Positions 1 to 64,000 of a DNA stretch of 64,000 nucleotides are shown one piece after another (position 1 is the stretch's first letter; the number at the start of each line of letters is the position of its first letter). The stretch covers positions 3,097-67,096 of the forward strand of contig CALFNG010000206.1 of the NCBI GenBank assembly GCA_937902985.1, written 5' to 3'. Source of the stretch: an uncultured Myxococcales bacterium. Its GTDB lineage: Bacteria > Myxococcota_A > Polyangia > Polyangiales > Polyangiaceae. A program made the position numbers and the translations under genes. The notes under the pieces are model-generated. The model did no database searches and was not told the origin of the DNA. It worked only from the letters and a program-made list of their open reading frames with translations.

Positions 1-215
1 GCGCGCTCGCGATCTTTCCTTGCCGCCGCGTGGGCAGCCCGGGCTTCGCGCTCGTCTTCCGTCGGGGTCCTCCGCGGACCGCCGGCAGCCTCCGGCGCCT
101 CGGCGACCCCGTCGTCCCAGCCCGAGTCGACGGCAGCGTTTTCGTCCCAGCCCGAGTCGACGTCCCCGGCCGCGTCGATCTCGTCTTCGTCTGGCTTCGA
201 TTCCGATGGCCTCAA
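1..215 (-). CDS. 5' end of a CDS running off the left edge; acidic N-terminus with two DSGWD motifs, function unknown
   Basis: Not in the ORF track because there is no stop in the window. Reverse-strand reading from TTG at 215 gives LRPSESKPDEDEIDAAGDVDSGWDENAAVDSGWDDGVAEAPEAAGG...EDEREARAAHAAARKDRER. Third positions are G/C-rich and the frame is open to position 1. The start codon is uncertain. Confidence 0.3.
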   Translation of the reverse strand, partial: MRPSESKPDEDEIDAAGDVDSGWDENAAVDSGWDDGVAEAPEAAGGPRRTPTEDEREARAAHAAARKDRER

Positions 216-416
216 TCGAGGGCAGATTAGAGCACACGGGCCCGCAGCGGACAATTGCGATGCTCGTGGATCGTCGCCCGAAACAATGCCTCTCGAATGC
301 GAGGCGCGCCTTGAGTCAGGGCAGGCAGGGGCTACTCTCGAGAGCGTCCGGCCCGAGAGCCCGCGCCCGATCCGGCGCCCCGCCGTCATGCCAACGCCCG
401 CGCGTCCGCACCCCCC

Positions 417-1175
417 ATGACCAATACAGCGATCGAGACCAGCAGTCGCTACAACGAAGATCTCTACGAGGCAGTGTGGCGCCTGATGTCCTTCCGCACC
501 CCGGACCACCTTCCCTGGTGGCCGGCACTGAAGGCCATCTGCGAGAACGCGCCCGACCGGCTGGAGATCGGCCCCGGCATTTTCCCGCGCCTGCCGGTCG
601 AAGGCACGCACGTCATGGACCTATCGAAGTACGCGCTCGGAGTGCTCGCGAAGCACGGCGCGATCCCGCACCACGGCCTCGTCGCGGACCAGGAATTCGC
701 GGACGCGTCGTTCGACGTCGTCGGCATGTTCGAGCTGCTCGAGCACGTGGAAGACGACGTCGGCCTCCTGCGCGACATCGCGCGCATCACGCGCCCTGGC
801 GGATACCTGGCCCTCACCGTCCCCCTCGGGATGAAGTATTATTGTTCTTTCGATCGGTTCGTGGGTCACGTACGCCGCTTCGAGCCCGACGAGCTTCGAT
901 CCAAGGTCGAGCGAGCCGGCTACGAACTCGTGCGCTTCGAGGTGCACTCGCAGTCGCCGCGCGAGCCTGTCGCGAGCATTCACGTGTTCGTGATGCGCCA
1001 CTTTCCCCGGCTCACGGTCTGGGCGATGAACTTCATTTTCCTGCCCTTGCTCGATCGCATGCGGCTCACGTGGCGCGACGCCGCCGAGTGGGAGACGCTC
1101 ACCCGGAGCGCCACCGACTGCGGCGCCATCTTCCGGCGCACCGGAGCGCGCGACGCCGCGTCGAGAGCCCAATGA
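417..1175 (+). CDS. Class I SAM-dependent methyltransferase
   Basis: 252-aa ORF with motif I LEIGPG, DVVGMFELLEHVEDD and RPGGYLALTVP, typical of Methyltransf_11-type enzymes. Confidence 0.7.
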   Translation: MTNTAIETSSRYNEDLYEAVWRLMSFRTPDHLPWWPALKAICENAPDRLEIGPGIFPRLPVEGTHVMDLSKYALGVLAKHGAIPHHGLVADQEFADASFDVVGMFELLEHVEDDVGLLRDIARITRPGGYLALTVPLGMKYYCSFDRFVGHVRRFEPDELRSKVERAGYELVRFEVHSQSPREPVASIHVFVMRHFPRLTVWAMNFIFLPLLDRMRLTWRDAAEWETLTRSATDCGAIFRRTGARDAASRAQ

Positions 1176-1296
1176 CAACGATCACCGCTCCCGACCATGT
1201 GGGCTTCAGTCCAGCCCCGATTGCCTCGCTCGTCTCGCAGCTGCCGCTCTGGCCCCGACGCAGTCGGAGCCGCCGTTCGCGATCGCCCAGATCAGC

Positions 1297-1413
1297 GTGA
1301 TGCTGGCCTTCGTCGTCATCACCGTTCTTGCAGTTCGCAAGTTCCACCGGCAGGCCGGCGCGCCGCCGTCGGGGGGGCACGTCGCGGAGGGGGCGCGGCC
1401 GGATCCCGCCTGA
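1297..1413 (+). CDS. Possible small single-TM protein; may be the 3' part of a frameshifted ORF that starts at the ATGA overlap at 1172
   Basis: The frame has very high GC3 and encodes ...FAIAQISVMLAFVVITVLAVRKFHRQAGAPPSGGHVAEGARPDPA*. GTG at 1297 and ATG at 1300 are the only in-frame starts. An ATG at 1172 overlaps the methyltransferase stop (ATGA) but lies in another frame. Confidence 0.2.
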   Translation: MMLAFVVITVLAVRKFHRQAGAPPSGGHVAEGARPDPA

Positions 1414-1885
1414 CGTTGAGGAGCGTGGGAACTCACCGTATCGCCGCCCCTCGCCATCTGCCCAAGGAAGATCCTCCTGTGTTCGCTCAGAATCAGACCG
1501 CCTGACCGGTCCCGCGAGGGGCAGCGTGCCGTGCTTCAGGCTGGCAGTACGGGGACCGACCTCGACCCCGCCGGCACGGGCTCCAAAATGCCCAAGATGC
1601 ATGATCCTTCCTACATTCTCGTTCCTGGACTTCGACCGGTCGCCCTAGGAGCTCGTCGCGAAGCTCAATGGGGCTCCGAGCGTCGCGAGCACGGTCAAGG
1701 AGTGGAAGTGGATCGCGACCGCGGTGGTGCACCACTTCGTGTGAGTCGCGGTCGCGAGCCCCGCTGGAGTGGGCCTCGACGAAGCGCGAGCGAGCAGCGT
1801 CGGCGGGGAGCTCCCACTTCGCGCGACAGGCGGCCGACGCGCCTCTCGGCCCCGTCTCGCGTCGGCGCGCGAGGTGCATTGGGCC

Positions 1886-3031
1886 ATGGCTATGACGGCC
1901 GATGCACGAACTCGGCAGGACGATTTGGCGGCGGAAAAACGGCGAGAAAAGGTGCCGGGGAGCCCGGCGGCTCTGGCCGCCAGCGTCAACCTGGCCAGGC
2001 CTTTCCCCGAGGCTGCCGCCAAAGTATTGACGTTGACTTCCGGCCAAGACTTTGACGTCAAGGCGATCGTCGCCGTGCTCGAGAGCGACGTCGCTCTCTC
2101 GACCCGCGTGCTTCGACTCGTGAATTCGACCAGCTTCGGCCTTCGCGTCAAGTGCGCGACGGTCAAGCACGCCGTGACGCTCCTGGGCTCGGAGGGCGTG
2201 CGGCACGCGGCGATTGCCGGCTCCGTCCTGAAGGTCTTCCCCGGCAACGGGCTGAAGATCTGGCGGGACTTGCACAATCACGCGATGCTCGTCGGAGGCC
2301 TGTGTCGACACCTCGCCCACCAGTGGGACATCCCCCAGGACGAGATGTTCACGGCTGCGTTCCTTCACGACATCGGCAAGTGGACCTTCCTCGAGAGGGA
2401 CCCTGAATACGCGACGATCCTCCAGGAGGCAGACAACCGCCCCGATGGCACGCTCGAAGCCGAGCGCGCCCGTTACGGCTTCGATCATGCCGACCTCGCC
2501 GGCCACCTGCTTTCGGTCTGGGGTATCCCCGCTCCGCTCCCCGAGGTCGTCGGGTTGCACCACGATCCCACGAAGGCATACGCCGGGGACCCCCTCGTCG
2601 CGCGTCGCGTCGCCCTGATCCGCATGGCCGACCAGCTCGCGCATAGCCTCACGACGGGGAAGGAGCCCGACTTCGAGACCATCGCCAAGAGCGAGCCCTT
2701 CACGTATCTGGGGCTGTCGGCGGAATCCATCGACGACCGGTTCGGTGCTCTCGCGCTGCTCTTCCGTGATGGCCACGGAGATGATGACGAGGAGCCCAAG
2801 CCCAAGTTCCGCGGTCGAGCTCGCGCGCTCGGAACGGACTCCGGGGCCTCGGCCGCGGAGGTGAGTCGTTCGTTCGCGAAGGGCGCGGGCGCGCCCTGGC
2901 TCCTGGCCGGCGCCGGCGTCGCTGGTAGCCTGCTGGCCCACGAGATGCGCGTCGGCCAGTCCCTGGTGCCGCTCGCCGTCGGCGTGACCGCCAGTCTGGC
3001 GGTGCTGCTCTCGAAGCGACTGTCGGGCTAG
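1886..3031 (+). CDS. HDOD-domain signalling protein with a C-terminal membrane anchor
   Basis: HDOD hallmarks are present: ...VLESDVALSTRVLRLVNS..FGL......VKHAVTLLG... and AAFLHDIGKW...GFDHADLAGHLLSVWGIP...VVGLHHDP. The C-terminus is hydrophobic (WLLAGAGVAGSLL...LAVGVTASLAVLL). The start was moved to ATG 1886, because the upstream part of the ORF is Arg-rich. Confidence 0.75.
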   Translation: MAMTADARTRQDDLAAEKRREKVPGSPAALAASVNLARPFPEAAAKVLTLTSGQDFDVKAIVAVLESDVALSTRVLRLVNSTSFGLRVKCATVKHAVTLLGSEGVRHAAIAGSVLKVFPGNGLKIWRDLHNHAMLVGGLCRHLAHQWDIPQDEMFTAAFLHDIGKWTFLERDPEYATILQEADNRPDGTLEAERARYGFDHADLAGHLLSVWGIPAPLPEVVGLHHDPTKAYAGDPLVARRVALIRMADQLAHSLTTGKEPDFETIAKSEPFTYLGLSAESIDDRFGALALLFRDGHGDDDEEPKPKFRGRARALGTDSGASAAEVSRSFAKGAGAPWLLAGAGVAGSLLAHEMRVGQSLVPLAVGVTASLAVLLSKRLSG

Positions 3032-3048
3032 CCGCGCGACGCCGAAGG

Positions 3049-3249
3049 TCACGCGCGGGCCGCGAGCACGAAGAGCCCGATCGACACCAGCAGCCCTAGC
3101 GCGAAGAACACCGTTCGAAGCGGCGGCCGGTCGCCCAGGTACGCGATGCCGTGGAGGATCCGGAACACGATGAACGCGATCGCCAGGCGCGCCGACCAGT
3201 CGGCGTCGGAGCTAGCTCCGAACCTCGTCGTGCCCGTATCCGACCCGCG
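3049..3249 (-). pseudogene. MAPEG-family membrane protein, C-terminal fragment only
   Basis: Not in the track. The reverse frame reads ...DADWSARLAIAFIVFRILHGIAYLGDRPPLRTVFFALGLLVSIGLFVLAARA*. The RILHGIAYL...R..FF pattern is typical of MAPEG. There is an in-frame stop at 3250-3252 and no start codon, so only about 65 codons remain. Confidence 0.4.
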
Positions 3250-3288
3250 TCACACCGTACCCGTCGCGTTGGTGTCACAGGTCAGCCC

Positions 3289-3730
3289 ATGAACCGAATC
3301 CGCTTCGACGCGGCCGTCATTGATTTTCCCATACTCACGGCCGATCCGGTCACTGTGCAGCTCGCGCGAATGCAGTGCGAACGCGAGCTCGACGCGCTCG
3401 GCTTCGGCGTCAGGATCGCAGACCGTGCGCGTCGCCTCATCGCGGACGGCGACGGGGACTTCGGCATGCTGCAGCCGACCGCAGCGCGGCTCGGGCTGTC
3501 GCCGCGCACGTTCAGGCGCCGCCTCGCGGCCGAGGGCGTCTCGTTCTCGGCCCTCGTCGAACAGGGAAGACGCGAGAAGGCCCTCCGCCTCCTCCGTGCG
3601 CCGCGCTTCTCGATCGAAGACATCGCGAGACGGCTCGGGTACGCGACCTCGTCGAGCTTCGTGCGCGCGTTCCACCGGGTGGACGGGGATGACACCGGCT
3701 CGATACCCGCGGACGATCGGCGTTCCTTGA
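3289..3730 (+). pseudogene. AraC-family regulator remnant, N-terminally truncated with a +1 frameshift in the last helix
   Basis: One frame reads ...AARLGLSPRTFRRRLAAEGVSFSALVEQGRREKALRLLRAPRFSIEDIARRLGYATSSSFVRAFHR. The canonical ending WTGMTPARY is present in the next frame (track ORF 3320..3730). The run caccGGGTGGacg at 3676-3682 appears to carry one extra G. Only the C-terminal half of the family's usual length is present. Confidence 0.5.
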
Positions 3731-3936
3731 CGACGCGTTTGTCCCACGAGGCCTGAACCGGCCCGAGAGCCTCGATCGCGCGCCGCCCTGCGAGCGTGGG
3801 CGCGAGGAGCTTGGACCGATGGTGCGCCGGCCGTCTCCTCCGGCGGTCGCGGCGCGGCTCCCTCGGTGCGCCAGGGGGGCATCCGGCGGAGCACGAGCGC
3901 GGCGCGGCCGGCACCCTCGTTGTAAGCTGCGCGTCG

Positions 3937-4644
3937 ATGGTAAGAGAAGCAACTCGTCACGGAGAGGGGCACCGAGGTGGCCGCGCCGGCTGGCTCCGCG
4001 CAGCCGTTCTGGGGGCAGATGACGGCCTCGTCTCCACCGCGAGCCTCATGATCGGCGTCGCCGCATCATCGGCCTCGAAGGGAACCGTGCTCATCGCGGG
4101 TGTTGCCGGGCTCGTCGCGGGCGCGATGTCGATGGCCGCCGGCGAGTTCGTGTCCGTGAGCTCGCAGCGCGACGCCGAAGACGCCGACGTTCGGCTCGAG
4201 GAACGCGAGCTGAGCGATGACCCGAAGGGAGAGCTCAACGAGCTCGCCCAGATCTACCGGCGCCGCGGGCTCGATCCTCAGCTCGCCATGCAGGTCGCCG
4301 AGCAGCTGAGTCGGCGGGACCGGCTCGCGGCTCACATGCGCGATGAGCTCGGGCTCGTCGACGAGTCTCGCGCACGCCCGATCCAGGCCGCAGCGGTCTC
4401 GGCCGCGAGCTTCGCGTCCCTCGCCGCGCTCCCGATCCTCACGCTCATGCTCGCGCCGGATGCCCTGCGCGTCGCGTCGATGGCGGCGATGTCGCTCGTC
4501 AGCCTCGCGGCGCTGGGCGCTCTCGGCGGCTACGCGGGCGGCGCGCCCAAGCTCCGGGCCGCGCTGCGCGTCGCTATCGGGGGCGCAGTCGCGATGGTCA
4601 CGACCGCCCTCATCGGCCATCTCCTCGGCACGACAGCCGGGTAG
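3937..4644 (+). CDS. VIT1/CCC1-family iron/manganese transporter
   Basis: GWLRAAVLGADDGLVSTASLMIGVA...AGAMSMAAGEFVSVSSQRD, then a helical linker and C-terminal TM helices. The start is set at ATG 3937. Confidence 0.8.
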   Translation: MVREATRHGEGHRGGRAGWLRAAVLGADDGLVSTASLMIGVAASSASKGTVLIAGVAGLVAGAMSMAAGEFVSVSSQRDAEDADVRLEERELSDDPKGELNELAQIYRRRGLDPQLAMQVAEQLSRRDRLAAHMRDELGLVDESRARPIQAAAVSAASFASLAALPILTLMLAPDALRVASMAAMSLVSLAALGALGGYAGGAPKLRAALRVAIGGAVAMVTTALIGHLLGTTAG

Positions 4645-4663
4645 GGACGAGAGCACAGGTGCT

Positions 4664-5488
4664 CTAAACGAGCTTCTCTTCGGGGCTCTTGATCTTGCGC
4701 AGCACTTCGTAGCGCGCCGAGCGCACCTTCAGCGGATAGCGGGCGTCAGACGAGCCCCAGTTGGGGTCGTCGATACCCTCGAAGGCCTCGCGGAGGCGCT
4801 GGCCCCACGAGTCGCGGATCATCGAGAAGTAGGGATTCGCGTCGTCGATGCAGACGATCTCGTCGCACTGGAGCGAGCCCGCCTGGTAGACGACGAGATC
4901 GATCGGGAGGCCCACCGAGACGTTGGACTTGAGCGTAGAGTCGATCGAGACGAGGGCGCACTTGGCCGCCTCGGCCAGCGGCATGCCGGGGACCAGCATG
5001 CGGTCGAGCACGGGCTTGCCGTACTTGGCCTCTCCGATCTGGAAGTAACAGGTCTCGGCGGTGGCCTCGATGAAGTTGCCTGTCGAGTAGACGAGGAATA
5101 GGCGCATCGCCTCTCCCTTGATCTGACCGCCGAAGATGAGCGTGCACCCGAAGTCGATGCCGTCGGCACGCAGCGCCGGGCCGTCTTGCTCGTCGACCCG
5201 GCGGACGGCGTGACCGAGAACGCGCGCCGCCTCGAACATGCTGCTGGCGTTCCAGATCGTCGTCGCCTCGGGTCCCTCGCCCGCGAGCCGCTCGACCTGG
5301 AGGATCTCGCGCACCGACTGGGAGATGGAGAGATTGCCCGAGGACAGCAGCACCATGAACCGGTCGCCGGGCCGTTCGTAGACCACCATCTTGCGAAAAG
5401 TGCTGATCTGATCGAAGCCCGCGTTCGTGCGCGAGTCGGAAGCGAAGACCAGGCCCGCGTCGACCTTGACCGCCACGCAGTACGTCAC
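4664..5488 (-). CDS. Proteasome-type (Ntn) protease, COG3484-like
   Basis: A GTG start at 5488 gives M-TYCVAVKVDAGLVFASDSRTNAG..., the N-terminal Thr-first pattern of this family. The longer track ORF (to 5650) adds a non-homologous Arg-rich extension. Confidence 0.7.
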   Translation of the reverse strand: MTYCVAVKVDAGLVFASDSRTNAGFDQISTFRKMVVYERPGDRFMVLLSSGNLSISQSVREILQVERLAGEGPEATTIWNASSMFEAARVLGHAVRRVDEQDGPALRADGIDFGCTLIFGGQIKGEAMRLFLVYSTGNFIEATAETCYFQIGEAKYGKPVLDRMLVPGMPLAEAAKCALVSIDSTLKSNVSVGLPIDLVVYQAGSLQCDEIVCIDDANPYFSMIRDSWGQRLREAFEGIDDPNWGSSDARYPLKVRSARYEVLRKIKSPEEKLV

Positions 5489-5585
5489 GGTGGGCGGCTG
5501 CTCGTGGAGGTCCAGCTCATCGAGAGCCTCATACCGCGTGCTAGACCGGGCGTCACTCGGCGTCACGATCGGCCCGAGCGGTCCA

Positions 5586-5786
5586 TCACGCCCGCGCCAC
5601 GCCAGCGCGCGCGGCCGAGGCAGCCGCTTCAGCATCGTGTAATGTCCCAATTCTCGATCGCGACGGATTCAGGCGGCGTTTCGCTCGTAGAAGGAGAGGA
5701 TCGGGTGCCGCAAGGCGGTTCGCCGTCCACCAGGTATCGATCCGCATCGCGTCCTCGACCGCGCGAGGATGAAAGACGACGCGCAC
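5586..5786 (-). pseudogene. ParE/RelE-like toxin remnant, truncated
   Basis: The N-terminus MRVVFHPRAVEDAMRIDTWWTANR...AP matches the ParE/RelE pattern. The ORF then ends after 66 aa without the conserved C-terminal half. It sits 9 nt downstream of the antitoxin gene. Confidence 0.3.
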
Positions 5787-5795
5787 GAGCTCAGA

Positions 5796-6014
5796 TCATC
5801 CGGCGCGGAGGCGTGCGAAGACGTCCGCTGCGGGGACGAGCGTGGCCGGGTCGCTGCTCGCGAGCCGGGCCTTCAACTCCGCGCGCTGCTCCGCGGTGAG
5901 GTCCCAAGGCTCGTCCTCGCTCGTCGCGAGCTCGACCTCGGTTCCCTCGGGAAGGTCCGTCGGCTCGTCCACGACGAGCCTGCCGTTTCTCACGCGCGCA
6001 CGAACCGTCAACAT
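5796..6014 (-). CDS. Type II antitoxin-like protein (addiction-module component)
   Basis: 72 aa. The N-terminal VRNGRLVVDEPTDLPEGTEVEL is swapped-hairpin-like. The C-terminal LTAEQRAELKARLASSDPATLVPAADVFARL resembles the Unstab_antitox family that partners ParE/RelE. Confidence 0.5.
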   Translation of the reverse strand: MLTVRARVRNGRLVVDEPTDLPEGTEVELATSEDEPWDLTAEQRAELKARLASSDPATLVPAADVFARLRAG

Positions 6015-6069
6015 GCCCGCAGTTTAGCACCCTCGCTCCCCGTGCTGTCCGAAAAGTCGTCGCCGCGCC

Positions 6070-6243
6070 TTATGCCGCCTCGCGGCGGTAGTAGTTGAGC
6101 AGTCCGCCCAGGCGGGACCGGCACCCGATGGCGCCGAGCGTCGCATTGTCGTTGTTCGGCGATGCCTTCGCTCTGATGATTTGGCTACCGATCCCTTGGT
6201 GGTAGCGCTCGGTCAGGTAGTGTCCCATGAACTCCTTGATACG
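6070..6243 (-). mobile_element. Integrase-core (rve) transposase C-terminal remnant, copy L
   Basis: KEFMGHYLTERYHQGIGSQIIRAKASPNNDNATLGAIGCRSRLGGLLNYYRREAA* is paralogous to the C-terminus of the ORF at 9383..9724. Most nucleotide positions are identical by eye. Nothing upstream of KEFMGHY is homologous. Confidence 0.55.
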
Positions 6244-6290
6244 TCCGCTACCACAACCTCGCGCGCCCTCACCAAGGATTGGGCCAAGTT
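6243..6290 (+). mobile_element. Second, opposite-strand integrase C-terminal motif fragment
   Basis: The plus-frame reads VRYHNLARPHQGLGQV, the classic rve YN..RPHQgLG motif. It directly abuts the minus-strand remnant and has in-frame stops immediately upstream (6228, 6237). Confidence 0.3.
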
Positions 6291-6552
6291 GAGGAAAGTA
6301 TCGAAAAACCCAGTAAAAACGTTCGGGGAGGGGACCCCGCTCAGAATGCTCGCGCGACAAACCGCCGAGGCATGTAGCCGACTCAAGGATCGCAGCGTAA
6401 ACGCGTTTTCCGCCAGCACAACCGGATATTCGCGGCATCACTCCTCGGTCCGACCGACCACGGTCCGCACTGGCGAGTCCTGGGGACCAGGTTGCCGGTG
6501 TGGAGCACCTGGCCGAGGTGACGCGGTCGTCCGAGTGAACGACGCGAGAGGC

Positions 6553-8094
6553 TCATCGCGCCGACGGCGGTGGACCCGGCGCGGCCTTCGAGTCGTCGGA
6601 GACGCACGACGACAGGTCGAAGAAGAGCAGTTCGATGGCCTTCTCTTGCGCGGTGAGCGCGCGCGCCGTGCACGAGGTGGGGATGTCTCCCGTGGGCGCG
6701 CCGCCGGCGTGCAGGTCGGTGAACGCGACCTTGCCGCACGTGCCGCCGACCGGCGTGGCGAAGGTGAGGTGCTTGGGGTCGCCGTTGCTCGGGTCGACGA
6801 GCCAGGCGCGGGCCGGGCCGTTCACGGTCCCCACGCTGGCGCTCATGCCGCTCACCGCGAGCCCGCTCCCCGACCCGAGCGCGCCGGCGTCGGCAAGCTC
6901 CGTGAAGAGGTCCTGGCCCTTGGGAAACGTGGTGACCACGTCGAGCGTGCCGGTCGCGTTTCCCACGGAGGACCCGAGCCAGGTGGCGAGGCCTTTGAAG
7001 TCTGCCGGTCCGTTCGCGAACCACGTGTAGTGGAAGTGGGTGGCGAAGACCTTGCCGCCCTCGCCGAGCCAGGCGTGCATGTTCTGCTTCGCGGCCGTCG
7101 TCACGTTGCTCCCGCCGTTGCCGAAGCTGATGCCGCCGTCCGGGGTCGCCGACGGGTCGAAGGTGTCGCCCTCGCACGCGAGGAGCACGATGTCGTACGC
7201 CTCGAGGCTCGTCTTCGAGCTCCAGAGGGGACACGACGCGTTCGTGCAGTCGCCCGGGGTCCCGCTCGAGAGGCCCGGGGCGCCGGTCGCAGCCCCTAAC
7301 CCACTTAACCCACTGGAGCTGAGGCCTCGATAGACGTCGAGGCGCCCGCCCGCGTGCGGAGCGGAGAACTCCTGGGGGTCGATCCCGATCCGCACAAGCA
7401 GGCACCCGAGGTCGTCCAGCCCACCCGTCAAGAGCGCCATCTGCGGCATGTCGCCCTCGCCATGGTTGCGCGGCAGCCGCGCGACGCCCGCCGCAAACGC
7501 CGTGTCCTGGCACGATGTCGTCGTCACGGCGAGCTCGCGATGCCACTTGCCGAGCTGAATCACGACCGGGACGTTTGCCCCCGTCGGGACTCCCTTTAGC
7601 GAGAACGAGCCGGTGGCGTCGGTCACCGTGGCCGTGACGTAGCTGCCGAGCGGCACGTCGCACGTCCCGCAGCTCGCGGCTCCCTGCGCGATCGCCGGCA
7701 GGCTCGCCGGATCGGTCGGGACGAACACGAACGCGTGGGGGACGGGGTTCGCCCCCGCCGGATCGTAGACCGTGCCGCTGACCGATGTCGTGCCCTGGCC
7801 GGGGCACGTGGCGACGCCGGAGTCGCCGTCGCTGCCGAAGGGTCCGCCGGCGTCGGGACCGGGGCCGGAAGGACCGTCGATCCCGACGGTCGCGTCGAAC
7901 GCTCCAGCCTCGCCGCTGGATCCGATGGGGGAGCTCGCGCCGTCGAACCCGACCGAGGCGCCAGCGTCCACGGGCGCATTGACGTGCTCGACGACCCTGG
8001 TCCCGCAGGCGGACGTCAGGAAAAACCAGCCCGACAACCCGGCGCAAGCGAGCGCCGCCCCCGTGCCATTCCTCACGGCGCGAAACGCTAACAC
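6553..8094 (-). CDS. Secreted/lipoprotein with a carboxypeptidase-regulatory-like beta-sandwich domain, function unknown
   Basis: A GTG at 8094 gives a signal peptide MLAFRAVRNGTGAALACAGLSGWFFLTSACG. Next come a Gly/Asp-rich linker, SGTVYDPAGANPVPHAFVFV...ATVTDATGSFSLKGVPTG and a large Cys-containing C-terminal domain. An alternative ATG at 8181 would overlap the divergent gene's start. Confidence 0.6.
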   Translation of the reverse strand: MLAFRAVRNGTGAALACAGLSGWFFLTSACGTRVVEHVNAPVDAGASVGFDGASSPIGSSGEAGAFDATVGIDGPSGPGPDAGGPFGSDGDSGVATCPGQGTTSVSGTVYDPAGANPVPHAFVFVPTDPASLPAIAQGAASCGTCDVPLGSYVTATVTDATGSFSLKGVPTGANVPVVIQLGKWHRELAVTTTSCQDTAFAAGVARLPRNHGEGDMPQMALLTGGLDDLGCLLVRIGIDPQEFSAPHAGGRLDVYRGLSSSGLSGLGAATGAPGLSSGTPGDCTNASCPLWSSKTSLEAYDIVLLACEGDTFDPSATPDGGISFGNGGSNVTTAAKQNMHAWLGEGGKVFATHFHYTWFANGPADFKGLATWLGSSVGNATGTLDVVTTFPKGQDLFTELADAGALGSGSGLAVSGMSASVGTVNGPARAWLVDPSNGDPKHLTFATPVGGTCGKVAFTDLHAGGAPTGDIPTSCTARALTAQEKAIELLFFDLSSCVSDDSKAAPGPPPSAR

Positions 8095-8179
8095 GGTTTT
8101 GGTCTGGGCGGGGCGTCGCGCGCGGTCGGTGAAAACGACGAGCCTTGACGCCGGTTTCGCTCCGGCATCCTTGGTCGTC

Positions 8180-8773
8180 ATGACGAAGCAGCGGACAGCT
8201 GCAGCCGGGGTGGTCGTGGCGACGTGCGTCGCATGCACCGGAAGCGATCCAGGGATCGTCCAGGTCATCGAGGCGCCGGACGCCGCGTCGGCCAAGCTGG
8301 CCCCGAGCCGTGACGCGAGCGTCTCGACGCCCCCTGTAGGCGCCCCCGAGGCGGGCCAGGGCTCCTTCGACGCGAGTGCGCCGCCGGCGACCCGAGAGGC
8401 GGGCGGCGGGGAGGCGCCAGCCGCGGGTGCCGGAGCGCCGCTCGGCCCGTGTCACACCTTGATCATCGGCGAAACCGACGGGGGACCGATCTCGTGTTGC
8501 GAGAGGCCGGCCTGCGTGGACGATCCGGCCGATGACTCGCGGTGTTCCGGTGGGCTGACGGCCTATCGCTGCGAGCCGTCGTCGTGGGGGGACGCGGGCG
8601 TCTACTGCTTCGTGCCCGGCAACTGGTGCGCGGCCGACGCGTCCGCCGATGCCGGGAGCCCGCTTTGCCGTGTCTCGTCATGCCCGAACAACTGCACGCA
8701 GCAGGGCACGATGCCGTGCTGCACGCCGGCGGGCGAGTGCGGGTGCGGGTACGGCACCGCGCTCTGTTTGTAG
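8180..8773 (+). CDS. Small Cys-rich secreted/lipoprotein
   Basis: MTKQRTAAAGVVVATCVACTGS is signal-like. A Pro/Ala/Gly linker follows, then a C-terminal ~105 aa containing about 20 Cys (CHTLIIGETDGGPISCCERPACVDD...CCTPAGECGCGYGTALCL). GC3 is high. Confidence 0.45.
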   Translation: MTKQRTAAAGVVVATCVACTGSDPGIVQVIEAPDAASAKLAPSRDASVSTPPVGAPEAGQGSFDASAPPATREAGGGEAPAAGAGAPLGPCHTLIIGETDGGPISCCERPACVDDPADDSRCSGGLTAYRCEPSSWGDAGVYCFVPGNWCAADASADAGSPLCRVSSCPNNCTQQGTMPCCTPAGECGCGYGTALCL

Positions 8774-8982
8774 TTCGCCTTGCAGTTCGCCGCGCTGGCG
8801 GCGGAGCTGGAGGGCAGGGTGGCCTGCGCGCTGTCAGTTGTCGCAGGTCCTGCGCGAGGCCCGCGAGCGTGTACATCACCGCGTGGTGTCCGGAAAGCTG
8901 TCGCCGGTGATTCTCGCACAATTTCCACGCGATCCGTAGGCTTGAAGAGGCGGCGGGGGACAGGCACTCTGCGCCAGCCACT

Positions 8983-9724
8983 ATGCTCCCAGCGCCGTTC
9001 CAGTTCATCATCGCGATGATCGCGTACGCCATCAACCAACGGATGGTGCGGCGGATCGACTACCTGCAGGAGGAGGTCCGCGTTCTCAAGGAAGCCCTGG
9101 CCGCGGCGACCGGCAAGATGCGGATCGACTTCAGCCCCGAGCAGCGCCGCCGCCTCGCGCTCAAGGGCAAGGAACTGACCGCCGAGGAGCGCCGGGCCTG
9201 TTGCGAGATCGTCAGGCCAGCGACGATCCTCGCTTGGTTTCGTCAGCTCGCCGCCCAGAAGTACGACGGCTCGAAGGCGCGCTCGGTGGGCCGCCCGCGC
9301 AAACCAGGCGACGTGCGCTCGCTCGTGCTCGACCTGGCACGTAACAAGCGATGCCAGCTGCCTGGTCCACGATCGGGATCCCGTGTTCACCGCGGAGTGG
9401 AGGGCGTTGCTCGAAGCCCACGGCGTCAAGTGCGTCCCGATTCCGGCACACAGTCCGAGCTGCAACCCACACGCGGAGCGCTTCGTGAAGACCATCCGGA
9501 CCGAGTGCCTGGATCACTTCGTCATCTTCGGCCAACGGCACCTGCGACACTTGCTCAAGGAGTTCATGGGGCACTACCTCTCCGAGCGCTACCACCAAGG
9601 CATCGGCAGCCAAATCATCCGGCCGATGGCATCACCCGGCAACGACAACGCGCCGCTCGGCGCCATCCGATGCCGGTCGCGCCTGGGCGGAGCTCTCAAC
9701 TACTATTGCCGGACGGCCGCGTGA
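8983..9724 (+). pseudogene. IS (rve/DDE integrase-type) transposase with an internal deletion and frame change, copy R
   Basis: The N-terminal part reads ...IVRPATILAWFRQLAAQKYDGSKARSVGRPRKPGDVRSLVLDLARNK and stops making sense near 9350. In another frame it resumes as LVHDRDPVFTAEWRALLEAHGVKCVPIPAHSPSCNPHAERFVKTIRTECLD...HYLSERYHQGIGSQ...LNYYCRTAA*. The HTH and first part of the catalytic core are missing. Confidence 0.6.
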
Positions 9725-9798
9725 CATCCGGCGGCGAGTTTCCGGACATCACGGGGTGGGCCACGGGGTACGCGCAGTTGCTGTGCCAGTAGGGATAG

Positions 9799-10884
9799 CT
9801 AGAGCTTGTCCGTCTCGCCGCTCCGAGCGAGCGCGTCGACGACCGCGCGGACCTCCTGTGCGCGCTCGCGCGGAACGACCAGGACCGCGTCGTCGGTCTC
9901 GACAATGACGAGATCGTTCACGCCAAGGAGCGCCCAGCGCTTGCGGACAGTGCCGCTCGTCAGGTCGCGTACGAGGTTGTTGGCCGCGTCGACGACGACC
10001 GTGCCGCCGGGGACCGCGTTGCCGTTCGGGTCTTTGCCGGACATCTCCCAGGTGGTCTGCCAGCTGCCGACGTCGTTCCAGCCGAAGTCGCCGGGCACGA
10101 CGGCGACCCGCTTGGCCTTCTCCATGACGGCGTGGTCGATCGAGATCGAGGGGAGGGTCGGGAAGATCGCGGCGAGGGCGGCCGCCTCGTCTCCGCGCGC
10201 TGCCGCCGCCTCGATCGCGTCGAGGCCCGCCGCCAGGATCGGGACGTGCAGGGCGATCGCGTCGCGCATGACGCTCGCCCGGAAGAAGAACATTCCGCCG
10301 TTCCAGAGGTACCGGCCCTCGGCCACGAACGCCTCGGCCCGCTCGCGCGTGGGCTTCTCGACGAACCGGCTGACCGCTCGCATTCCGTCGGTCACCGCTT
10401 CGCCGACCTCGATGTAGCCGTACCCCGTCTCCGGCCGCGTGGGGACGATGCCGATGGTCGCGATCCAGCCGCTCTCTGCAGCGCGCAGCGCGGTGCCAAG
10501 CGCCTGTCGAAAGGCGGGCTCATTCCCGATGTGATGGTCCGCGGGCAAGACGGCGATGATCGCGTCCGGGTCGGCGCGCGCGATGGTCGCGCTCGCCCAG
10601 CCGATGCACGGCGCCGTATTGCGCGCGACCGGCTCGGCCAGGAAGTGCTCTCGGGGGACGGTCGGGAGGGCCGCGAGCGTCGCCTCGACGAGCCTCGTCC
10701 CGGTGGAGATCCAGACGCGATCCGCCGCGATCAGCGGCTCGAGGCGCCGCACGGTCGCGGCGATGAGGGCCTCGTCCGCGCGACCCGCCAGGGCCAGGAG
10801 CTGCTTGGGCGTGTGCCTTCGCGACGCGGGCCAGAACCGAGTGCCCGAGCCGCCGGCGAGAATGACCGCGTGCACATGGCGCAT
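9799..10884 (-). CDS. manC: Mannose-1-phosphate guanylyltransferase
   Basis: MRHVHAVILAGGSGTRFWPASR...PKQLL, IAVLPADHHI and FVEKP...A..F...G.YLWNGGMFFF. The start is set at ATG 10884, because the track ORF extends into an Arg/Ser-rich artefact. Confidence 0.85.
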   Translation of the reverse strand: MRHVHAVILAGGSGTRFWPASRRHTPKQLLALAGRADEALIAATVRRLEPLIAADRVWISTGTRLVEATLAALPTVPREHFLAEPVARNTAPCIGWASATIARADPDAIIAVLPADHHIGNEPAFRQALGTALRAAESGWIATIGIVPTRPETGYGYIEVGEAVTDGMRAVSRFVEKPTRERAEAFVAEGRYLWNGGMFFFRASVMRDAIALHVPILAAGLDAIEAAAARGDEAAALAAIFPTLPSISIDHAVMEKAKRVAVVPGDFGWNDVGSWQTTWEMSGKDPNGNAVPGGTVVVDAANNLVRDLTSGTVRKRWALLGVNDLVIVETDDAVLVVPRERAQEVRAVVDALARSGETDKL

Positions 10885-10930
10885 TCCGCCGGTCGTACCA
10901 TGGCTTTCGCCGTGGCACGATGGGGCTCGC

Positions 10931-11614
10931 GTGGCCCCGGACATCGCGTTCGACCTGACTCTCGAGCACGGCCGCTGCGTCGGCGTCACGCTCCCCGAGG
11001 CTGCGGAGGCGGTCGACGCGCTGGCCGAGACCCTGGCGGCCGCCGAGCGGGCCCGGGCCTTCGACCTGCCGATTCCCCGGCGGCGCACGTGGACGGGCGG
11101 GCGGGCCGCGATGCGCGAAGCGCTCGGCCGGCTGGGGTTCCCGGCGGACGCGGTGGCGACCGACGATCGGGGCGCGCCCGTTCTTCCGCCCGGCGTCCGC
11201 GGGTCCATCACGCACAAGGAGCGCATCGCGGCCGCGATGGTCGCCCTCGAGTCGAGCGCGTGCGTTGGCGTCGACGTCGAGATGGATATCGCGCGCTCCC
11301 ACGACATCGCGTCTCGCGTGCTCCGGGACGCCGAGCGCGCCGAGCTCGTGGGCCTCGACGCCGCCGGCCGCGCGCGCGAGGTCTTGCTGCGCTTCTCCGC
11401 GAAGGAGGCGATCTACAAGGCGCTCGACCCCTTCGTGCGGCGCTACGTCGATTTCAAGGAGATGAGCGTGTCGCCGCGCCCCGGCGGGGCGGCCCTCGTC
11501 ACGCCCTACTTGCGTGAAGGCGAGGGCCCCTTCGCGATCGAGGTCCGGTGGCGCCGCTTCGACGGCATCGTACTCACGACCGCGCGGATCGAGCGGGTCG
11601 GCCAGCCCCGGTAG
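10931..11614 (+). CDS. 4'-phosphopantetheinyl transferase (Sfp/EntD type)
   Basis: GSITHKERIAAAMVA, VGVDVE and FSAKEAIYKAL motifs. The start is uncertain: GTG 10931 is chosen because ATG 10862 would overlap the divergent manC start. Confidence 0.7.
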   Translation: MAPDIAFDLTLEHGRCVGVTLPEAAEAVDALAETLAAAERARAFDLPIPRRRTWTGGRAAMREALGRLGFPADAVATDDRGAPVLPPGVRGSITHKERIAAAMVALESSACVGVDVEMDIARSHDIASRVLRDAERAELVGLDAAGRAREVLLRFSAKEAIYKALDPFVRRYVDFKEMSVSPRPGGAALVTPYLREGEGPFAIEVRWRRFDGIVLTTARIERVGQPR

Positions 11615-11643
11615 CGAGGGATGCGGCGCGACCGCGCGTCACT

Positions 11644-11676
11644 CTCATTTGCCTCATTGCCTCATTGCCTCATTGC
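11644..11676. repeat. Octanucleotide tandem repeat (CTCATTGC) x4, the first unit with an extra T
   Basis: Read directly: ctcatttgc ctcattgc ctcattgc ctcattgc. On the minus strand each unit contains TGA. Because the unit is 8 bp, the array gives a stop in all three frames. Confidence 0.9.
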
Positions 11677-11979
11677 GCGACGCAGTTCGCGACCATCGTC
11701 TCCCAGACGAGGCCCGCCATGGCCAGGGAGCCGGCGGGGTCCGGGTGGACGTGGTCGGCCGCTGCTGCTCGATTCCGAGCCGGACGAGCCAGAGCTGGAG
11801 GCGCCCGAGGAGCTAGCGCCCGACGAGCCGTTCCCACCCGATGAACTCCCGTTGCCCTGATTCGTGGAGTCGGACCCCGTCGGCGAGCTGCCGCACCCTT
11901 CGGCCGCGCCTACGAGCCCGATCGATACGACGAGTGCAAGCCACGCGCGCGGACCCGAGTGAGTAGGCATAAGCTTCAT
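11662..11979 (-). pseudogene. Small Ser/Gly-rich lipoprotein fused out of frame to the C-terminal block of an SGNH/GDSL hydrolase (probable deletion remnant)
   Basis: MKLMPTHSGPRAWLALVVSIGLVGAAEGCGSS... is followed by a (S/G)n linker. After ...agc agc agc ggc the high-GC3 signal jumps to the +1 frame, which reads AADHVHPDPAGSLAMAGLVWETMVANCVAQ* (SGNH block V, D-x-x-H). The catalytic N-terminal blocks are absent. Confidence 0.4.
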
Positions 11980-12058
11980 GTCGACATCTCCCGCGATCGT
12001 ATCCCCGGGCGACGCCGTGGATCGCGCGGGGTTCGCGACGCGGTGACCTCGAAAGGGG

Positions 12059-14149
12059 TCAGTTCGGGGTCGTTCCGCGCCCTGCCGTGCCGGCGCGCTC
12101 GCGCGCCCGATCGGGGTAAAGGGCCCTCGGGAAGTGTTCGACGATGCTGCCGTAGGCAGTCCGCGCTTCGTCGCGCTGTCCGTTCGTCCAAAGCGAGTCC
12201 GCGAGGCCGAGGCGCGCCGGGAGATAGCCGGGGTTGACGGCGAGCGCACGGCGATAGACGGCGATCGCCTTGGCCGTGGCCCCCCGCGCGTCGTCGACCT
12301 CGGCGAGGCCGGTCAGGGCCTCCGAGTCTGACGGGGCCTGCTCGACGGCAGCGGCGAACAACGCCGCAGCGTCGTCGATGCGCCCGGCCCGACGAGCTCG
12401 GCGCGCCCGGTCGAGCAGGTCGCCTGCCGAGCCGCGGTCGGGAGCGCCGGGCCGCGGGAGCGGAGCCGCGGAAGCGCGCGGGCCCTGGGGCTCCGTGGGG
12501 ACCGGCGACGGGGCGAGAGGCTCCGGCGTGGCGGAGGGAGCCGTTGTCTGGGAAGCGGACGCCCCGGAGGACGGGAGCGTCGCCATCGTGGCGGGTTCCG
12601 GCGAGGGGCGGGTCGACGTCGTCTCATCCAAGGTGGCGATCGGTCGGGGCGAGGGCTTCGCGCGCCACGCGAAGCCGACGGCGAGCAACGTGCCGAGGAG
12701 AAGCGCGCCTGCGATGAATTGCACGACGGAGCGGGCCGCCTGACGCCGGACACGCAACAGAAGCGCTGCGCGCGCCGTGGGTTGCGCGACGTGTTCCGCC
12801 ATGGGCGGCGCAGGATCTACGAACTCTCGAGGGAGGGTCTCGGTGAGCTCGCACGCGGCGCTGGAGGGCATGGGCCCGCCGACGACGACGGTTGGATGGC
12901 GCGACGGTCGAAACTCACCGCCGCCGCCCCTCTCGGCGCCCACGGACCGGTCGAATCCCCGGCCGATGGCCGTCGGCTGCCCCGACGGTCGAACGGGTCC
13001 GTGGGACCCGCGCTCGCCGCGGGGAGCTTCGTCGAACGTCCCCGCCGCGCTCGGGTTCGATTCGTGGTTCCGGTCGTCTCGGGCAACGGGGAGCGCGGGC
13101 ATCGACGGGCTCTCCGAATGCGCCATCTCCACGCGCATTCGCGCGCGGCTCTCGCGGACGGCGTGCTCGATCTCGCGACCGCGTACCGCGCGCGCGTCAC
13201 CCAGACGCTCCGCGAGGAACGCCGCGACGTCCTCGCGCGTGGTGTAGACGTCCGCCACGCGCATCGCCTTCTCGAGAGCCATCCCCATCTCGTGCGCCGT
13301 TTCGAAGCGCTTCGCGACGTCGAGCTCGAGCGACCTTTCGACCACGAGTCGAATCGGCTCAGGGACGCTCCTGGGCAGCGGATGGGGCGGCAGACCCGCC
13401 GCGATCCGGCGGAACACCGCCACCGGCTCCGACGCGCCGTAAGGTGGGCGACCCGCCAGGAAGCTGTACATCGTGGCACCGGCGCTCCAGACGTCGGTCC
13501 GCCGGTCCACCCCGAGCCCCATCGCCTGCTCCGGCGCCATGTATGCGAGCTTGCCCTTGAGCGCACCGGCCGACGTGTCCTGCGTCACGCGATTGCGGGC
13601 CTTCGCGATCCCGAAGTCGATGACCTTGGTGGTGCCCCGAAAGCCCACGAGTAAATTTGGCGGGGATACGTCGCGATGAACGACTCCGAGCGCCAGCCCT
13701 TCGTCGTCGGTGAGCTCGTGCGCGGCGTGCAGACCGGCGCACGCATCGACCATAATGCGCGCGAGGATGCCGACCGGGATTTTGTCGGTCGTATCGCGCG
13801 CCGTCGCGCGACCCACCTTCACCAGCGACTCGCCGTCAATCCACTCCATCACGAGGAAGAGCACGCCTCTTTCCTCGCCGAGGTCGAGCACCTGGGCCAC
13901 GTTCGGATGCTCGATGCGGGACACGACGCGAGCTTCGTCGAGGAACATCCGCTGAAACTCCGAGTCGGACGCGAGCTTCGGCAAGATCGTCTTGATGGCG
14001 ACAATCCTGTCGAACCCGTGCTTGCCCTGCTGTCGAGCAAGCCAGAGCGAGCCCATCCCTCCCTCGGCGACCTGGAGCAACAGATCGTACCGATCGAGAC
14101 GGCAGCCTGGCGCGAGCCAGGCCCCGTTCGACGGCCTCCCAGACATCAT
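12059..14149 (-). CDS. Ser/Thr protein kinase (Hanks type) with a TM segment and C-terminal TPR repeats
   Basis: GGMGSLWLAR...VAIKTI, HRDVSPPNLLV, DFGIAKA and YMAPEQ. A predicted TM helix (FIAGALLLGTLLAVGFAW) and a TPR-like C-terminus follow. The start is at the ATG-ATG at 14149. Confidence 0.85.
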   Translation of the reverse strand: MMSGRPSNGAWLAPGCRLDRYDLLLQVAEGGMGSLWLARQQGKHGFDRIVAIKTILPKLASDSEFQRMFLDEARVVSRIEHPNVAQVLDLGEERGVLFLVMEWIDGESLVKVGRATARDTTDKIPVGILARIMVDACAGLHAAHELTDDEGLALGVVHRDVSPPNLLVGFRGTTKVIDFGIAKARNRVTQDTSAGALKGKLAYMAPEQAMGLGVDRRTDVWSAGATMYSFLAGRPPYGASEPVAVFRRIAAGLPPHPLPRSVPEPIRLVVERSLELDVAKRFETAHEMGMALEKAMRVADVYTTREDVAAFLAERLGDARAVRGREIEHAVRESRARMRVEMAHSESPSMPALPVARDDRNHESNPSAAGTFDEAPRGERGSHGPVRPSGQPTAIGRGFDRSVGAERGGGGEFRPSRHPTVVVGGPMPSSAACELTETLPREFVDPAPPMAEHVAQPTARAALLLRVRRQAARSVVQFIAGALLLGTLLAVGFAWRAKPSPRPIATLDETTSTRPSPEPATMATLPSSGASASQTTAPSATPEPLAPSPVPTEPQGPRASAAPLPRPGAPDRGSAGDLLDRARRARRAGRIDDAAALFAAAVEQAPSDSEALTGLAEVDDARGATAKAIAVYRRALAVNPGYLPARLGLADSLWTNGQRDEARTAYGSIVEHFPRALYPDRARERAGTAGRGTTPN

Positions 14150-14291
14150 TGGCCACGCCCCCAAGGCGGCGGGGGCCTCGAACGCTGCGCCCGCTCCTCC
14201 ACCGCTACCAACTATAAGGACGGTTACGCCCCAAGTCACTCGGCAGCTTTATACAAACGACGGCGGGCTCGGCGGCCCGCTCGCGCCCCCC

Positions 14292-14320
14292 CAGTCACGC
14301 AGTCACGCACGCAGTCACGC
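14292..14320. repeat. Octanucleotide repeat CAGTCACG x3, with one CACG spacer
   Basis: Read directly: cagtcacg cagtcacg cacg cagtcacg. It lies in the intergenic region between the kinase start and the OmpA-family stop. Confidence 0.85.
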
Positions 14321-14353
14321 GGCATGCAAGCCGCCCAAATCATGCAAGGCAAA

Positions 14354-16195
14354 TCATGGTTTCGGCGGCATGTCTTTCTTTGGAGTCGGTGTGGCACCTT
14401 CGGGAATCGGTTTGGTGGGCGGCGGCGCGGGGACTGCCTCGCCATTCGGCGCCTCGACCAGTTCGCGCGTCGTCGCGTCTTGGGTCTCGATGTGAAACTC
14501 GACTCGCCGATTGGCCGCTCGGCCGGCGTCGGTATCGTTCGGCATGATGGGGCGCTCTTTGCCCATGCCTCGCGCCGCGAGCCGCTCCTTCGCGACGCCG
14601 TGATCGGTGAGCCACTTGACCACGGATTCGGCCCGCTGTTGAGAGAGCACCTGGTTGAACTGCGAGCTCCCCGCGCTGTCGGTGTGGCCCTCGACCGTCA
14701 CGCGCTTGATTTCCTGGTGGTCGCTCAACAGCTTGGCGACCTCGGTGAGGAGCGAATCGCTCTCCCTCTTGATGACGGCCCGGTTGAAGTCGAACTTCGG
14801 CTGCTCGAGAATCTGGATCTGCGCGTTCTTGATGAACACGCGCGGACACCCCGTCGTGCTCGGATCGTCGCTCTTCGGACCGGGCACGTCCGGGCACGCA
14901 TCGGCTTCGTTGAGAATGCCGTCCTTGTCGCGATCGGGGTCGGGCGGGCAGCCGTTCGTCTTCGGGTCTTCGGTGCGAACGCCCGCGACGTCGGGGCACG
15001 CGTCGTCCGCGTCGATGACGCCGTCCTTGTCGCGATCGCTCGGGCAGCCGTTCGTCTTCGGGTCTTCGGTGCGAACGCCGGGCACGTCGGGACAGGCGTC
15101 CTCGCTGTCTTGAACGCCGTCGCCGTCCCGGTCCGGCGGCGGCGGGGGTGGCGGCGGGCAGCCGTTCGTCTTCGGGTCGTCGGTCCGGACGCCCGGCGCG
15201 TCGGGGCAAGCGTCGTCGGCGTCGAAGACGCCGTCTCCGTCGCGATCGGTTGGTTCGACGGGCTCGGCGAACGCCGGGGCGTATTCGATCGACGCGAGAG
15301 CCCGGAAAACCGACGTGCCCGCGGCGCGCGAGAGACCCGGACCGGCACCGCCGCCGAACCGGAAATCCCCCACCGTGTAGTGGGCTCCGGCGAGCACGGC
15401 GAGCGGCGTCGTGCGCGTGCCGAAAACGGCGTCGGCTTCGGTGAGCACGGTGCTTCCCCAGATCTCCGGGCCCGCCACGAGCTTCTTCGCGAGCGCACGA
15501 ACCCCGACCGCGGCGCCGAACGCGACCTCCGAGCCGGTCGGGTGACCCGCGAACCCGTCGCTGTTCGCTCGGTAGACGAAGCCGAGCGACGCGGCGTAGA
15601 CGAACGCGCCCACGTCGCCAGCGGCCAGGAGCTGCGGTCCGACCCTGACCTCGCCGTCGCCCAGGTACTTCGCCGCATCGCCCGTGGGGAGCCACAGCCG
15701 TCCGCCGAGCGCGAGGGTGATCGGATCTCCGTACGTGCCGGCGAGCCGGACATCCGCGGCGAGCCGAAGATCACCGACGCCGCCGCTCGTCGAGCCGACG
15801 ATGCGCCGTCCGTTCACGACGCCGCCGGTCTCCGACCCATCTTGAGTCATCAGGATCGGCAGGTTCACGCCGAGACGTACGCGCGACAGGAGGACGATCG
15901 AGCCGCCGAGGTGCAAGAACAGCTGGTCGGTGACGATGCTGGTGTTCTCGGACCCGTCCGGATTGACGAGGACATACGGCTTGTATCCGTAGTCGAGCAC
16001 GAGCCCGACGGCGGGGCGCACCGCGCCGCGAAGATCGAGCATGTCTTCGACGAACCACTCGCTCCCGCGCTCGGAGGGCTCGAACCGGTCGAAGGCGAAG
16101 CCCTGCGCCGTTTGCGCCCCTGCGGAAGACTCCATCGCGCCCAGCGCTGCCATCGCGGTGAAGACCGTCGCCACGAGCGCGCGGCTCACGGGCAT
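14354..16195 (-). CDS. OmpA-family outer-membrane protein with thrombospondin type-3 (Ca-binding) repeats
   Basis: Signal peptide MPVSRALVATVFTAMAALGAMESSAGAQ, then a beta-rich N-domain. Four DRDGDGV.D..DACPD.PGV.T.DPKTNGCP repeats and a PPPPPPPP linker follow. The C-terminal OmpA domain reads VTVEGHTDS.GS...N..LSQQRAESV...L...RGMGKERP...NRRVEF. Confidence 0.85.
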   Translation of the reverse strand: MPVSRALVATVFTAMAALGAMESSAGAQTAQGFAFDRFEPSERGSEWFVEDMLDLRGAVRPAVGLVLDYGYKPYVLVNPDGSENTSIVTDQLFLHLGGSIVLLSRVRLGVNLPILMTQDGSETGGVVNGRRIVGSTSGGVGDLRLAADVRLAGTYGDPITLALGGRLWLPTGDAAKYLGDGEVRVGPQLLAAGDVGAFVYAASLGFVYRANSDGFAGHPTGSEVAFGAAVGVRALAKKLVAGPEIWGSTVLTEADAVFGTRTTPLAVLAGAHYTVGDFRFGGGAGPGLSRAAGTSVFRALASIEYAPAFAEPVEPTDRDGDGVFDADDACPDAPGVRTDDPKTNGCPPPPPPPPDRDGDGVQDSEDACPDVPGVRTEDPKTNGCPSDRDKDGVIDADDACPDVAGVRTEDPKTNGCPPDPDRDKDGILNEADACPDVPGPKSDDPSTTGCPRVFIKNAQIQILEQPKFDFNRAVIKRESDSLLTEVAKLLSDHQEIKRVTVEGHTDSAGSSQFNQVLSQQRAESVVKWLTDHGVAKERLAARGMGKERPIMPNDTDAGRAANRRVEFHIETQDATTRELVEAPNGEAVPAPPPTKPIPEGATPTPKKDMPPKP

Positions 16196-17124
16196 CCCGC
16201 ATTCGAAATGACGTTGCTGTCCAGGGTCACGGCGGCCGTTTCGACCAGCGCCCGGCCTGGCGAGACGCTGGCGCCCGTGAGCATGGTAATGCTCGATTTT
16301 GCCATCACGTTTCCCTCGAGTTGAGCGCCGGTGTCGAGCGTGGCGGAGCTCCCGATCTGCCAGTACACATTGCACCCGCTCCCACCGATCACCGTGGTGG
16401 ACACGTTCGCCGAGACGGTGAGCGTGCTGGCGATCTGGAAGATCCAGACGGCGTTCGGGTCGCCTTGACTGTCGAGCGTGAGATTGCCGACGGCCTGCGT
16501 CGCCGCCACCGCGAAGCAGTAGACGCCGGGAGCGAGCGTCTTGCCCCCGAGATCGACGCCCGTCATCACGTGCTGGCAAGGGCGCCCGACGAGGTCGTTG
16601 TATGCGATGGCCAGGTCGGCCTGGGCTTGCACGGCGACGCCGTTATTGAGATCCGTCGATCCGCTGATCTGCCCGGCCGTCAAGGCGACGAGGGCCGTGC
16701 CCGGCGAGATGCCCACGTCTCCCGTGATGGAGGTCGTGAGGCCCGTGTTGGTGATCGTGCTGCCGGCGAGCACCGCGAAGCTCCTGGCGTGCGCGAGCGG
16801 TGGGCCGGCGATGCCTCCGCCCTCGAGCCCGGCGTCCGCGCCTCCCGTGTCCGCGAACGGGGAGCGTGCGTCGGCGTCGAGCAAGGCGCCCTCTCCGTCG
16901 GTCGCTCCGTCCGGTGGGCTCGAATCGTCCGACGGCGAATCGCCCGACCGATCGGGCAGCATCGCGTCCGATACCGCGTCGAGCGGGCCGTCGTCGAAGG
17001 CCGCGTCCGTCGAGGCATCGGCCGCTTCGATGACGTCATTTCCGCCGCATGCCGCCGAGAGGAGGGGCGCCGTCGGGACGAGGACGAACCGTACCGCCAG
17101 TCGAAGCCGAACAGCCGGAGCCAT
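16186..17124 (-). CDS. DUF3494 / ice-binding-like family lipoprotein
   Basis: MAPAVRLRLAVRFVLVPTAPLLSAACGG is lipoprotein-like. Then comes SFAVLAGSTITNTGLTTSITGDVGISPGTA...AQADLAIAYNDL...LAPGVYCF..A....G.LTLD..GDPNAVWIFQI.S.L. It overlaps the downstream OmpA gene by 10 nt. Confidence 0.7.
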   Translation of the reverse strand: MAPAVRLRLAVRFVLVPTAPLLSAACGGNDVIEAADASTDAAFDDGPLDAVSDAMLPDRSGDSPSDDSSPPDGATDGEGALLDADARSPFADTGGADAGLEGGGIAGPPLAHARSFAVLAGSTITNTGLTTSITGDVGISPGTALVALTAGQISGSTDLNNGVAVQAQADLAIAYNDLVGRPCQHVMTGVDLGGKTLAPGVYCFAVAATQAVGNLTLDSQGDPNAVWIFQIASTLTVSANVSTTVIGGSGCNVYWQIGSSATLDTGAQLEGNVMAKSSITMLTGASVSPGRALVETAAVTLDSNVISNAGCP

Positions 17125-17393
17125 GGCAACCCTCCCCCTTTCGCGCTCGTCTGGACGACGCACGCGCGTGCACTGCGTACTCTATCGGGCAGGGCGCGGT
17201 ACGGAAATGCACCCGCGACGACCCTGGCGATCTGGACGGTCGCCGTTGCAGACGCGCGCGGCGTCGACGAGCTCGTTCACCGATTCGCGTAATGCCTCGA
17301 TCGCGGAGCGTGTCTGGCAAATAGCCAATTTCGCGAGAGCGGAGTCGCTGCGCGCCGTCGCTCGGCGCGAACCCCCGCTCTCGCGATGAACGT

Positions 17394-18581
17394 TCAGTCC
17401 TTCCGGTACATCGTCACGACGCAGGCGCCGCCGAGGCCGAGGTTGTGCTGGAGCGCGACCTTCGCGTTCGGCACCTGGCGCTTGTCGGCGGTGCCGCGCA
17501 GCTGCCAGACGAGTTCCGTGCACTGCGCCACGCCGGTCGCGCCGAGGGGGTGCCCCTTCGACAGGAGGCCGCCCGACGGGTTCGTGACGACCTTGCCGCC
17601 GTAGGTGTTCTGCTCGTTCCAGATGAACTTTTCGGCCTCGCCCTCACCGCAAAGGCCGAGTCCCTCGTAGGTGATGATCTCGTTGGCCGTGAAGCAGTCG
17701 TGGAGCTCGCAGACCTGCACGTCGGCCGGCCCGAGGCCCGCCTGCTCGTAGACCTTCTTCGCAGCGTTCACCGTCAGGTCGTAGCCGACCATCTTGATCA
17801 GGCTCTTCTCGAAGCTCGACTTGTAGTCGGTGGTCATCGCCTGGCCGGCGATCCACACCGGGCTCGTATGCCCGTGCTTGCGCGCGAAGTCGTCGGAGCA
17901 CACGACGGCCGCAGCGCCGCCGCATGTGGGCGGGCAGCACTGGTAGCGAGTGAGCGGGTCGAAGACCTCTTCGCTCGCCATGATCTCTTCGACCGTGAGG
18001 CGGGTGTTGAAGAGCGCGTACGGGTTGTTCGACGCGTGCTTGCGCGCCTTCTCGCTGACCTTCGCGAAGGTCTCCTTCTTCGTCCCGTATTTCCACCGGT
18101 ATTCGCGCCCTGCGCCGCCGAACATCTGCGCGGTGGGGGGCGCCTGCGCGAAGCCCTGCACGTCGAGCATCGTCTGCGCGTGCTTGGCGATCGGGCTCTC
18201 GCGGTCGTCGTACTTCGATCCCAGCGCGCCCTTCTCCATCTTCTCGAACCCGAGGACCAGCACGCACTCGGCGATGCCACCCTCGACCGCCTGCTTCGCG
18301 AGCATCAGCGCGGTCGAGCCGGTGGAGCAGTTGTTGTTCACGTTGAAGACCGGCACCCCGGTCAACCCGACCTCGTACGCCGCGCGCTGGCCGCACGTGC
18401 TGTCGCCATAGACGTAGCCGGCGTAGACCTGCTCCACGGCCTCGTACGGGATCTTCGCGTCGCCCAGCGCCAGGTGCGCCGCCTTCGACGCCATCACGTG
18501 GTAGTCCTCACTCTGTCCGGGCTTGGCGAACTTCGTCATCCCGACACCGATCACATTGACTCGTCGGCCCATCGCATTCAC
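17394..18581 (-). CDS. SCPx-type (SCP2-thiolase) 3-ketoacyl-CoA thiolase, without an SCP2 domain
   Basis: [13 protein letters not shown]...[12 protein letters not shown]...[12 protein letters not shown]...GFEKM...[10 protein letters not shown]...[20 protein letters not shown]...[47 protein letters not shown]. From memory it lines up along its whole length with the thiolase part of animal SCPx. The start is GTG 18581 or ATG 18572. Confidence 0.85.
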
Positions 18582-18598
18582 CGCTTTCAGGCTTGTTT

Positions 18599-21500
18599 TC
18601 AGACAAGCTCCTTGAGGAATCCCAGCTTCTGGGCGACGCGAATGTCGCCGATGACCTTCAGCTTTCCGTGCTGGTACAGGTCGCGCGCGGCCGAAGGGTC
18701 CTTCGAGAGCGCGACCAGGTCGGCGTCATCGAGGCGCAGGGTCGCCGCCGCCGCCGCCTCGGTGCCCTCGCGAACGGCGCCGGCCCCGGTCAGATCGACC
18801 ACCCAGCTCGCGCCCGGGTTGGTCACGTTGAACTGGATGAGCGCGCCGACCTCCTTCGCGAGGCTTGCGTTCTTCGAGAGCCGCTCCGCCAGGGCCTTGA
18901 ACAGCGACGGCGCCTTCGCCATGGCATTCGCGCCCGCGTTCGAGCCTGCGCCGGCGCCCGGGGTAGGCCCCGCGTTCGCGTTCGCGCCCGCGCCCGCTGG
19001 CGCGCTCGAAGCCGCGCCGCCGCGCTTCTTCGTGACCGCCTCGATCGCGAGCTTCGGATCGATCTTCTGCAAGAAGCTGAGCTTCTGCGACGCCATCACG
19101 TCGCCGCCGATCTTCAGCTTCCCGCCCATGTAGAGCTTCATCGCGTCGGCCTTGCCGCTCGTCATCGCCAGAAAGTCGGCGTCGGTGAGCTCGAGGGTCG
19201 TGTCGGCGGGCTGGATGCCCGCGGCCACGGACCCCTTGTCGTTCTTGACGTCGATGGTCCAGGCGCTGTCGGGGCTCGTGAGCTTGAAGACGAAGACCTT
19301 GCCCACCTTCGAGACGAGCTCGGGGTTTCGCGCGACGTGGTCTTCGATCGCGGTGAATACGTCGGCCGAGCCGAACGAGGCCCGGTCGAGCGGGGCCGCA
19401 GCCGGAGCGCTCGCCGCCTGCGCCGGTGCCGACGCGCTGGCGCCGCCTCCACCGCGCTTCTTCGTGATCGCCTCGAGCGCCTCTTTCGGGTCGATCTTCT
19501 GGAGGAAGCTGAGCTTCTGCGATGCCATCACGTCGCCGCCGATCTTGAGCTTGCCTCCCATGTAGAGCTTCATCGCGTCGGCGTTGCCGCTCGTCATGGC
19601 CATGAAGTCGGCGTCGGTGAGCTCGAGGGTGCAGTCGCCGACGCCGCCGCCGGGCTGGACGCCGCCCTTGCCGTTCTTGACGTCGATGGTCCACGCGCTG
19701 TCGGGACTCGTGAGCTTGAAGACGAAGACCTTGCCGATCTTGGTCACGAGCTCCGGGTGACGGGCGACGTGATCTTCGATTCCGGTGAAGATGTCGGCGC
19801 TCGTGAACGAGTCCGGGGTGACCGCCACGCCCGCGGCTGCCGCAGGGGCCGCGCGGGTCGCCCCGCTCGCAGGTCCCTCGGCCTTCTTCGGGATCTCTTT
19901 GAAGAGCTCGACGGCGGCGTTCGAGATCGCGAGCTCGCCGCGCTCCTTGATCCTCGTCTGGAAGACGATGCGCGTCTCGCTCTCGCGCCACATCTCGGTC
20001 ACGAGGGTCTCGCCCGGGAGCACCGAGTTCGCGAACCGCACCTTGATGCTCTTGAAGAACCGCGGGTCGCCGCCCGGCGCGAACTTCGAGATGACGTGCC
20101 GGGCCGCGAAGCCGAACGTGCAGAGCCCGTGGAGAATGGGCCGCTCGAAGCCGAAGCTCTTCGCGAACGCGGGGTCGGCGTGCAGCGGATTCCAGTCGCC
20201 CGAGAGGCGGTAGAGCAGGGCCTGGTTCGGGCTCGTCTTCTCTTCCACGGTGGCGTCCGGCGCGCGTGCCGGCGCGACGTTCACGTCGGCGCTCGGTCCG
20301 CGCTCGCCGCCCCAGCCGCCCGCGCCGCGCACGAACGAGGTGACCTCGTTGTAGGCCAGCGTCGCCCCCGCCTCGTCGGTCGTCGTGATGGCGCTGACGA
20401 CGAGGGCGCCCTTGCCCTTGTCGAAGATGTCCTTGATCTTGATCCGGTGCGTCAGCTTGCCGTGCGTCGGCCACGGGGCGCGGAGCTCGGTGTACTGCTC
20501 GCCGTGCAGCACCCGGTCGAAGCCGTAGTGGAGGCCCGGCGTCTGCTTGCCCTCCTTCGCGAGGTCGTAGATGGCCTTGAGCGCCGGGGCCACCGGGAAC
20601 GTCGGGACCATCTTGAAGCCATCGCCGCTCAGCTCGTAAACGAACGACAGCTCCTTCGTGTCGAGCGGATCCCTGCCGGCGCCGACGCCGAGCGCGTAGA
20701 GCGCCAGGTCGCGCTCGTCGAACGTGCTCGTGATGGGCGGCGCCTCGTAGCCGAGCGCCTCGTCGACGTCGATGAAGTCGTTGCCGCCTTTGCCCTTCGC
20801 CGTGCCCAGGTTGCCGAGGATCGGCTGCATCGACTCGGTGACGTTCGTGGGGTGCGTGGCCTTGCCGAAGTCGGTGATCGCGCCCCACTTGGCCCGAACG
20901 CCCTCGGGCGTCATCGTCCGCGACAGCCGGAAGAGCGCGCCCTCCGTGCGCTCCCACCGCAGCTTGCCCACGTAGCCGCCGCCGACCTCGAAGAGAGCCC
21001 CGTTCTCTTCGCAGGCCTCGTGACAGAGCCAGGCGACGACCGGCGAAACGAACTCGGGCTTGAGTGCGGCGACGAGATCGGGCGGGAGGATGGTCTCGGT
21101 CATGCGCGAGCCGGCGATCGGCGCGATCGTGTTGACGAGGATGCCGCGCTTCTTGCCTTCGATCGCGAGCGTCTGCGCGAAGCCGTGGAGGCCCAGCTTG
21201 GCCATCGAGTAGTTCGCCTGGCCGAAGTTGCCGTAGATGCCGGCGGCCGAGGCGGTCATGATCACGCGGCCGTATCCCGCGTCACGCATGGGGTGCCACG
21301 CGGCCTGGGTGACGCGAAAGCTGCCGAGCACGTGGACGCGGTAGATGAGGTCCCAGTCCTGGTCGGACATCTTCTGGAAGCTCGTGTCGCGCAAGATTCC
21401 CGCGTTGTTGACGACGATGTCGATGCGCTTGAAGGCGTCGAGCGCGCACTGCACGATCTTCGCGCCTTCTTCGACCGAGTCGTAGTTGGCCACCGCCTCG

Positions 21501-21697
21501 CCGCCGGCGGCCTTGATCTCCTCCACCACCTTGTCGGCCGCAGCAGACGACTTGCCCCCGCCGGTGTGGCCGCCGCCCAGGTCGTTGACGACCACCCTGG
21601 CGCCGTGCGCGGCCAGGAGGAGCGCGTGCGAGCGACCGAGGCCATTTCCGGCGCCCGTGACTATGGCGACGCGGTTGTCGAAGCGCAGATCGGACAT
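18599..21697 (-). CDS. Multifunctional enzyme type 2-like: SDR (3R-hydroxyacyl-CoA dehydrogenase) + MaoC hydratase-2 + three tandem SCP2 domains
   Basis: The N-terminus [17 protein letters not shown]...VVNDLGG...[33 protein letters not shown]...[16 protein letters not shown] is very close to animal HSD17B4 (from memory). The middle part has a hot-dog hydratase ([14 protein letters not shown]). The C-terminus has three SCP2 modules, each ending [16 protein letters not shown]. The start is at ATG 21697. Confidence 0.85.
19019..19809 (-). repeat. In-frame tandem duplication inside the MFE-2 gene: two SCP2 modules with a 432-bp period
   Basis: cgcgcttcttcgtga occurs at 19021 and 19453, an offset of 432 nt (144 codons). 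The flanking ~360 nt are mostly identical by eye. The encoded peptides SAD[IV][35 protein letters not shown]...[30 protein letters not shown] are near-identical. Confidence 0.85.
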
Positions 21698-21880
21698 GGA
21701 GAGGGACCTTCGGGGTGGAGGCAATGGCCGGCCGCGAGCGGCCCAGTTCTTTAGCGTGCGAAGTATTGGGGGCGAGTCGAGTTCCGGTCAAGACGGGGGC
21801 GCGTGAACGGCGCGTCTCAACGGTGTCGCGGAGGCGAGGCCACCTCGGGCGTGCCCCGGCGTCCCGGGCCCCTTCCCCTG

Positions 21881-21920
21881 GTGGTTACGGGCGCTAACGG
21901 GTGGTTACGGCCGCTAACGG
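21881..21920. repeat. 20-bp tandem duplication (GTGGTTACGGSCGCTAACGG x2)
   Basis: Read directly: gtggttacgggcgctaacgg gtggttacggccgctaacgg. The second copy contains the stop codon (21914-21916) of the adjacent membrane-protein gene. Confidence 0.9.
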
Positions 21921-22495
21921 GCGCGGGTCCGCAGGGCTACGAGAAGCATCCACGCCAGAAGTAGGATGAGCGCGATCTTCTCGAGGGCGGGAACGAGGGG
22001 CGTCCCTTCGCTGTGCCCGACGAGGTGCGAGACGTAGAGAGCGAAGTCGACGAGCGCGACCCCGAGCATCGCTCCGCCGATCGCCGCCCCAGCGCGAGGC
22101 CGCGGCTCGCTCCGCGCCAGGCCGGCCACGGCCACGGCGACCGCCGTGAGGCCGGGAACGCACGCCAGGACCACCATCGCGCCGTGCAAGGCACCGAATC
22201 GCTCGCTCGGCATGAAGACGACGCAGACCGTCGCGGCGACCGAAACGAGGCCCAGCCACCGAACTGCGGCGCCGCTGCGCGAGCTCGACGCCCGGAAGAG
22301 CCGCGGCAGCGCGAGCCAGAACGGCGCCAAGGTCAGCACCAGGACCAGCATCGCCGCTTGCGCGAGCCGCGAGCCCCAGTGGTTCGTCTGGCCGTTCAAC
22401 GCCACGCGCCACTCGAGGTCGCAGAGGTAGTTCTGCCAGAAGCGATGACCGCGCGCCGCCGGGTCCCACCAGGTTCCGCCCGGGTAAAGGGCCAT
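21914..22495 (-). CDS. Integral membrane protein, function unknown (possibly DUF998-like)
   Basis: MALYPGGTWWDPAARGHRFWQNYLCDLE is followed by about 5 hydrophobic helices. A further N-terminal helix (SVAILCGVAAFAALETAA) is in frame upstream, but only a CTG or a start overlapping pgi could include it. Confidence 0.5.
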   Translation of the reverse strand: MALYPGGTWWDPAARGHRFWQNYLCDLEWRVALNGQTNHWGSRLAQAAMLVLVLTLAPFWLALPRLFRASSSRSGAAVRWLGLVSVAATVCVVFMPSERFGALHGAMVVLACVPGLTAVAVAVAGLARSEPRPRAGAAIGGAMLGVALVDFALYVSHLVGHSEGTPLVPALEKIALILLLAWMLLVALRTRAR

Positions 22496-22551
22496 CGCCG
22501 CCGTCTCGAGGGCAGCGAATGCCGCGACGCCACAAAGGATCGCGACGGACT

Positions 22552-24279
22552 TCAGATGCCCCGACCGTAGTGGCGCTTGTAGCGGTTGATGAGCGCGTTC
22601 GTGGAGCCGTCGTGGGTCGTCACGACGCCCTTCGACGCCAGCTCCGGCTCGATCTTCTTGGCGAGCTGCTTGCCGAGCTCGACCCCCCACTGATCGAAGC
22701 TGAAGATCTGCCACACGATGCCCTGCACGAAGATCTTGTGCTCGTACATCGCGATGAGCATACCGAGCGTCTTCGGCGTGAGCTTGGTGAAGAGGATCGA
22801 CGTCGTGGGCCGGTTGCCGGGGAACGACTTGTGGGGCACGAGCTCGGCGACCCGCGGCGGCGGGAGCTTCTGCGCCTCGAGCTCCGCGCGCGCCTCATCG
22901 GGTGTCTTTCCGCGCATGAGCGCCTCGGTCTGCGCGAAGTAGTTCGCGAGGAGCACCTGGTGGTGACCGCTCCCGTCGGTCGCCGCCGGACTAGGCGCCG
23001 GACTAGGCGCCGGACTAGGCGCCGGACTAGGCGCCGGACTAGGCAAAGGGTTGTGCGTCTCGAGCGGCGCGAGGAAATCGCAAGGCACGAGTCGCGTGCC
23101 CTGGTGGAGCAGCTGGTAAAACGCGTGCTGACCGTTGGTGCCCGGCTCGCCCCAAACGATCGGCCCGGTCGTGTAGTCCTCGATGAAGAGGCCGGCGCGG
23201 TCGACGCGCTTGCCGTTGCTCTCCATGTCGCCTTGCTGAAAGTACGCCGCGAAGCGGCTCATGTACTGGTCGTAGGGCAGGATCGCGTGCGTCTGGGCGC
23301 CGAAGAAGTTCATGTACCAGACGCCGAGCATCCCCAGCACGACGGGCACGTTCGCTTCCATCGGGGCCGTACGAAAATGCTCGTCCATCGCGTGGCCGCC
23401 GGCGAGGAGTTCCTCGAAGCCGTCCATGCCGATGAGCAGCGCGATCGGCATGCCGATCGCGCTCCACAGCGAGTAGCGCCCGCCGACCCAGTCCCAGAAG
23501 CCGAACATGTTCTTCGGGTCGATGCCGAACTTCTTGACCTCCTCGGTGGCCGTCGAGACGGCGACGAAGTGCCGGGGTACGGCCGCTTCGCTCCCGAGCT
23601 TCTCGACCAGCCAGGCCCTGGCGCTCCGCGCGTTGAGGAGGGTCTCCTGCGTCGTGAACGTTTTGCTCTCCACGACGAAGAGCGTCTGTTCGGCCACGAC
23701 CTCCTTGAGCGCCTCGGCGAGGTGCGTCCCGTCGACGTTCGACACGAAGTGCGCGCGCATCGCCGGCTGCCAGTACGGCTTGAGTGCGAGACTGGCCATG
23801 GCCGGCCCGAGATCGCTGCCCCCTATGCCGATGTTCACGATGTCGGTGATCCGCTTGCCCGTGTGGCCCTTCCAGGCGCCGGAGCGCACCGACTCGGTGA
23901 ACTCACGCATCTTCGCGAGCACGCCGTTGACCTTGGGCATCACGTCGTTGCCGTCGACCACGATCGGGCGGTTCGACCGGTTGCGGAGCGCGACGTGGAG
24001 CACGGCGCGGTCTTCGGTGCGGTTGATCTTCTCGCCGGCGAACATGCGGTCGCGCCACTCGAAGACGCCGGCCTGGCGCGCGAGCCCGAAGAGGAGCTCG
24101 AGCGTCTCGCTCGTGACGCGGTTCTTCGAGTAGTCGACGAGGATGTCTTCGACCTCGAGCGAGAACCGGTCGAAGCGCGCGGCGTCGGCGGCGAACAGGT
24201 CGCGGACGTGAACGGACGTCATCGCGTCGCGGTGCGCGGCGAGGGCCCGCCAGGCCGGGGACTCGGTCAAAACGCTCAT
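22552..24279 (-). CDS. pgi: Glucose-6-phosphate isomerase
   Basis: Full-length PGI: [14 protein letters not shown]...[38 protein letters not shown]...[24 protein letters not shown] and DQWGVELGK. It contains an extra (SPAP)n segment. Confidence 0.9.
22981..23044 (-). repeat. 12-bp in-frame tandem repeat (GGACTAGGCGCC, ~5 copies) inside pgi, encoding [20 protein letters not shown]
   Basis: Read directly from the sequence at 22988-23044. It is inserted between the conserved THNPL and [14 protein letters not shown] blocks. Confidence 0.9.
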
Positions 24280-24435
24280 GGTGCCTCCGTGGCGGCGAGG
24301 ATAGCCCGCGTGCGCACCTCGTACAGGCACGCCGTTGCGATGGGGGCGCGATTCGCGCGGGCCATTGCCGGGCCGAGTTCCCCCCGAAATTCGTCCTCAG
24401 AGAGTAGCTCGGTCTAGAACTCGAGATCCAACACG

Positions 24436-26331
24436 ATGATCTGGCCCCGCGCTCTGGCTCCCTTCGCGGCCGCGCTCGCGTTCGTGGGAATTCTCGCGGG
24501 CGTCGGGGCTCTCGCGATCGTGGCGCCGGTCGTGGGGCCCGCGCTCGTTCAGGTCACGGGCCTCGCCCCCGCGGACGTCGAGCCCGGTGATCGCATCACC
24601 CTCGCGGGGCAGGGTTTCCCGGCCGGCAAGGAGGCGCGGGTCACGTTTCGAGGCACGCTCCATCGGCCGGGTGAGGCGACGGTTCGCGACGTCGAGATCG
24701 CCGCGACCGGCCTCGTCACGGGGCCGGAGCAGGTCGAGGTCGAGTTCCGGGAGGGGACACAGACGCTCTTCTGCGGCGCCGGCGATCGTGCCGTGCACAG
24801 CACCTTCGAAGGCGACGTCGAGGTCGCCTTCGCGGCCGCCGCGCCGGGGGCGGCGCCCGTCGCCGGGACACTCCGGCACGCGGTGCTCGACGTCCGTCCG
24901 AGCGCGAGCGTCGCCGACACTGCGCGCGAGCCCGAGGGCCGACGCGTGCTTGCCTTCCTCGGCCTCCACGTCGAGCCGCCCGCGCGACGCGGGATCGGTC
25001 TCATGGTCGAGGCGGTCGACCCGGGATCCCGTGCCGCCGCGTCGGGCGTCGTTGCCGGCGATGTCCTGACGACCTTCGACGGCGTGCGCGCCGCCGCCAT
25101 CGGCGATCTCGTGCCCGTCCCGGGAGAGCACGAAGCGACGATCGGCGTGCGAAGCGCAGGCGCGGTCACCGACGCCCCGCGGGCGATCGCCGTGGACGGC
25201 CTGGGCGGCGCGCCGCCCGCGGAGTTCCTGGGGGCGGCCCTGTTCATCGTGGGCGCCCTCTCGGTCCTGCTCTTCTCTGGCGCGACGCCGCCGTCGATGC
25301 TCGGCGCGGCCGTCCAGCGGGCGGCGGGCCGCCTGCGCGCGCGCGTCGAGCTCGCGAGCCCGGCGAATCGCTCGGCGGTGTCGGCCTGGGCGCGGGTCGG
25401 TCGCGCGATGCGCGCCGGGGTCCTTCGCGAGGCCCTGCCCGCCGCGTCGTCGTCGACCGTCGTCGACGCCGTGGGCGCTGCGCTCTTCGCGGTCCTCCCG
25501 TTCGGCCAGTACCTGGTCGCGGCCCGGCTCGACGTCGGGATCCTCTTCCTGGCGGCGACCACGGCGCTCGCCGTGGCGGCTGTCGCCGGCGCGCGCTCGG
25601 CGTGGGACGGCCTCCGCGGAGCCGCGCATGTGGCCTGGCAGCACGTGCCGGCGGCGGTGGCCGTGACGAGTGTCGTCCTGACGACCGGTTCGCTTCGCGT
25701 CCAGGAGATCGACCACGCCCAGGGCGGAGCGCCCTGGGACTGGCTAGCCTTCCGGAGTCCGGCCGCGCTGCTCGCGACGCTCCTCCTCCTCGGGTGTGCG
25801 CTCATCGAGCCCGACCTCGAGGCTGCCGCGTCCGGGGCCTCGGCGCTGGTCGAGGACGTGTCGCTTCTGCCCGCTCGGTCGCGCGGATCGTGGCTCGAAG
25901 CAGCTCGGCGCGCGCATCGCTTCGTGATCGCGGGGCTCGCGAGCGTCCTTTTCCTCGGCGGCTGGTCGTTGCCCGGGCTGTCGCCGGCGCAGCAAGATGG
26001 TCGCCTCGCACTCGAAGCTGCTGGTGCGGCGTGGCTCCTCGGCAAGACGGCAGCACTCGTGCTCGCGATCTCGGCGGTTCGCTGGACACTACCCCGGCGG
26101 CGTCTCGTCGAGAGCACGCGCACGACGACGCTCGCGCGGCTGCCCCTCGCTCTCGCGGCTCTCGCCCTGTCGGCGGCGTGGGTATGGTGGACTCCCCAGC
26201 GCGCGGCGCAGCTCCTGATGAGCGGCTCGTTGGTCGGGGCGACGATGCTGGTCGCGATCGCGGTCATCCAGCGTCTGCGGCACGACGTCCTGTCCGCCGG
26301 AGGCGACGGCCATCTGAGCCCGTTCCTGTAG
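24436..26331 (+). CDS. NuoH/ND1-like polytopic membrane protein with an N-terminal TM anchor plus Ig/IPT-like and PDZ domains
   Basis: N-terminal TM helix, then VEPGDRITLAGQGFPAGKEARVTFRG (IPT-like), then PDZ-like GIGLMVEAVDPGSRAAASGVVAGDVLTTFDGVRAAAIGDL. About 8 TM helices follow, whose pattern (LDVGILFLAATTALAV...GSLRVQEIDHAQGGAPWDWLAFRSPAALL..LLLLGCALIEPDLEA...FLGGWSLPG) tracks complex-I subunit H by eye. Confidence 0.55.
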   Translation: MIWPRALAPFAAALAFVGILAGVGALAIVAPVVGPALVQVTGLAPADVEPGDRITLAGQGFPAGKEARVTFRGTLHRPGEATVRDVEIAATGLVTGPEQVEVEFREGTQTLFCGAGDRAVHSTFEGDVEVAFAAAAPGAAPVAGTLRHAVLDVRPSASVADTAREPEGRRVLAFLGLHVEPPARRGIGLMVEAVDPGSRAAASGVVAGDVLTTFDGVRAAAIGDLVPVPGEHEATIGVRSAGAVTDAPRAIAVDGLGGAPPAEFLGAALFIVGALSVLLFSGATPPSMLGAAVQRAAGRLRARVELASPANRSAVSAWARVGRAMRAGVLREALPAASSSTVVDAVGAALFAVLPFGQYLVAARLDVGILFLAATTALAVAAVAGARSAWDGLRGAAHVAWQHVPAAVAVTSVVLTTGSLRVQEIDHAQGGAPWDWLAFRSPAALLATLLLLGCALIEPDLEAAASGASALVEDVSLLPARSRGSWLEAARRAHRFVIAGLASVLFLGGWSLPGLSPAQQDGRLALEAAGAAWLLGKTAALVLAISAVRWTLPRRRLVESTRTTTLARLPLALAALALSAAWVWWTPQRAAQLLMSGSLVGATMLVAIAVIQRLRHDVLSAGGDGHLSPFL

Positions 26332-26340
26332 AGCCTGGCA

Positions 26341-27780
26341 GTGCTGGTAAACTCCGAAGCGCCGATGTCGGATCCGCTCCAGCGCGTCGTTTCGCGGACC
26401 CTCTGGCTCGTCGTCGCGCCGCCCTTCGCCGCGTTCGTCTGGCAGCTCGTGCGCGGTCTCCGGGGTGCGGGCGGGGCGTACGACCCATGGCCGCGTCGCC
26501 TCGGCGTGGGCTCGATCCTTTCGGCGTCCGCGGCGCTCCTCGGCCATGAGTTCGCGCTCGCGCGGGCTCCCAGAGGGGCGGGCGGCCTCCTGGAGCCCGC
26601 GGTCGGCGGCGCTCGCCTCGGCGCGCTCGACGTCGGATTCGGGCTCGCGTTCGACCGCCTATCGGTGTGTGCGTGCACGCTCGCCTGCGTGGTCGCGCTC
26701 GCCGCCGCGGCGAACCTGGGCACGCGCCGCGCCTCGCCGGAGGTCGATCCTCGACCGTGGAAGTCGTGGGCCTGGCTCGAGCTCTCGCTCTCGGGAGGTC
26801 TCCTCTCGTTTCTCGCGGGCGGTCTGGCGACCGCTTGGCTCGGTTGGACGCTCGTCGGGGCCTCGGCCGCGTGGCTTGCCGGATGGTCGGACACGAAGGC
26901 TGGCGCCCTCCGCGCGACGCGCGTCGCGCTCGCGATCTTCGCGATGCTCGCCGGAGACTCGCTGGTGTCGGGGACGAACCCGGGCTCGTGGGACGCGGCG
27001 ACGGGGCGTGGCCTCGACGCATACGTCGCCTCGCTCGCTCTCGCCGCCTTCCTCGCGGCGGCCGCGTCGATGAGCGCATCGGCGCCGCAGCCGCGGACCG
27101 CCCCGGCGCTCGCAGCGTTCGACGCCGGCGCGACGACGGGGCTGCTCGGCCCCTTCTTGCTTTTGCGCGAGGCCTCCCTCGTTCCTCGGTTACCCCACGG
27201 AGCGGCCGTGGTCACGGTCACCGGTGCGGCATTGGTGGTCCTCGCGGCGCGCCGGGCTCGGGCTGCGCCGCCAGGGCTGCCGCGCTGGGTCGCCGGCGTG
27301 GGCGGCGCTCCCGCAGGCCTTGTCCTCGTCGCGCTCGGCGTCGACGGGCCCCAGGGCGGCGCGCTGGTCTTCGTATCGGCGGGGATCGTGGCCGCGCTAC
27401 TCCTTGGTATCGCGGGCGCCGCGACGCCCGGAGCGGCGCCCGCTCCAGCCTCGGCCCGCTCGCCGCGGCCGAGCGTCGAGCGCGCGCTCCTCGGCCACGC
27501 GCCGGAGGCCGGGGCCACGCTGCTGATGGCCTTCGAGCGCTGGGTCGTCGATTCGCTCGCCGGCTCCGTCGGCGTCGTCGTTCACGCGCTCGCGTGGGCC
27601 CTCGTTCAGTTCGACGCCCAGGTCGCCGGCGCGCCCGCCAACGCGCTCGCCGGACGCACCGTCCGCCTCGGTCGTCGCCTCGAGCCGTTCGTCGGCGGCT
27701 CGCTGGCGAGGGTCGTCTGGGTGCTCGTCGGCACCGCGGTCCTTGCGACGCTGCTCAGCGCGCTCTGGCCGGTGCGCTGA
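26341..27780 (+). CDS. NuoL-like antiporter-type membrane subunit, degenerate
   Basis: LDVGFGLAFDRLSVCACTLACVV aligns with the NuoL block F.LVLDGLSL. LGWTLVGASAAWLAGW aligns with LGWEGVGLCSYLLIGF, and PRTAPALAAFDAGATTGLLGPFLL aligns with [21 protein letters not shown]. The C-terminal ERWVVDSLAGSVG...FDAQVAGAPANALAG resembles the lateral-helix region. The start is GTG 26341 or ATG 26365. Confidence 0.55.
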   Translation: MLVNSEAPMSDPLQRVVSRTLWLVVAPPFAAFVWQLVRGLRGAGGAYDPWPRRLGVGSILSASAALLGHEFALARAPRGAGGLLEPAVGGARLGALDVGFGLAFDRLSVCACTLACVVALAAAANLGTRRASPEVDPRPWKSWAWLELSLSGGLLSFLAGGLATAWLGWTLVGASAAWLAGWSDTKAGALRATRVALAIFAMLAGDSLVSGTNPGSWDAATGRGLDAYVASLALAAFLAAAASMSASAPQPRTAPALAAFDAGATTGLLGPFLLLREASLVPRLPHGAAVVTVTGAALVVLAARRARAAPPGLPRWVAGVGGAPAGLVLVALGVDGPQGGALVFVSAGIVAALLLGIAGAATPGAAPAPASARSPRPSVERALLGHAPEAGATLLMAFERWVVDSLAGSVGVVVHALAWALVQFDAQVAGAPANALAGRTVRLGRRLEPFVGGSLARVVWVLVGTAVLATLLSALWPVR

Positions 27781-27784
27781 CGTC

Positions 27785-29908
27785 ATGTCTTCGCAGATGT
27801 CCTCGCGCTGGCGCATGCCCCCGTTCTGCAGGCGTCTGATCGCGCTCCTCGCGCTCGTCGCCATCTGCCTGGTCTCGGTCGCTCCCCTGTGCCCTGGCTT
27901 CTCCGGTCTGGCTCGGGCAGGCACCGCGCCGCCCGCGCGCGGGCGCATCCTCCTCACGTTGCCCGACGGCACCCGGGGGCCGCTCGAGCTCCGGCCGTCC
28001 TGGCGGGAGCCGGGCGCGCCGGTCGGATGGGTCGGCGAACTCTCTGTCGTGAACCTGGGCTCCGAGCCGCTCACGGTGTCGCGGGTCGCGATTCGGGGCG
28101 ACGAAGACGACGTCCGCTCCCCCCCGCACGTTGCGGTTCGATTCAAGGAAGGCGCCCCGACGAACGCGACGCTGGCGCCCGGGGCATCCAAGACCCTCGT
28201 CGTCTCCTTCACGCCGGAGAACCCGCGTGTCACGCAGGCTTTCGGTCACGTGATCGTGACGTCGACCGACGAGCAAGCCGGCGAGGTGGCCGTGGGGTTC
28301 CGCGCGCAACTGCCGACGGGCCTCGGCTGGGCAGGGGAGCATGCGCTGACGCTCCTCGTCGCGTTGCCGCTCGCGGTCGCCTTGTTCGCGGGCGGAATGC
28401 GTGCCGCGGGGCGCCCCGACGATGGCGTCGTGCGCAGGGCCTCGATCGCGGTCGCCGGGGTCGAGTTGCTGCTGGCGCTCTGGGCTTACTGGCGGTTCGC
28501 TCCGGGCGTCGGGCGCGGCGACGGCGACGATGGGTTTCAGCTCGTCGAGCGCTCCGTCTGGGTGCGGTCGCTCGGCGCCGAGTGGTACGTGGGGGTCGAC
28601 GGCACCAGCATCGTCCTGATCCTGCTCGCGGCCGCGGTGGGCCTCGTCGCGCTCCTGGTCGCGGGCGAGACACGCCGGACCGACGCCTTCTACGCCGCGC
28701 TGGCGCTCCTCTCGTCGGGCATCGTCGGGGTGCTCGTGGCGCTCGACGCCGTCCTCTTCGTCGGGGCGTGGACGACCGTGCTCGTCGCGTCCGTCGTTCT
28801 CGTCGGGGGCTGGGGCGGCGCGCACCGCCACCGGGCCGCGGCGAAGCTCGGCGCGCTCGGCGCGTTCGGCGCGGCGGCGCTCCTCGTGTCGATCGTGGCG
28901 CTCTCGGGCGCGTCGGGCCGGACGTTCCTCGTCGACGGCACGCCGGTGACGCACACGATGGCGTTCCCGGAGTTCGCACGGACGTCGTTCTCGGCGAGCC
29001 CGCCGATCCTCGGCGTTCCGCTGGTCGAAGCGGCCTGGATCCTGCTGTTCATCGCGGCCGCGGCGGCGGCGCCCGTCGTCCCGCTGCACGGATGGCTCTC
29101 CGACGCGCTCGAAGAAGGGCCGGCGAGCGCTGCGATCGTCCTCGGCGGCGTCGTCGTGGCGCTCGGACCGTACCTCCTCGTCCGGGTCGGCCTGGGCGCG
29201 TTGCCCGAAGGCGCGCACTGGGCGGGCTCGTCGATGGCCGCGCTCGGCGGCCTGGGGGCCGCGTGGGGCGGCCTGGGGGCCATGGCCCAGCGCGATCTGC
29301 GCCGCTTCGTGGCCTACACGATCGTCGCGAACGCCGGGCTCGCCCTCTACGCCCTCGGCTCGCTCACCACGCAAGGGATCGCCGGCGCGACGCTGGCGCT
29401 ATGGTCGCACGGGCTCGCGGCAGCCATCCTCCTTGCGGTCGCCAACGCCCTCGAGCGTCGCGTGGGCACGTGCGACGTCGTGCGTGCCCAGGGTCTCGCG
29501 AGCGACGCGCCGGTGCTCGCCGTGCTCCTGGCCGTGGGGCTCGCTCTCTCGCTCGGGATCCCCGGGCTGGTCGGGTCGTGGGCCCTCGTTCTCGTCCTCG
29601 TGGGCGGTTTCGCGCCGCATCCGCTCGTCGCGCTATGGATGGCCGCGGCGATCGTGGTCTCCGCCGCCGCGCACGCGCGCGTCGCGCGCCTCTTGCTGTT
29701 CGAAGCGGTCGAGCCCGGGTGGCGGCGGAGCCGGCAACTCGAGGCATTCGGGGGTCGGCTGCCCGACGCGACCTCGTTCGAGATGGCGGCCCTCGTTCCG
29801 CTCGCGGCCCTCGCGGTGGGCCTCGGGTTCTGGCCGGCGCCGCTATTGACGCCCATGGAGTCTGCGGCGCGCGATGCCAGCGCCGCCGTCGAGCCGCCTA
29901 CTCCTTGA
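27785..29908 (+). CDS. NuoM-like antiporter-type membrane subunit, degenerate, with an N-terminal signal/TM and an Ig-like (DUF1573/ASH-like) domain
   Basis: The N-domain reads GELSVVNLGSEPLTVSRVAI...ATLAPGASKTLVVSFTPE. Then EWYVGVDGTSIVLILL, DAVLFVGAWTTVLV, WGGAHRHRAAAKL, PVVPLHGWLSDALEEGPASAAIVLGGVVVALGPYLLVR, QRDLRRFVAYTIVANAGL and WSHGLAAAILL track NuoM blocks by eye. The start is ATG 27785, just after the upstream stop. Confidence 0.55.
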   Translation: MSSQMSSRWRMPPFCRRLIALLALVAICLVSVAPLCPGFSGLARAGTAPPARGRILLTLPDGTRGPLELRPSWREPGAPVGWVGELSVVNLGSEPLTVSRVAIRGDEDDVRSPPHVAVRFKEGAPTNATLAPGASKTLVVSFTPENPRVTQAFGHVIVTSTDEQAGEVAVGFRAQLPTGLGWAGEHALTLLVALPLAVALFAGGMRAAGRPDDGVVRRASIAVAGVELLLALWAYWRFAPGVGRGDGDDGFQLVERSVWVRSLGAEWYVGVDGTSIVLILLAAAVGLVALLVAGETRRTDAFYAALALLSSGIVGVLVALDAVLFVGAWTTVLVASVVLVGGWGGAHRHRAAAKLGALGAFGAAALLVSIVALSGASGRTFLVDGTPVTHTMAFPEFARTSFSASPPILGVPLVEAAWILLFIAAAAAAPVVPLHGWLSDALEEGPASAAIVLGGVVVALGPYLLVRVGLGALPEGAHWAGSSMAALGGLGAAWGGLGAMAQRDLRRFVAYTIVANAGLALYALGSLTTQGIAGATLALWSHGLAAAILLAVANALERRVGTCDVVRAQGLASDAPVLAVLLAVGLALSLGIPGLVGSWALVLVLVGGFAPHPLVALWMAAAIVVSAAAHARVARLLLFEAVEPGWRRSRQLEAFGGRLPDATSFEMAALVPLAALAVGLGFWPAPLLTPMESAARDASAAVEPPTP

Positions 29909-30794
29909 GCGCTTCGGCGCCGCCGACGATCTCCATCAGCTCCTTCGTGATTCCCGCCTGACGCGCGCGGTTGTACTCGAGCGTGAGGCGCGCGATCATG
30001 TCCTTCGCGTTGCGGGTCGCCGCGTCCATCGCGGTCATCTGCGCTCCGAAGAAGCTCGCCTGGCTCTCGAGCAGCGCTCGATAGATGGTGATCTCGATGT
30101 ACATCGGCACGAGCCGTTCCAGCAGCGCCGGCTGATTGGGCTCGTAGATGAAATCGCTCTGAGGCGACGCGCCCTCGGCGGGCTGCGCGCTCACGGGCAC
30201 GAGCGGCAGGAGACGATCGACCACGACCTTCTGGGTGATCGCGCTCTTGAACTCGTTGAAGACGAGGTAGACGGAGTCGAACTCGCCCTTCTGGAAGTGC
30301 GACGCGACCCACCCGGAGACGAGGCGTGCCTTCTCAAGGTCGAGCCCGTCGTAGATACGAGGAAAGTCTTGCAAGACCTTGCCGCCGCGGCGCCCGAGGT
30401 ACTCGCGCCCTTTGCGACCCATCGTCGCGAAGGACACGCCGACGTTTCCGCCCTCCTTTTCGCGCCAGAAGCGCTCGGTGGCCTTGTTGATGTTCGTGTT
30501 CAACGCGCCGCAGAGCCCGCGGTCGGCGGTGAAGACCAGGAAGAGCGTCTTGTTCTCGGGCCGCTTGGCGAGCAGGGGATGCGCCGGCTCGTCTTGCGAC
30601 TCGCCGGCCGCCGCCATGGTGCGCGAGACCGACTGCAGCACCTCGCCCGTCTTCACGGCGTACGGGCGCATCGCGACGATTCGCTGCTGCGCGCGCGTCA
30701 GGCGCGCCCCGGCGACCATCTTCATGGCGCGGGTGATCTTCTGCGTCGCCTTCGTGCTGACGATGCGCTTCCGGATCCCCTTGAGCGACGGCAT
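29898..30794 (-). CDS. atpG: F1 ATP synthase gamma subunit
   Basis: MPSLKGIRKRIVSTKATQKITRAMKMVAGARL...ITKELMEIVGGAEALKE*. The start is ATG 30794, 4 nt after the atpA stop. Confidence 0.9.
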   Translation of the reverse strand: MPSLKGIRKRIVSTKATQKITRAMKMVAGARLTRAQQRIVAMRPYAVKTGEVLQSVSRTMAAAGESQDEPAHPLLAKRPENKTLFLVFTADRGLCGALNTNINKATERFWREKEGGNVGVSFATMGRKGREYLGRRGGKVLQDFPRIYDGLDLEKARLVSGWVASHFQKGEFDSVYLVFNEFKSAITQKVVVDRLLPLVPVSAQPAEGASPQSDFIYEPNQPALLERLVPMYIEITIYRALLESQASFFGAQMTAMDAATRNAKDMIARLTLEYNRARQAGITKELMEIVGGAEALKE

Positions 30795-30798
30795 GTCT

Positions 30799-32463
30799 TT
30801 ACTTCTTTCCGTCGGCCGACGAGCCGAACGACCCCGCGAACTCGTCGAGCGCCTTCTTGAGGGTCGCCTCGGTGTCCGCGTCGAGGACCTTCTTGGTCCG
30901 GATGGTCTCGTAGATCGCGGGGTACTTCTTCTCGATGAAGTCGTGGACACCACGCTCGTAAGCGGCGATCTGGGAGATGGCGAGGCGGTCGATGTAGCCG
31001 CGCGTGCCGGCGTAGATGCTGACGATCTGCTTCTCGACGGAGAGCGGAACGTATTGCCCCTGCTTGAGCAGCTCGACGAGGCGCGCGCCGCGCTCGAGCT
31101 GGTTGCGGGTGACCTGGTCGAGATCGCTGGCGAACTGCGCGAAAGCCGCCATCTCGCGGTACTGCGCGAGCTCGAGCTTCAGCTTGCCGGCGTAGGCCTT
31201 CATCGCCTTGATCTGTGCGCTCCCGCCCACCCGGCTGACGCTGATGCCGACGTTGATGGCCGGTCGCACGCCCGAGAAAAAGAGGTCCGTCTCGAGGAAG
31301 ATCTGACCGTCGGTGATCGAGATGACGTTCGTCGGGATGTACGCGCTGACGTCGCCGGCTTGCGTCTCGATGATCGGCAGCGCCGTCAGCGAGCCGCCCG
31401 AGCGCGGGTTGCGCACGATGTGGAAGCCGTCGCCCTTCTCTTTGAGCTCTTCCTCGGCGCGGTGCTTGCCGAGCTCGCCCTTGTGCACCTTCGCGTCGCC
31501 ACGCTTGTCGAAGTCGGTGACGTCTTTCTTGGTGACCGCGAACTCGTCGGCCATCTTCGCCGCGCGCTCGAGGAGGCGCGAGTGGATGTAGAAGACGTCG
31601 CCCGGATACGCCTCGCGGCCCGGCGGGCGACGGAGCAGGAGCGAGAGCTGGCGGTACGCGACCGCCTGCTTCGAGAGATCGTCGTAGATGCAGAGCGCGT
31701 GACGGCCGCTGTCGCGGAAGTACTCCGCCATCGTGACGCCGGAGTACGGGGCGATGAACTGGAGCGGCGCCATCTCGCTCGCGCCGGACACGACGACCGT
31801 CGTGTATTCCATGGCGCCGTACTGGGTGAGCTTGTCGACCACGCTCGCCACGGTCGACTGCTTCTGACCGATGGCGATGTAGAAGCAGTAAACGCCCTGC
31901 CCCTTCTGGTTGATGATCGTGTCGAGGGCGACCGCCGTCTTGCCGGTCTGGCGGTCGCCGATGATGAGCTCGCGCTGGCCGCGGCCGATCGGGACCATGG
32001 CGTCGATGGCTTTGATGCCGGTCTGGAGCGGCTCCTTGACGGGCTGGCGTGCAAGGATGCCCGGGGCCTTGAGCTCGACGCGGCGGCGGTGCGGCGTCTC
32101 GATCGGGCCCTTGCCGTCGATCGGTTGCCCGAGCGCGTTCACAACGCGCCCGACGAGCGCCTCGCCCACGGGGACGTCGAGGATGCGGCCGGTGCGCTTG
32201 ACGACCGCGCCTTCCTTGACGTTCGTGACTTCGCCGAAGCAGGCGGCGCCGACGTTGTCGGCCTCGAGGTTGAGCACGAGGCCCATCAGGTTGCCGGGAA
32301 ACTCGAGGAGCTCGCCCGCCATCGCGCCCTCGAGCCCGTAGATGCGCGCGATTCCGTCGCCCACGCTGAGGACCGTGCCCGTCTCGGTCGTGAGCGCGGC
32401 CTTCTCGTAGTTCTGGATCTGGGTCTTGATGATCGCGGAGATTTCTTCGGCGCGGAGCTGCAT
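30799..32463 (-). CDS. atpA: F1 ATP synthase alpha subunit
   Basis: GDRQTGKT Walker [36 protein letters not shown] and [25 protein letters not shown]. Confidence 0.95.
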
Positions 32464-32501
32464 CGGCGTTTCCTTCTATGAACCTGGATCGGAGAGAGAG
32501 C

Positions 32502-32537
32502 GCAAGCCAGGCAAGCCAGGCAAGCCAGGCAAGCCAG
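32502..32537. repeat. 9-bp tandem repeat (GCAAGCCAG x4) in the atpH-atpA intercistronic region
   Basis: Read directly. It is preceded on the mRNA strand by an imperfect hairpin (GGGAAGGTCGCG...CGCGCCTTTCCC) at roughly 32538-32570. Confidence 0.9.
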
Positions 32538-32574
32538 GGAAAGGCGCGGCGGAGGCGCGACCTTCCCTTTTTCG

Positions 32575-33123
32575 TCACGCTCCCGTGGGCATGAGCGCGT
32601 CGCGGAGCGACTGGAGGCGCGTACGGAGGCTTCCGTCGAGGATGCGGTTGCCGATCCGGGTAACGACGCCCGCGATGAGCATCGGATCCGTGCGGCGCTC
32701 GACCACCACGCGCTTGCCCGTCATCTTCTCGAGCTGAGCCTCGAGCCGCGCGTAGTACGTGTCGGAGAGCGGGGCCGCGGTCGTCACCTCTGCGCGGAGG
32801 AGACCCTTCCGCGCGTCGGCCAGCTCGCGCAGGGTCTGCGCCAGGTAAGGCAAGGAGCGGGCACGGCGCCGATCGACCAGGAGGAGCACCGTGTGTCGCG
32901 TCGTCGAGCTGGCCCCGATGCGCTCGGCGACGTCGTTGATGACCGCCTTCTTGGCGGCGTGGGCAACGAGCGGATTCTCGATGACGTTGCGAAGCTCGGG
33001 GCTCGTCTCCCAGGCGGAGGCGAAGGCGGCCATCTCGTCGACGATCCCGTCGAGCTGTCCGAGCTCGACCCCGATCTCGAGGACGGCCTTCGCGTATCGG
33101 CGCGCTACGATGGAAATGCTCAT
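32575..33123 (-). CDS. atpH: F1 ATP synthase delta (OSCP) subunit
   Basis: 182 aa, VARRYAKAVLEI...ENP......K......I. The position between the b and alpha subunit genes fits, and its start has an ATGA overlap with the upstream stop. Confidence 0.85.
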   Translation of the reverse strand: MSISIVARRYAKAVLEIGVELGQLDGIVDEMAAFASAWETSPELRNVIENPLVAHAAKKAVINDVAERIGASSTTRHTVLLLVDRRRARSLPYLAQTLRELADARKGLLRAEVTTAAPLSDTYYARLEAQLEKMTGKRVVVERRTDPMLIAGVVTRIGNRILDGSLRTRLQSLRDALMPTGA

Positions 33124-33884
33124 GGCGGGCTCCCGCTGCCGGATTCCGTGGGGGGAACGGCGCTGCGCTGCTGCGCGAGCGACGGCGTGCGATCTCGGTC
33201 GGCGCGGCCGCCCAGGTCGGCGAGGTATTCCTCGGCCAGGCGTTCCTGATCGGCGGGGGTGACTCGCTTCTTCAGCAGGTCTTCGGCTGCGAGCACCGCG
33301 GCTTCGACCGTGTCGCGCCAGAGCTCACCGCGGATCTGCTTCAGCTCTTGCTCGACGAGGAACTCGGCGTCCTTGCGCATGCGCTCGGCCTTGGCCTCGG
33401 CCTCGGCCACGATGCGCTCGCTCTCGGCTTCGCCCGCCCGCACCAGCGATTCGCGCGCGGCCCGGAGCTCGTCTTCGAGCTTCTCGAGCTTGTGCTGGTA
33501 AGTCTTCGCGCGCTCTTCCGCCTCGTGCTTCATGCGCTGCGCTTCTTCGATCTCCTTCGAGATCGTGTCCCGCCTCGCCTGGAGGCCGGCGGCGATCGGC
33601 TTCTTGCCCAGGAGGTAGTAGCCGGCCGCGAGGATGCCGAAGTTGATCAGCATCGCGATGTAGGGCGGCGTCTCTCCGCCGAAGACGGTCCAGTTGAACG
33701 GCGCCGGGCCTTCGCCCTCGCCCGCCGGTTTCTCGCTCTCGTTCGCTGCCGCCGCGGCGGCTCCCTTTTCCTCCTTCGGCTTCGGCTCGGTCTGCGCCCA
33801 GGCCCAGACCGACCACGACGTGACGACGACCATGCTGGCGAACGCGATCCGCCGCGCGACGGCCCCGAGCGGGCGGCGACTCAC
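33120..33884 (-). CDS. atpF: F0 ATP synthase subunit b with a long signal-like/low-complexity N-terminal extension
   Basis: A TM helix (PPYIAMLINFGILAAGYYLL) is followed by a long charged coiled coil (RRDTISKEIEEAQRMKHEAEERAK...). About 85 aa precede the TM helix. GTGA overlap with the upstream gene. Confidence 0.8.
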   Translation of the reverse strand: MSRRPLGAVARRIAFASMVVVTSWSVWAWAQTEPKPKEEKGAAAAAANESEKPAGEGEGPAPFNWTVFGGETPPYIAMLINFGILAAGYYLLGKKPIAAGLQARRDTISKEIEEAQRMKHEAEERAKTYQHKLEKLEDELRAARESLVRAGEAESERIVAEAEAKAERMRKDAEFLVEQELKQIRGELWRDTVEAAVLAAEDLLKKRVTPADQERLAEEYLADLGGRADRDRTPSLAQQRSAVPPTESGSGSPP

Positions 33885-34366
33885 GACTGCACCTCTCGCC
33901 CGAGAACGCGACCCGCGAGATCGCGCGCGAGGGCGCCGCTCTGAGCCTTCAACGTGGCGCGGACGCGCTCGGCCTCGGCCAGAGCAGACTTCTTGCCGTC
34001 TTCGAGGGTTTGAGCGGCCGCGGCACGCACGGTGCCGAGGATTTCCTGTTCCTTGCGAACCGCCTCGGCGCGGATCTTTTCACGCTCGGCGTTGGCCGTC
34101 GCCCGGGCCTTGGCCATCTCCGTCTCGTACTTCGCGAGCGCGGATGCCGACCGTTCGTCGATCTTGCGGGCCTGCATCTTGGCCCCGTCGATGCGCCGCT
34201 CACGCTCCTCGAAGAGCTTGAGCATCGGATCGAAGAGGAGCGGTTTGAGGACCAGCGTCAGCGCGGCGAACAGCACGAACTGAACGAGGAACGTGGCGTC
34301 GAAGTCGACCGATATGGCCTGGGGTGCCGCTGCCAGGAGGCCGTCGTCGAGGGAGGCGAGAAGCAT
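33881..34366 (-). CDS. F0 ATP synthase subunit b' (second b-type subunit)
   Basis: FLVQFVLFAALTLVLKPLLFDPMLKLFEERERRIDG... is followed by a coiled coil. It is the first gene of the local atp cluster. Confidence 0.75.
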   Translation of the reverse strand: MLLASLDDGLLAAAPQAISVDFDATFLVQFVLFAALTLVLKPLLFDPMLKLFEERERRIDGAKMQARKIDERSASALAKYETEMAKARATANAEREKIRAEAVRKEQEILGTVRAAAAQTLEDGKKSALAEAERVRATLKAQSGALARDLAGRVLGREVQS

Positions 34367-34580
34367 GCGTCTCGATTAGGGTTCCGACCCTGCTCCGGGA
34401 GGCCGGAGTCGTGTCGTCCGGATGGGGGGAAATCTCGCGCCGGCCAGTACCATTCCGAGGGCCTCGTGTCCAGGGTGCGTCTCGTGATCGCACGCCACGG
34501 GAGCGCCAGGGACTTCGGGGACGTCTGGCGCAGGCGCAGCCCGGGCGTCGCAGCGAAGTCGCGGGGGCTTCCCGCTGGGG

Positions 34581-35240
34581 TCAGGCGTGCGTCAGGTCGT
34601 CGAGGATCTGCGAGGCATGAACGGTCACGTCCACCTTCCGGTACGCCTTCGCGACGTTCCCGTCCGTTCCGATGACGAACGTCTGGCGCTGGTGATGCCC
34701 CTCGAAGGGCACGCCGTAGCTGCCGCCGATCTTGCCGTCGGGATCGCTGAGCAAGAGGAACGGCAGCTTGTAGTGGGCGACGAAGTCCTTGTGGGACTCG
34801 GCCGAGTCGGCCGAGATGCCGATCAAGACGGCTCCGGTCTTCGCGATGTCTTGCCAGGCGTCACGGAAGGAGCATGCCTCCTTCGTGCAGCCCGGGGTCT
34901 CGTCCTTCGGGTAGAAATAGACGACGACGCGCTTGCCCTTGAGAGCCGCGAGGTGAACGGACGAGCCGTCCTGCGCCTTGCCGGTGAAGTCGGGCGCGGG
35001 CTTCCCGACGAGATCGTCCGGGGTTACGACCGCGGTTGCCGACGCCGCCGCGGGCGCGACAGCGGGGGCGCTCGCGACGGGCCTCGGCTCGGCGGCCGGG
35101 ACCGCCGTGACGGTCGTCGGTGGACTCGCGCCCGTCGACGAGGTCTCCGCGCACGCGGAGATGATGATGGCCGCGAGGCTCGAAACGATCGCAAAGAGAG
35201 GCCCTGAGGTGGTGCGGTATGGCTTTGACACGCCGCGCAT
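34581..35240 (-). CDS. bcp: Bcp-type peroxiredoxin (AhpC/TSA family), lipoprotein-anchored
   Basis: A signal/lipobox (LFAIVSSLAAIIISAC), a Pro/Ala/Thr linker, PAPDFTGKAQDGSSVHLAALKGKRVVVYFYPKDETPGCTKEACSFRD and GISADS..SHK.F. Confidence 0.85.
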   Translation of the reverse strand: MRGVSKPYRTTSGPLFAIVSSLAAIIISACAETSSTGASPPTTVTAVPAAEPRPVASAPAVAPAAASATAVVTPDDLVGKPAPDFTGKAQDGSSVHLAALKGKRVVVYFYPKDETPGCTKEACSFRDAWQDIAKTGAVLIGISADSAESHKDFVAHYKLPFLLLSDPDGKIGGSYGVPFEGHHQRQTFVIGTDGNVAKAYRKVDVTVHASQILDDLTHA

Positions 35241-35299
35241 GGTCGCGACGAAAACTCGCGAGCGCAAGGGCCCTGTTACGCCCCCCGTGAACGTGGGCA

Positions 35300-36268
35300 T
35301 TACGGCGATTCGGTGCGACTGCCCCAGATCACGACCTGATTGCGGCCTCCGTCTTTCGCCTTGTAGAGCGCCTGATCGGCCTGACGCAGGAGCTCCTCCA
35401 CGGTCACGAGCCCCTCGTGTTCCGCCGCTGCGACGCCAATCGATATGGTGACTTCCGGTAGGCCAGCGGAAGTCTGGGAGCGCCCGGCGACGGCACGTCG
35501 AAGGCGCTCCCCCACGATGCGCGCGTCGGCCGAGCGGGTCTCCGGGAGGATGACCATGAACTCCTCACCCCCGTAGCGTCCGGCCATATCCGTCGTCCGG
35601 ACGGTCTCCATCAGGGTGGCCCCCACTTCGACCAGCACCCGGTCGCCCACCGGGTGCCCGAACGTGTCGTTGACCTTCTTGAAGTGATCCACGTCGAGCA
35701 TGAGACAGGCGAGAGGGTGCCGATAGCGCTTTGCCCGTGCGAACTCGAACGCCAGCCGCTCCGACAGAACCCGGCGGTTCGGAAGCTGGGTCAGCGCATC
35801 GATGGTGGCGAGCGCGTGCAGCCTGGCGTTTGCCGTCGCGAGCTCGTCAGCGAGCCTCTTGATGCGCAGCATCGACGAAACCCGAATCTGCAGTTCGAGG
35901 GCATTGACCGGCTTGGTCAAGAACTCGTCGGCCCCGGCAGCAAGGCCGCGCCGCTTCGACTCGAGATCCTCGAGGGCCGTGAGGAGGATGATCGGAACGA
36001 ACCTCCCCTCGCGCTTGAAGATCTGCGAAAGCTTGTAGCCGTCGACGTGCGGCATGAGGACGTCGAGCATGACGAGGTCCGGGTTCACGGACCGATAGAG
36101 CCGCAAGGCCTCGGAGAGGGAGGTGGCGGTGAAAGCAAGCGCCGCCCAGTCCTCCACGACACGGGAAAAATGCTTACACTGCAGGGGATCGTCGTCGATG
36201 ATCAGGATGCGAGCGCCGCGCAGCGACGCCTCCACCCACTCGCCCGGACGAATCGACATCAGCGCCAC
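35300..36268 (-). CDS. Response regulator-diguanylate cyclase (REC-GGDEF)
   Basis: REC: ILIIDDD...DLVMLDVLMPHVDGY...LTA. GGDEF: DALTQLPNRR...MLDVDHFKKVND.FGH.VGD.VL...GRYGGEEF...SIGVA...ADQALYKAKDGGRNQV. Confidence 0.85.
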   Translation of the reverse strand: MALMSIRPGEWVEASLRGARILIIDDDPLQCKHFSRVVEDWAALAFTATSLSEALRLYRSVNPDLVMLDVLMPHVDGYKLSQIFKREGRFVPIILLTALEDLESKRRGLAAGADEFLTKPVNALELQIRVSSMLRIKRLADELATANARLHALATIDALTQLPNRRVLSERLAFEFARAKRYRHPLACLMLDVDHFKKVNDTFGHPVGDRVLVEVGATLMETVRTTDMAGRYGGEEFMVILPETRSADARIVGERLRRAVAGRSQTSAGLPEVTISIGVAAAEHEGLVTVEELLRQADQALYKAKDGGRNQVVIWGSRTESP

Positions 36269-36368
36269 CCGGAGCGAAACGCGCTGGGCGTCAGACGGTC
36301 GCGTCGCCTTTGGCCGTACGCACAGGCTCCTCTTCCGACTGCTTCTCGCATCGTCAGCCCCCCGGTAT

Positions 36369-36404
36369 GACTCAAGCCGTGCGACTCAAGTGGTGTGACT
36401 CAAG
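36369..36404. promoter_or_regulatory. Three direct GACTCAAG repeats at an exact 14-bp period in the divergent REC-GGDEF / hybrid kinase promoter region
   Basis: gactcaag occurs at 36369, 36383 and 36397 (tatGACTCAAGccg tgcGACTCAAGtgg tgtGACTCAAGgcc). Confidence 0.45.
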
Positions 36405-36584
36405 GCCGCACGACATTCTTGCACGCTCCGTGTGCTTCGCCCATGCGCCGTTCGTGCCTCCATGACCGGTGGTGACTTGTGGTCAGGCAATTTGCACGGC
36501 CGCCATATTTTGTTGCGACCAAGCTTCGATGGCGCGAGACTACCGTGGGGGGGCTTGAAGAACGGCAGAGGGGCTCCCGTTGTC

Positions 36585-38246
36585 ATGCGAAACCGCGGCG
36601 CGCATCTCAAGCGTAACCAGCAGGCCACCTTCGATGGCTTGCCTGGGCAAACGCAGGGCTCCACGAGCCCGCGTCTGTCGGTCTTGCTCGTCGAAGACTC
36701 GGTGGACGACGCGTCGCTGGTAGTCCGCGAACTCGAACGCGGCGGGTTCGTTCCGACGATCGACCGCGTCGAGACGCAGGCCGCCTTCAACATGGCGCTC
36801 GCGTCGGGCACGTGGGACGTGATCATCTCGGACTACACGCTTCCTCAATACAGCGGACTCAGCGCCCTCGCGGACCTGCGCGCCACGGGGATAGACATTC
36901 CGTTCATTCTGGTCTCCGGCACGGTTGGAGAATCCGGCGCCGTGACCATCATGAAAGCGGGCGCGCAAGACTTCGTGCTCAAAGGCGATCTCTCCCGTTT
37001 GCCGCGCGCCGTGGTGCGCGAGCTTCGCGACGCTGCCGTGCGATCGGAGCAGGCGCGGATGCGCGATCAGCTGGTGATCTCCGAGCGGATGGCCTCGGCT
37101 GGCACGCTCGCAGCCGGCGTCGCGCACGAGATCAACAATCCGCTGGCCGTCGCCATGGCCAATATGGAATTCATCTCCGAGACGCTCTCGCGCCTCATGT
37201 CGACACAAGTGAGCAAGGCGGCGCCTACATCGGATTGGAGCGGTTGGAGCAGCCTCGCCGGGCTCGAAGAGCCCATGCGGGACACTCGAGAGGCGCTCGT
37301 GCGCATGCGTGACATCGTGCGGGACGTGAAACTGTTTTCCAGCCCCCACGAGGCACACACCGACGGCGTCGACTTACTGCGAATCATCGACTCGTCGATT
37401 CGGATGGCCTGGAACGAAATACGCCACCGCGCACGCATCGTGAAGGACTACCAGTCGCTGCCGCTGGTCCGCGCCAACGAGTCGCGGCTGGGACAGGTCA
37501 TTCTGAATTTGATCGTCAACGCAGCCCAGGCCATGCCGGAGGGGCAGGCGGATCGAAATGAGCTCCGGGTGTCCACGCGCACGCACGGCGTCGATCGCGT
37601 CGTTGTCGAGATCACGGACACCGGCACGGGAATCTCCGAGGAGAATCTCGAGAAAATATTCCAACCCTTTTTCACCACGAAGGCTCCCGGCGTCGGCACC
37701 GGCCTGGGCCTCGCGATCTGCCACAGGATCGTGGCCGAGCTCGGTGGCCTCATCGAAATCGAGAGCGAAGTCGGAAAGGGAACTCTCGTGCGGCTCGAGC
37801 TCCCGGCGGTGCGTGAGAGCCAGACTTTGAAGGTGAAGACCACTCGCCCGCTCCCCGCGCAACGAGCCCGGGTGCTGGTCATCGACGACGAGCCGGCGAT
37901 AGGTCGTGCTCTGCAGCGAACTCTTCGGGAGCACTTGGACGTGACGGCCCTGACGAGCGCGAGGGAAGTGATTCGGCGCATAGAGGGCGGGGAGCGATTC
38001 GACGTCATCATTTCGGACTTGATGATGCCCGACGTCACCGGAATGGAGCTCTACGAGTACATCGTTCGGCTCGACGCCGACCAGGCCCGCCGGATGGTCT
38101 TCGTGACGGGCGGCGCTTTCACCACCGCCGCGCGCGAATTCTTCGACCGTGTCTCGAACCCGAGAATCGAAAAGCCCGTGGAAGTAGCCAATCTGTTGGC
38201 AATCATCACGGGACTCGTTCAACCCCCCGATTTCGCCCTGGCGTAG
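36585..38246 (+). CDS. Hybrid sensor histidine kinase (REC-HisKA-HATPase-REC)
   Basis: The N-terminal REC has [10 protein letters not shown]...[11 protein letters not shown]-box [11 protein letters not shown]-boxes DTGTGI and GTGLGLAI. The C-terminal REC has VLVIDDEP...[14 protein letters not shown]. The start is at ATG 36585. Confidence 0.85.
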
Positions 38247-38276
38247 TCATGCGAGCGAACCTTCCAACGGAGTGTC

Positions 38277-39428
38277 ATGCCCGATCAAAAGCCGCGCGTT
38301 CTGCTGGTGGACGATGACGAGCCCATCCTCCGCGCGTATAGGAGCATGATCTCACTGGCAGGGTGCGTCGTCGAGACCGCCACGAGCGGCAAGTTGGCCC
38401 TCGAGCACATGGACGCTGCTTCGTTCGACGTCGTCATAAGCGACGTCGCGATGCCGGAGATGAGCGGCCTGGAGCTCCTCCATGCCGTGCGTCAGCACGA
38501 TCTTGACGTACCGGTCATCCTCACGACCGGCGAACCGACCCTCGCCTCGGCAGTACGCGCAGTCGAATATGGCGCCTTCCGTTATCTCATCAAGCCGGTC
38601 GAGCGGAAGGTGCTCGAAGAGGCCGTGCAGCGCGCGTGCCGGCTGAACCGCATGGCTCGCTTGAAGCGGCAAGCGCTGGACCTCGCCGGCGTGACTTCCA
38701 AGAGGCTCGGCGACCTTTCGAATCTCGAAAGCCGCTTCATGAGTGCGCTGCAGCGACTCTGGATGGCTTACCAACCGATCGTCGACTGGAAAGAGCAACG
38801 CGTCTACGGCTACGAAGCCCTGCTCCGGTCGGCGGAGCCCAGCCTGCCGAGTCCCCCCGAGATGCTGGATGCCGCCGAGCGACTGGGGCGGTTGCGTGAG
38901 CTCGGCCGCGCAATTCGCGCGCGGGTCGCGAGCGAAGCGGAGCAGGCACCTCCGGATCTCAAGTTCTTCGTGAACCTGCACGCCGTCGATCTGAACGACG
39001 ACGATCTCTTCGCCAGCTCTCCGCTCGTCAAGATCGCCAATCGCGTCATTCTGGAAATCACGGAGCGCGTCTCGCTCGAGGTCGTGAAGAACCTCGACCA
39101 GCGGATGGCCAAGCTCCGGCAGCTGGGGTTCGCGATCGCCGTAGACGATCTCGGGTCCGGCTACGCGGGTCTGACCAGCTTCGCGTCCCTGGATCCGGGA
39201 ATGGCCAAGCTCGATATGTCCCTCATTCGGGGGATCGATTCGCACCCGCGGAAGCAGGCCATCGTGCGGTCGATGTGTCAGCTTTGCCGGGAGCTGGGCA
39301 TTCTCGTGGTAGCCGAAGGTGTGGAGAAGACAGGCGAGCGGGATACGTTGATTGCGCTCGGATGCAATCTTCTCCAGGGTTATCTGTTCGCCCGGCCCGA
39401 GCGAGGCCTTCCGCCCGCGCGGTTTTGA
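38277..39428 (+). CDS. Response regulator-c-di-GMP phosphodiesterase (REC-EAL)
   Basis: REC: VLLVDDDEP...DVVISDVAMPEMSG. EAL: YQPIVD....V.GYEALLR, NLH, ILEITER, AVDDLGSGYAG, KLDMSLIRGI and VAEGVE...L..LGC.LLQGYLFARP. Confidence 0.85.
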   Translation: MPDQKPRVLLVDDDEPILRAYRSMISLAGCVVETATSGKLALEHMDAASFDVVISDVAMPEMSGLELLHAVRQHDLDVPVILTTGEPTLASAVRAVEYGAFRYLIKPVERKVLEEAVQRACRLNRMARLKRQALDLAGVTSKRLGDLSNLESRFMSALQRLWMAYQPIVDWKEQRVYGYEALLRSAEPSLPSPPEMLDAAERLGRLRELGRAIRARVASEAEQAPPDLKFFVNLHAVDLNDDDLFASSPLVKIANRVILEITERVSLEVVKNLDQRMAKLRQLGFAIAVDDLGSGYAGLTSFASLDPGMAKLDMSLIRGIDSHPRKQAIVRSMCQLCRELGILVVAEGVEKTGERDTLIALGCNLLQGYLFARPERGLPPARF

Positions 39429-39510
39429 CGTGTCGCCGGCAACGACCTGGCCCACGCCGAGCCGATGATGCCGAGGGCGGGATCGGGACGAGGCCCGATC
39501 TCGGCCCGCA

Positions 39511-40245
39511 TCATGCCGCGTTGTTCGCGACCGTGCCCCTCTCCCGCGCTGGGGGGGATGACCCCGGCAGCTCGCAGAGAGAGGCGTATGAACGGCGAAG
39601 CTTCTGGATGGCATCGGCTCGAATCTGATGGGCCCGGGCGACGCTCACTCCGAGATTCTTGGCGATCGATCCGAGCGTCTCGTCCTGAGCGAACGAGAGT
39701 GCGATGACCGTCGCGTGCCGCGTGGGAAGCTGAGCGACCACGTCGGAGACGCGGCGACGCGCCCTTCGCGCGTCGATCTCCTCGTCGGCCGGAGTGTCCG
39801 AGCCCTCGAGACGGTCGTGATCGAGGATGTCGACATTGGTGGCCGCCCGCTGCAAGACGACGTCGTGGTAGGCCTCGAGTTCGATGCCCAGCTCGGCGGC
39901 GATCTCGGCGTCGTCAGGGTTGCGACCGAGCCGCATCGTCAGCCGCCGCGACGCGGACAGGGCGCGATGTGCGCGAAGCCTTCCGAGCCGCGACATCGTG
40001 TCGAGGCGCCGGAGCTCGTCGAGCATGGCGCCCCGGGCGTGGACGATCGCGAACGGTTCGAAGGCCGCGGGGTCGCCGGTGAACCGAGCGATCGCAGTCG
40101 CGAGACCGAGATTCCCGGCGGCGACCAGATCGTCGAGCTGAACGCTGGGCGGAAGCGAGCGCGCGATGGCTCGGGCGATCCGGCGGACCTGCTCGAGCAA
40201 GCGCGAAAGTCGTGGGTCGTTCCGGCTAACCGTATGCTCGACCAT
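39511..40245 (-). CDS. FliA/WhiG-family (sigma-28-like) sigma factor, paralogue 1
   Basis: Region 2: DDLVAAGNLGLATAIARF....FEPFAIVHARGAMLDELRRLD. Region 4: LPTRHATVIALSFAQDETLGSIAKNLGVSVARAHQIRADAIQKLRR. Confidence 0.75.
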   Translation of the reverse strand: MVEHTVSRNDPRLSRLLEQVRRIARAIARSLPPSVQLDDLVAAGNLGLATAIARFTGDPAAFEPFAIVHARGAMLDELRRLDTMSRLGRLRAHRALSASRRLTMRLGRNPDDAEIAAELGIELEAYHDVVLQRAATNVDILDHDRLEGSDTPADEEIDARRARRRVSDVVAQLPTRHATVIALSFAQDETLGSIAKNLGVSVARAHQIRADAIQKLRRSYASLCELPGSSPPARERGTVANNAA

Positions 40246-40280
40246 AGGCGTCCCCCCTTGCAGATTGCAGGGGCCTCCTA

Positions 40281-40296
40281 CGCAGAGGTCGTGCCA
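40281..40296 (-). promoter_or_regulatory. Candidate sigma-54 promoter (TGGCAC-N5-CTGCG) for the sigma-28-like gene
   Basis: The minus strand reads TGGCACGACCTCTGCG with correct GG-N10-GC spacing. The predicted TSS is about 25 nt upstream of ATG 40245, and an AAGGGGGGA Shine-Dalgarno lies in the leader. An NtrC-type activator gene is immediately upstream. Confidence 0.5.
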
Positions 40297-40356
40297 GCCC
40301 TCGAATCGGCGAATCGCCGCGAATCAGGCACTTTCGCGCCCAATGCCTGCGGTCAA

Positions 40357-41784
40357 TCAGACGCTGGTGGAGTCAATCGGACCCGCGTCGGATTTGTCGT
40401 CTCGAAGCTCGATGGCGTCGACCTCGAAGCGCCGAAGCAATCGTCGAAAGTTCGAGCGATCCACGCCCGCGAGGCGCGCTGCGTCCGTCAAGCGTCCGTG
40501 CGCTCGAAGGAGCACGCGTTTGAGATAGCTCCGCTCGAACTCCTGTTTAGCCTGCGCCATCGGCAGTTCGAGCGCACCGCAGAACGGCTCGGTCGAAGGC
40601 CGGGTCGCTTTGACCGAGCCCGCGAGGTCCTCCACCGACAGGTGGCGTTGCGTACACAGCACGACCCCGCGCTCCATCACGTTCTCGAGCTCGCGCACGT
40701 TCCCGGGCCAGTCGTGCGCGCAGAGGGCCGCCATCGCGGCCGGCTCGATGCCTTCGACCTTTCGGCCGTGCTTCGCGGCATGCTTCTGCACGAAATGGTG
40801 CGCGAGCAGCGGCACGTCGTCCATGCGTGCCCGCAGAGCGGGCACTTCGATCGACACGACGTTGAGGCGATAGAAGAGATCTTGCCGGAACTTTCCCTCG
40901 GCGATCTCCGCCGTGAGATCGCGGTTCGTGGCCGCGATTACCCTCACGTCGACCGGACGCGACGTGTTCGAGCCGACCGGCCGCACCTCTCTCTCCTGCA
41001 GCACCCTCAGGAGACGCACCTGAACGGCGGGAGGCAGATCGCCGACCTCGTCGAGGAAGATGGTTCCTCCCGAGGCCTCCTCGAATAGACCGCGCCGGCC
41101 CGTCAGCGCTCCGGTGAACGACCCCTTCACGTGACCGAACAGTTCGCTCTCGAGCACCGACTCCGTGAGCGCTCCGCAATTGATCGCCAAGAAGGGCCCC
41201 TCACGGCGCCCGCTCCGACGATGGATCGCGCGCACGACGAGCTCCTTGCCGGTTCCGCTCTCGCCCAGCACCAGGACGGTGACGTCCATCGGGGCGACGC
41301 TGTTGGCCATGTCGACGACCGCGCGCATCCTCGGTGACCCCCCCACGAGATCCTCGTACCGTTCGCGCGCCACCAGACGTTGTTCGAGGTATCGATTGCG
41401 ATCGATGAGTCGCTTGTGGCTCAGCGCCCGCGCAACCGCGGTGAGCAAGATTTCATTCTGCCCGAACGGCTTCACCAGGTAGTCAAAGGCTCCGCGGCGC
41501 ATGGCCTCGACCGCGGAGTCGATCGTGGCGCGACCGGTCATGACGATCGTCGGCGTTCCCGGGTGCTTGGCGGCGATCGCCGATACGATCTCGATCCCCG
41601 TCGTATCCGGCAAATGCAGATCCGTCAGGACGACGTCGGGCGCCTGATTGCCGAACGCCGCGAGTGCCGCGAACGCCTCGGCGCCCGAGCTCGCTGGAGT
41701 CGGATGGTAACCCGCGCCCTCGAGCACCCTCTGGACCGACCGCAAGATGCTCGGATCGTCGTCGACGACCAGCACCCGGGTCAT
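40357..41784 (-). CDS. Sigma-54-dependent response regulator (NtrC family: REC-AAA+-HTH)
   Basis: MTRVLVVDDDPSI...VVLTDLHLPDTTG, GESGTGKE, GAFTGA-like GSFTGA, ESELFGH, RQDLFYRL and WPGNVRELEN, with a C-terminal Fis-type HTH. The track ORF (to 43029) is a read-through artefact. Confidence 0.9.
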   Translation of the reverse strand: MTRVLVVDDDPSILRSVQRVLEGAGYHPTPASSGAEAFAALAAFGNQAPDVVLTDLHLPDTTGIEIVSAIAAKHPGTPTIVMTGRATIDSAVEAMRRGAFDYLVKPFGQNEILLTAVARALSHKRLIDRNRYLEQRLVARERYEDLVGGSPRMRAVVDMANSVAPMDVTVLVLGESGTGKELVVRAIHRRSGRREGPFLAINCGALTESVLESELFGHVKGSFTGALTGRRGLFEEASGGTIFLDEVGDLPPAVQVRLLRVLQEREVRPVGSNTSRPVDVRVIAATNRDLTAEIAEGKFRQDLFYRLNVVSIEVPALRARMDDVPLLAHHFVQKHAAKHGRKVEGIEPAAMAALCAHDWPGNVRELENVMERGVVLCTQRHLSVEDLAGSVKATRPSTEPFCGALELPMAQAKQEFERSYLKRVLLRAHGRLTDAARLAGVDRSNFRRLLRRFEVDAIELRDDKSDAGPIDSTSV

Positions 41785-42415
41785 CCCGTCCCCCCGTCGC
41801 ACTGCTTTCACGATGCCAATCGTGCCACGACGACGGTGCGCCCACAACGACCGTTTGGTCGAGCGTACCGCACGATTCATCGTAGTAGCGTGCTCAACGT
41901 AAGACGAGCGAAAGGGAACGAGACGCCGCGCGAGCCGAGGCGCGTTCTCCAGCTTGGTGTCGCGGGAGCGTCGCTTCGTTCGGTAGGCTCCCCACGCGAA
42001 GACGGTGCGTTCGCGATCGCTTCGCCGCTCGGATCGATTGGCCCGCCACTTCAGCCGCATGCGATGCATGTAGGCTCCCCATTCCCGAGCTCTTCCGTCC
42101 GGCTCGAACGGGCCATGGTCACGCGGACGGGGGCAAGGAGACCTGCGCAACCGACAACGGTGCCGGGCGATCGCCGAGCGATCTTGGCCCGCAAGACGTG
42201 CGCAGGCGCAGGCGTTCGGTTCGGCGAATCCATGTCGGCTCCTCGGCATCCAGCGGCTGACTTCCGCGGATTTGAAGGGCGGGATCCCGGAGACGTCACG
42301 AAGTCGGCGGGACCCTCGACGCGTGGCGGCGGCCTGATCGAGGGCCGACCACAGTCGAATTAGCCGAATCAGCCGCCGGTCGTGCGCGGGCCGCTCGCGC
42401 GGCTCGCGCGAGTCG

Positions 42416-43474
42416 TCACTGGCCGAGCTTCGCCAGATGGTCTGCCGCGGGTGCGAAGCGGTTCGAGCAAGCCACCGCAGCCTGGTAGTGCGCACGGGCC
42501 TGCCCGACGTTGCCGGCCAGCTCGTGGAACATGCCCAGGTTGAAGTGGGCACGATAGGTGCCGACGCCTTCGACCGTGTCGTAGCGCGTCGTCTCGCCCA
42601 GACGCAGGCAGGTTTCGAACGCGGCGAGCATGCGCCCGACGTTGCCGGTCTGCATCGCCAGAAGTCCCTCGAGGAACCGCAGATCGGGTGAGTCGCCCAT
42701 GGCGCGCTCGTGAGACTCGAGGAGCAGCAGCGCGGCGCCGGCTCGTCCGCGCGCCTTGAGCGCGTAGCCGAACTCCACCACGAGGGGACAAAGATAAGGG
42801 GCATCGGGAGCGATCGTCGACAGCGCCGCTTCGAAGTGGCCGATGGCCACGTCCAGCTGCTTGTTCCTGGCGAAGGTGCGCCCAAGCTGAAACTGCACGT
42901 AGGCGTCGCCAGGCCGTGCTGCGAGCTCCAGCAGAAGCAGCTTGAGGTTGCGCTGCGTCTTGTCGCCTTGGCGCATCGCCGCGTCCGTGTAACCGCTATG
43001 AACGGCGCGAAGACCCGTATCGCCTCCACGGCCAGGTGGGCCGATCAATTGCTCGTGGATGCGCCCGACGTAAGAGAACCCGCCCTCGTTGCGGCACAGG
43101 CGGCGGAGCGAGCTGCACTGGCGACCCTCGGCGGTGTTGCTTACGATCGTGACGTTGCCGTGTGCGCGCGTACCCGGCCGCAAGAACGCTTCGAGCCGCG
43201 TCCAGCCGTCGCTCTCGACGACCTCGTCGGCATCGACCATGAGGCAGTAGTCGCCCGTCGCCGCCGCGAGTGCGACGTTGCGTACGACGCTGAAGTCGTC
43301 GCACCACGGCGACTGCAGCACTCGTGCCCCGAGCCGTTCGGCCAGCTCCGGAGTCTCGTCGCTGGAGCCGGTGTCGACGACGACGATCTCGGACACGTGG
43401 TCGCGCAACGCCGCCAGACACTCGGGCAACGTCTCCGCTTCGTTGCGCACAATGAGGCACGCACTCACTTTCAC
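42416..43474 (-). CDS. Family-2 glycosyltransferase with C-terminal TPR repeats, paralogue C
   Basis: VKVSACLIVRNEAETLPECL......VVVDTGSSDET...A...GARV....W.DDFS..RN.AL..A.GDY.LM.DADE, then TPR-like helices. The GTG start at 43474 forms a GTGA overlap with the FkbM stop. Confidence 0.75.
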   Translation of the reverse strand: MKVSACLIVRNEAETLPECLAALRDHVSEIVVVDTGSSDETPELAERLGARVLQSPWCDDFSVVRNVALAAATGDYCLMVDADEVVESDGWTRLEAFLRPGTRAHGNVTIVSNTAEGRQCSSLRRLCRNEGGFSYVGRIHEQLIGPPGRGGDTGLRAVHSGYTDAAMRQGDKTQRNLKLLLLELAARPGDAYVQFQLGRTFARNKQLDVAIGHFEAALSTIAPDAPYLCPLVVEFGYALKARGRAGAALLLLESHERAMGDSPDLRFLEGLLAMQTGNVGRMLAAFETCLRLGETTRYDTVEGVGTYRAHFNLGMFHELAGNVGQARAHYQAAVACSNRFAPAADHLAKLGQ

Positions 43475-44490
43475 GAGGCTTCCCTCCCGGGCTGCGATCG
43501 GACGGCAGCTTGGCGACGGATCATGACGAGCGGCGCGAACTTGCCCATGGACCAGCGCCACGCGATTGCGAACACGCGCTCAACGCGACGCGGCAGCCGC
43601 CGCCGCCACCTGGCGCCCTCGTCGCGCTCGCGGGACATGCGTCCGACCGCTTTCGTCCAGTCGTCTTCCAGGCCCTCGACCGCCACGAGGCCCGTCATCG
43701 GCGCTTCCTTCGGCACGCAGAAGACGTTGGCCTCGGACTGAAAGTGCCCGAAGACGTTGTCTTCGTTGCCGAAGAAGTTCTTCGCCGTGTAGTAGGGCGC
43801 GATGTGCCAGAAGTCCTTGTAGACGACCGACGCCACCGCTTCGAGCACGCCGCGCGACCGTTCGACCGTGTCGTTTTCGAGATAGAGCACGGGGCGGCAG
43901 CGCTCTATCGTCTGTGTGGCGCCGGCGATGGCCTTGGCTTCCATGCCCTCGACGTCGACCTTGATCAGGTCGCATCGCTGGAGGTCGAGCTCGTCGATCG
44001 GGATGACATCGACCGTCTCGCCGGCGCCGTCCGCCGACGCCTTCACCGCGCCGAAGTTGAAGGAGCGTCCGGGATCGATCGCCGGGAAGGTGAGCCGGCC
44101 GCGCGCGTCGCCGACCGCCGCCATCACGCACTGGACGTTACGCAAGCCGTTCAGCGCGACGTTTTTGCAGAGGTTCTGGAATACGAGGCGCTGCGGCTCG
44201 AACGCGACGACGAGGCCCTGGTCGTCCACGGCCTTGGCGAAGAAGACCGTGTGTGTCCCGATGTTGGCGCCTGCGTCGACGACCACTCCGCCTGGAGCGA
44301 GCACTTGCCCCAGGACGAACGACTCGTCATCGCACCAGTCGCCGTAAAGATCGAGCGACCGGCCGATGAACTGGTCGTTGACGTTGTACATGAACGTTCC
44401 GTGCCGGCACTTCTGCACGGCCATGTGGGCCGATTCGACGAGACGCGCCGGGACCGTTCGAGTCTTCGAAACGAGCTTCTGTTTTTTCAT
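43471..44490 (-). CDS. FkbM-family methyltransferase
   Basis: VVVDAGANIGTHTVFFAK....G.VVAFEP......L..N..LN.L.NV....A.GD and DLIKVDVEGMEAKAI.G. Confidence 0.75.
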   Translation of the reverse strand: MKKQKLVSKTRTVPARLVESAHMAVQKCRHGTFMYNVNDQFIGRSLDLYGDWCDDESFVLGQVLAPGGVVVDAGANIGTHTVFFAKAVDDQGLVVAFEPQRLVFQNLCKNVALNGLRNVQCVMAAVGDARGRLTFPAIDPGRSFNFGAVKASADGAGETVDVIPIDELDLQRCDLIKVDVEGMEAKAIAGATQTIERCRPVLYLENDTVERSRGVLEAVASVVYKDFWHIAPYYTAKNFFGNEDNVFGHFQSEANVFCVPKEAPMTGLVAVEGLEDDWTKAVGRMSRERDEGARWRRRLPRRVERVFAIAWRWSMGKFAPLVMIRRQAAVRSQPGREAS

Positions 44491-44509
44491 GGCATATGGC
44501 TATGAAGGC

Positions 44510-45871
44510 TCACGCGAGCGCGGCGACGAGACCGCGCAGTCGAGAGCGCCGATGCGGCTCCAAGAACCCTTTCGCCGAGAGCGTCAGGGCCTTTCGTACG
44601 AACAGTTTCAATTCGTCGCTCCGCCCCAGCGTCTCCGCCGCCGACGCGGCGAGCGTCCAGGCGTCGGGCGAGCTGCCGAGCAACGGCTCGATCAACGAGA
44701 GCGCCGCGGCAGTGTCTCCGAGCTCTAGGGTCGCCTCCGCTCTGCCGAGATGTGCCGCGGTCGCGTCTGGACGCGCGGCGAGCGCAGCGCTGAACGCGGC
44801 CATCGCCTCGACAGGTCGTCCGCGCTGCAGCTCGACCGTGCCGAGCCGTATCCAGCTGTCGAACCCGCAAGCGACGGATTGGGAGAACCTGCGCTCCCCG
44901 AAGCTCAAGGACGCCCGGTAGCCGTCGCATGCGGTGGCGAAGAGATCCGCGCGCTGGGCGGGATCCGTAGTGTCGAGCGCCTCGTATTCGAACGCGTAGG
45001 CCATCAGATACGACAGTTCGGGGTTGTCCCCCTCGATCCTGGTCGCGACGCGGATCGTTTCGCGTGCATCAGCGTACCGTCTACGTCGGATCTGGACGTG
45101 CGCGCGCGCGGTAGCAAGACGCTGGATCGATGGCGATTCGCGGGTGCGTGATGCGATGCACTCCCAGCCGCGGGCTGTCGTCTCGTGCGCGTCGTCGATC
45201 GCGCCCGATCGCAGGTATTCGTACGCGAGATAGCCGTACGCCACCACGTCGCCCGGATCGCGTTCGAGCCGCGCTCGCAGCATACGGATGTTTCGATCGG
45301 TCTTGCCTTTGCCGTCGACTATCTCTCGAGTCGCTCCCAGATGAACGATGTCCACGTCCGTTCCGCCCATCCCGTGCCCGCGTCGCCTCAGCCAGGGCGT
45401 CACGTTTTCGTGGATGGCGTCGACGAACGTCAGCCCGTCGGTGTTGCGCAGCAACCGAGGCGCCAACCACACCTCGGAAGCGCAGTCGCGACCCGACACG
45501 ACGTCCTCGACGCGTGCGTCGAGGCGTGCGGCCGTGTGCATGCGCAGCATGCCGCAGTCGAACTGCGCCCGCTTCAAGGCGGCCCGGAGTCGCGCCGCTG
45601 AACCGGGTCCGAGTCTCTCGTCGGCGTCGAGTACGAGCACCCACTCGCCGCTCGCGTGACGAAGCGACTCGTTGCGGGCGGCGGCGAAGTCGTCGTTCCA
45701 CGCGAAATCGAACATGCGCGCGCCGGCTTGGCGCCCGAGGTCCCTGGTCGCGTCGGTGCTTCCGGTGTCCACGATCACCATCTCGTCCACGGCGCCGCGA
45801 ACCGAGGCCAGGCACCCGGGCAAAAGCGCCGCCTCGTCGCGGACGATCATGCAGAGCGTGATTCGGGCCAT
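44510..45871 (-). CDS. Family-2 glycosyltransferase with C-terminal TPR repeats, paralogue B
   Basis: MARITLCMIVRDEAALLPGCLASVRGAVDEMVIVDTGSTDATRDL....GARMFDFAWNDDFAAARNESLRHASGEWVLVLDADE, followed by a long TPR-like C-terminus. Confidence 0.75.
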   Translation of the reverse strand: MARITLCMIVRDEAALLPGCLASVRGAVDEMVIVDTGSTDATRDLGRQAGARMFDFAWNDDFAAARNESLRHASGEWVLVLDADERLGPGSAARLRAALKRAQFDCGMLRMHTAARLDARVEDVVSGRDCASEVWLAPRLLRNTDGLTFVDAIHENVTPWLRRRGHGMGGTDVDIVHLGATREIVDGKGKTDRNIRMLRARLERDPGDVVAYGYLAYEYLRSGAIDDAHETTARGWECIASRTRESPSIQRLATARAHVQIRRRRYADARETIRVATRIEGDNPELSYLMAYAFEYEALDTTDPAQRADLFATACDGYRASLSFGERRFSQSVACGFDSWIRLGTVELQRGRPVEAMAAFSAALAARPDATAAHLGRAEATLELGDTAAALSLIEPLLGSSPDAWTLAASAAETLGRSDELKLFVRKALTLSAKGFLEPHRRSRLRGLVAALA

Positions 45872-45888
45872 GACCTTCTGCTGCCCAC

Positions 45889-45904
45889 TGCAATCGGCCG
45901 GCCA
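45889..45904 (-). promoter_or_regulatory. Candidate sigma-54 promoter (TGGCCG-N5-TTGCA) upstream of the GT2-TPR/FkbM operon
   Basis: The minus strand reads TGGCCGGCCGATTGCA with correct GG-N10-GC spacing, in the divergent intergenic region. The caveat is that the predicted TSS leaves only a ~7-nt leader before ATG 45871. Confidence 0.3.
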
Positions 45905-46074
45905 GCGGTCTCGCCGAACGTGAGCGGTCTGCCCGGGGAAAGGCGTCAGCTGGATGACGTTCGCGCCGACACCGAATTGACGCGCCCCTTTCGGACACAG
46001 GCGCCTCCCGGCCGCCTCGGCACTCGTCGCCGCCGGGAGCCGTGGTGGGAACGTGTCTTGCTCCCGGGGCTGCG

Positions 46075-47499
46075 GTGCCCACCATCAGCCTCTGCATGAT
46101 CGTTCGGGACGAAGAGGCGTTTCTCGCGGGCTGTCTCGCCTCGGCCAGGGGCGCGGTCGACGAGATGATCGTCGTCGATACGGGGAGCCAGGACGCGACG
46201 AAGCGAATCGCCCACGACGCGGGTGCCAAGGTGTTCGACTTCGCCTGGTGCGACGACTTCGCTGCCGCGCGCAACGCATCGCTGCGGCACGCCACCGGAG
46301 ACTGGGTCCTCGTGCTCGATGCGGACGAGCAGCTCGCCCGCGGGAGCGCCCTCGTCCTGAGGGAGGCGGTCGAGGGAGCCAGGTTCGACTGCGGACTCCT
46401 TCGCCTGCACAACGCGCCGTCGCTCGACATGCGTCCGGACGACGTTCTCATGTGGGGCAAGCAACGGTCCGAGACCTCGCGCGTGCCACGCCTGCTCAGA
46501 AATACCGACGGGCTCGCGTTCGTGGATCCCGTCCACGAGACGGCGACGCCATGGCTACGCCGTAGGGGGAGCCGCTTCGCCGCACTAGAAGCTCATATCA
46601 TCCACTACGGCGCCACCGACCAGGTCGTCTCGACCAAGGCCAAAGGCGAGCGGAACGTTCGTCTGCTCCGCGCGCGCCTCGCGCGAGACCGTACCGATGT
46701 CGTCGCCTACGCCTACCTGACCACGCAGCTCATGGCCGTAGGCCAGGTGGCCGAGGCGACGGAGGCCGCGGACCTCGGGTGGGAGCAGGTGGCGGGCGTC
46801 GCGATCGACATCGCCCCGGCGATTCAGTGCCTCGCGACGGGGAGGGTTCGTTTGCTGCTCGCGGCGGGGCGAGTCCCCGAGGCCCGAGAGACGCTCCGCA
46901 CCGCGCGATTGCGTGAAGGCGAAAGCACCGACTTGATGTTTCTGGATGGGCTCGTGTCAGAAGCGGAAGCTTCGGCCGTAGGGGGCGACCGGGCCCGCCG
47001 CGGCCTCGAGTCAGCACGCGAGAGCTATCGAGACTGCATCGGTACGGTTTCGGGTCACCTCGCCGCGTCGTTCATCTCCGGCGCGAGTTCGTGGCTCGGA
47101 TTGACGCACCTCGGGATCGTCGAGCTACTTCTCGGTCATCCTGCTGAAGCTCTAGGCGCGTTCGAGCAGGCCCTTGCCACGAGCCCCACGGCCACGGAGC
47201 CGCGCCTCGGTCTCGCTGAGGCGACGCTCGATCTCGGTGAAGCGGGGCGAGCCCTTGCTTACCTGGAGAGTCTATTGGCCTCCCCGCCGGTTCAGCCTGG
47301 CGCGGAGGTCGGCGAAGCGAAAGATCGCACGCCGCCCGACGCCTGGACGCTGGCCGCCGTGGCGGCCCACCGCCTCGGGTTCGCGAACAACGCTCGGCTC
47401 TTCAAGCGCCGCGCCGTGGCACTCCTCGGCAACGGCTTCGTGGCCCCTCATCGCCGTCTACGACTGAGGGACCTGCACACGGGCGACGCGGGGACGTGA
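46075..47499 (+). CDS. Family-2 glycosyltransferase with C-terminal TPR repeats, paralogue A
   Basis: (M)PTISLCMIVRDEEAFLAGCLASARGAVDEMIVVDTGSQDATKRIAHDAGAKVFDFAWCDDFAAARNASLRHATGDWVLVLDADE, then TPR. GTG 46075 was chosen by analogy with the paralogue's MARITLCMIV. GTG 46042 is also possible. Confidence 0.75.
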   Translation: MPTISLCMIVRDEEAFLAGCLASARGAVDEMIVVDTGSQDATKRIAHDAGAKVFDFAWCDDFAAARNASLRHATGDWVLVLDADEQLARGSALVLREAVEGARFDCGLLRLHNAPSLDMRPDDVLMWGKQRSETSRVPRLLRNTDGLAFVDPVHETATPWLRRRGSRFAALEAHIIHYGATDQVVSTKAKGERNVRLLRARLARDRTDVVAYAYLTTQLMAVGQVAEATEAADLGWEQVAGVAIDIAPAIQCLATGRVRLLLAAGRVPEARETLRTARLREGESTDLMFLDGLVSEAEASAVGGDRARRGLESARESYRDCIGTVSGHLAASFISGASSWLGLTHLGIVELLLGHPAEALGAFEQALATSPTATEPRLGLAEATLDLGEAGRALAYLESLLASPPVQPGAEVGEAKDRTPPDAWTLAAVAAHRLGFANNARLFKRRAVALLGNGFVAPHRRLRLRDLHTGDAGT

Positions 47500-47523
47500 A
47501 CCGTCGTCCGTCTCGCCGGTGCC

Positions 47524-48585
47524 TTAGAGCCCCTTCCTCTTGATCATCTCGACGAGCGTGGTGCGGTTCACGCCGAGGAGCTGCGCCGCCCTGTTCTTGT
47601 TGCGCCCGGTCTTTTCGAGTGCCTTTCGGATCAGCTCGTTCTCGTAGAGCTCCACGGCTGATCGCAGGTCGATTCCGCCCTCGGGCAGGGCGGCTGCAGC
47701 CATGCGACCACTCGGAAGTTCGTGCCGCATGCGCGGCGGAAGGTCGTCGGCGGTCAAGTATGGGCCGGGCCCGAGGAGAACCGCCCGCTCGACGACGTTT
47801 TCGAGCGCCCGAACGTTGCCGGGCCATTCGTATCCCGTCATGATCTCGAGCGCTTCCGAGGTGAATCCCTGGAGCTCGGTCCGTCCGGATTTCTCGACGC
47901 AGGTGCGAAAAAAGTGCATCGCGAGCAGCTCGATATCGCTCGCGCGATCGCGAAGCGCCGGCACCCTTACGTGGATGACGTCGAGGCGATAGAAGAGATC
48001 TTCGCGGAACCGACCATTCTGGACCTCTTGCTCGAGGTCGCGGTTCGTTGCCGCGACGACGCGGATGTTGCACTTGACCGTGCGCGAGTCGCCGACCGGG
48101 GAATACTCTCGCTGCTGGAGCAGGCGCAAGAGGTTCACTTGCACGGGGGCGGGCAGCTCGCCCACCTCGTCGAGGAAAAGGGTTCCCCCCTCGGCGGCGG
48201 CCACGCGCCCTTGCCGGGCCGCGTGCGCCCCGGTGAACGCCCCTTTGGCGTGACCGAAGAGTTCGCTCTCGACGAGGTTCTCCGGGATCGCGCCGCAGTT
48301 GACGGCGACGAGCGGCTGCGAAGCCCGCGGGCTCGCATCGTGGAGGGCGGCGACGATCAGCTCCTTGCCGGTCCCGCTCGGACCGGTAACGAGGACGGTG
48401 CACGACGACGCCGCCACCCGGCCGATCGTCGCGAGGATCTCGCGCATCGAGGGGTGCTCCCCGATGATTTTTCCCCGGCTCGTTGGTCGAAGGGTGGCGT
48501 GCCGCTCCGCGAGACGCACGGTCGTGCTCTCTCCGGCTATCGGGATGTCATCGCAACCAAGAACCTCGGCAGCTCCACCCTTCAT
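47524..48585 (-). CDS. Sigma-54-dependent transcriptional activator without a receiver domain (AAA+ and Fis HTH only)
   Basis: [41 protein letters not shown] and a C-terminal [16 protein letters not shown]. Only about 45 aa precede the AAA+ core. Confidence 0.85.
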
Positions 48586-48745
48586 GCGCCCCCCCTGACT
48601 TCACCCATGAGCGACCGTCGGGCCACAAGGGGGCCACGCACAGGTTCATCGGGGAGCTTACGATGGCATCGCGATGCAACGGTCGCAAGGGTCTTGGGAT
48701 CCATCGGCGAGGAGAGAACGGCGACCCGCCGAGAAACTTAAGGGG

Positions 48746-49192
48746 TCAGGCTCTTGTTTCGACCGCTTCGACCGCTTCGGCGGTTGCGGGCGGGGCTGCG
48801 CTGGCTCCTGCCGCTTCACGCGCCATCTGCGCGACCGCGCCGGCCCAGGCTTCTCGTAGCGGCGAGAGGATCCGAACGACGTCTGTCAGCTTCGCCGGGT
48901 CCTGGTGAAGGTTTCCGGTGGTGATGTGCGACATGCAGAAGCCGTAGAGCGGCGACAGCTTCTCGTACAACGTTGGCAGGACGTCTTCTTTGAGACCGAG
49001 CAAGAGCTGCTCGAGGATCGCGAGCGAGCGGCTGACGCGCTCGTTACTCTTCGTCCGGTCCTTGGCCTCCATGGCTGCGGCACCTTCGCGAAGGAAGCGA
49101 AAGAGGGCATCGTACAGCATGACGAGGAGCTGCCCCGGAGAGCAGGTCGTGACTTTCACGACTCCGTAGCGCGCGAGTTCTTTGGGATTCAT
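48746..49192 (-). CDS. fliS: Flagellin-specific chaperone FliS
   Basis: SPGQLLVMLYDALFRFL..........R....L.ILEQLLLGL......LY.....LY.F....I..GN...D...L..V...L..LREAW. Confidence 0.8.
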   Translation of the reverse strand: MNPKELARYGVVKVTTCSPGQLLVMLYDALFRFLREGAAAMEAKDRTKSNERVSRSLAILEQLLLGLKEDVLPTLYEKLSPLYGFCMSHITTGNLHQDPAKLTDVVRILSPLREAWAGAVAQMAREAAGASAAPPATAEAVEAVETRA

Positions 49193-49278
49193 GGTCCTTC
49201 CTCACAGACGAGAGATTGCTTTCGGCCCAGGCGATTCGACGTGCTCCAAGGGCCGGACGAGGTCGAGCGGTGCGCGCG

Positions 49279-50655
49279 TCACACGAAGGTGCCGGTGCCG
49301 CCGAGATTGAAGAAGTCGGTCTTGTTCGACTGCACGGTGGATTCCATGGACGAGAACTGCGCCTGCAGCGTCGCCTGGTACGTCGCGACCTGCGCTTGCA
49401 GGTTCGCCTGCGATTTCGTGAGGTTCGTGACGCGGTTCGTGAACGACGTCACCTCCGCCTGGATCAGTGAGCCCGAGCCGGTCGTGAGCGTATTGATTGC
49501 GCTGCTGATGGTGCCCATGATGCCGGTCGAGCCTGAGGTCGGGTCCTTGACGAAGAGCTTCTGCACTCCGCTGGGGTCGCTCGCGAGGGCTGCGCCGAGC
49601 TTCGTCGAGTCGAGCGTGAGGGTCCCGTCTTTGTTGAAGGAGAGGCCGACGCTGCCGAGATTCTGAAACGTGGAGTCGGAGCCCGGCACGTCCGCGGCGA
49701 TCAAACTCGATAGCCGGCTGAGGGAGCCAGCGACCGCGCGGTCGCCCGCCAGGAGCGTGTTCGAGGCCGCGGCCGCTCCGTAACCCGCCGCCGCGTGGCC
49801 CGCCGTGACCATCGCGTTGTAGGCGGTGACGAAGGCAGTCACTTTCTGGGTAATCGCGGCCGGGTTCGACGCGACCGTGACCACGACGGGAGGGTCGGTG
49901 ACGGCGGTCGCCGTGACGGCGGTCAATGCGAGAATGACGCCGGGAATGGCGCCGGTGACCTGGTTACTGGGGCTGGTGATCTTGAAGCCGTTGACGTACG
50001 CGGTCGCGTCGCCCGCGCTCTGATACGCATTGGCGGGGTCCGAGAGGCCCAGCGCCGGGCTGCCCGCGGCGGGCGTCAGCCCGCTCTCGTCGAATGTCAC
50101 GGCGTTCGCCAGGCCCGTCGCGGTCCCCTGGACCTGGAGCCGATAGCTCGTTCCGTCGTAGAATACCGAGGCGGACACTGCTGCGCCGCTCGTGTTGATC
50201 TTGGTGGCAATCGTGGCCAGGGAGTCAGTCGCGTTCACGGTCACGGGGGAAGTCGCCCCGGTGATGCCGAGCGAGCCGGACATGCCGAGGGCCCCGGTGC
50301 TGGAGGTCATTGGGTTCCCGTAGGTGAGCTGCGCCGTTGCGAGCTTCGTGACCTGCAGGTTGTACGTTCCGCCGGCCGCCCCGCTCGAGGCGCTCGCGAC
50401 GATCGCCGAGCTGCTCGAGCTGGCCGTGTAAGACGAGTATTGCGTCGGGTCCGATAGCGCGTTGGCGGCCGTCTGGAGGGCCGACAGATTCGAAGCGAAG
50501 GACGAGATGGTCTTCGAGGCGTTCTGGATGTTGGTCTGCTGCGTCTGCATCGCGGTCAGCGGAGCTTGCCGGATGCCGACGAGCGTGCTGATGAGCGAGG
50601 CATCGTTGAGGCCGGAGCCGACTCCCAAACTTGCAAGACTGATCGAACTCGTCAT
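49279..50655 (-). CDS. fliD: Flagellar filament cap FliD
   Basis: The N-terminus is MTSSISLASLGVGSGLNDASLISTLV......PL. The central region is Ser/Thr/Ala-rich. The C-terminal coiled coil reads NRVTNLTKSQANLQAQVATYQATLQAQFSSMESTV. The start is at ATG 50655. Confidence 0.8.
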   Translation of the reverse strand: MTSSISLASLGVGSGLNDASLISTLVGIRQAPLTAMQTQQTNIQNASKTISSFASNLSALQTAANALSDPTQYSSYTASSSSSAIVASASSGAAGGTYNLQVTKLATAQLTYGNPMTSSTGALGMSGSLGITGATSPVTVNATDSLATIATKINTSGAAVSASVFYDGTSYRLQVQGTATGLANAVTFDESGLTPAAGSPALGLSDPANAYQSAGDATAYVNGFKITSPSNQVTGAIPGVILALTAVTATAVTDPPVVVTVASNPAAITQKVTAFVTAYNAMVTAGHAAAGYGAAAASNTLLAGDRAVAGSLSRLSSLIAADVPGSDSTFQNLGSVGLSFNKDGTLTLDSTKLGAALASDPSGVQKLFVKDPTSGSTGIMGTISSAINTLTTGSGSLIQAEVTSFTNRVTNLTKSQANLQAQVATYQATLQAQFSSMESTVQSNKTDFFNLGGTGTFV

Positions 50656-50693
50656 TTGTAACTCCGGCCGGGTGCCCACCCTGCGTCATCAGA

Positions 50694-50769
50694 GCTTCGC
50701 GAACTGCGAAGCCCCGGGCGCCGCGTACGTCGTCGCGCCTCCACCCGTGAGGAGCGACACGCGGCGCCC
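50694..50769 (-). terminator. Two GC-rich stem-loops directly downstream of fliC (possible terminator or attenuator before fliD)
   Basis: GGGCGCCGCGT...ACGCGGCGCCC forms a long imperfect hairpin at 50716-50769. GCTTCGC-N5-GCGAAGC forms a second at 50694-50712. There is no clear U-tract. Confidence 0.35.
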
Positions 50770-50786
50770 TAGTTCAGCCCCTCAGG

Positions 50787-51614
50787 TTACTGGTTGTGGA
50801 TCAAGCTGACGGCCAGCTGCGGCATCTGGTTCGCCTGGGCCAGGATGGCCTCGCCCGCTTGCGACATGACCTGCTGCTGCGAGAGCTGCGCGGTCGTCGC
50901 GGCGACGTCCACGTCCTGGATGGCGCTCAGCGCGCCCGCGGTGTTCGTCGACATCGAACCGAGGTTCGAGACGGTGTCGGCGAGGGCGTTCATTCCAGCG
51001 CCGAAGCCGGCGCGGATGCCGCTGAGGAGGTCGATGGCGCTCTTGATCTGCGTCATCGCCGTCGCCGCGCCACCAGCCGTGAGGACGTTGCCCGAGAGGC
51101 CGAGGCCAGACGCGTCCGCGCCCCCGAAGGAAACGGAGACCGCGTCCGAGGAGCTCGTTCCGATGCCGACCTGGAAGGTGGTCGCAGCGGCGCTGCCGCT
51201 GAGCAAGCTCGTGCCGTTGTAGGTCGTGTTCGCGGCGATGTTGGTGATCTCGGTGAGCTGGGCCTGGAACTCCTGGTCGAGGTTCGCCGAGTCAGCCGTG
51301 CTCAGCGTGCCGCTGGCGCCTTCGACGGCGAGCTGGCTGAGGCGGGTCAGGATGTCGGAGATCTGCGACGCGCCGCCGTCGGCCGTCTGGGTCATCGCGA
51401 TCGCGGTGTTCGCGTTCTGCGTGGCCGCCGTGTAGGAGCCGAGCTGCGACTTGAGGCGCATCGAGGCGCCGAGGCCGCCCGCGTCGTCCGCCGCGCTGTT
51501 GATCTTGTAGCCGCTCGAAAGCTTCTGCATCGTCTTGCCGAGCTGAACTTCCGTCTTGGAGAAGTTTTCCTGAGCTTTGAGCGACGTGAGGTTGGTCTGA
51601 ACGAAGAGAGACAT
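50787..51614 (-). CDS. fliC: Flagellin (short, 275 aa)
   Basis: N-terminus: MSLFVQTNLTSLKAQ...KLSSGYKINSAADDAGGL. C-terminus: ...SAIQDVDVAATTAQLSQQQVMSQAGEAILAQANQMPQLAVSLI. The variable region is short and Ser/Thr/Gly/Ala-rich. Confidence 0.9.
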   Translation of the reverse strand: MSLFVQTNLTSLKAQENFSKTEVQLGKTMQKLSSGYKINSAADDAGGLGASMRLKSQLGSYTAATQNANTAIAMTQTADGGASQISDILTRLSQLAVEGASGTLSTADSANLDQEFQAQLTEITNIAANTTYNGTSLLSGSAAATTFQVGIGTSSSDAVSVSFGGADASGLGLSGNVLTAGGAATAMTQIKSAIDLLSGIRAGFGAGMNALADTVSNLGSMSTNTAGALSAIQDVDVAATTAQLSQQQVMSQAGEAILAQANQMPQLAVSLIHNQ

Positions 51615-51679
51615 GTGAATTAACTCCTGCTGTCTGGGTGCGTGTTGGGGCTTCGAACTCGTTTGCCCGTCGTGATTGT

Positions 51680-51706
51680 GGAACGGCTGATTCCGGTCGC
51701 TATTTA
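51680..51706 (-). promoter_or_regulatory. Candidate sigma-28 (FliA) promoter for fliC
   Basis: The minus strand reads CTAAA-N15-GCCGTTCC, against the consensus TAAA-N15-GCCGATAA. It lies about 65 nt upstream of ATG 51614 in the 138-nt intergenic region. Confidence 0.45.
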
Positions 51707-51752
51707 GTAGATTTGTTGCGGCCTCGAACGATTCGTGGCGGCATACACCGGA

Positions 51753-52436
51753 TCACTCGTCATCGTGATTCGAGTTCGCGATCCGAAGAGCCGAATTGGA
51801 GATTGCGTCGAGCACTTGCGAGAGATCGGCGCCGGCGGGATAGGCGACCCCGGACATGGCCGATTCGATCGAGGGCACGGCCATGAGAGTCTCGACGGGC
51901 GCCTTGAGCCCACTCAGCGACTGAAGGGCCGACGCGTACTGGTCCTCGGAGGCCGTGTAGTACCCGGCCTGTTTGAGTGCGTGCGCGAAGCCGTGCACGT
52001 CGCCGACCTGGGCGCTCGAGAGCGCGGAGCCGAACTTGTGCGACAGGAGGCGAACGTAGTCGTCCGCGCCGTCGTCGACCGAGGCGTAGGCACGGAACCC
52101 TTGCCGGAGCGTCACGTCGTGGGCGCCGACGACTTCGTGCGTCAGATAGTTGGCGGTGTCACCATGCGGGCTGACGCCCTTGATCCCGCCGAAATTGAAA
52201 TTGTACATCTGGGCGCCGCTGCCCGTCTCGAGCGATGCCTGCGCCGTCAGCGTATCGAGGAGAGCGCTCGAGGGCGGCGCGCCCGTCATGCGCTTGTAGG
52301 CGCCGCCTATGGCCCGGCGAATGTCGGACGTGGAGACGGGCGTGCGCCGCGCCGCGACTTCGCGTCCTCCGCGCGTCTGGGGCGCGGTGACGGAGGAGGC
52401 AGCGGTGATCCCGGGCATGTTCCCGATACAGAGCAA
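51753..52436 (-). CDS. FlgJ-type peptidoglycan hydrolase (glucosaminidase domain only)
   Basis: LTAQASLETGSGAQMYNFNFGGIK...FRAYASVDDGADDYVRLL......A..L..AGYYT....Y. There is no obvious rod-binding N-domain. The start is TTG 52436 or ATG 52418. Confidence 0.7.
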   Translation of the reverse strand: MLCIGNMPGITAASSVTAPQTRGGREVAARRTPVSTSDIRRAIGGAYKRMTGAPPSSALLDTLTAQASLETGSGAQMYNFNFGGIKGVSPHGDTANYLTHEVVGAHDVTLRQGFRAYASVDDGADDYVRLLSHKFGSALSSAQVGDVHGFAHALKQAGYYTASEDQYASALQSLSGLKAPVETLMAVPSIESAMSGVAYPAGADLSQVLDAISNSALRIANSNHDDE

Positions 52437-52458
52437 TGCCCGTACCGTCGGCGCCGCG

Positions 52459-53184
52459 CTACGAATCGCCGGGTACCGTGGTCACCACCTTGTGGTCGGC
52501 CTGCTGGAACGCGTCGAGAGCCTTCTGGAACGCGTCGAACGCGCGGCTCGCCGTGACGAGGTCGGTCATGGCGCCGACGACGGACGTGTTGCTCCCTTCG
52601 AGAGTGCCAATGGAGAGCTCCCCCTTGGCGACGGTTGGAGTCCCGGCTGCGGCCGTCGCGTTCAGCAGCGTGCCGCCTTCAGGAACGAGCCGATCCGGGC
52701 TGGAAAACGCGACGATGCGGAGGCGACCGAGCTTCGTGTCCCCCTGCCAGACCTCTCCCGAGGCGGCGATCTTGACCGGGCCCTGGTCCTTCGTCGCGCG
52801 AATCGGCTTGCCGTCGTCTCCGACGAGCGGGTCCCCGCGCGACGTGTTCAACGTCCCGTCGGAGCCGACGGCGAGCGCCCCGGCGCGCGTGTAGCGCTCG
52901 CCGCGGGTGGTGCCTACCGCCAGGTAGCTCTGGTCGGGCAATACGACATCGAGTGCATTGCCGGTCGCGCGGAGCACGCCTCGGGTCGTGTCCAGGCTGA
53001 CGCCCGAGTTCGTCACCGAGCGGGCGCCGGCACCGCCGGTGGCCGTTGCGAGCGCTTCGCGGAACACGGCTCGAACGCGCTGGTACCCGTCGGTCGACGC
53101 GTTCGCGAGGTTGGTCGCGGTCGTGTCGAGCGATTCGGTCTGCGCGATCGCCCCGCTGAGGGCCACATAGATTCCATCACTCAT
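52459..53184 (-). CDS. flgF: Flagellar basal-body rod protein, FlgF-like
   Basis: MSDGIYVALSGAIAQTESLDTTATNLANASTDGY... and C-terminal LEGSNTSVVGAMTDLVTASRAFDAFQKAL. 241 aa. The start is at ATG 53184. Confidence 0.8.
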   Translation of the reverse strand: MSDGIYVALSGAIAQTESLDTTATNLANASTDGYQRVRAVFREALATATGGAGARSVTNSGVSLDTTRGVLRATGNALDVVLPDQSYLAVGTTRGERYTRAGALAVGSDGTLNTSRGDPLVGDDGKPIRATKDQGPVKIAASGEVWQGDTKLGRLRIVAFSSPDRLVPEGGTLLNATAAAGTPTVAKGELSIGTLEGSNTSVVGAMTDLVTASRAFDAFQKALDAFQQADHKVVTTVPGDS

Positions 53185-53188
53185 TGAC

Positions 53189-53902
53189 TCACTGCCTTCC
53201 GATGAGAGCGCGCAGGCGATGCATCGCCTCGGAGTGCAATTGCGAGACCCGCGATTCAGTGACGCCGAGCACGACGCCGATCTCCCGAAGCGTGCACTCC
53301 TCTTGGTAGTAGAGCGCGAGGATCTGCTGGAGCTTCGGCGGGAGGAGCTCAATGGCCTCGGCGGTGGCCGCGGAGAGCTCCTTCTTGCTGATCGCGTCGT
53401 CGACGGGCTCGGCAGGGTCGCCTTCGAGCTCGTCGATGTCGAGGAGCTCGAGCCGAGCCATTCCGGCCGAAGAGATTCGCTGGAGCAGGCGATAGTAGTC
53501 CTCGAGCTCCATCTCGAGGCCGTGGGCGATTTCCCCTTCGTCGGGCGCGCGACCGAGCCGCGTGGTGAGGGCGCGAATCATCTGGGTGACCTTGCGCGAC
53601 GATCGCCGGAGCTCCCGCGTCGCGGGGTCGAGGTTACGGAGGTAGTCGAGCATGGCGCCGCGGATGCGGCACGACGCGTACGCATCGAACTCGTCGGCGG
53701 GCATCGCCCCGTCGGCGCGCCGGTGGGCCTCCATGAGACCCACCCAGCCGTAGCCGACGAGGTCGGCGACGGTGATGTGCTTCGGTACCCGGCGAGCCAG
53801 CCGCATTGCGCAGCGGCGCACCAGAGGGAGAAAGTGCTCGTATGCCGCGCGATCGAGGTTCCGGTGGGCATAGCCTTCCGCCTGCAAGGGCGCGGCTGTC
53901 AT
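53189..53902 (-). CDS. fliA: Flagellar sigma factor FliA (sigma-28), paralogue 2
   Basis: DLVGYGWVGLMEAHRR......F..YA..RIRGAMLDYLR.LD and LPPKLQQILALYYQEECTLREIGVVLGVTESRVSQLHSEAMHRLR. ATG 53902 overlaps the flhF stop (ATGA). Confidence 0.85.
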   Translation of the reverse strand: MTAAPLQAEGYAHRNLDRAAYEHFLPLVRRCAMRLARRVPKHITVADLVGYGWVGLMEAHRRADGAMPADEFDAYASCRIRGAMLDYLRNLDPATRELRRSSRKVTQMIRALTTRLGRAPDEGEIAHGLEMELEDYYRLLQRISSAGMARLELLDIDELEGDPAEPVDDAISKKELSAATAEAIELLPPKLQQILALYYQEECTLREIGVVLGVTESRVSQLHSEAMHRLRALIGRQ

Positions 53903-55113
53903 TTCGAAGCTCCCCGCCCGACCGGGCGCATGACGGCGTCGAGAATCGCGGCCATCGTGGCGGGCGCGACGTCCTCGGGCACCCGCTGGCCGGCGCATAG
54001 AACGGCGATCGGGAGCTTTGAGACGTACGGCGCATGCGCGAGCCCCGACGGCGCATCCGTCTCGTCGAGCTTGGTCATTGCAATGGCAGTCGGGTTCGCC
54101 GTCGCGAACGCCTTGACCACCCGCGCGACGTCGACCGCCCGGACGTTGGCCGGCATGCACAGGAGGACGTGCCTGGAGAATGGTCGGCACTCCGGGGCGG
54201 CGGCGAAGGACGCGACGGAAAGGAGGCGCTCGGCGGAATCCACGACGGGCTCTCGACCCGACGTGTCGACGAGCACGAGGTCGGTCGTGGCGCTCGCGAG
54301 GATGCTGGCAAGCTCCGAGGCGTCGCGCGCGACGGCGACGGGCATCCCGAGCAGATCGGCGTATCTCTCGAGGTGTTCGACGCCGCCGACCCGGAAAGTG
54401 TCGCACGTCACCAGCGTGACGGTCTTTCCCTCGAACTTCGCGCGGGCCGCCAGCTTGGCGAGCGTGGTGGTCTTGCCGACGCCGGTCGGGCCGACGACCG
54501 CGATGACCGCCCGACCTTCGGCGGAGAGAGGCCATGGAGTCACGTGAATGAGCTCGGACACGGCGTCGCGGAGGCGCTCCTCCAGGCCGACAGCCCCTTC
54601 CTTGCGGGCTCGCATCGCGCGCGAGAGAGCGGCAGCCGCCCGCCCCTCGATCCCCGTCACGCGGACGAGCGCGGTCGCCTTGTCGCCTCTCGGGGGCGTC
54701 GGCGTCAGCTGGTCGAGCTGCTCGCGGATCGCGGCGATGTCTCGCGCCAGATCCGGGGGTGCCGCCGGCGTAGGCCGTTCCTGGTTGACCTTTGCGGCGC
54801 GCAGCTCGGCGCGCAGCTCGGATCGCAGCGCGGCGATTGGGTCGCGCGTCGGTCCCCGCTCGGCAGGAGCGTAGGCGCTCGAGGCGAATGGGCCTTTCGG
54901 CGCATTCGATGTCACCGGCGCTGCCGGGGGCGTGTTCACGACCGCGGCGGCAATCTCACAGTCCATCCCACCGAGGAGTCCCGCCATGCCCGATCGCCGG
55001 CGATGGCGCGTCGTGAGGACGACGGCGTCCTTGCCGAGCGCATCGGAAGCCGCCTTGCGAGCTTCGTCGAGGGTTCGGCCGCGGAAGACTTGAGTCGTCA
55101 TTGAGCTCCTCAT
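53899..55113 (-). CDS. flhF: Flagellar SRP-type GTPase FlhF
   Basis: VVGPTGVGKTTTLAKLAA, TCDTFRVGGVEHL, VDTSGR and TKLDET. ATG 55113 overlaps the flhA stop (ATGA). Confidence 0.85.
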   Translation of the reverse strand: MRSSMTTQVFRGRTLDEARKAASDALGKDAVVLTTRHRRRSGMAGLLGGMDCEIAAAVVNTPPAAPVTSNAPKGPFASSAYAPAERGPTRDPIAALRSELRAELRAAKVNQERPTPAAPPDLARDIAAIREQLDQLTPTPPRGDKATALVRVTGIEGRAAAALSRAMRARKEGAVGLEERLRDAVSELIHVTPWPLSAEGRAVIAVVGPTGVGKTTTLAKLAARAKFEGKTVTLVTCDTFRVGGVEHLERYADLLGMPVAVARDASELASILASATTDLVLVDTSGREPVVDSAERLLSVASFAAAPECRPFSRHVLLCMPANVRAVDVARVVKAFATANPTAIAMTKLDETDAPSGLAHAPYVSKLPIAVLCAGQRVPEDVAPATMAAILDAVMRPVGRGASK

Positions 55114-57191
55114 TGAGCGAACACAGGTGTCGGCGCGAGGCGCTCGAGCACGTTGATGGGCGTGCTGGAGTCAATCTCGCGAAACGAGACGACCGCGAGT
55201 TGCGGGATTTTGCGCTCGAGGATTGCGCGCACGTAGCGGCGCAGATCCGGAGAGGTCACGACGAGCGGCGTCGCGGAGATCGCGCTGAACTTCTTCATCG
55301 CCTGCTCTGCGGTCGCCGTCACGTTGCGGAGCATCTCGGGGTCCACGGCCCCGCCCGATCCCGACGCGATTTCGCGGAGGGAACGACGCAACACCTCTTC
55401 GAGGCGAGGGTCGAGCGTCAAGGCGGCGATGGTACCGTCCGCTCCTTTGACGCGTGAGGTGATGTGCGGCGAGAGACGCTCGCGAACGAGCTCGGTCAGT
55501 TGCTCGACGTCTTTGGTCGTCGAAGAGAGCTCAGCGAGCGCCTCGAGGATGGTGCGCAGGTCCCGTATCGAGATGCTCTCACGAACGAGATTGCGAAGAA
55601 TCCGGGACACGTCACCGAGGGAGAGCAAATTCGGAACCAGGTCGTCCGTAACTTTGGGGGCGGTCCTGGCGATCACGTCGATCAGGTGCTGGACCTCCTG
55701 GCGGCCTAGGAGCTTGTGGGCATTCGTCCGCAGAAGCTCCCCGAGGTGAGTCGCGACGACCGTGGCGTGGTCGACGACCGTGTAACCGAGCGCCTCTGCC
55801 ATCTCCTTGTCGCGCACGGCGATCCACCGCGCGGGCATGCCGAACGTGGGCTCGATCGTCCGCTCTCCTTCGATGGGCGGCGCGGAGCCGGAGGGGTCGA
55901 CCGCGAGGAGCCGGCTGGCCCGGCACACTCCCTTGCCGACCTCGTTGCCCGAGACGAGGACGCGATACGCCCCAGGCGCAAGTTGGAGATTGTCGCAGAC
56001 GTGCACCGGGGGCATCACGACCCCAAGATCTTTCGCGAGTTGCTGGCGGAGCGACGCGACTCGGTCGAGGAGCGTCCCGCCGCGCGCCACGTCGACCAGA
56101 CCGACGAGCTCGTACCCGACTTCGAGCGAGAGCAGATCGACCGACAGGGCCGCGTCGACTTCGGCCGCCGAGCGCTTCGGATCGTTGGCGGGGTCGACGG
56201 TCAAGGCGGCGACGACCTCGGCGGGCTTCAGCGCGCGCTTGCGGACCGCGAAAACCATGCCGCCAGCCAGCAGCAAGCAGGGAAAGAGCGGCATGCCCGG
56301 CATGAGGCCGAGCCCCACCAAGATCGCGGCGGTCATCATGACGGGTCGTCGCCGCCCCAGCAGCTGTGCGCCCACGGCTCGGCCGATCTGATCGCCGGTG
56401 GCGCTTCGCGTCGCCACGATGCCGGCCGCGGCGGAGATGAGGAGCGCCGGGATCTGGGACACGAGGGCGTCTCCGACGCTGAGGACCGAGAACGTCTCGG
56501 CGGCCTTGGAGAGGTCCATTCCGTGGGCTATGCCGAGAATGAGGCCGCCGATCAGGTTGATTGCCGTGATCATCAGGCCCGCGATGGCGTCGCCGTGGAC
56601 GAACTTGCTGGCGCCGTCCATGGCGCCGTAGAAGTCGGCCTCGCGTTCGAGGCTCTTTCGGCGAGAGCGGCCCTGGTCCGACGTCAGGGCACCCGAGGAC
56701 ACGTCGGCGTCGATCGCCATCTGCTTGCCGGGCATGGCGTCGAGGAAGAAGCGCGCGGCCACCTCGGCGACGCGGCCGGCGCCCTTCGTCACGACAATGA
56801 AGTTGATGACCGCGAGAATGAGGAAGACGACCAGGCCGACGAGCACGTTGCCCTCGACGACGAAGCGGCCGAACGCCTCCACGACCGAGCCCGCGGCTCC
56901 GGAACCTTCGCCGCCGTGCAGCAGGATCAAGCGGGTCGTCGCGACGTTGAGGCTCAGTCGCAAGAGCGTCGCGATGAGCACGATCGACGGGAACGCGCTG
57001 AACTCGAGCGCCTCTTCGATGAAGAGCGCCGTCAAGAAGACGCCGATCGCGAGCGCCAGCGAGAACGAGAGCAGGATGTCGAGGAGGAATGGCGGTACCG
57101 GCAACACCATCATCAAGACGATGCCGATGATCCCCAGCGGGACGATGACGTCCCACGACCCCGCGCGCGGCTTTGCGGCTACGGCGCTCAT
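55110..57191 (-). CDS. flhA: Flagellar export apparatus protein FlhA
   Basis: 693 aa: VAEVAARFFLDAMPGKQMAIDAD, READFYGAMDGASKFVHGDAIAG and a cytoplasmic domain with ...VVDHATVVATHL.E....A..LLGRQEVQ.L. Confidence 0.95.
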   Translation of the reverse strand: MSAVAAKPRAGSWDVIVPLGIIGIVLMMVLPVPPFLLDILLSFSLALAIGVFLTALFIEEALEFSAFPSIVLIATLLRLSLNVATTRLILLHGGEGSGAAGSVVEAFGRFVVEGNVLVGLVVFLILAVINFIVVTKGAGRVAEVAARFFLDAMPGKQMAIDADVSSGALTSDQGRSRRKSLEREADFYGAMDGASKFVHGDAIAGLMITAINLIGGLILGIAHGMDLSKAAETFSVLSVGDALVSQIPALLISAAAGIVATRSATGDQIGRAVGAQLLGRRRPVMMTAAILVGLGLMPGMPLFPCLLLAGGMVFAVRKRALKPAEVVAALTVDPANDPKRSAAEVDAALSVDLLSLEVGYELVGLVDVARGGTLLDRVASLRQQLAKDLGVVMPPVHVCDNLQLAPGAYRVLVSGNEVGKGVCRASRLLAVDPSGSAPPIEGERTIEPTFGMPARWIAVRDKEMAEALGYTVVDHATVVATHLGELLRTNAHKLLGRQEVQHLIDVIARTAPKVTDDLVPNLLSLGDVSRILRNLVRESISIRDLRTILEALAELSSTTKDVEQLTELVRERLSPHITSRVKGADGTIAALTLDPRLEEVLRRSLREIASGSGGAVDPEMLRNVTATAEQAMKKFSAISATPLVVTSPDLRRYVRAILERKIPQLAVVSFREIDSSTPINVLERLAPTPVFAQ

Positions 57192-58267
57192 GCCGCCCTC
57201 TTGCCCGATCCCCTGGGTACTCCGCGAAGGCGAAAGACGAAGGCGAGGATGCGCGCCACGGCCGCGAAGTGCGCCGCGGGCACGGGCCGCCCGATCTGGA
57301 CCTCTGCGTCGAGGGCGCGTGCGAGGGCGCGGTTCTCGAGGATCGGGATGCCGTACTTTCGGGCTTCGGCTCGGATCTGGAGCGCCACGTCGTCGTGCCC
57401 CTTGGCCACGACGATGGGCGCCGGGTCGAAGGCGGCGTACCGCAACGCGACGGCCACGTGGGTCGGGTTGGCGACTACGACGCTCGCCTGCTTGACGTTG
57501 CTGAGCGACCGCTTTCGCGCGATGGCTCGCGCACGCTGGCGCATGCGCATCTTGACCTTGGGGTCACCGTCCGTCGATTTCGATTCGTCCATGACCTCCT
57601 TGCGCGTCATCATCATCTCTTTGCCGAGGAAGAATCGGCTCTGCGCGTAGTCGACGACCGCCACGCAGGCGAGCGATCCGAGCGCGGTCAGCACGACCCG
57701 GACGACGGAATCGAAGAGGCGACGCCCGCCCACGTCGATGCCGAGCCGGCACAAACCGAACATCGAGGGAAGCTCGATGATGAGCGCCCGATACGTGGCG
57801 TAGCCCACGAGCGCGACTCGAAGCATGTTGAGAAGCGCTTGCGTCGTGCCTTTCTTGGGCGAGAACAGCTGCTGCAGCTTCGGGAAGGGATTGAGGCGCT
57901 CGGGTTTGAACGAGATCGCGTCGAAGTTCACGTGGATCCCGGACTGGGCGATGGACACGGCGGTGGACGCGAGGGCGCCCGCGACCATCGCGGGCATCGC
58001 GAGCACGAACATGACGGCCGAGACCGACTGCAGGACCCCGTCGAAGTCGCTGCGCGCGATCGCGGTGAGGTCGCCGTGGCAGCGGACGAAGAGCAGGTGA
58101 ATCGCGTACCCTGCCTCGTCGTGCGACGCGGCGATGACGCCGAGGACGGCCGCCGCCCCCACGACGCCGCCGATGTCTTTCGACTGGGCGAACCGACCTT
58201 GCTTGACGAACTGTTCGCGGCGTTGCGGCGTCGGATCGAAGGTCTTCTCGCCAAGCTCGTCGCTCAC
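57188..58267 (-). CDS. flhB: Flagellar export apparatus protein FlhB
   Basis: (M)SDELGEKTFDPTPQRREQ..KQG....SKD, MTRKEVMDESKSTDGDPKVK.R.RQ and the NPTH autocleavage site (VVVANPTHVAVAL). GTG 58267 overlaps the fliR stop (GTGA). Confidence 0.9.
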   Translation of the reverse strand: MSDELGEKTFDPTPQRREQFVKQGRFAQSKDIGGVVGAAAVLGVIAASHDEAGYAIHLLFVRCHGDLTAIARSDFDGVLQSVSAVMFVLAMPAMVAGALASTAVSIAQSGIHVNFDAISFKPERLNPFPKLQQLFSPKKGTTQALLNMLRVALVGYATYRALIIELPSMFGLCRLGIDVGGRRLFDSVVRVVLTALGSLACVAVVDYAQSRFFLGKEMMMTRKEVMDESKSTDGDPKVKMRMRQRARAIARKRSLSNVKQASVVVANPTHVAVALRYAAFDPAPIVVAKGHDDVALQIRAEARKYGIPILENRALARALDAEVQIGRPVPAAHFAAVARILAFVFRLRGVPRGSGKRAA

Positions 58268-59046
58268 GGTGCCCTCCCGTCGGCGCCGACGAAGAGCACG
58301 TCGAGCCAGCCCGACAGCGACTCGAAGTGGAGAAGCAGCCCGCCCCCGATGTCGCGCACGCACGAGAGAAGCACGACGGATCCGGTGAGCAGCAGGACCG
58401 TGAAACCGACGCTGAAGATCTGGAGGCTGGGCGCGGCCCGCGCCGTCATCGCGAGCCCGACCTGTACGATGAGCGCCACGCCCACGACCGGCATGGCGAG
58501 CTGCAGTCCCGCGTAGAACGAAAGAATGGCGACGTCGACGAGCACCATGGCGCTCGCCGGCGAGAACGAGACCATGCCGACCGGAAGCGCGCGAAACGAG
58601 GCCAGCAGGTAAGCGAGCGCCACGCGATGCACGCCCGCGCTCACTGCGAGCAAGAGCGCCAGGAGCGTCACGATACGAGCGACGATCGTGTCTTGCGCTT
58701 CGACGGTCGGGTTCAAGACGGACGCCGAGGACAGCCCCATCGCCTGCGAGAGGAAGCTGCCGGCCATGTCGGCGGCAGAAAGGATCAGGCGAAAGGTGAT
58801 CCCGATCGCGAGGCCGCACGCCATCTCGAGCGCGGCGGAGACGAAGAACGCGAGCCCGATGTCCTGAGGCGCGTGGCTCGAGACGGCGAAGATGCTCGTC
58901 ACCCACGAGAGGCCGACGACGAGCCCGACCCGCTGCGTCGGTCCGACGAACGCGCCGGGGAACGGCGAGCTGACGACGAAGCCCCCGATCCTGCACGCCA
59001 CGAGGGCCCAGGTGATCGCCTGACCAAGTGCGATCGCCTGCAGCAT
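58264..59046 (-). CDS. fliR: Flagellar export apparatus protein FliR
   Basis: 260 aa, polytopic: RIGGFVVSSPFPG.......RV....L and MPVVGVALIVQVGLAMTARAAPSLQIFSVGF. Confidence 0.85.
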   Translation of the reverse strand: MLQAIALGQAITWALVACRIGGFVVSSPFPGAFVGPTQRVGLVVGLSWVTSIFAVSSHAPQDIGLAFFVSAALEMACGLAIGITFRLILSAADMAGSFLSQAMGLSSASVLNPTVEAQDTIVARIVTLLALLLAVSAGVHRVALAYLLASFRALPVGMVSFSPASAMVLVDVAILSFYAGLQLAMPVVGVALIVQVGLAMTARAAPSLQIFSVGFTVLLLTGSVVLLSCVRDIGGGLLLHFESLSGWLDVLFVGADGRAP

Positions 59047-59315
59047 CAACGTACCACGTGCTCGATCGAGGCGATGCTGTCGCGCGTGTACATGATCATG
59101 CGCGCCGCGAGCGCGGGCCCGATGGCCAGGAGGACCATCATCACGGCACCGACCTTCACGATGAAGCTGACGCTCGCCTCGTTGATCTGGGTCGCTGCCT
59201 GCATGACGCCGACGAGGACGCCGGCGACCAAGGAGGCCATCAAGATCGGTCCGCTGACGAAGATCGCCACCTGGAGGAGGGTCGAGAAGAGCTCGAGCGC
59301 GTGGTCGGGACTCAA
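59046..59315 (-). CDS. fliQ: Flagellar export apparatus protein FliQ
   Basis: 89 aa: GPILMASLVAGVLVGVMQAATQINEASVSFIVKV. Confidence 0.9.
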   Translation of the reverse strand: MSPDHALELFSTLLQVAIFVSGPILMASLVAGVLVGVMQAATQINEASVSFIVKVGAVMMVLLAIGPALAARMIMYTRDSIASIEHVVR

Positions 59316-59965
59316 GCAAAGCTCCGGAGCAGAGAACCCACGAGCAGATGCCAGCCGTCGACGACCGCGAAGAGCATGAGCTTGATCGGCAAGCTGATCG
59401 TGGACGGCGGGACCATCATCATTCCCAGCGACATCAAGATCGAGGACACGGCGAGGTCGATGACGAGGAAGGGCAGGAGCACGAGCACGCCCATCTGGAA
59501 CGCGGTCGTGAGCTCGCTCACGATGAAGGCCGGCGCCGCGATGCGAAGCGGCACCTCCTCCTCGGTCTTCGGGAACGGCAGGTGAGCCGCGTCATAGAAG
59601 AGCGCCAGATCGCTCTCCCGGGTTTGCCGGAGCATGAAGGCGCGCAGCGGGACGGTGGCGCGCTCGTACGCCTGACCCTCGTTGATCTGCCCCGCCGTGT
59701 ACGGTTCCCAAGCGTCCTGGGCGATCGCCGAGGCCACGGGCCCCATCGTGAAGATCGTGAGAAAGAGCGCGATTCCGACCAGCACCTGGTTCGGCGGCGT
59801 GGTCTGGGTGCCGATGCCTTGACGGACGAACGACAGCACAATGACCGAGCGCGTGAACGACGTCATCGTCAAGACGATGGCCGGCAACAGCGAGAGGAGC
59901 GTCAGCAGCGCGAGGAGCTTGAGCTGCGGCGCCAAGCCGGGTTCGTTGAGGAGACCCAGGTTCAC
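59312..59965 (-). CDS. fliP: Flagellar export apparatus protein FliP
   Basis: LTLLSLLPAIVLTMTSFTRSVIVLSFVRQGIGTQTTPPNQVL, FI.SEL..AFQMG and PPSTISLPIKLMLFAVVDGW. Confidence 0.9.
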   Translation of the reverse strand: MNLGLLNEPGLAPQLKLLALLTLLSLLPAIVLTMTSFTRSVIVLSFVRQGIGTQTTPPNQVLVGIALFLTIFTMGPVASAIAQDAWEPYTAGQINEGQAYERATVPLRAFMLRQTRESDLALFYDAAHLPFPKTEEEVPLRIAAPAFIVSELTTAFQMGVLVLLPFLVIDLAVSSILMSLGMMMVPPSTISLPIKLMLFAVVDGWHLLVGSLLRSFA

Positions 59966-60513
59966 GAGCGCTCACCGTGGCCGAGCAGCCCGCGCGCCTG
60001 ACCCTCGACCGTGTCGATGTCCAGAGCGCTCGCCCGTGACGATCGCCGCGCCTGCGCGGGCGAGACGGCCTTGGCCTCGACGGCCGCGTCTTCCGTCGCG
60101 GGGTCGGCGATGATGTAGAGGTTCTGGACGCTCTGCGGCGTGACCCCGAGGAGCAGTCGCTGTCCCTCGATCTCGACGAGCAGGAGCTCGCATCGAGGTC
60201 CCGCGACCGTCCGACCGAGGATGCGCAGCTCGGGGATGCGCTTGTCGGTGCTACGGCCGCCTCGCTTCTTCCAGATCCACGCGCCGCCCCCCGCCGCAGC
60301 GACGAGGGCGAAGAGCTTCCAACCGAGACTGGTCGACGCGGGTGCGGGTTCGAGTGTCAAGGGCACACTCGGTCGCACAGGCAGCGGCGTCGAGACGGCA
60401 GTAGCCGCGGGAGGGGCGGGGGCGTCCGGGGCCGGGTCGGCCGCCGCCGGGCGCGTCAACGACGTGGCGAAGAGCGCCAGGGAGATGACGCCCCACGCGC
60501 GGGGCCCGATCAC
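59962..60513 (-). CDS. fliO: FliO-like flagellar biosynthesis protein
   Basis: Positional (between fliN and fliP). It has a single TM helix (WKLFALVAAAGGGAWIW) followed by LRILGRTVAGPRCELLLVEIEGQRLLLGVTPQSVQNL. Confidence 0.6.
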   Translation of the reverse strand: MIGPRAWGVISLALFATSLTRPAAADPAPDAPAPPAATAVSTPLPVRPSVPLTLEPAPASTSLGWKLFALVAAAGGGAWIWKKRGGRSTDKRIPELRILGRTVAGPRCELLLVEIEGQRLLLGVTPQSVQNLYIIADPATEDAAVEAKAVSPAQARRSSRASALDIDTVEGQARGLLGHGERS

Positions 60514-60851
60514 GAGTGGTCCCCGCCGACGGGAGCCACGATCTCCGTGATCCGGACTCCGTAGCGATCGCCGACGACGACCGCCTCTCCGCGACCGAGC
60601 AGCTTGCCGTTCACGAAGATGTCGAGCGGTTCACCCGCGGCCTTCTGGAGTTCGAGCGTCTGGCCGGTAGAGAGCTTGAGAACCTCGGCGATGCGCATTC
60701 GCCGTCGCCCGATCTCGAGCGTGATTTCGACCTCGACGTCGCGCAGGAGGTGCATCGCGCCGACGCTGGCCGGAGCCGCAGCCCCCGAACCCGATGGAGT
60801 GTCCGAAACAGGGGTGGCGGCGGGCGACGAGTTGCTGGGCGGTTGGTTCAT
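60510..60851 (-). CDS. fliN: Flagellar motor switch protein FliN
   Basis: LLRDVEVEITLEIGRRRMRIAEVLKLSTGQTLELQKAAGEPLDIFVNGKLLGRGEAVVVGDRYGVRITEI (SpoA domain). Confidence 0.85.
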   Translation of the reverse strand: MNQPPSNSSPAATPVSDTPSGSGAAAPASVGAMHLLRDVEVEITLEIGRRRMRIAEVLKLSTGQTLELQKAAGEPLDIFVNGKLLGRGEAVVVGDRYGVRITEIVAPVGGDHS

Positions 60852-60875
60852 GGCGACCTTTCGCCATGCTCCTCT

Positions 60876-61730
60876 TCAACCTTCGTGCCCGCTGATCCTC
60901 ACGGCAATTCGCCCGCTCGACGTCGTCGGCCGTCCGCGAAGAAGCTCGCAATCCTCGGCCCGCACGACCACCGTTCCGTTGACCGGCACGTCCAGCCGTA
61001 GCGTGTCTCCGACCTTGAGCGCGGCCACCTTACCCAGGCGCATCGAAAGGCGGCCCAGGTCGACGACGAGATCGAGCTCGACGCCCTCGAGCACCGCGGC
61101 GATGCGCGCATCGGGTCCGCTGGCAGAGGGCGGCTCGGACTGATCGACGGCGGCGAGCAAGACCTCTTTCGGTAAGAGCAAGATGGCGCGGCCGACCTGC
61201 TCGCCTTCGCCGAACTCGAGGACGCACGCGATCGGCGCGCTCTCGGCGGTGGCCTCGTCCACGCCGGCGGTCCGGCACTCGAGCTGAACTCCGATGGCCG
61301 GCGAAAGCGCTTCGGAGATCGCGCGGACCATGCTGTTCGCGAGCCCCGTGATCAGGGCCGACTGCGGCCCCGATAGGCCGACCGGGTTCAAGACGGGCAG
61401 CTGGCCATGTCCGCCGAGGACACCGTCGAGGAACATCGCGATCGCGGTCGCGTCGAGCAAGAGCGCGCCGTGTGCGCTGCCAGGCGTAGTGACGACGTGC
61501 GTGGCGTGGAGCGGTCGCCGGATGCCATCGAGGAGCTCGGCGACGGGCATCGCTCGTGCGTAAGCGAGCGTGATTGGAACGCCGCGTCGGGAGAGAAAAG
61601 GGACGGCGCGCTTGATCGCTGCCGCCAGCCGCGGGCTCTCGCGCTCGAGAACGGCGGAGGCCTTCCGCACGCGCTCGCCTTCGAGCGCGAATCGGAAGAG
61701 CTGCACGCGTTCCGGCGCCGCCTCGGTCAT
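60876..61730 (-). CDS. fliM: Flagellar motor switch protein FliM-like, short, lacking the N-terminal CheY-P-binding peptide
   Basis: The middle domain has GALLLDATAIAMFLDGVLGGHG...LSGPQSALI. The C-terminal SpoA-like part reads VELDLVVDLGRLSMRLGKVAALKVGDTLRLD. The N-terminus is MTEAAPERVQLFRF with no LSQxEIDxLL. ATG 61730 overlaps the fliL stop (ATGA). Confidence 0.7.
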   Translation of the reverse strand: MTEAAPERVQLFRFALEGERVRKASAVLERESPRLAAAIKRAVPFLSRRGVPITLAYARAMPVAELLDGIRRPLHATHVVTTPGSAHGALLLDATAIAMFLDGVLGGHGQLPVLNPVGLSGPQSALITGLANSMVRAISEALSPAIGVQLECRTAGVDEATAESAPIACVLEFGEGEQVGRAILLLPKEVLLAAVDQSEPPSASGPDARIAAVLEGVELDLVVDLGRLSMRLGKVAALKVGDTLRLDVPVNGTVVVRAEDCELLRGRPTTSSGRIAVRISGHEG

Positions 61731-62227
61731 TGGACCACGAGGTCGGTGATGAGGATGCGCTCGGCAGCCGTGGCGCCCGATGCACGGACCCGGTCGAGGA
61801 TATCGGCGCGAAACTTCTCGGTCTTGGTGCTATCGAGCGCGTCTTCGTAGGGAATCAGACGCAGATAGCTGAGGGCCGCGTCGCGTATTCGGGGCGTGAA
61901 GCTCTTCAGCGTCTCCTCCTTGGCCGTCTCGTTGAATTCGATCGCTAGCGTGACTTTCATCGGGTGCGACTTCTTGTTCACGTCTTGCGTGAGCACCAGG
62001 AACGGCTCGAGGGGAACGGTCGGTCCTGGAGGAGGAATCGCCGCCGCGACGTGCTCCGCGACGGCGGGCGCTCCGCCGGCCGCCGCCGCGTGAGCGGCCG
62101 AGAACTTGGCGCCGCCGAAGGCCGCCGCTCCAGCCAGGAGGGCGGGGAGCAAGAGAGCGAGAGGGCTCGGCCCACCCTTCTTGCCGTCGGCCGGCGCGTC
62201 GTTCTTGGTTTTCTTTTCTTCCGTCAT
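61727..62227 (-). CDS. fliL: Flagellar basal-body-associated protein FliL
   Basis: A TM helix, then LEPFLVLTQDVNKKSHPMKVTLAIEF.......L....PRIRDAALSYL.........K...R..I.......A....I..ILITDLVVQ. The start is at ATG 62227. Confidence 0.7.
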   Translation of the reverse strand: MTEEKKTKNDAPADGKKGGPSPLALLLPALLAGAAAFGGAKFSAAHAAAAGGAPAVAEHVAAAIPPPGPTVPLEPFLVLTQDVNKKSHPMKVTLAIEFNETAKEETLKSFTPRIRDAALSYLRLIPYEDALDSTKTEKFRADILDRVRASGATAAERILITDLVVQ

Positions 62228-62288
62228 GGAGAGGCCCGGTCCGATCAAAAACGTGTCGCAAAGCGTGAGCTTGGGAGTCTCCGCGAGA

Positions 62289-63587
62289 TCACTGCTTCAT
62301 CTGCATCAGCGCCTGGAGCATCTGATCGGCGGTGGTGATCGTCTTCGAATCGGCCTGGAAGGAGGCCTGGTGAGCGATGAGATCGACGAACTGAGCCGAG
62401 ATGTCGACGTTCGAGCTCTCGAGAGACCCGGTCACGATCGCTGCGCGACCGCCCGAGCCAGCGGCGCCGAGCGCCGGAAGCCCCGAGTCCTTAGTTGCCG
62501 CCCAGAGGTTCTGCCCGGCCTGCCCGAGGCCCGTATTCGAGGTGAACTTGGCGACCGCGAGCTGACCGACGGGGATCGTCTGCCCATTCGTATAGGTGCC
62601 ACTCACGGTGCCCGTGCCGTCGATCGAGATCCCGGTGAGCGCGCCGGACGAATACCCGTCCTGGCTTTGCGCCGAGACGGAGCTCGCCGCGCTGTATTGC
62701 GTCGTCCCGTCGAGGCCCGTGCCGCCGTCGGCGATTGGCGTACCGAAATTGAACGTCAGGGGCTGGTTCGCGGTCGCCCCGTTGAAGCTCACGGTGCCGC
62801 CGCTCGTGGGAGCGTTGCTTTGCAGCGCGCCCGAGCTGGTGAACGACAGGCTCCCCGTGGCGATCTCGCTGTTCTGGCCCGCTGTTCCGCCCGTGACCTC
62901 GGAGCCGCTGGCGAGCACGTGGTAGTCCCACGTGCCGGAGCCGGCGGCGCCGGTCTTCGCGAAGAAGACGTTGACCGTGTGTGCGGTCCCGAGCGAGTCG
63001 TAGATCTGCATGCTCGTCGAGTAGTTGCTCGTCGTACCGGGATTCAGCGGGTCGAACGCTGCAACGGGGGTCGCCTGGCTCGAGTCGAGGTTCGCCGTCA
63101 TGCTGAGCGACGTCGTCGTCTTCGGGCTGAGCGCCGAAGTGTTCACCTTCATGGGCCCCATCGTCGTCGAGAAGGTCCCGTCGGGATTGGCCGGATAGCC
63201 TTGAAACGCGAGTCCGTCGGGGTTGACGAGCGTGCCGGTCTTGTCGAGCGAGGTCTGGCCGGCTCGCGTGTAGAAGTTGCCTGTCTGTCCGCCAACGCCA
63301 CCGTTCACCACGAAGAAGCCGTCGCCCGACAGCGCCACGTCGGTGGAGAGGCCGGTGTTCGAGAGCGCTCCCTCCGAGAAGATTTGCTGCGCTGTCGACA
63401 TCCGGACGCCCTGTCCGATGGCCCCCTCGGTTCCCACCGAGGCTCCGAGGACGTTGTCGAAGACCGCTCGCGACTCCTTGAACCCGATGGTGTTCGAGTT
63501 CGCGAGGTTGTTTCCGATGACGCCGAGCGCCTCTCCCTCGGCATCGAGGCCCGAGACGCCCGTGGACATTGCAGTGAGAATCGACAT
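62289..63587 (-). CDS. flgE: Flagellar hook protein FlgE
   Basis: MSILTAMSTGVSGLDAEGEALGVIGNNLANSNTIGFK, GDGFFVV and the C-terminus GSLESSNVDISAQFVDLIAHQASFQADSKTITTADQMLQALMQM. Confidence 0.85.
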   Translation of the reverse strand: MSILTAMSTGVSGLDAEGEALGVIGNNLANSNTIGFKESRAVFDNVLGASVGTEGAIGQGVRMSTAQQIFSEGALSNTGLSTDVALSGDGFFVVNGGVGGQTGNFYTRAGQTSLDKTGTLVNPDGLAFQGYPANPDGTFSTTMGPMKVNTSALSPKTTTSLSMTANLDSSQATPVAAFDPLNPGTTSNYSTSMQIYDSLGTAHTVNVFFAKTGAAGSGTWDYHVLASGSEVTGGTAGQNSEIATGSLSFTSSGALQSNAPTSGGTVSFNGATANQPLTFNFGTPIADGGTGLDGTTQYSAASSVSAQSQDGYSSGALTGISIDGTGTVSGTYTNGQTIPVGQLAVAKFTSNTGLGQAGQNLWAATKDSGLPALGAAGSGGRAAIVTGSLESSNVDISAQFVDLIAHQASFQADSKTITTADQMLQALMQMKQ

Positions 63588-63606
63588 GGTTTTCTCCGAT
63601 TACCTT

Positions 63607-64000
63607 TCAGGGCGACGCCGTGGGCGTGCCTACGCTGGTGACGTTGGATACGGGTGCCGTGGCGCCCGAAGCGAGCGTGATCTCGGGCGAGCCCGATGCG
63701 AACGAGACGTTCGCGACCACGCCGCTGACGCTCTGGGAAACGGCGACGGAAGCGCCGTCGGTGTTCGTCGCGCTCACGCTCACCGAGTAAGTGCCGGCCG
63801 GCTGCACCTGCCCGCTGTCGCCGCGACCGTCCCAGGGGACGGTCATTCCGCCCGCGGCGTGCGGGCCGAGGTTGAGGGTGCGTACCGGGTTTCCGCTGGC
63901 GTCGGTGATCGTCGCGACGACCGACGACGCCGGGGCGGCGAGGAGTGCATTCGCCGGCGTCGCGAGCGTTCCGTTGAACGACAGCGATGAACCGTTGAGG
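63607..64000 (-). CDS. flgD: Flagellar hook-capping/assembly protein FlgD, C-terminal part; the gene continues beyond the right edge
   Basis: The frame is open to position 64000. It reads ...VVATITDASGNPVRTLNLGPHAAGGMTVPWDGRGDSGQVQPAGTYSVSVSATN...VSGVVANVSF, the FlgD Ig-like/Tudor pattern. Confidence 0.75.
   Translation of the reverse strand, partial: LNGSSLSFNGTLATPANALLAAPASSVVATITDASGNPVRTLNLGPHAAGGMTVPWDGRGDSGQVQPAGTYSVSVSATNTDGASVAVSQSVSGVVANVSFASGSPEITLASGATAPVSNVTSVGTPTASP

What the first reader, a model, noticed from the sequence alone, without database searches (positions are those of the whole stretch)
24436..29908. Stand-alone NuoH/NuoL/NuoM-like membrane trio with added PDZ and Ig-like domains and apparently substituted proton-pathway residues
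**Composition.** Three co-directional, tightly packed genes (gaps of 9 and 4 nt) encode:
1. A complex-I subunit-H-like polytopic protein, preceded by a TM anchor, an IPT/Ig-like segment and a PDZ-like segment (GLMVEAVDPGSRAAASGVVAGDVLTTFDG).
2. A NuoL-like protein, including a lateral-helix-like C-terminus.
3. A NuoM-like protein, preceded by a signal/TM and an Ig-like domain (LSVVNLGSEPLTVSRVAI...LAPGASKTLVVSFTPE).

No nuoA/B/C/D/E/F/G/I/J/K/N genes accompany them. They are flanked by pgi on one side and the atp operon on the other.

**Substitutions.** In my by-eye alignment the signature ionisable residues of antiporter-like subunits are replaced:

| Canonical block | This locus |
|---|---|
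| GWEGVG | GWTLVG |
| fWE..LiP | AWTTVLV |
| FAVK.P..P.HtWLPdAH.eAPT | AAAAAPVVPLHGWLSDALEEGPAS |
| LLK.G.YG | VVALGPYL |
| QtDlKr..AYSSvsHmG | QRDLRRFVAYTIVANAG |
| ALIHAATMVTAG | AAFDAGATTGLLG |

**Interpretation.** A membrane-arm-only module that has lost its charge relay and gained periplasmic or cytoplasmic protein-binding domains is not a respiratory complex I. It looks like a repurposed scaffold or transducer of unknown function.
Basis: partly seen in the sequence, partly recalled or inferred. Interest (0 to 1): 0.75.

Follow-up and report, generated by a model that had tools for sequence, protein, structure and literature searches.

The report
Dead complex I membrane-subunit trio
Three tightly packed genes encode non-pumping copies of complex I membrane subunits NuoH, NuoL and NuoM, which are exactly the three subunits that carry extra periplasmic domains in related myxobacteria, so this looks like a respiratory proton pump kept for some other, still unknown, job.

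Summary
Window 24436-29908 (+) is a three-gene operon between pgi and atpG.

- **H' (g1):** Ig + PDZ + NuoH-like.
- **L' (g2):** NuoL-like. This shows only with a family profile (E 1.4e-13 against E. coli NuoL).
- **M' (g3):** Ig + NuoM-like.

The TM7 and TM8 lysines and the TM12 glutamate are absent in 115 M' relatives. H' lacks the quinone-site loop and the E-channel carboxylates.

The genes are not decaying: dN/dS is 0.15-0.33, there are hundreds of intact homologues, and natural L'-M' fusions exist.

The interpretation needs one correction. The PDZ and Ig domains were not gained on repurposing. Sorangium has a fully canonical Ig-PDZ-NuoH. One intact nuo operon (L080) encodes Ig-PDZ-NuoH, a NuoL with a PEGA-like insert, and Ig-NuoM, all with canonical residues. 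The trio is therefore the degenerate form of exactly the three decorated subunits, in operon order.

Within the families the periplasmic parts are the most conserved. My best reading is a non-pumping inner-membrane scaffold that displays these periplasmic domains.

I could not test whether the same genomes also hold a working complex I. I found no literature on this.

The parts
24331..24435 (+). Intergenic region between the divergent pgi and g1. It presumably holds the promoter.
   Evidence: 105 bp between the two start codons. The sigma-70 consensus scan found nothing, which is uninformative in a 70% GC genome.
24436..26331 (+). g1 = H': a degenerate Ig-PDZ-NuoH, 631 aa.
   Evidence: Pfam NADHdh E 2.3e-19. 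Collinear with Sorangium Ig-PDZ-NuoH at 35% identity, E 1e-105. 263 or more homologues. dN/dS 0.15. AlphaFold pLDDT 85. Foldseek top hits are NdhA/NuoH, TM-score about 0.5.
24436..24537 (+). H' N-terminal signal or anchor helix (residues 1-34).
   Evidence: Helix 2-24 in the model. Most homologues have a lipobox-like Cys after it; the window copy does not.
24538..24900 (+). H' Ig-like beta-sandwich (residues 35-155), inferred periplasmic.
   Evidence: Strands 39-153 in the model. Mean pairwise identity in the H' family is 0.67; among the regions compared only the short C-tail (0.70) is higher. Shared with canonical Sorangium and L080 NuoH.
24964..25191 (+). H' PDZ-like domain (residues 177-252).
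   Evidence: PDZ_6 E 3e-4, PDZ_2 E 0.01, both below cutoff. Above cutoff in Sorangium (E 3.5e-9) and in many homologues. The G188-L189-x-V191 loop is invariant or nearly so.
25219..26292 (+). H' NuoH-like membrane domain (residues 262-619), nine predicted TM helices. The quinone-loop and E-channel motifs are replaced.
   Evidence: Alignment with Sorangium and Minicystis NuoH. The GPxGLLQxxADxxK loop is absent, the SYE Glu is His, and the AExxRxPFDLxEAESELV motif is degenerate. The segment that replaces the quinone loop is only 0.43 identical within the family.
26293..26331 (+). H' conserved C-terminal tail ...GHLSPFL plus the stop codon. Inferred cytoplasmic.
   Evidence: S628-P629-F630 are invariant in 16 sequences. 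HL[SND]P[FY][LI] is shared with canonical Sorangium and Minicystis NuoH. Identity 0.70.
26341..27780 (+). g2 = L': a truncated, degenerate NuoL, 479 aa. It lacks the roughly 150-aa beta-domain insert that most orthologues have.
   Evidence: Family profile against E. coli NuoL: E 1.4e-13, two stretches, NuoL residues 28-167 and 210-348. Most orthologues are 547-670 aa and carry the insert. dN/dS 0.33.
26848..26850 (+). L' Thr170, at the position of the NuoL TM5 Glu (GWEG becomes GWTL).
   Evidence: Family column: A9, T4, S2, G1, V1.
27070..27072 (+). L' Met244, at the position of NuoL TM7 Lys229 (GKSAQ).
   Evidence: Family column: M13, V2, L1, W1. There is no Asp at the D178 position in 16 of 17 sequences.
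27493..27780 (+). L' C-terminus: lateral-helix-like segment (FERWVVDS...) plus a final TM helix.
   Evidence: The motif F[DE][KR]xVVD matches canonical NuoL HL/TM16 of L079. R400-W401-V402 are nearly invariant. The model of the natural L'-M' fusion has a 46-residue helix followed by a TM helix at this place.
27785..29908 (+). g3 = M': a degenerate Ig-NuoM, 707 aa.
   Evidence: Proton_antipo_M E 2.9e-36; TIGR01972 274.9 bits. M. smegmatis NuoM E 1.5e-39. dN/dS 0.23. The homologue model superposes on NuoM with TM-score 0.90-0.93 and rmsd 2.1-2.6 A.
27950..28318 (+). M' Ig-like domain (residues 56-178), inferred periplasmic.
   Evidence: Weak Pfam Ig hits. Beta-sandwich in the homologue model. 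Family identity 0.74, against 0.56-0.64 for TM segments. Homologous to the N-domain of canonical Ig-NuoM P0410 and of L080 NuoM.
28772..28774 (+). M' Thr330, at the NuoM TM5 Glu (E. coli E144).
   Evidence: Family column: Q64, E16, A12, V9, S7, T4.
29066..29068 (+). M' Ala428, at the NuoM TM7 Lys (E. coli K234).
   Evidence: Family column: A88 and no Lys. Canonical representatives have K.
29159..29161 (+). M' Ala459, at the NuoM TM8 Lys (E. coli K265).
   Evidence: Family column: A90, S8, G6, T5..., no Lys.
29330..29332 (+). M' Asn516, at the position of NuoM His322.
   Evidence: Family column: N49, S38, G12, T10, A5, H1.
29585..29587 (+). M' Leu601, at the NuoM TM12 Glu (E. coli E407).
   Evidence: Family column: P39, V20, L19, I13, A10, M4, no Glu.
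22552..24330 (-). pgi, the divergent upstream neighbour. Conserved synteny; not part of the module.
   Evidence: Pfam PGI E 2.5e-233. Same arrangement in clade-a loci.
29898..30953 (-). atpG, the convergent downstream neighbour. Its 3' end overlaps the g3 stop by 11 bp. Conserved synteny.
   Evidence: Pfam ATP-synt E 4.4e-94. The same tail-to-tail arrangement is seen in L073 and clade-a loci; in L074 one HATPase_c gene lies between M' and atpG.

Best explanation
The three genes are one operon encoding catalytically dead derivatives (H', L', M') of the complex I membrane subunits NuoH, NuoL and NuoM.

In this branch of the myxobacteria (Polyangiaceae and relatives), real complex I carries add-on domains on exactly these three subunits: a lipoprotein-type signal plus Ig plus PDZ on NuoH, a PEGA-like beta-domain inserted in NuoL, and an Ig domain on NuoM. 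The trio keeps these three genes in operon order (H...L-M). The genes without add-on domains (nuoA-D, I, J, K, N) are absent from the locus.

**Shown.**
- The folds and the periplasm-facing elements are conserved and under purifying selection.
- The quinone-site loop, the E-channel carboxylates and the Lys/Glu/His relay are gone, and those positions vary freely.

**Inferred.**
- L' clamps M' with its retained lateral helix. The two are one polypeptide in about a dozen 50%-identity cluster representatives and in loci L019 and L022.
- H' joins them.
- The assembly does not translocate protons in the complex I manner.
- It acts as an inner-membrane scaffold. Its selected activity lies in the periplasmic Ig/PDZ array, which would bind the C-terminus of an unidentified envelope or periplasmic partner.
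- In relatives such as Sorangium this activity would be a side function of working complex I.
For: **Homology and loss of key residues.**. The residue roles come from PMC9271201.

**Not pseudogenes.**
- dN/dS is 0.15 (H'), 0.33 (L') and 0.23 (M'), against 0.05-0.18 for pgi and the atp genes.
- There are 263 and 298 intact homologues of H' and M'.
- About 90 clusters at 50% identity hold Ig-bearing degenerate M' proteins.

**The trio recurs as a unit.** It occurs in different genomic contexts. No NuoC, D, I or K homologue was found in the window or in about 30 such loci.

**L'-M' fusions.** Single ORFs of 1127-1493 aa occur in about a dozen 50%-identity cluster representatives and in loci L019 and L022.

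**A decorated, canonical ancestor type exists.**
- Sorangium and Minicystis have Ig-PDZ-NuoH.
- P0410 is an Ig-NuoM lying between nuoL and nuoN.
- L080 is a full operon in which all three decorated subunits are canonical.

**Periplasmic parts are the most conserved**.
- H': Ig 0.67, against 0.43 for the segment that replaces the quinone loop.
- M': Ig 0.74 and periplasmic loops 0.73-0.77, against 0.56-0.64 for TM segments.

**Structure models.**
- H' has a signal helix, an Ig domain, a PDZ domain and nine TM helices.
- The natural fusion shows an L' long helix plus a TM helix, then the Ig domain, then a NuoM fold with TM-score 0.9.

**Mutual exclusivity.** None of 71 genomes holds both H' and the canonical Ig-PDZ-NuoH.
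Against: - No partner or ligand for the PDZ or Ig domains was identified.
- The window's own L' has lost the beta-domain insert, as have L002 and L073. At least that periplasmic element is dispensable.
- The short C-terminal tail of H', inferred cytoplasmic, is as conserved as the Ig domain and is shared with canonical NuoH. This could mean H' still docks a cytoplasmic partner such as a peripheral arm.
- TM segments are still 56-64% identical within the families, so the membrane part is constrained too.
- Some basal family members keep part of the relay, for example P0407 (EKHESQHQ) and P0408 (QLHEKQHE).
- Assembly of H' with L'-M' was not modelled.
- The periplasmic location is inferred from signal or lipobox sequences and from the known topology of NuoH and NuoM. 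It was not measured.
Confidence: 0.5

Rival explanations
1. The trio still belongs to a complete but unusual complex I. The other subunits are encoded elsewhere, and H', L' and M' serve as its non-pumping or differently working membrane subunits.
For: - nuo genes are dispersed in myxobacteria: nuoEFJKLMN and nuoIHGDBA are separate clusters (PMC2330069).
- Canonical Sorangium nuoH stands alone, away from other nuo genes.
- H' keeps the C-terminal tail (inferred cytoplasmic) shared with canonical NuoH.
- No genome has both H' and the canonical Ig-PDZ-NuoH, as expected if H' occupies the NuoH slot.
Against: - H' lacks the TM1-2 quinone-site loop, the SYE glutamate and the TM5-6 loop carboxylates that every solved complex I has.
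- L' has lost TM12-15.
- The relay positions vary freely across the family, as expected without a pumping constraint.
- The trio travels as a unit without N, J, K or A in every context seen.
Confidence: 0.2
2. The trio is an active membrane device of a new kind. It could be an ion or substrate conduit, or a transducer driven by the proton-motive force that moves its periplasmic domains, using residues other than the canonical relay.
For: - Retained polar residues in M': the TM7 His is invariant, Glu444 and the TM11 His are mostly kept, and the TM6 Lys/Arg is invariant.
- The NuoM fold, with its broken helices, is preserved (TM-score 0.9).
- TM segments are under constraint.
- The organism is flagellated and has MotAB, so it relies on a proton-motive force.
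Against: - The retained residues are structural motifs also present in canonical NuoM.
- No newly conserved buried charge stands out in the family. The conserved polar residues lie in loops and in the Ig domain.
- The central-axis positions hold Ala, Leu, Pro or Val.
- There is no precedent.
Confidence: 0.15
3. The trio is a decaying remnant of a lost nuo operon with no present function.
For: - L' evolves fastest (dN/dS 0.33, 37-50% identity among relatives) and has suffered deletions.
- All catalytic signatures are gone.
Against: - Reading frames are intact in roughly 30 loci and in hundreds of metagenomic homologues, down to about 30% identity.
- dN/dS is well below 1.
- Domains and loops are strongly conserved.
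- Gene order and gene fusions are conserved.
Confidence: 0.03

Closest known systems
Respiratory complex I membrane arm: NuoH/ND1, NuoL/ND5, NuoM/ND4 (e.g. E. coli 3RKO/7P61, T. thermophilus 4HEA, M. smegmatis 8E9G)
   Same: All three proteins are homologous to these subunits. The NuoM fold is preserved (TM-score 0.9). The NuoH fold is recognisable. L' keeps a lateral-helix-like C-terminus.
   Different: There is no quinone-site loop and no E-channel carboxylates. The TM5 Glu / TM7 Lys pair, the central Lys or His and the TM12 Glu or Lys are all missing. L' lacks TM12-15. None of the tested nuo genes (NuoC, D, I, K) is found at the locus. Extra Ig/PDZ domains are present.
Periplasmically decorated complex I of Polyangiaceae-type myxobacteria: Sorangium/Minicystis Ig-PDZ-NuoH and the metagenomic operon L080. 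These are annotated simply as NuoH/L/M, and I found no paper describing the extensions.
   Same: They share the N-terminal signal, the Ig and PDZ domains and the HLxPFL tail on NuoH. NuoL has the same N-terminus and the same beta-domain insert. NuoM has the same Ig domain and the same periplasmic loops. The gene order H...L-M is the same.
   Different: Those proteins keep every canonical motif: NADHdh 377 bits, GWEG, GKSAQ, LIHAAT and EKHEKHHE. In L080 they sit in a full nuoC-D-H-I-K-L-M-N operon. The window's trio has lost all of these.
Antiporter-like subunits recruited for other tasks: cyanobacterial NdhF3/NdhD3 with CupA (NDH-1MS) and DabB with DabA (from my own knowledge of the field)
   Same: NuoL/M-type proteins used in a module with a job other than plain respiratory pumping. 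An L-M pair that can be exchanged as a unit.
   Different: Those keep the charge relay. They work with a cytoplasmic carbonic-anhydrase-like partner encoded next door, and NdhF3/D3 dock onto a core complex. Here the relay is gone, no such partner gene is adjacent, and a NuoH-like protein is included.
Mrp-type multisubunit cation/proton antiporter (MrpA/MrpD)
   Same: Stand-alone membrane complex built from NuoL/M-like subunits. Weak profile hits to MrpA/D.
   Different: Mrp has no NuoH homologue. It needs the small subunits MrpB, C, E, F and G, and it keeps the Lys/Glu relay. There is no room for small ORFs in the operon (gaps of 9 and 4 nt), and NuoM/NuoL models score far better than Mrp models.

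Membership tests
NuoH/ND1 (Pfam PF00146; NCBIfam NuoH equivalogs) | Profile match above the family threshold | tested here: inconclusive
   Pfam gives 70.3 bits against a cutoff of 27, but only profile positions 80-297 are matched. The best NCBIfam NuoH equivalog gives 49.5 bits against a cutoff of 305.
NuoH/ND1 | TM1-2 loop that lines the quinone cavity (WxERK...GPNxxGPxGLLQxxADxxK) | tested here: not met
   It is replaced by an unrelated, poorly conserved helical segment. The motif is present in Sorangium, Minicystis and L080 NuoH.
NuoH/ND1 | E-channel and TM5-6 loop carboxylates (SYE; AExxRxPFDLxEAESELVxGxxxEY) | tested here: not met
   The SYE Glu is His. The loop reads LIEPDLEAAASGASALVEDVS and is largely deleted in L068, L074 and L078.
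NuoH/ND1 | Multi-helix NuoH fold | tested here: met
   All top Foldseek hits of the AlphaFold model (pLDDT 85) are NdhA/NuoH/ND1, probability 1.0, TM-score about 0.5 normalised to the target.
NuoM/ND4 (PF00361, TIGR01972) | Profile match above the family threshold | tested here: met
   PF00361 gives 125.6 bits (cutoff 21.5). TIGR01972 gives 274.9 bits (cutoff 263.8). All equivalog models fall far below their cutoffs.
NuoM/ND4 | TM5 Glu / TM7 Lys pair, central TM8 Lys, connecting His, TM12 Glu (E. coli E144, K234, K265, H322, E407; PMC9271201) | tested here: not met
   The window reads T, A, A, N, L. Among 115 relatives none has the TM7 Lys, the TM8 Lys or the TM12 Glu. Canonical controls read EKHEKHHE.
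NuoM/ND4 | 14-TM antiporter fold | tested here: met
   The model of homologue P0363 (50% identical to g3's exact match P0121 in alignment A4) superposes on NuoM chains with TM-score 0.90-0.93 and rmsd 2.1-2.6 A. The window protein itself was not modelled.
NuoL/ND5 | Sequence or profile match | tested here: met
   The single sequence is sub-threshold (E 0.053 and 0.011). The 17-member family profile gives E 1.4e-13 against E. coli NuoL, and only NuoL/ND5/NdhF chains rank at the top. BLAST against the canonical L080 NuoL gives E 4e-23.
NuoL/ND5 | TM5 Glu (GWEG), TM6 Asp / TM7 Lys pair, TM8 His, TM12 Lys-Asp | tested here: not met
   The first three sites read T, no Asp, and M. The TM8 His position varies across the family, and 3 of 17 sequences have His there. 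The TM12 region is absent.
NuoL/ND5 | C-terminal lateral helix plus anchoring TM16 | tested here: met
   The F[DE][KR]xVVD motif and a final hydrophobic helix align with canonical NuoL of L079. The fusion model shows a 46-residue helix followed by a TM helix, at moderate pLDDT.
Respiratory complex I (NDH-1) as a system | Presence of the Q-module and the remaining membrane subunits (NuoA, B, C, D, I, J, K, N) | tested here: not met
   NuoC, D, I and K have no homologue in the 64-kb window, in the 10 kb beyond its right end, or within 10 kb in about 30 related loci. NuoA, B and J were not queried. NuoN gave hits only to M'. The rest of the genome could not be searched.
Mrp antiporter | Small subunits MrpB/C/E/F/G next to the MrpA/D-like genes | tested here: not met
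   There is no room for further ORFs in the operon (gaps of 9 and 4 nt). The neighbours are pgi and atpG.
DAB / NDH-1MS CO2-uptake modules | Adjacent DabA or CupA-type partner gene | tested here: not met
   No such gene is found in any context examined.
PDZ domain | Profile match and PDZ fold with a carboxylate-binding loop | tested here: inconclusive
   The window copy scores 20.9 bits against a cutoff of 27. Homologues are above the cutoff. The model has the expected strand/helix pattern at 177-252. The G-L-x-V loop is conserved. Ligand binding was not tested.

The most novel reading that the evidence does not exclude
A whole branch of soil myxobacteria has dismantled its periplasmically decorated complex I. 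It kept only the three subunits that carry periplasmic Ig/PDZ/beta domains, now dead as a pump, because those domains perform an envelope-facing function. That function could be tethering, or assembly of a partner structure. In relatives such as Sorangium it would be a hidden second job of working complex I.
Probability: 0.3. Interest if true: 0.85.

Novelty: new variant of a known kind. Interest (0 to 1): 0.7.

Why it matters
**A natural experiment on complex I.** Its membrane subunits are regarded as among the most constrained energy-converting proteins. Here a large, conserved family keeps the folds and the lateral-helix clamp but discards every residue thought to move protons or bind quinone. 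This shows that the scaffold can be selected for something other than pumping.

**An undescribed form of the working enzyme.** The work also exposes a complex I with Ig, PDZ and PEGA-like domains on its periplasmic face. It is present in cultivable Sorangium, so the role of these domains can be tested experimentally.

**A practical point for annotation.** These genes are currently labelled 'NADH-quinone oxidoreductase subunit H/M'. That label would wrongly credit the carriers with complex I subunits in metabolic reconstructions.

Tried and rejected
- **Pseudogene or relic.** Rejected on dN/dS and on family-wide intact frames.
- **By-eye register error.** Rejected.
- **Mrp, DAB or NDH-1MS type module.** Rejected. 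There are no small Mrp subunits and no DabA or CupA partner in any context.
- **Extra conserved partner genes inside the operon.** The insertions between H' and L' in L004 and L025 are unrelated to each other (L004 has an unknown protein and a Ser/Thr kinase). They are not partners.
- **The gene downstream of Sorangium nuoH as an L' homologue.** No similarity.
- **Walking off the window's ends.** The right side holds only flagellar genes. The left-end protein is not on record.
- **Structure prediction of L' with its orthologue alignment.** I used a natural L'-M' fusion instead.
- **Promoter and terminator scan.** Uninformative.
- **Literature.** Searches for PDZ-NuoH, degenerate antiporter-like subunits, or myxobacterial complex I extensions found nothing relevant. 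The supplement on myxobacterial nuo clusters is not held.
- **Functional link to ATP synthase.** The tail-to-tail synteny with atpG is conserved down to 41% identity (L074) but is absent in L068 and L076. I treat it as inherited gene order, not as evidence of function.

Full report
**1. What is there**

The window has about 68% GC. Codon-position GC marks three co-directional genes on the plus strand: 24436-26331 (631 aa), 26341-27780 (479 aa, GTG start) and 27785-29908 (707 aa). They are separated by 9 and 4 nt. Public gene calls on an identical soil-metagenome contig give the first two at the same lengths, and P0121 matches the third at 707 aa. Upstream and divergent is pgi (22552-24330, minus strand). 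Downstream and convergent is atpG, followed by atpA, atpH, atpF and atpF'. The g3 and atpG stop codons overlap by 11 bp. Pfam scans of the other candidate ORFs of at least ~200 aa in the window found no nuo domain, and tblastn with NuoC, D, I and K found nothing in the window. NuoA, B, E, F, G and J were not queried by tblastn.

**2. Identity of the three proteins**

- **g1 (here H').** It matches Pfam NADHdh at E 2.3e-19, but only over profile positions 80-297. It has a sub-threshold PDZ hit. An AlphaFold model built on 91 homologues (pLDDT 85) gives a signal helix, a beta-sandwich (39-153), a PDZ-like unit (177-252) and nine TM helices. Foldseek returns only NdhA/NuoH/ND1 chains.
- **g3 (M').** It matches Proton_antipo_M at E 2.9e-36 and passes the NDH_I_M subfamily cutoff.
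- **g2 (L').** Alone it is nearly unrecognisable (E 0.05 and 0.01). A profile of 17 orthologues taken from related loci hits E. coli NuoL at E 1.4e-13 in two stretches (NuoL residues 28-167 and 210-348). Only NuoL/ND5/NdhF chains rank at the top. Its C-terminus (FERWVVDS... plus a final hydrophobic helix) matches the lateral-helix and TM16 motif of a canonical NuoL.

**3. The substitutions are real and family-wide**

HMMER alignment of M' with M. smegmatis NuoM and two cyanobacterial NdhD chains gives the following.

| Position (E. coli numbering, PMC9271201) | Window residue |
|---|---|
| TM5 Glu (E144) | Thr330 |
| TM7 Lys (K234) | Ala428 |
| TM8 Lys (K265) | Ala459 |
| His322 | Asn516 |
| TM12 Glu (E407) | Leu601 |

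- In 115 family members none has the TM7 Lys, the TM8 Lys or the TM12 Glu. The residues at these positions vary widely: Q/E/A/V/S/T at TM5 and P/V/L/I/A/M at TM12.
- As a control, canonical NuoM representatives in one joint alignment all read EKHEKHHE at the eight key columns.
- In L', GWEG is GW(T/A), the GKSAQ Lys is Met, there is no Asp at the D178 position in 16 of 17 sequences, and TM12-15 are missing.
- H' aligns end to end with Sorangium NuoH. It lacks the GPxGLLQxxADxxK quinone-cavity loop, has His for the SYE Glu, and has a degenerate or deleted AExxRxPFDLxEAESELV loop.

**4. Not decay**

Comparing the window with a relative about 80% identical (L073) gives dN/dS of 0.15 (H'), 0.33 (L') and 0.23 (M'). 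The neighbours give 0.11 for pgi, 0.18 for atpG and 0.05 for atpA. H' has 263 or more homologues, all about 600-650 aa. M' has 298. An exhaustive search with M' found about 90 clusters at 50% identity of Ig-bearing proteins of 660-740 aa, nearly all lacking the relay. About a dozen of them are natural L'-M' fusions of 1127-1493 aa. Two further fusions occur in L019 and L022.

**5. Distribution and context**

A scan of one genome per species found 71 loci, all myxobacterial.

- About 25 loci (44-82% identity) share the arrangement pgi / H'-L'-M' / atpG.
- More divergent carriers have H' plus L' plus M', or H' plus fused L'M'. These are L068, L074, L076 and L078, whose M' proteins are 36-41% identical to g3. 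They sit in partly different surroundings.
- One basal lineage has only an L'-M' pair.
- tblastn with NuoC, D, I and K found no homologue within 10 kb of any of these loci.
- Insertions between H' and L' in two loci are unrelated to each other.

**6. The key comparison**

Sorangium, Minicystis, Byssovorax and many Polyangiaceae MAGs have a 640-670 aa NuoH. It has the same signal, Ig domain, PDZ domain, extra C-terminal helix and HLxPFL tail, but a fully canonical NuoH domain (Pfam 377 bits, NdhA 267 bits).

A canonical Ig-NuoM (P0410, EKHEKHHE) lies between nuoL and nuoN on a 69% GC contig.

One contig (L080, 70.6% GC) carries nuoC-D-H-I-(J)-K-L-M-N. In it:
- NuoH has the Ig-PDZ extension.
- NuoL has the same N-terminus (MPDxxG...TLWL) and the same roughly 150-aa beta-domain insert as most L' proteins, while keeping GWEG, GKSAQ and LIHAAT.
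- NuoM has the Ig domain and reads EKHEKHHE.

So the add-on domains came before the loss of function. H', L' and M' are the degenerate forms of exactly the three decorated subunits, in the same order as in the operon. The beta-domain insert is only weakly PEGA-like (E 0.012 in one orthologue). It has been deleted in the window's own L'.

**7. What is conserved**

Mean pairwise identities by region:

| Family | Region | Identity |
|---|---|---|
| H' | Ig domain | 0.67 |
| H' | C-terminal tail | 0.70 |
| H' | TM2-9 | 0.59 |
| H' | PDZ | 0.52 |
| H' | Segment replacing the quinone loop | 0.43 |
| M' | Ig domain | 0.74 |
| M' | The two periplasmic loops | 0.73-0.77 |
| M' | TM segments | 0.56-0.64 |

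Most H' homologues have a lipobox-like Cys after the signal helix. Together with the known outside-facing N-termini of NuoH and NuoM (my own knowledge), this places the Ig and PDZ domains in the periplasm. With nine TM helices the H' tail would be cytoplasmic. These placements are inferences.

The model of a natural L'-M' fusion (P0363, pLDDT 80, pTM 0.75) shows about eleven L' helices, a 46-residue helix, a TM helix, the Ig sandwich, and then a NuoM fold. That fold superposes on solved NuoM chains at TM-score 0.90-0.93.

**8. Interpretation**

My best reading is a non-pumping L'-M'(-H') inner-membrane scaffold. Its selected function would lie in the periplasmic Ig/PDZ array, a function that decorated, working complex I would also perform in relatives.

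- **Shown:** homology, loss of residues, purifying selection, unit conservation, and the decorated canonical ancestor type.
- **Inferred:** assembly, topology, lack of ion translocation, and the nature of the function.

The main rival is that the trio still sits in a complete but odd complex I whose other genes lie elsewhere. Dispersed nuo genes in myxobacteria support it, as do the shared H' tail and the fact that no genome of 71 has both H' and the canonical Ig-PDZ-NuoH. Against it are the missing quinone and E-channel elements and the free variation at the relay positions.

An NJ tree groups all degenerate M' proteins together, with partly canonical members at the base. Long-branch attraction could produce the same picture.

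**9. Limits**

Coexistence with a working complex I is therefore open.
- Attempts to settle this through contig-length matching failed.
- The window's own L' and M' were not modelled directly.
- No PDZ ligand was identified.
- Five literature searches and five papers opened gave nothing on these proteins.

Noticed in passing
L053:9893-11872 (Sorangium cellulosum So ce56); L043:9977-11947 (Minicystis rosea); L080:2579-11254: Working-type complex I in Polyangiaceae-like myxobacteria carries add-on domains: signal/lipobox + Ig + PDZ on NuoH, a roughly 150-aa PEGA-like insert in NuoL, and an Ig domain on NuoM. I found no description of this in the literature. In Sorangium the decorated nuoH stands alone, followed by an unknown 601-aa gene and a trypsin-like peptidase.
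   Followed up: partly
window 49279-63587 (minus strand), continuing in L081/L082: A complete flagellar gene cluster: fliD, flagellin, flhF, flhA, fliR, fliP, fliN, fliL and flgE, and beyond the window flgD, fliK, fliI, fliH, fliG, fliF, fliE, flgBC, flbD and motAB. The genome's relatives are labelled Polyangiaceae. To my knowledge cultured myxobacteria glide and lack flagella.
   Followed up: partly
window 42416-47499: Three glycosyltransferase-family-2 proteins with TPR tails and an FkbM-type methyltransferase lie next to the flagellar cluster. They may serve flagellin glycosylation.
   Followed up: no
window 29898-34366 (minus strand): The atp operon reads atpF'-atpF-atpH-atpA-atpG and then stops. 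atpD and atpC do not follow. The convergent trio occupies that place and overlaps the atpG stop by 11 bp. The same arrangement occurs in L073 and clade-a loci, and in L074 with one gene in between.
   Followed up: partly
L019:11762-15517; L022:11550-15299; P0361, P0363-P0365, P0395, P0404, P0408, P0413, P0420, P0451, P0455: L' and M' are fused into one polypeptide of 1127-1493 aa in these loci and cluster representatives. The final helix of L' replaces the signal peptide of M'.
   Followed up: yes
window 26341-27780 compared with L003, L006, L009, L014 and others: The window's L' (479 aa), and those of L002 and L073, lack the roughly 120-150 aa beta-domain insert found between TM6 and TM7 in most orthologues (547-670 aa).
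   Followed up: yes
window 35300-39428: A c-di-GMP signalling cluster: a response regulator with GGDEF (minus strand), a hybrid histidine kinase, and a response regulator with EAL.
   Followed up: no
window 14354-17163 (minus strand): An ice-binding-like protein (Pfam E 1e-52) lies next to an OmpA-family protein with thrombospondin type 3 repeats.
   Followed up: no
window 24001-30000: GC rises to 74% and AT skew falls to between -0.2 and -0.39 over the trio. The flanks are about 68% GC. This may reflect the Ala/Leu/Val/Gly-rich membrane proteins, not foreign origin.
   Followed up: no
locus without DNA (JGI 3300047160, 164.6-kb contig): A basal, partly canonical L'-M' pair (P0407, EKHESQHQ) has no adjacent H'. 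It is preceded by a small ORF with a faint FliJ hit, and relaxase/TraI genes lie 8 kb away.
   Followed up: no
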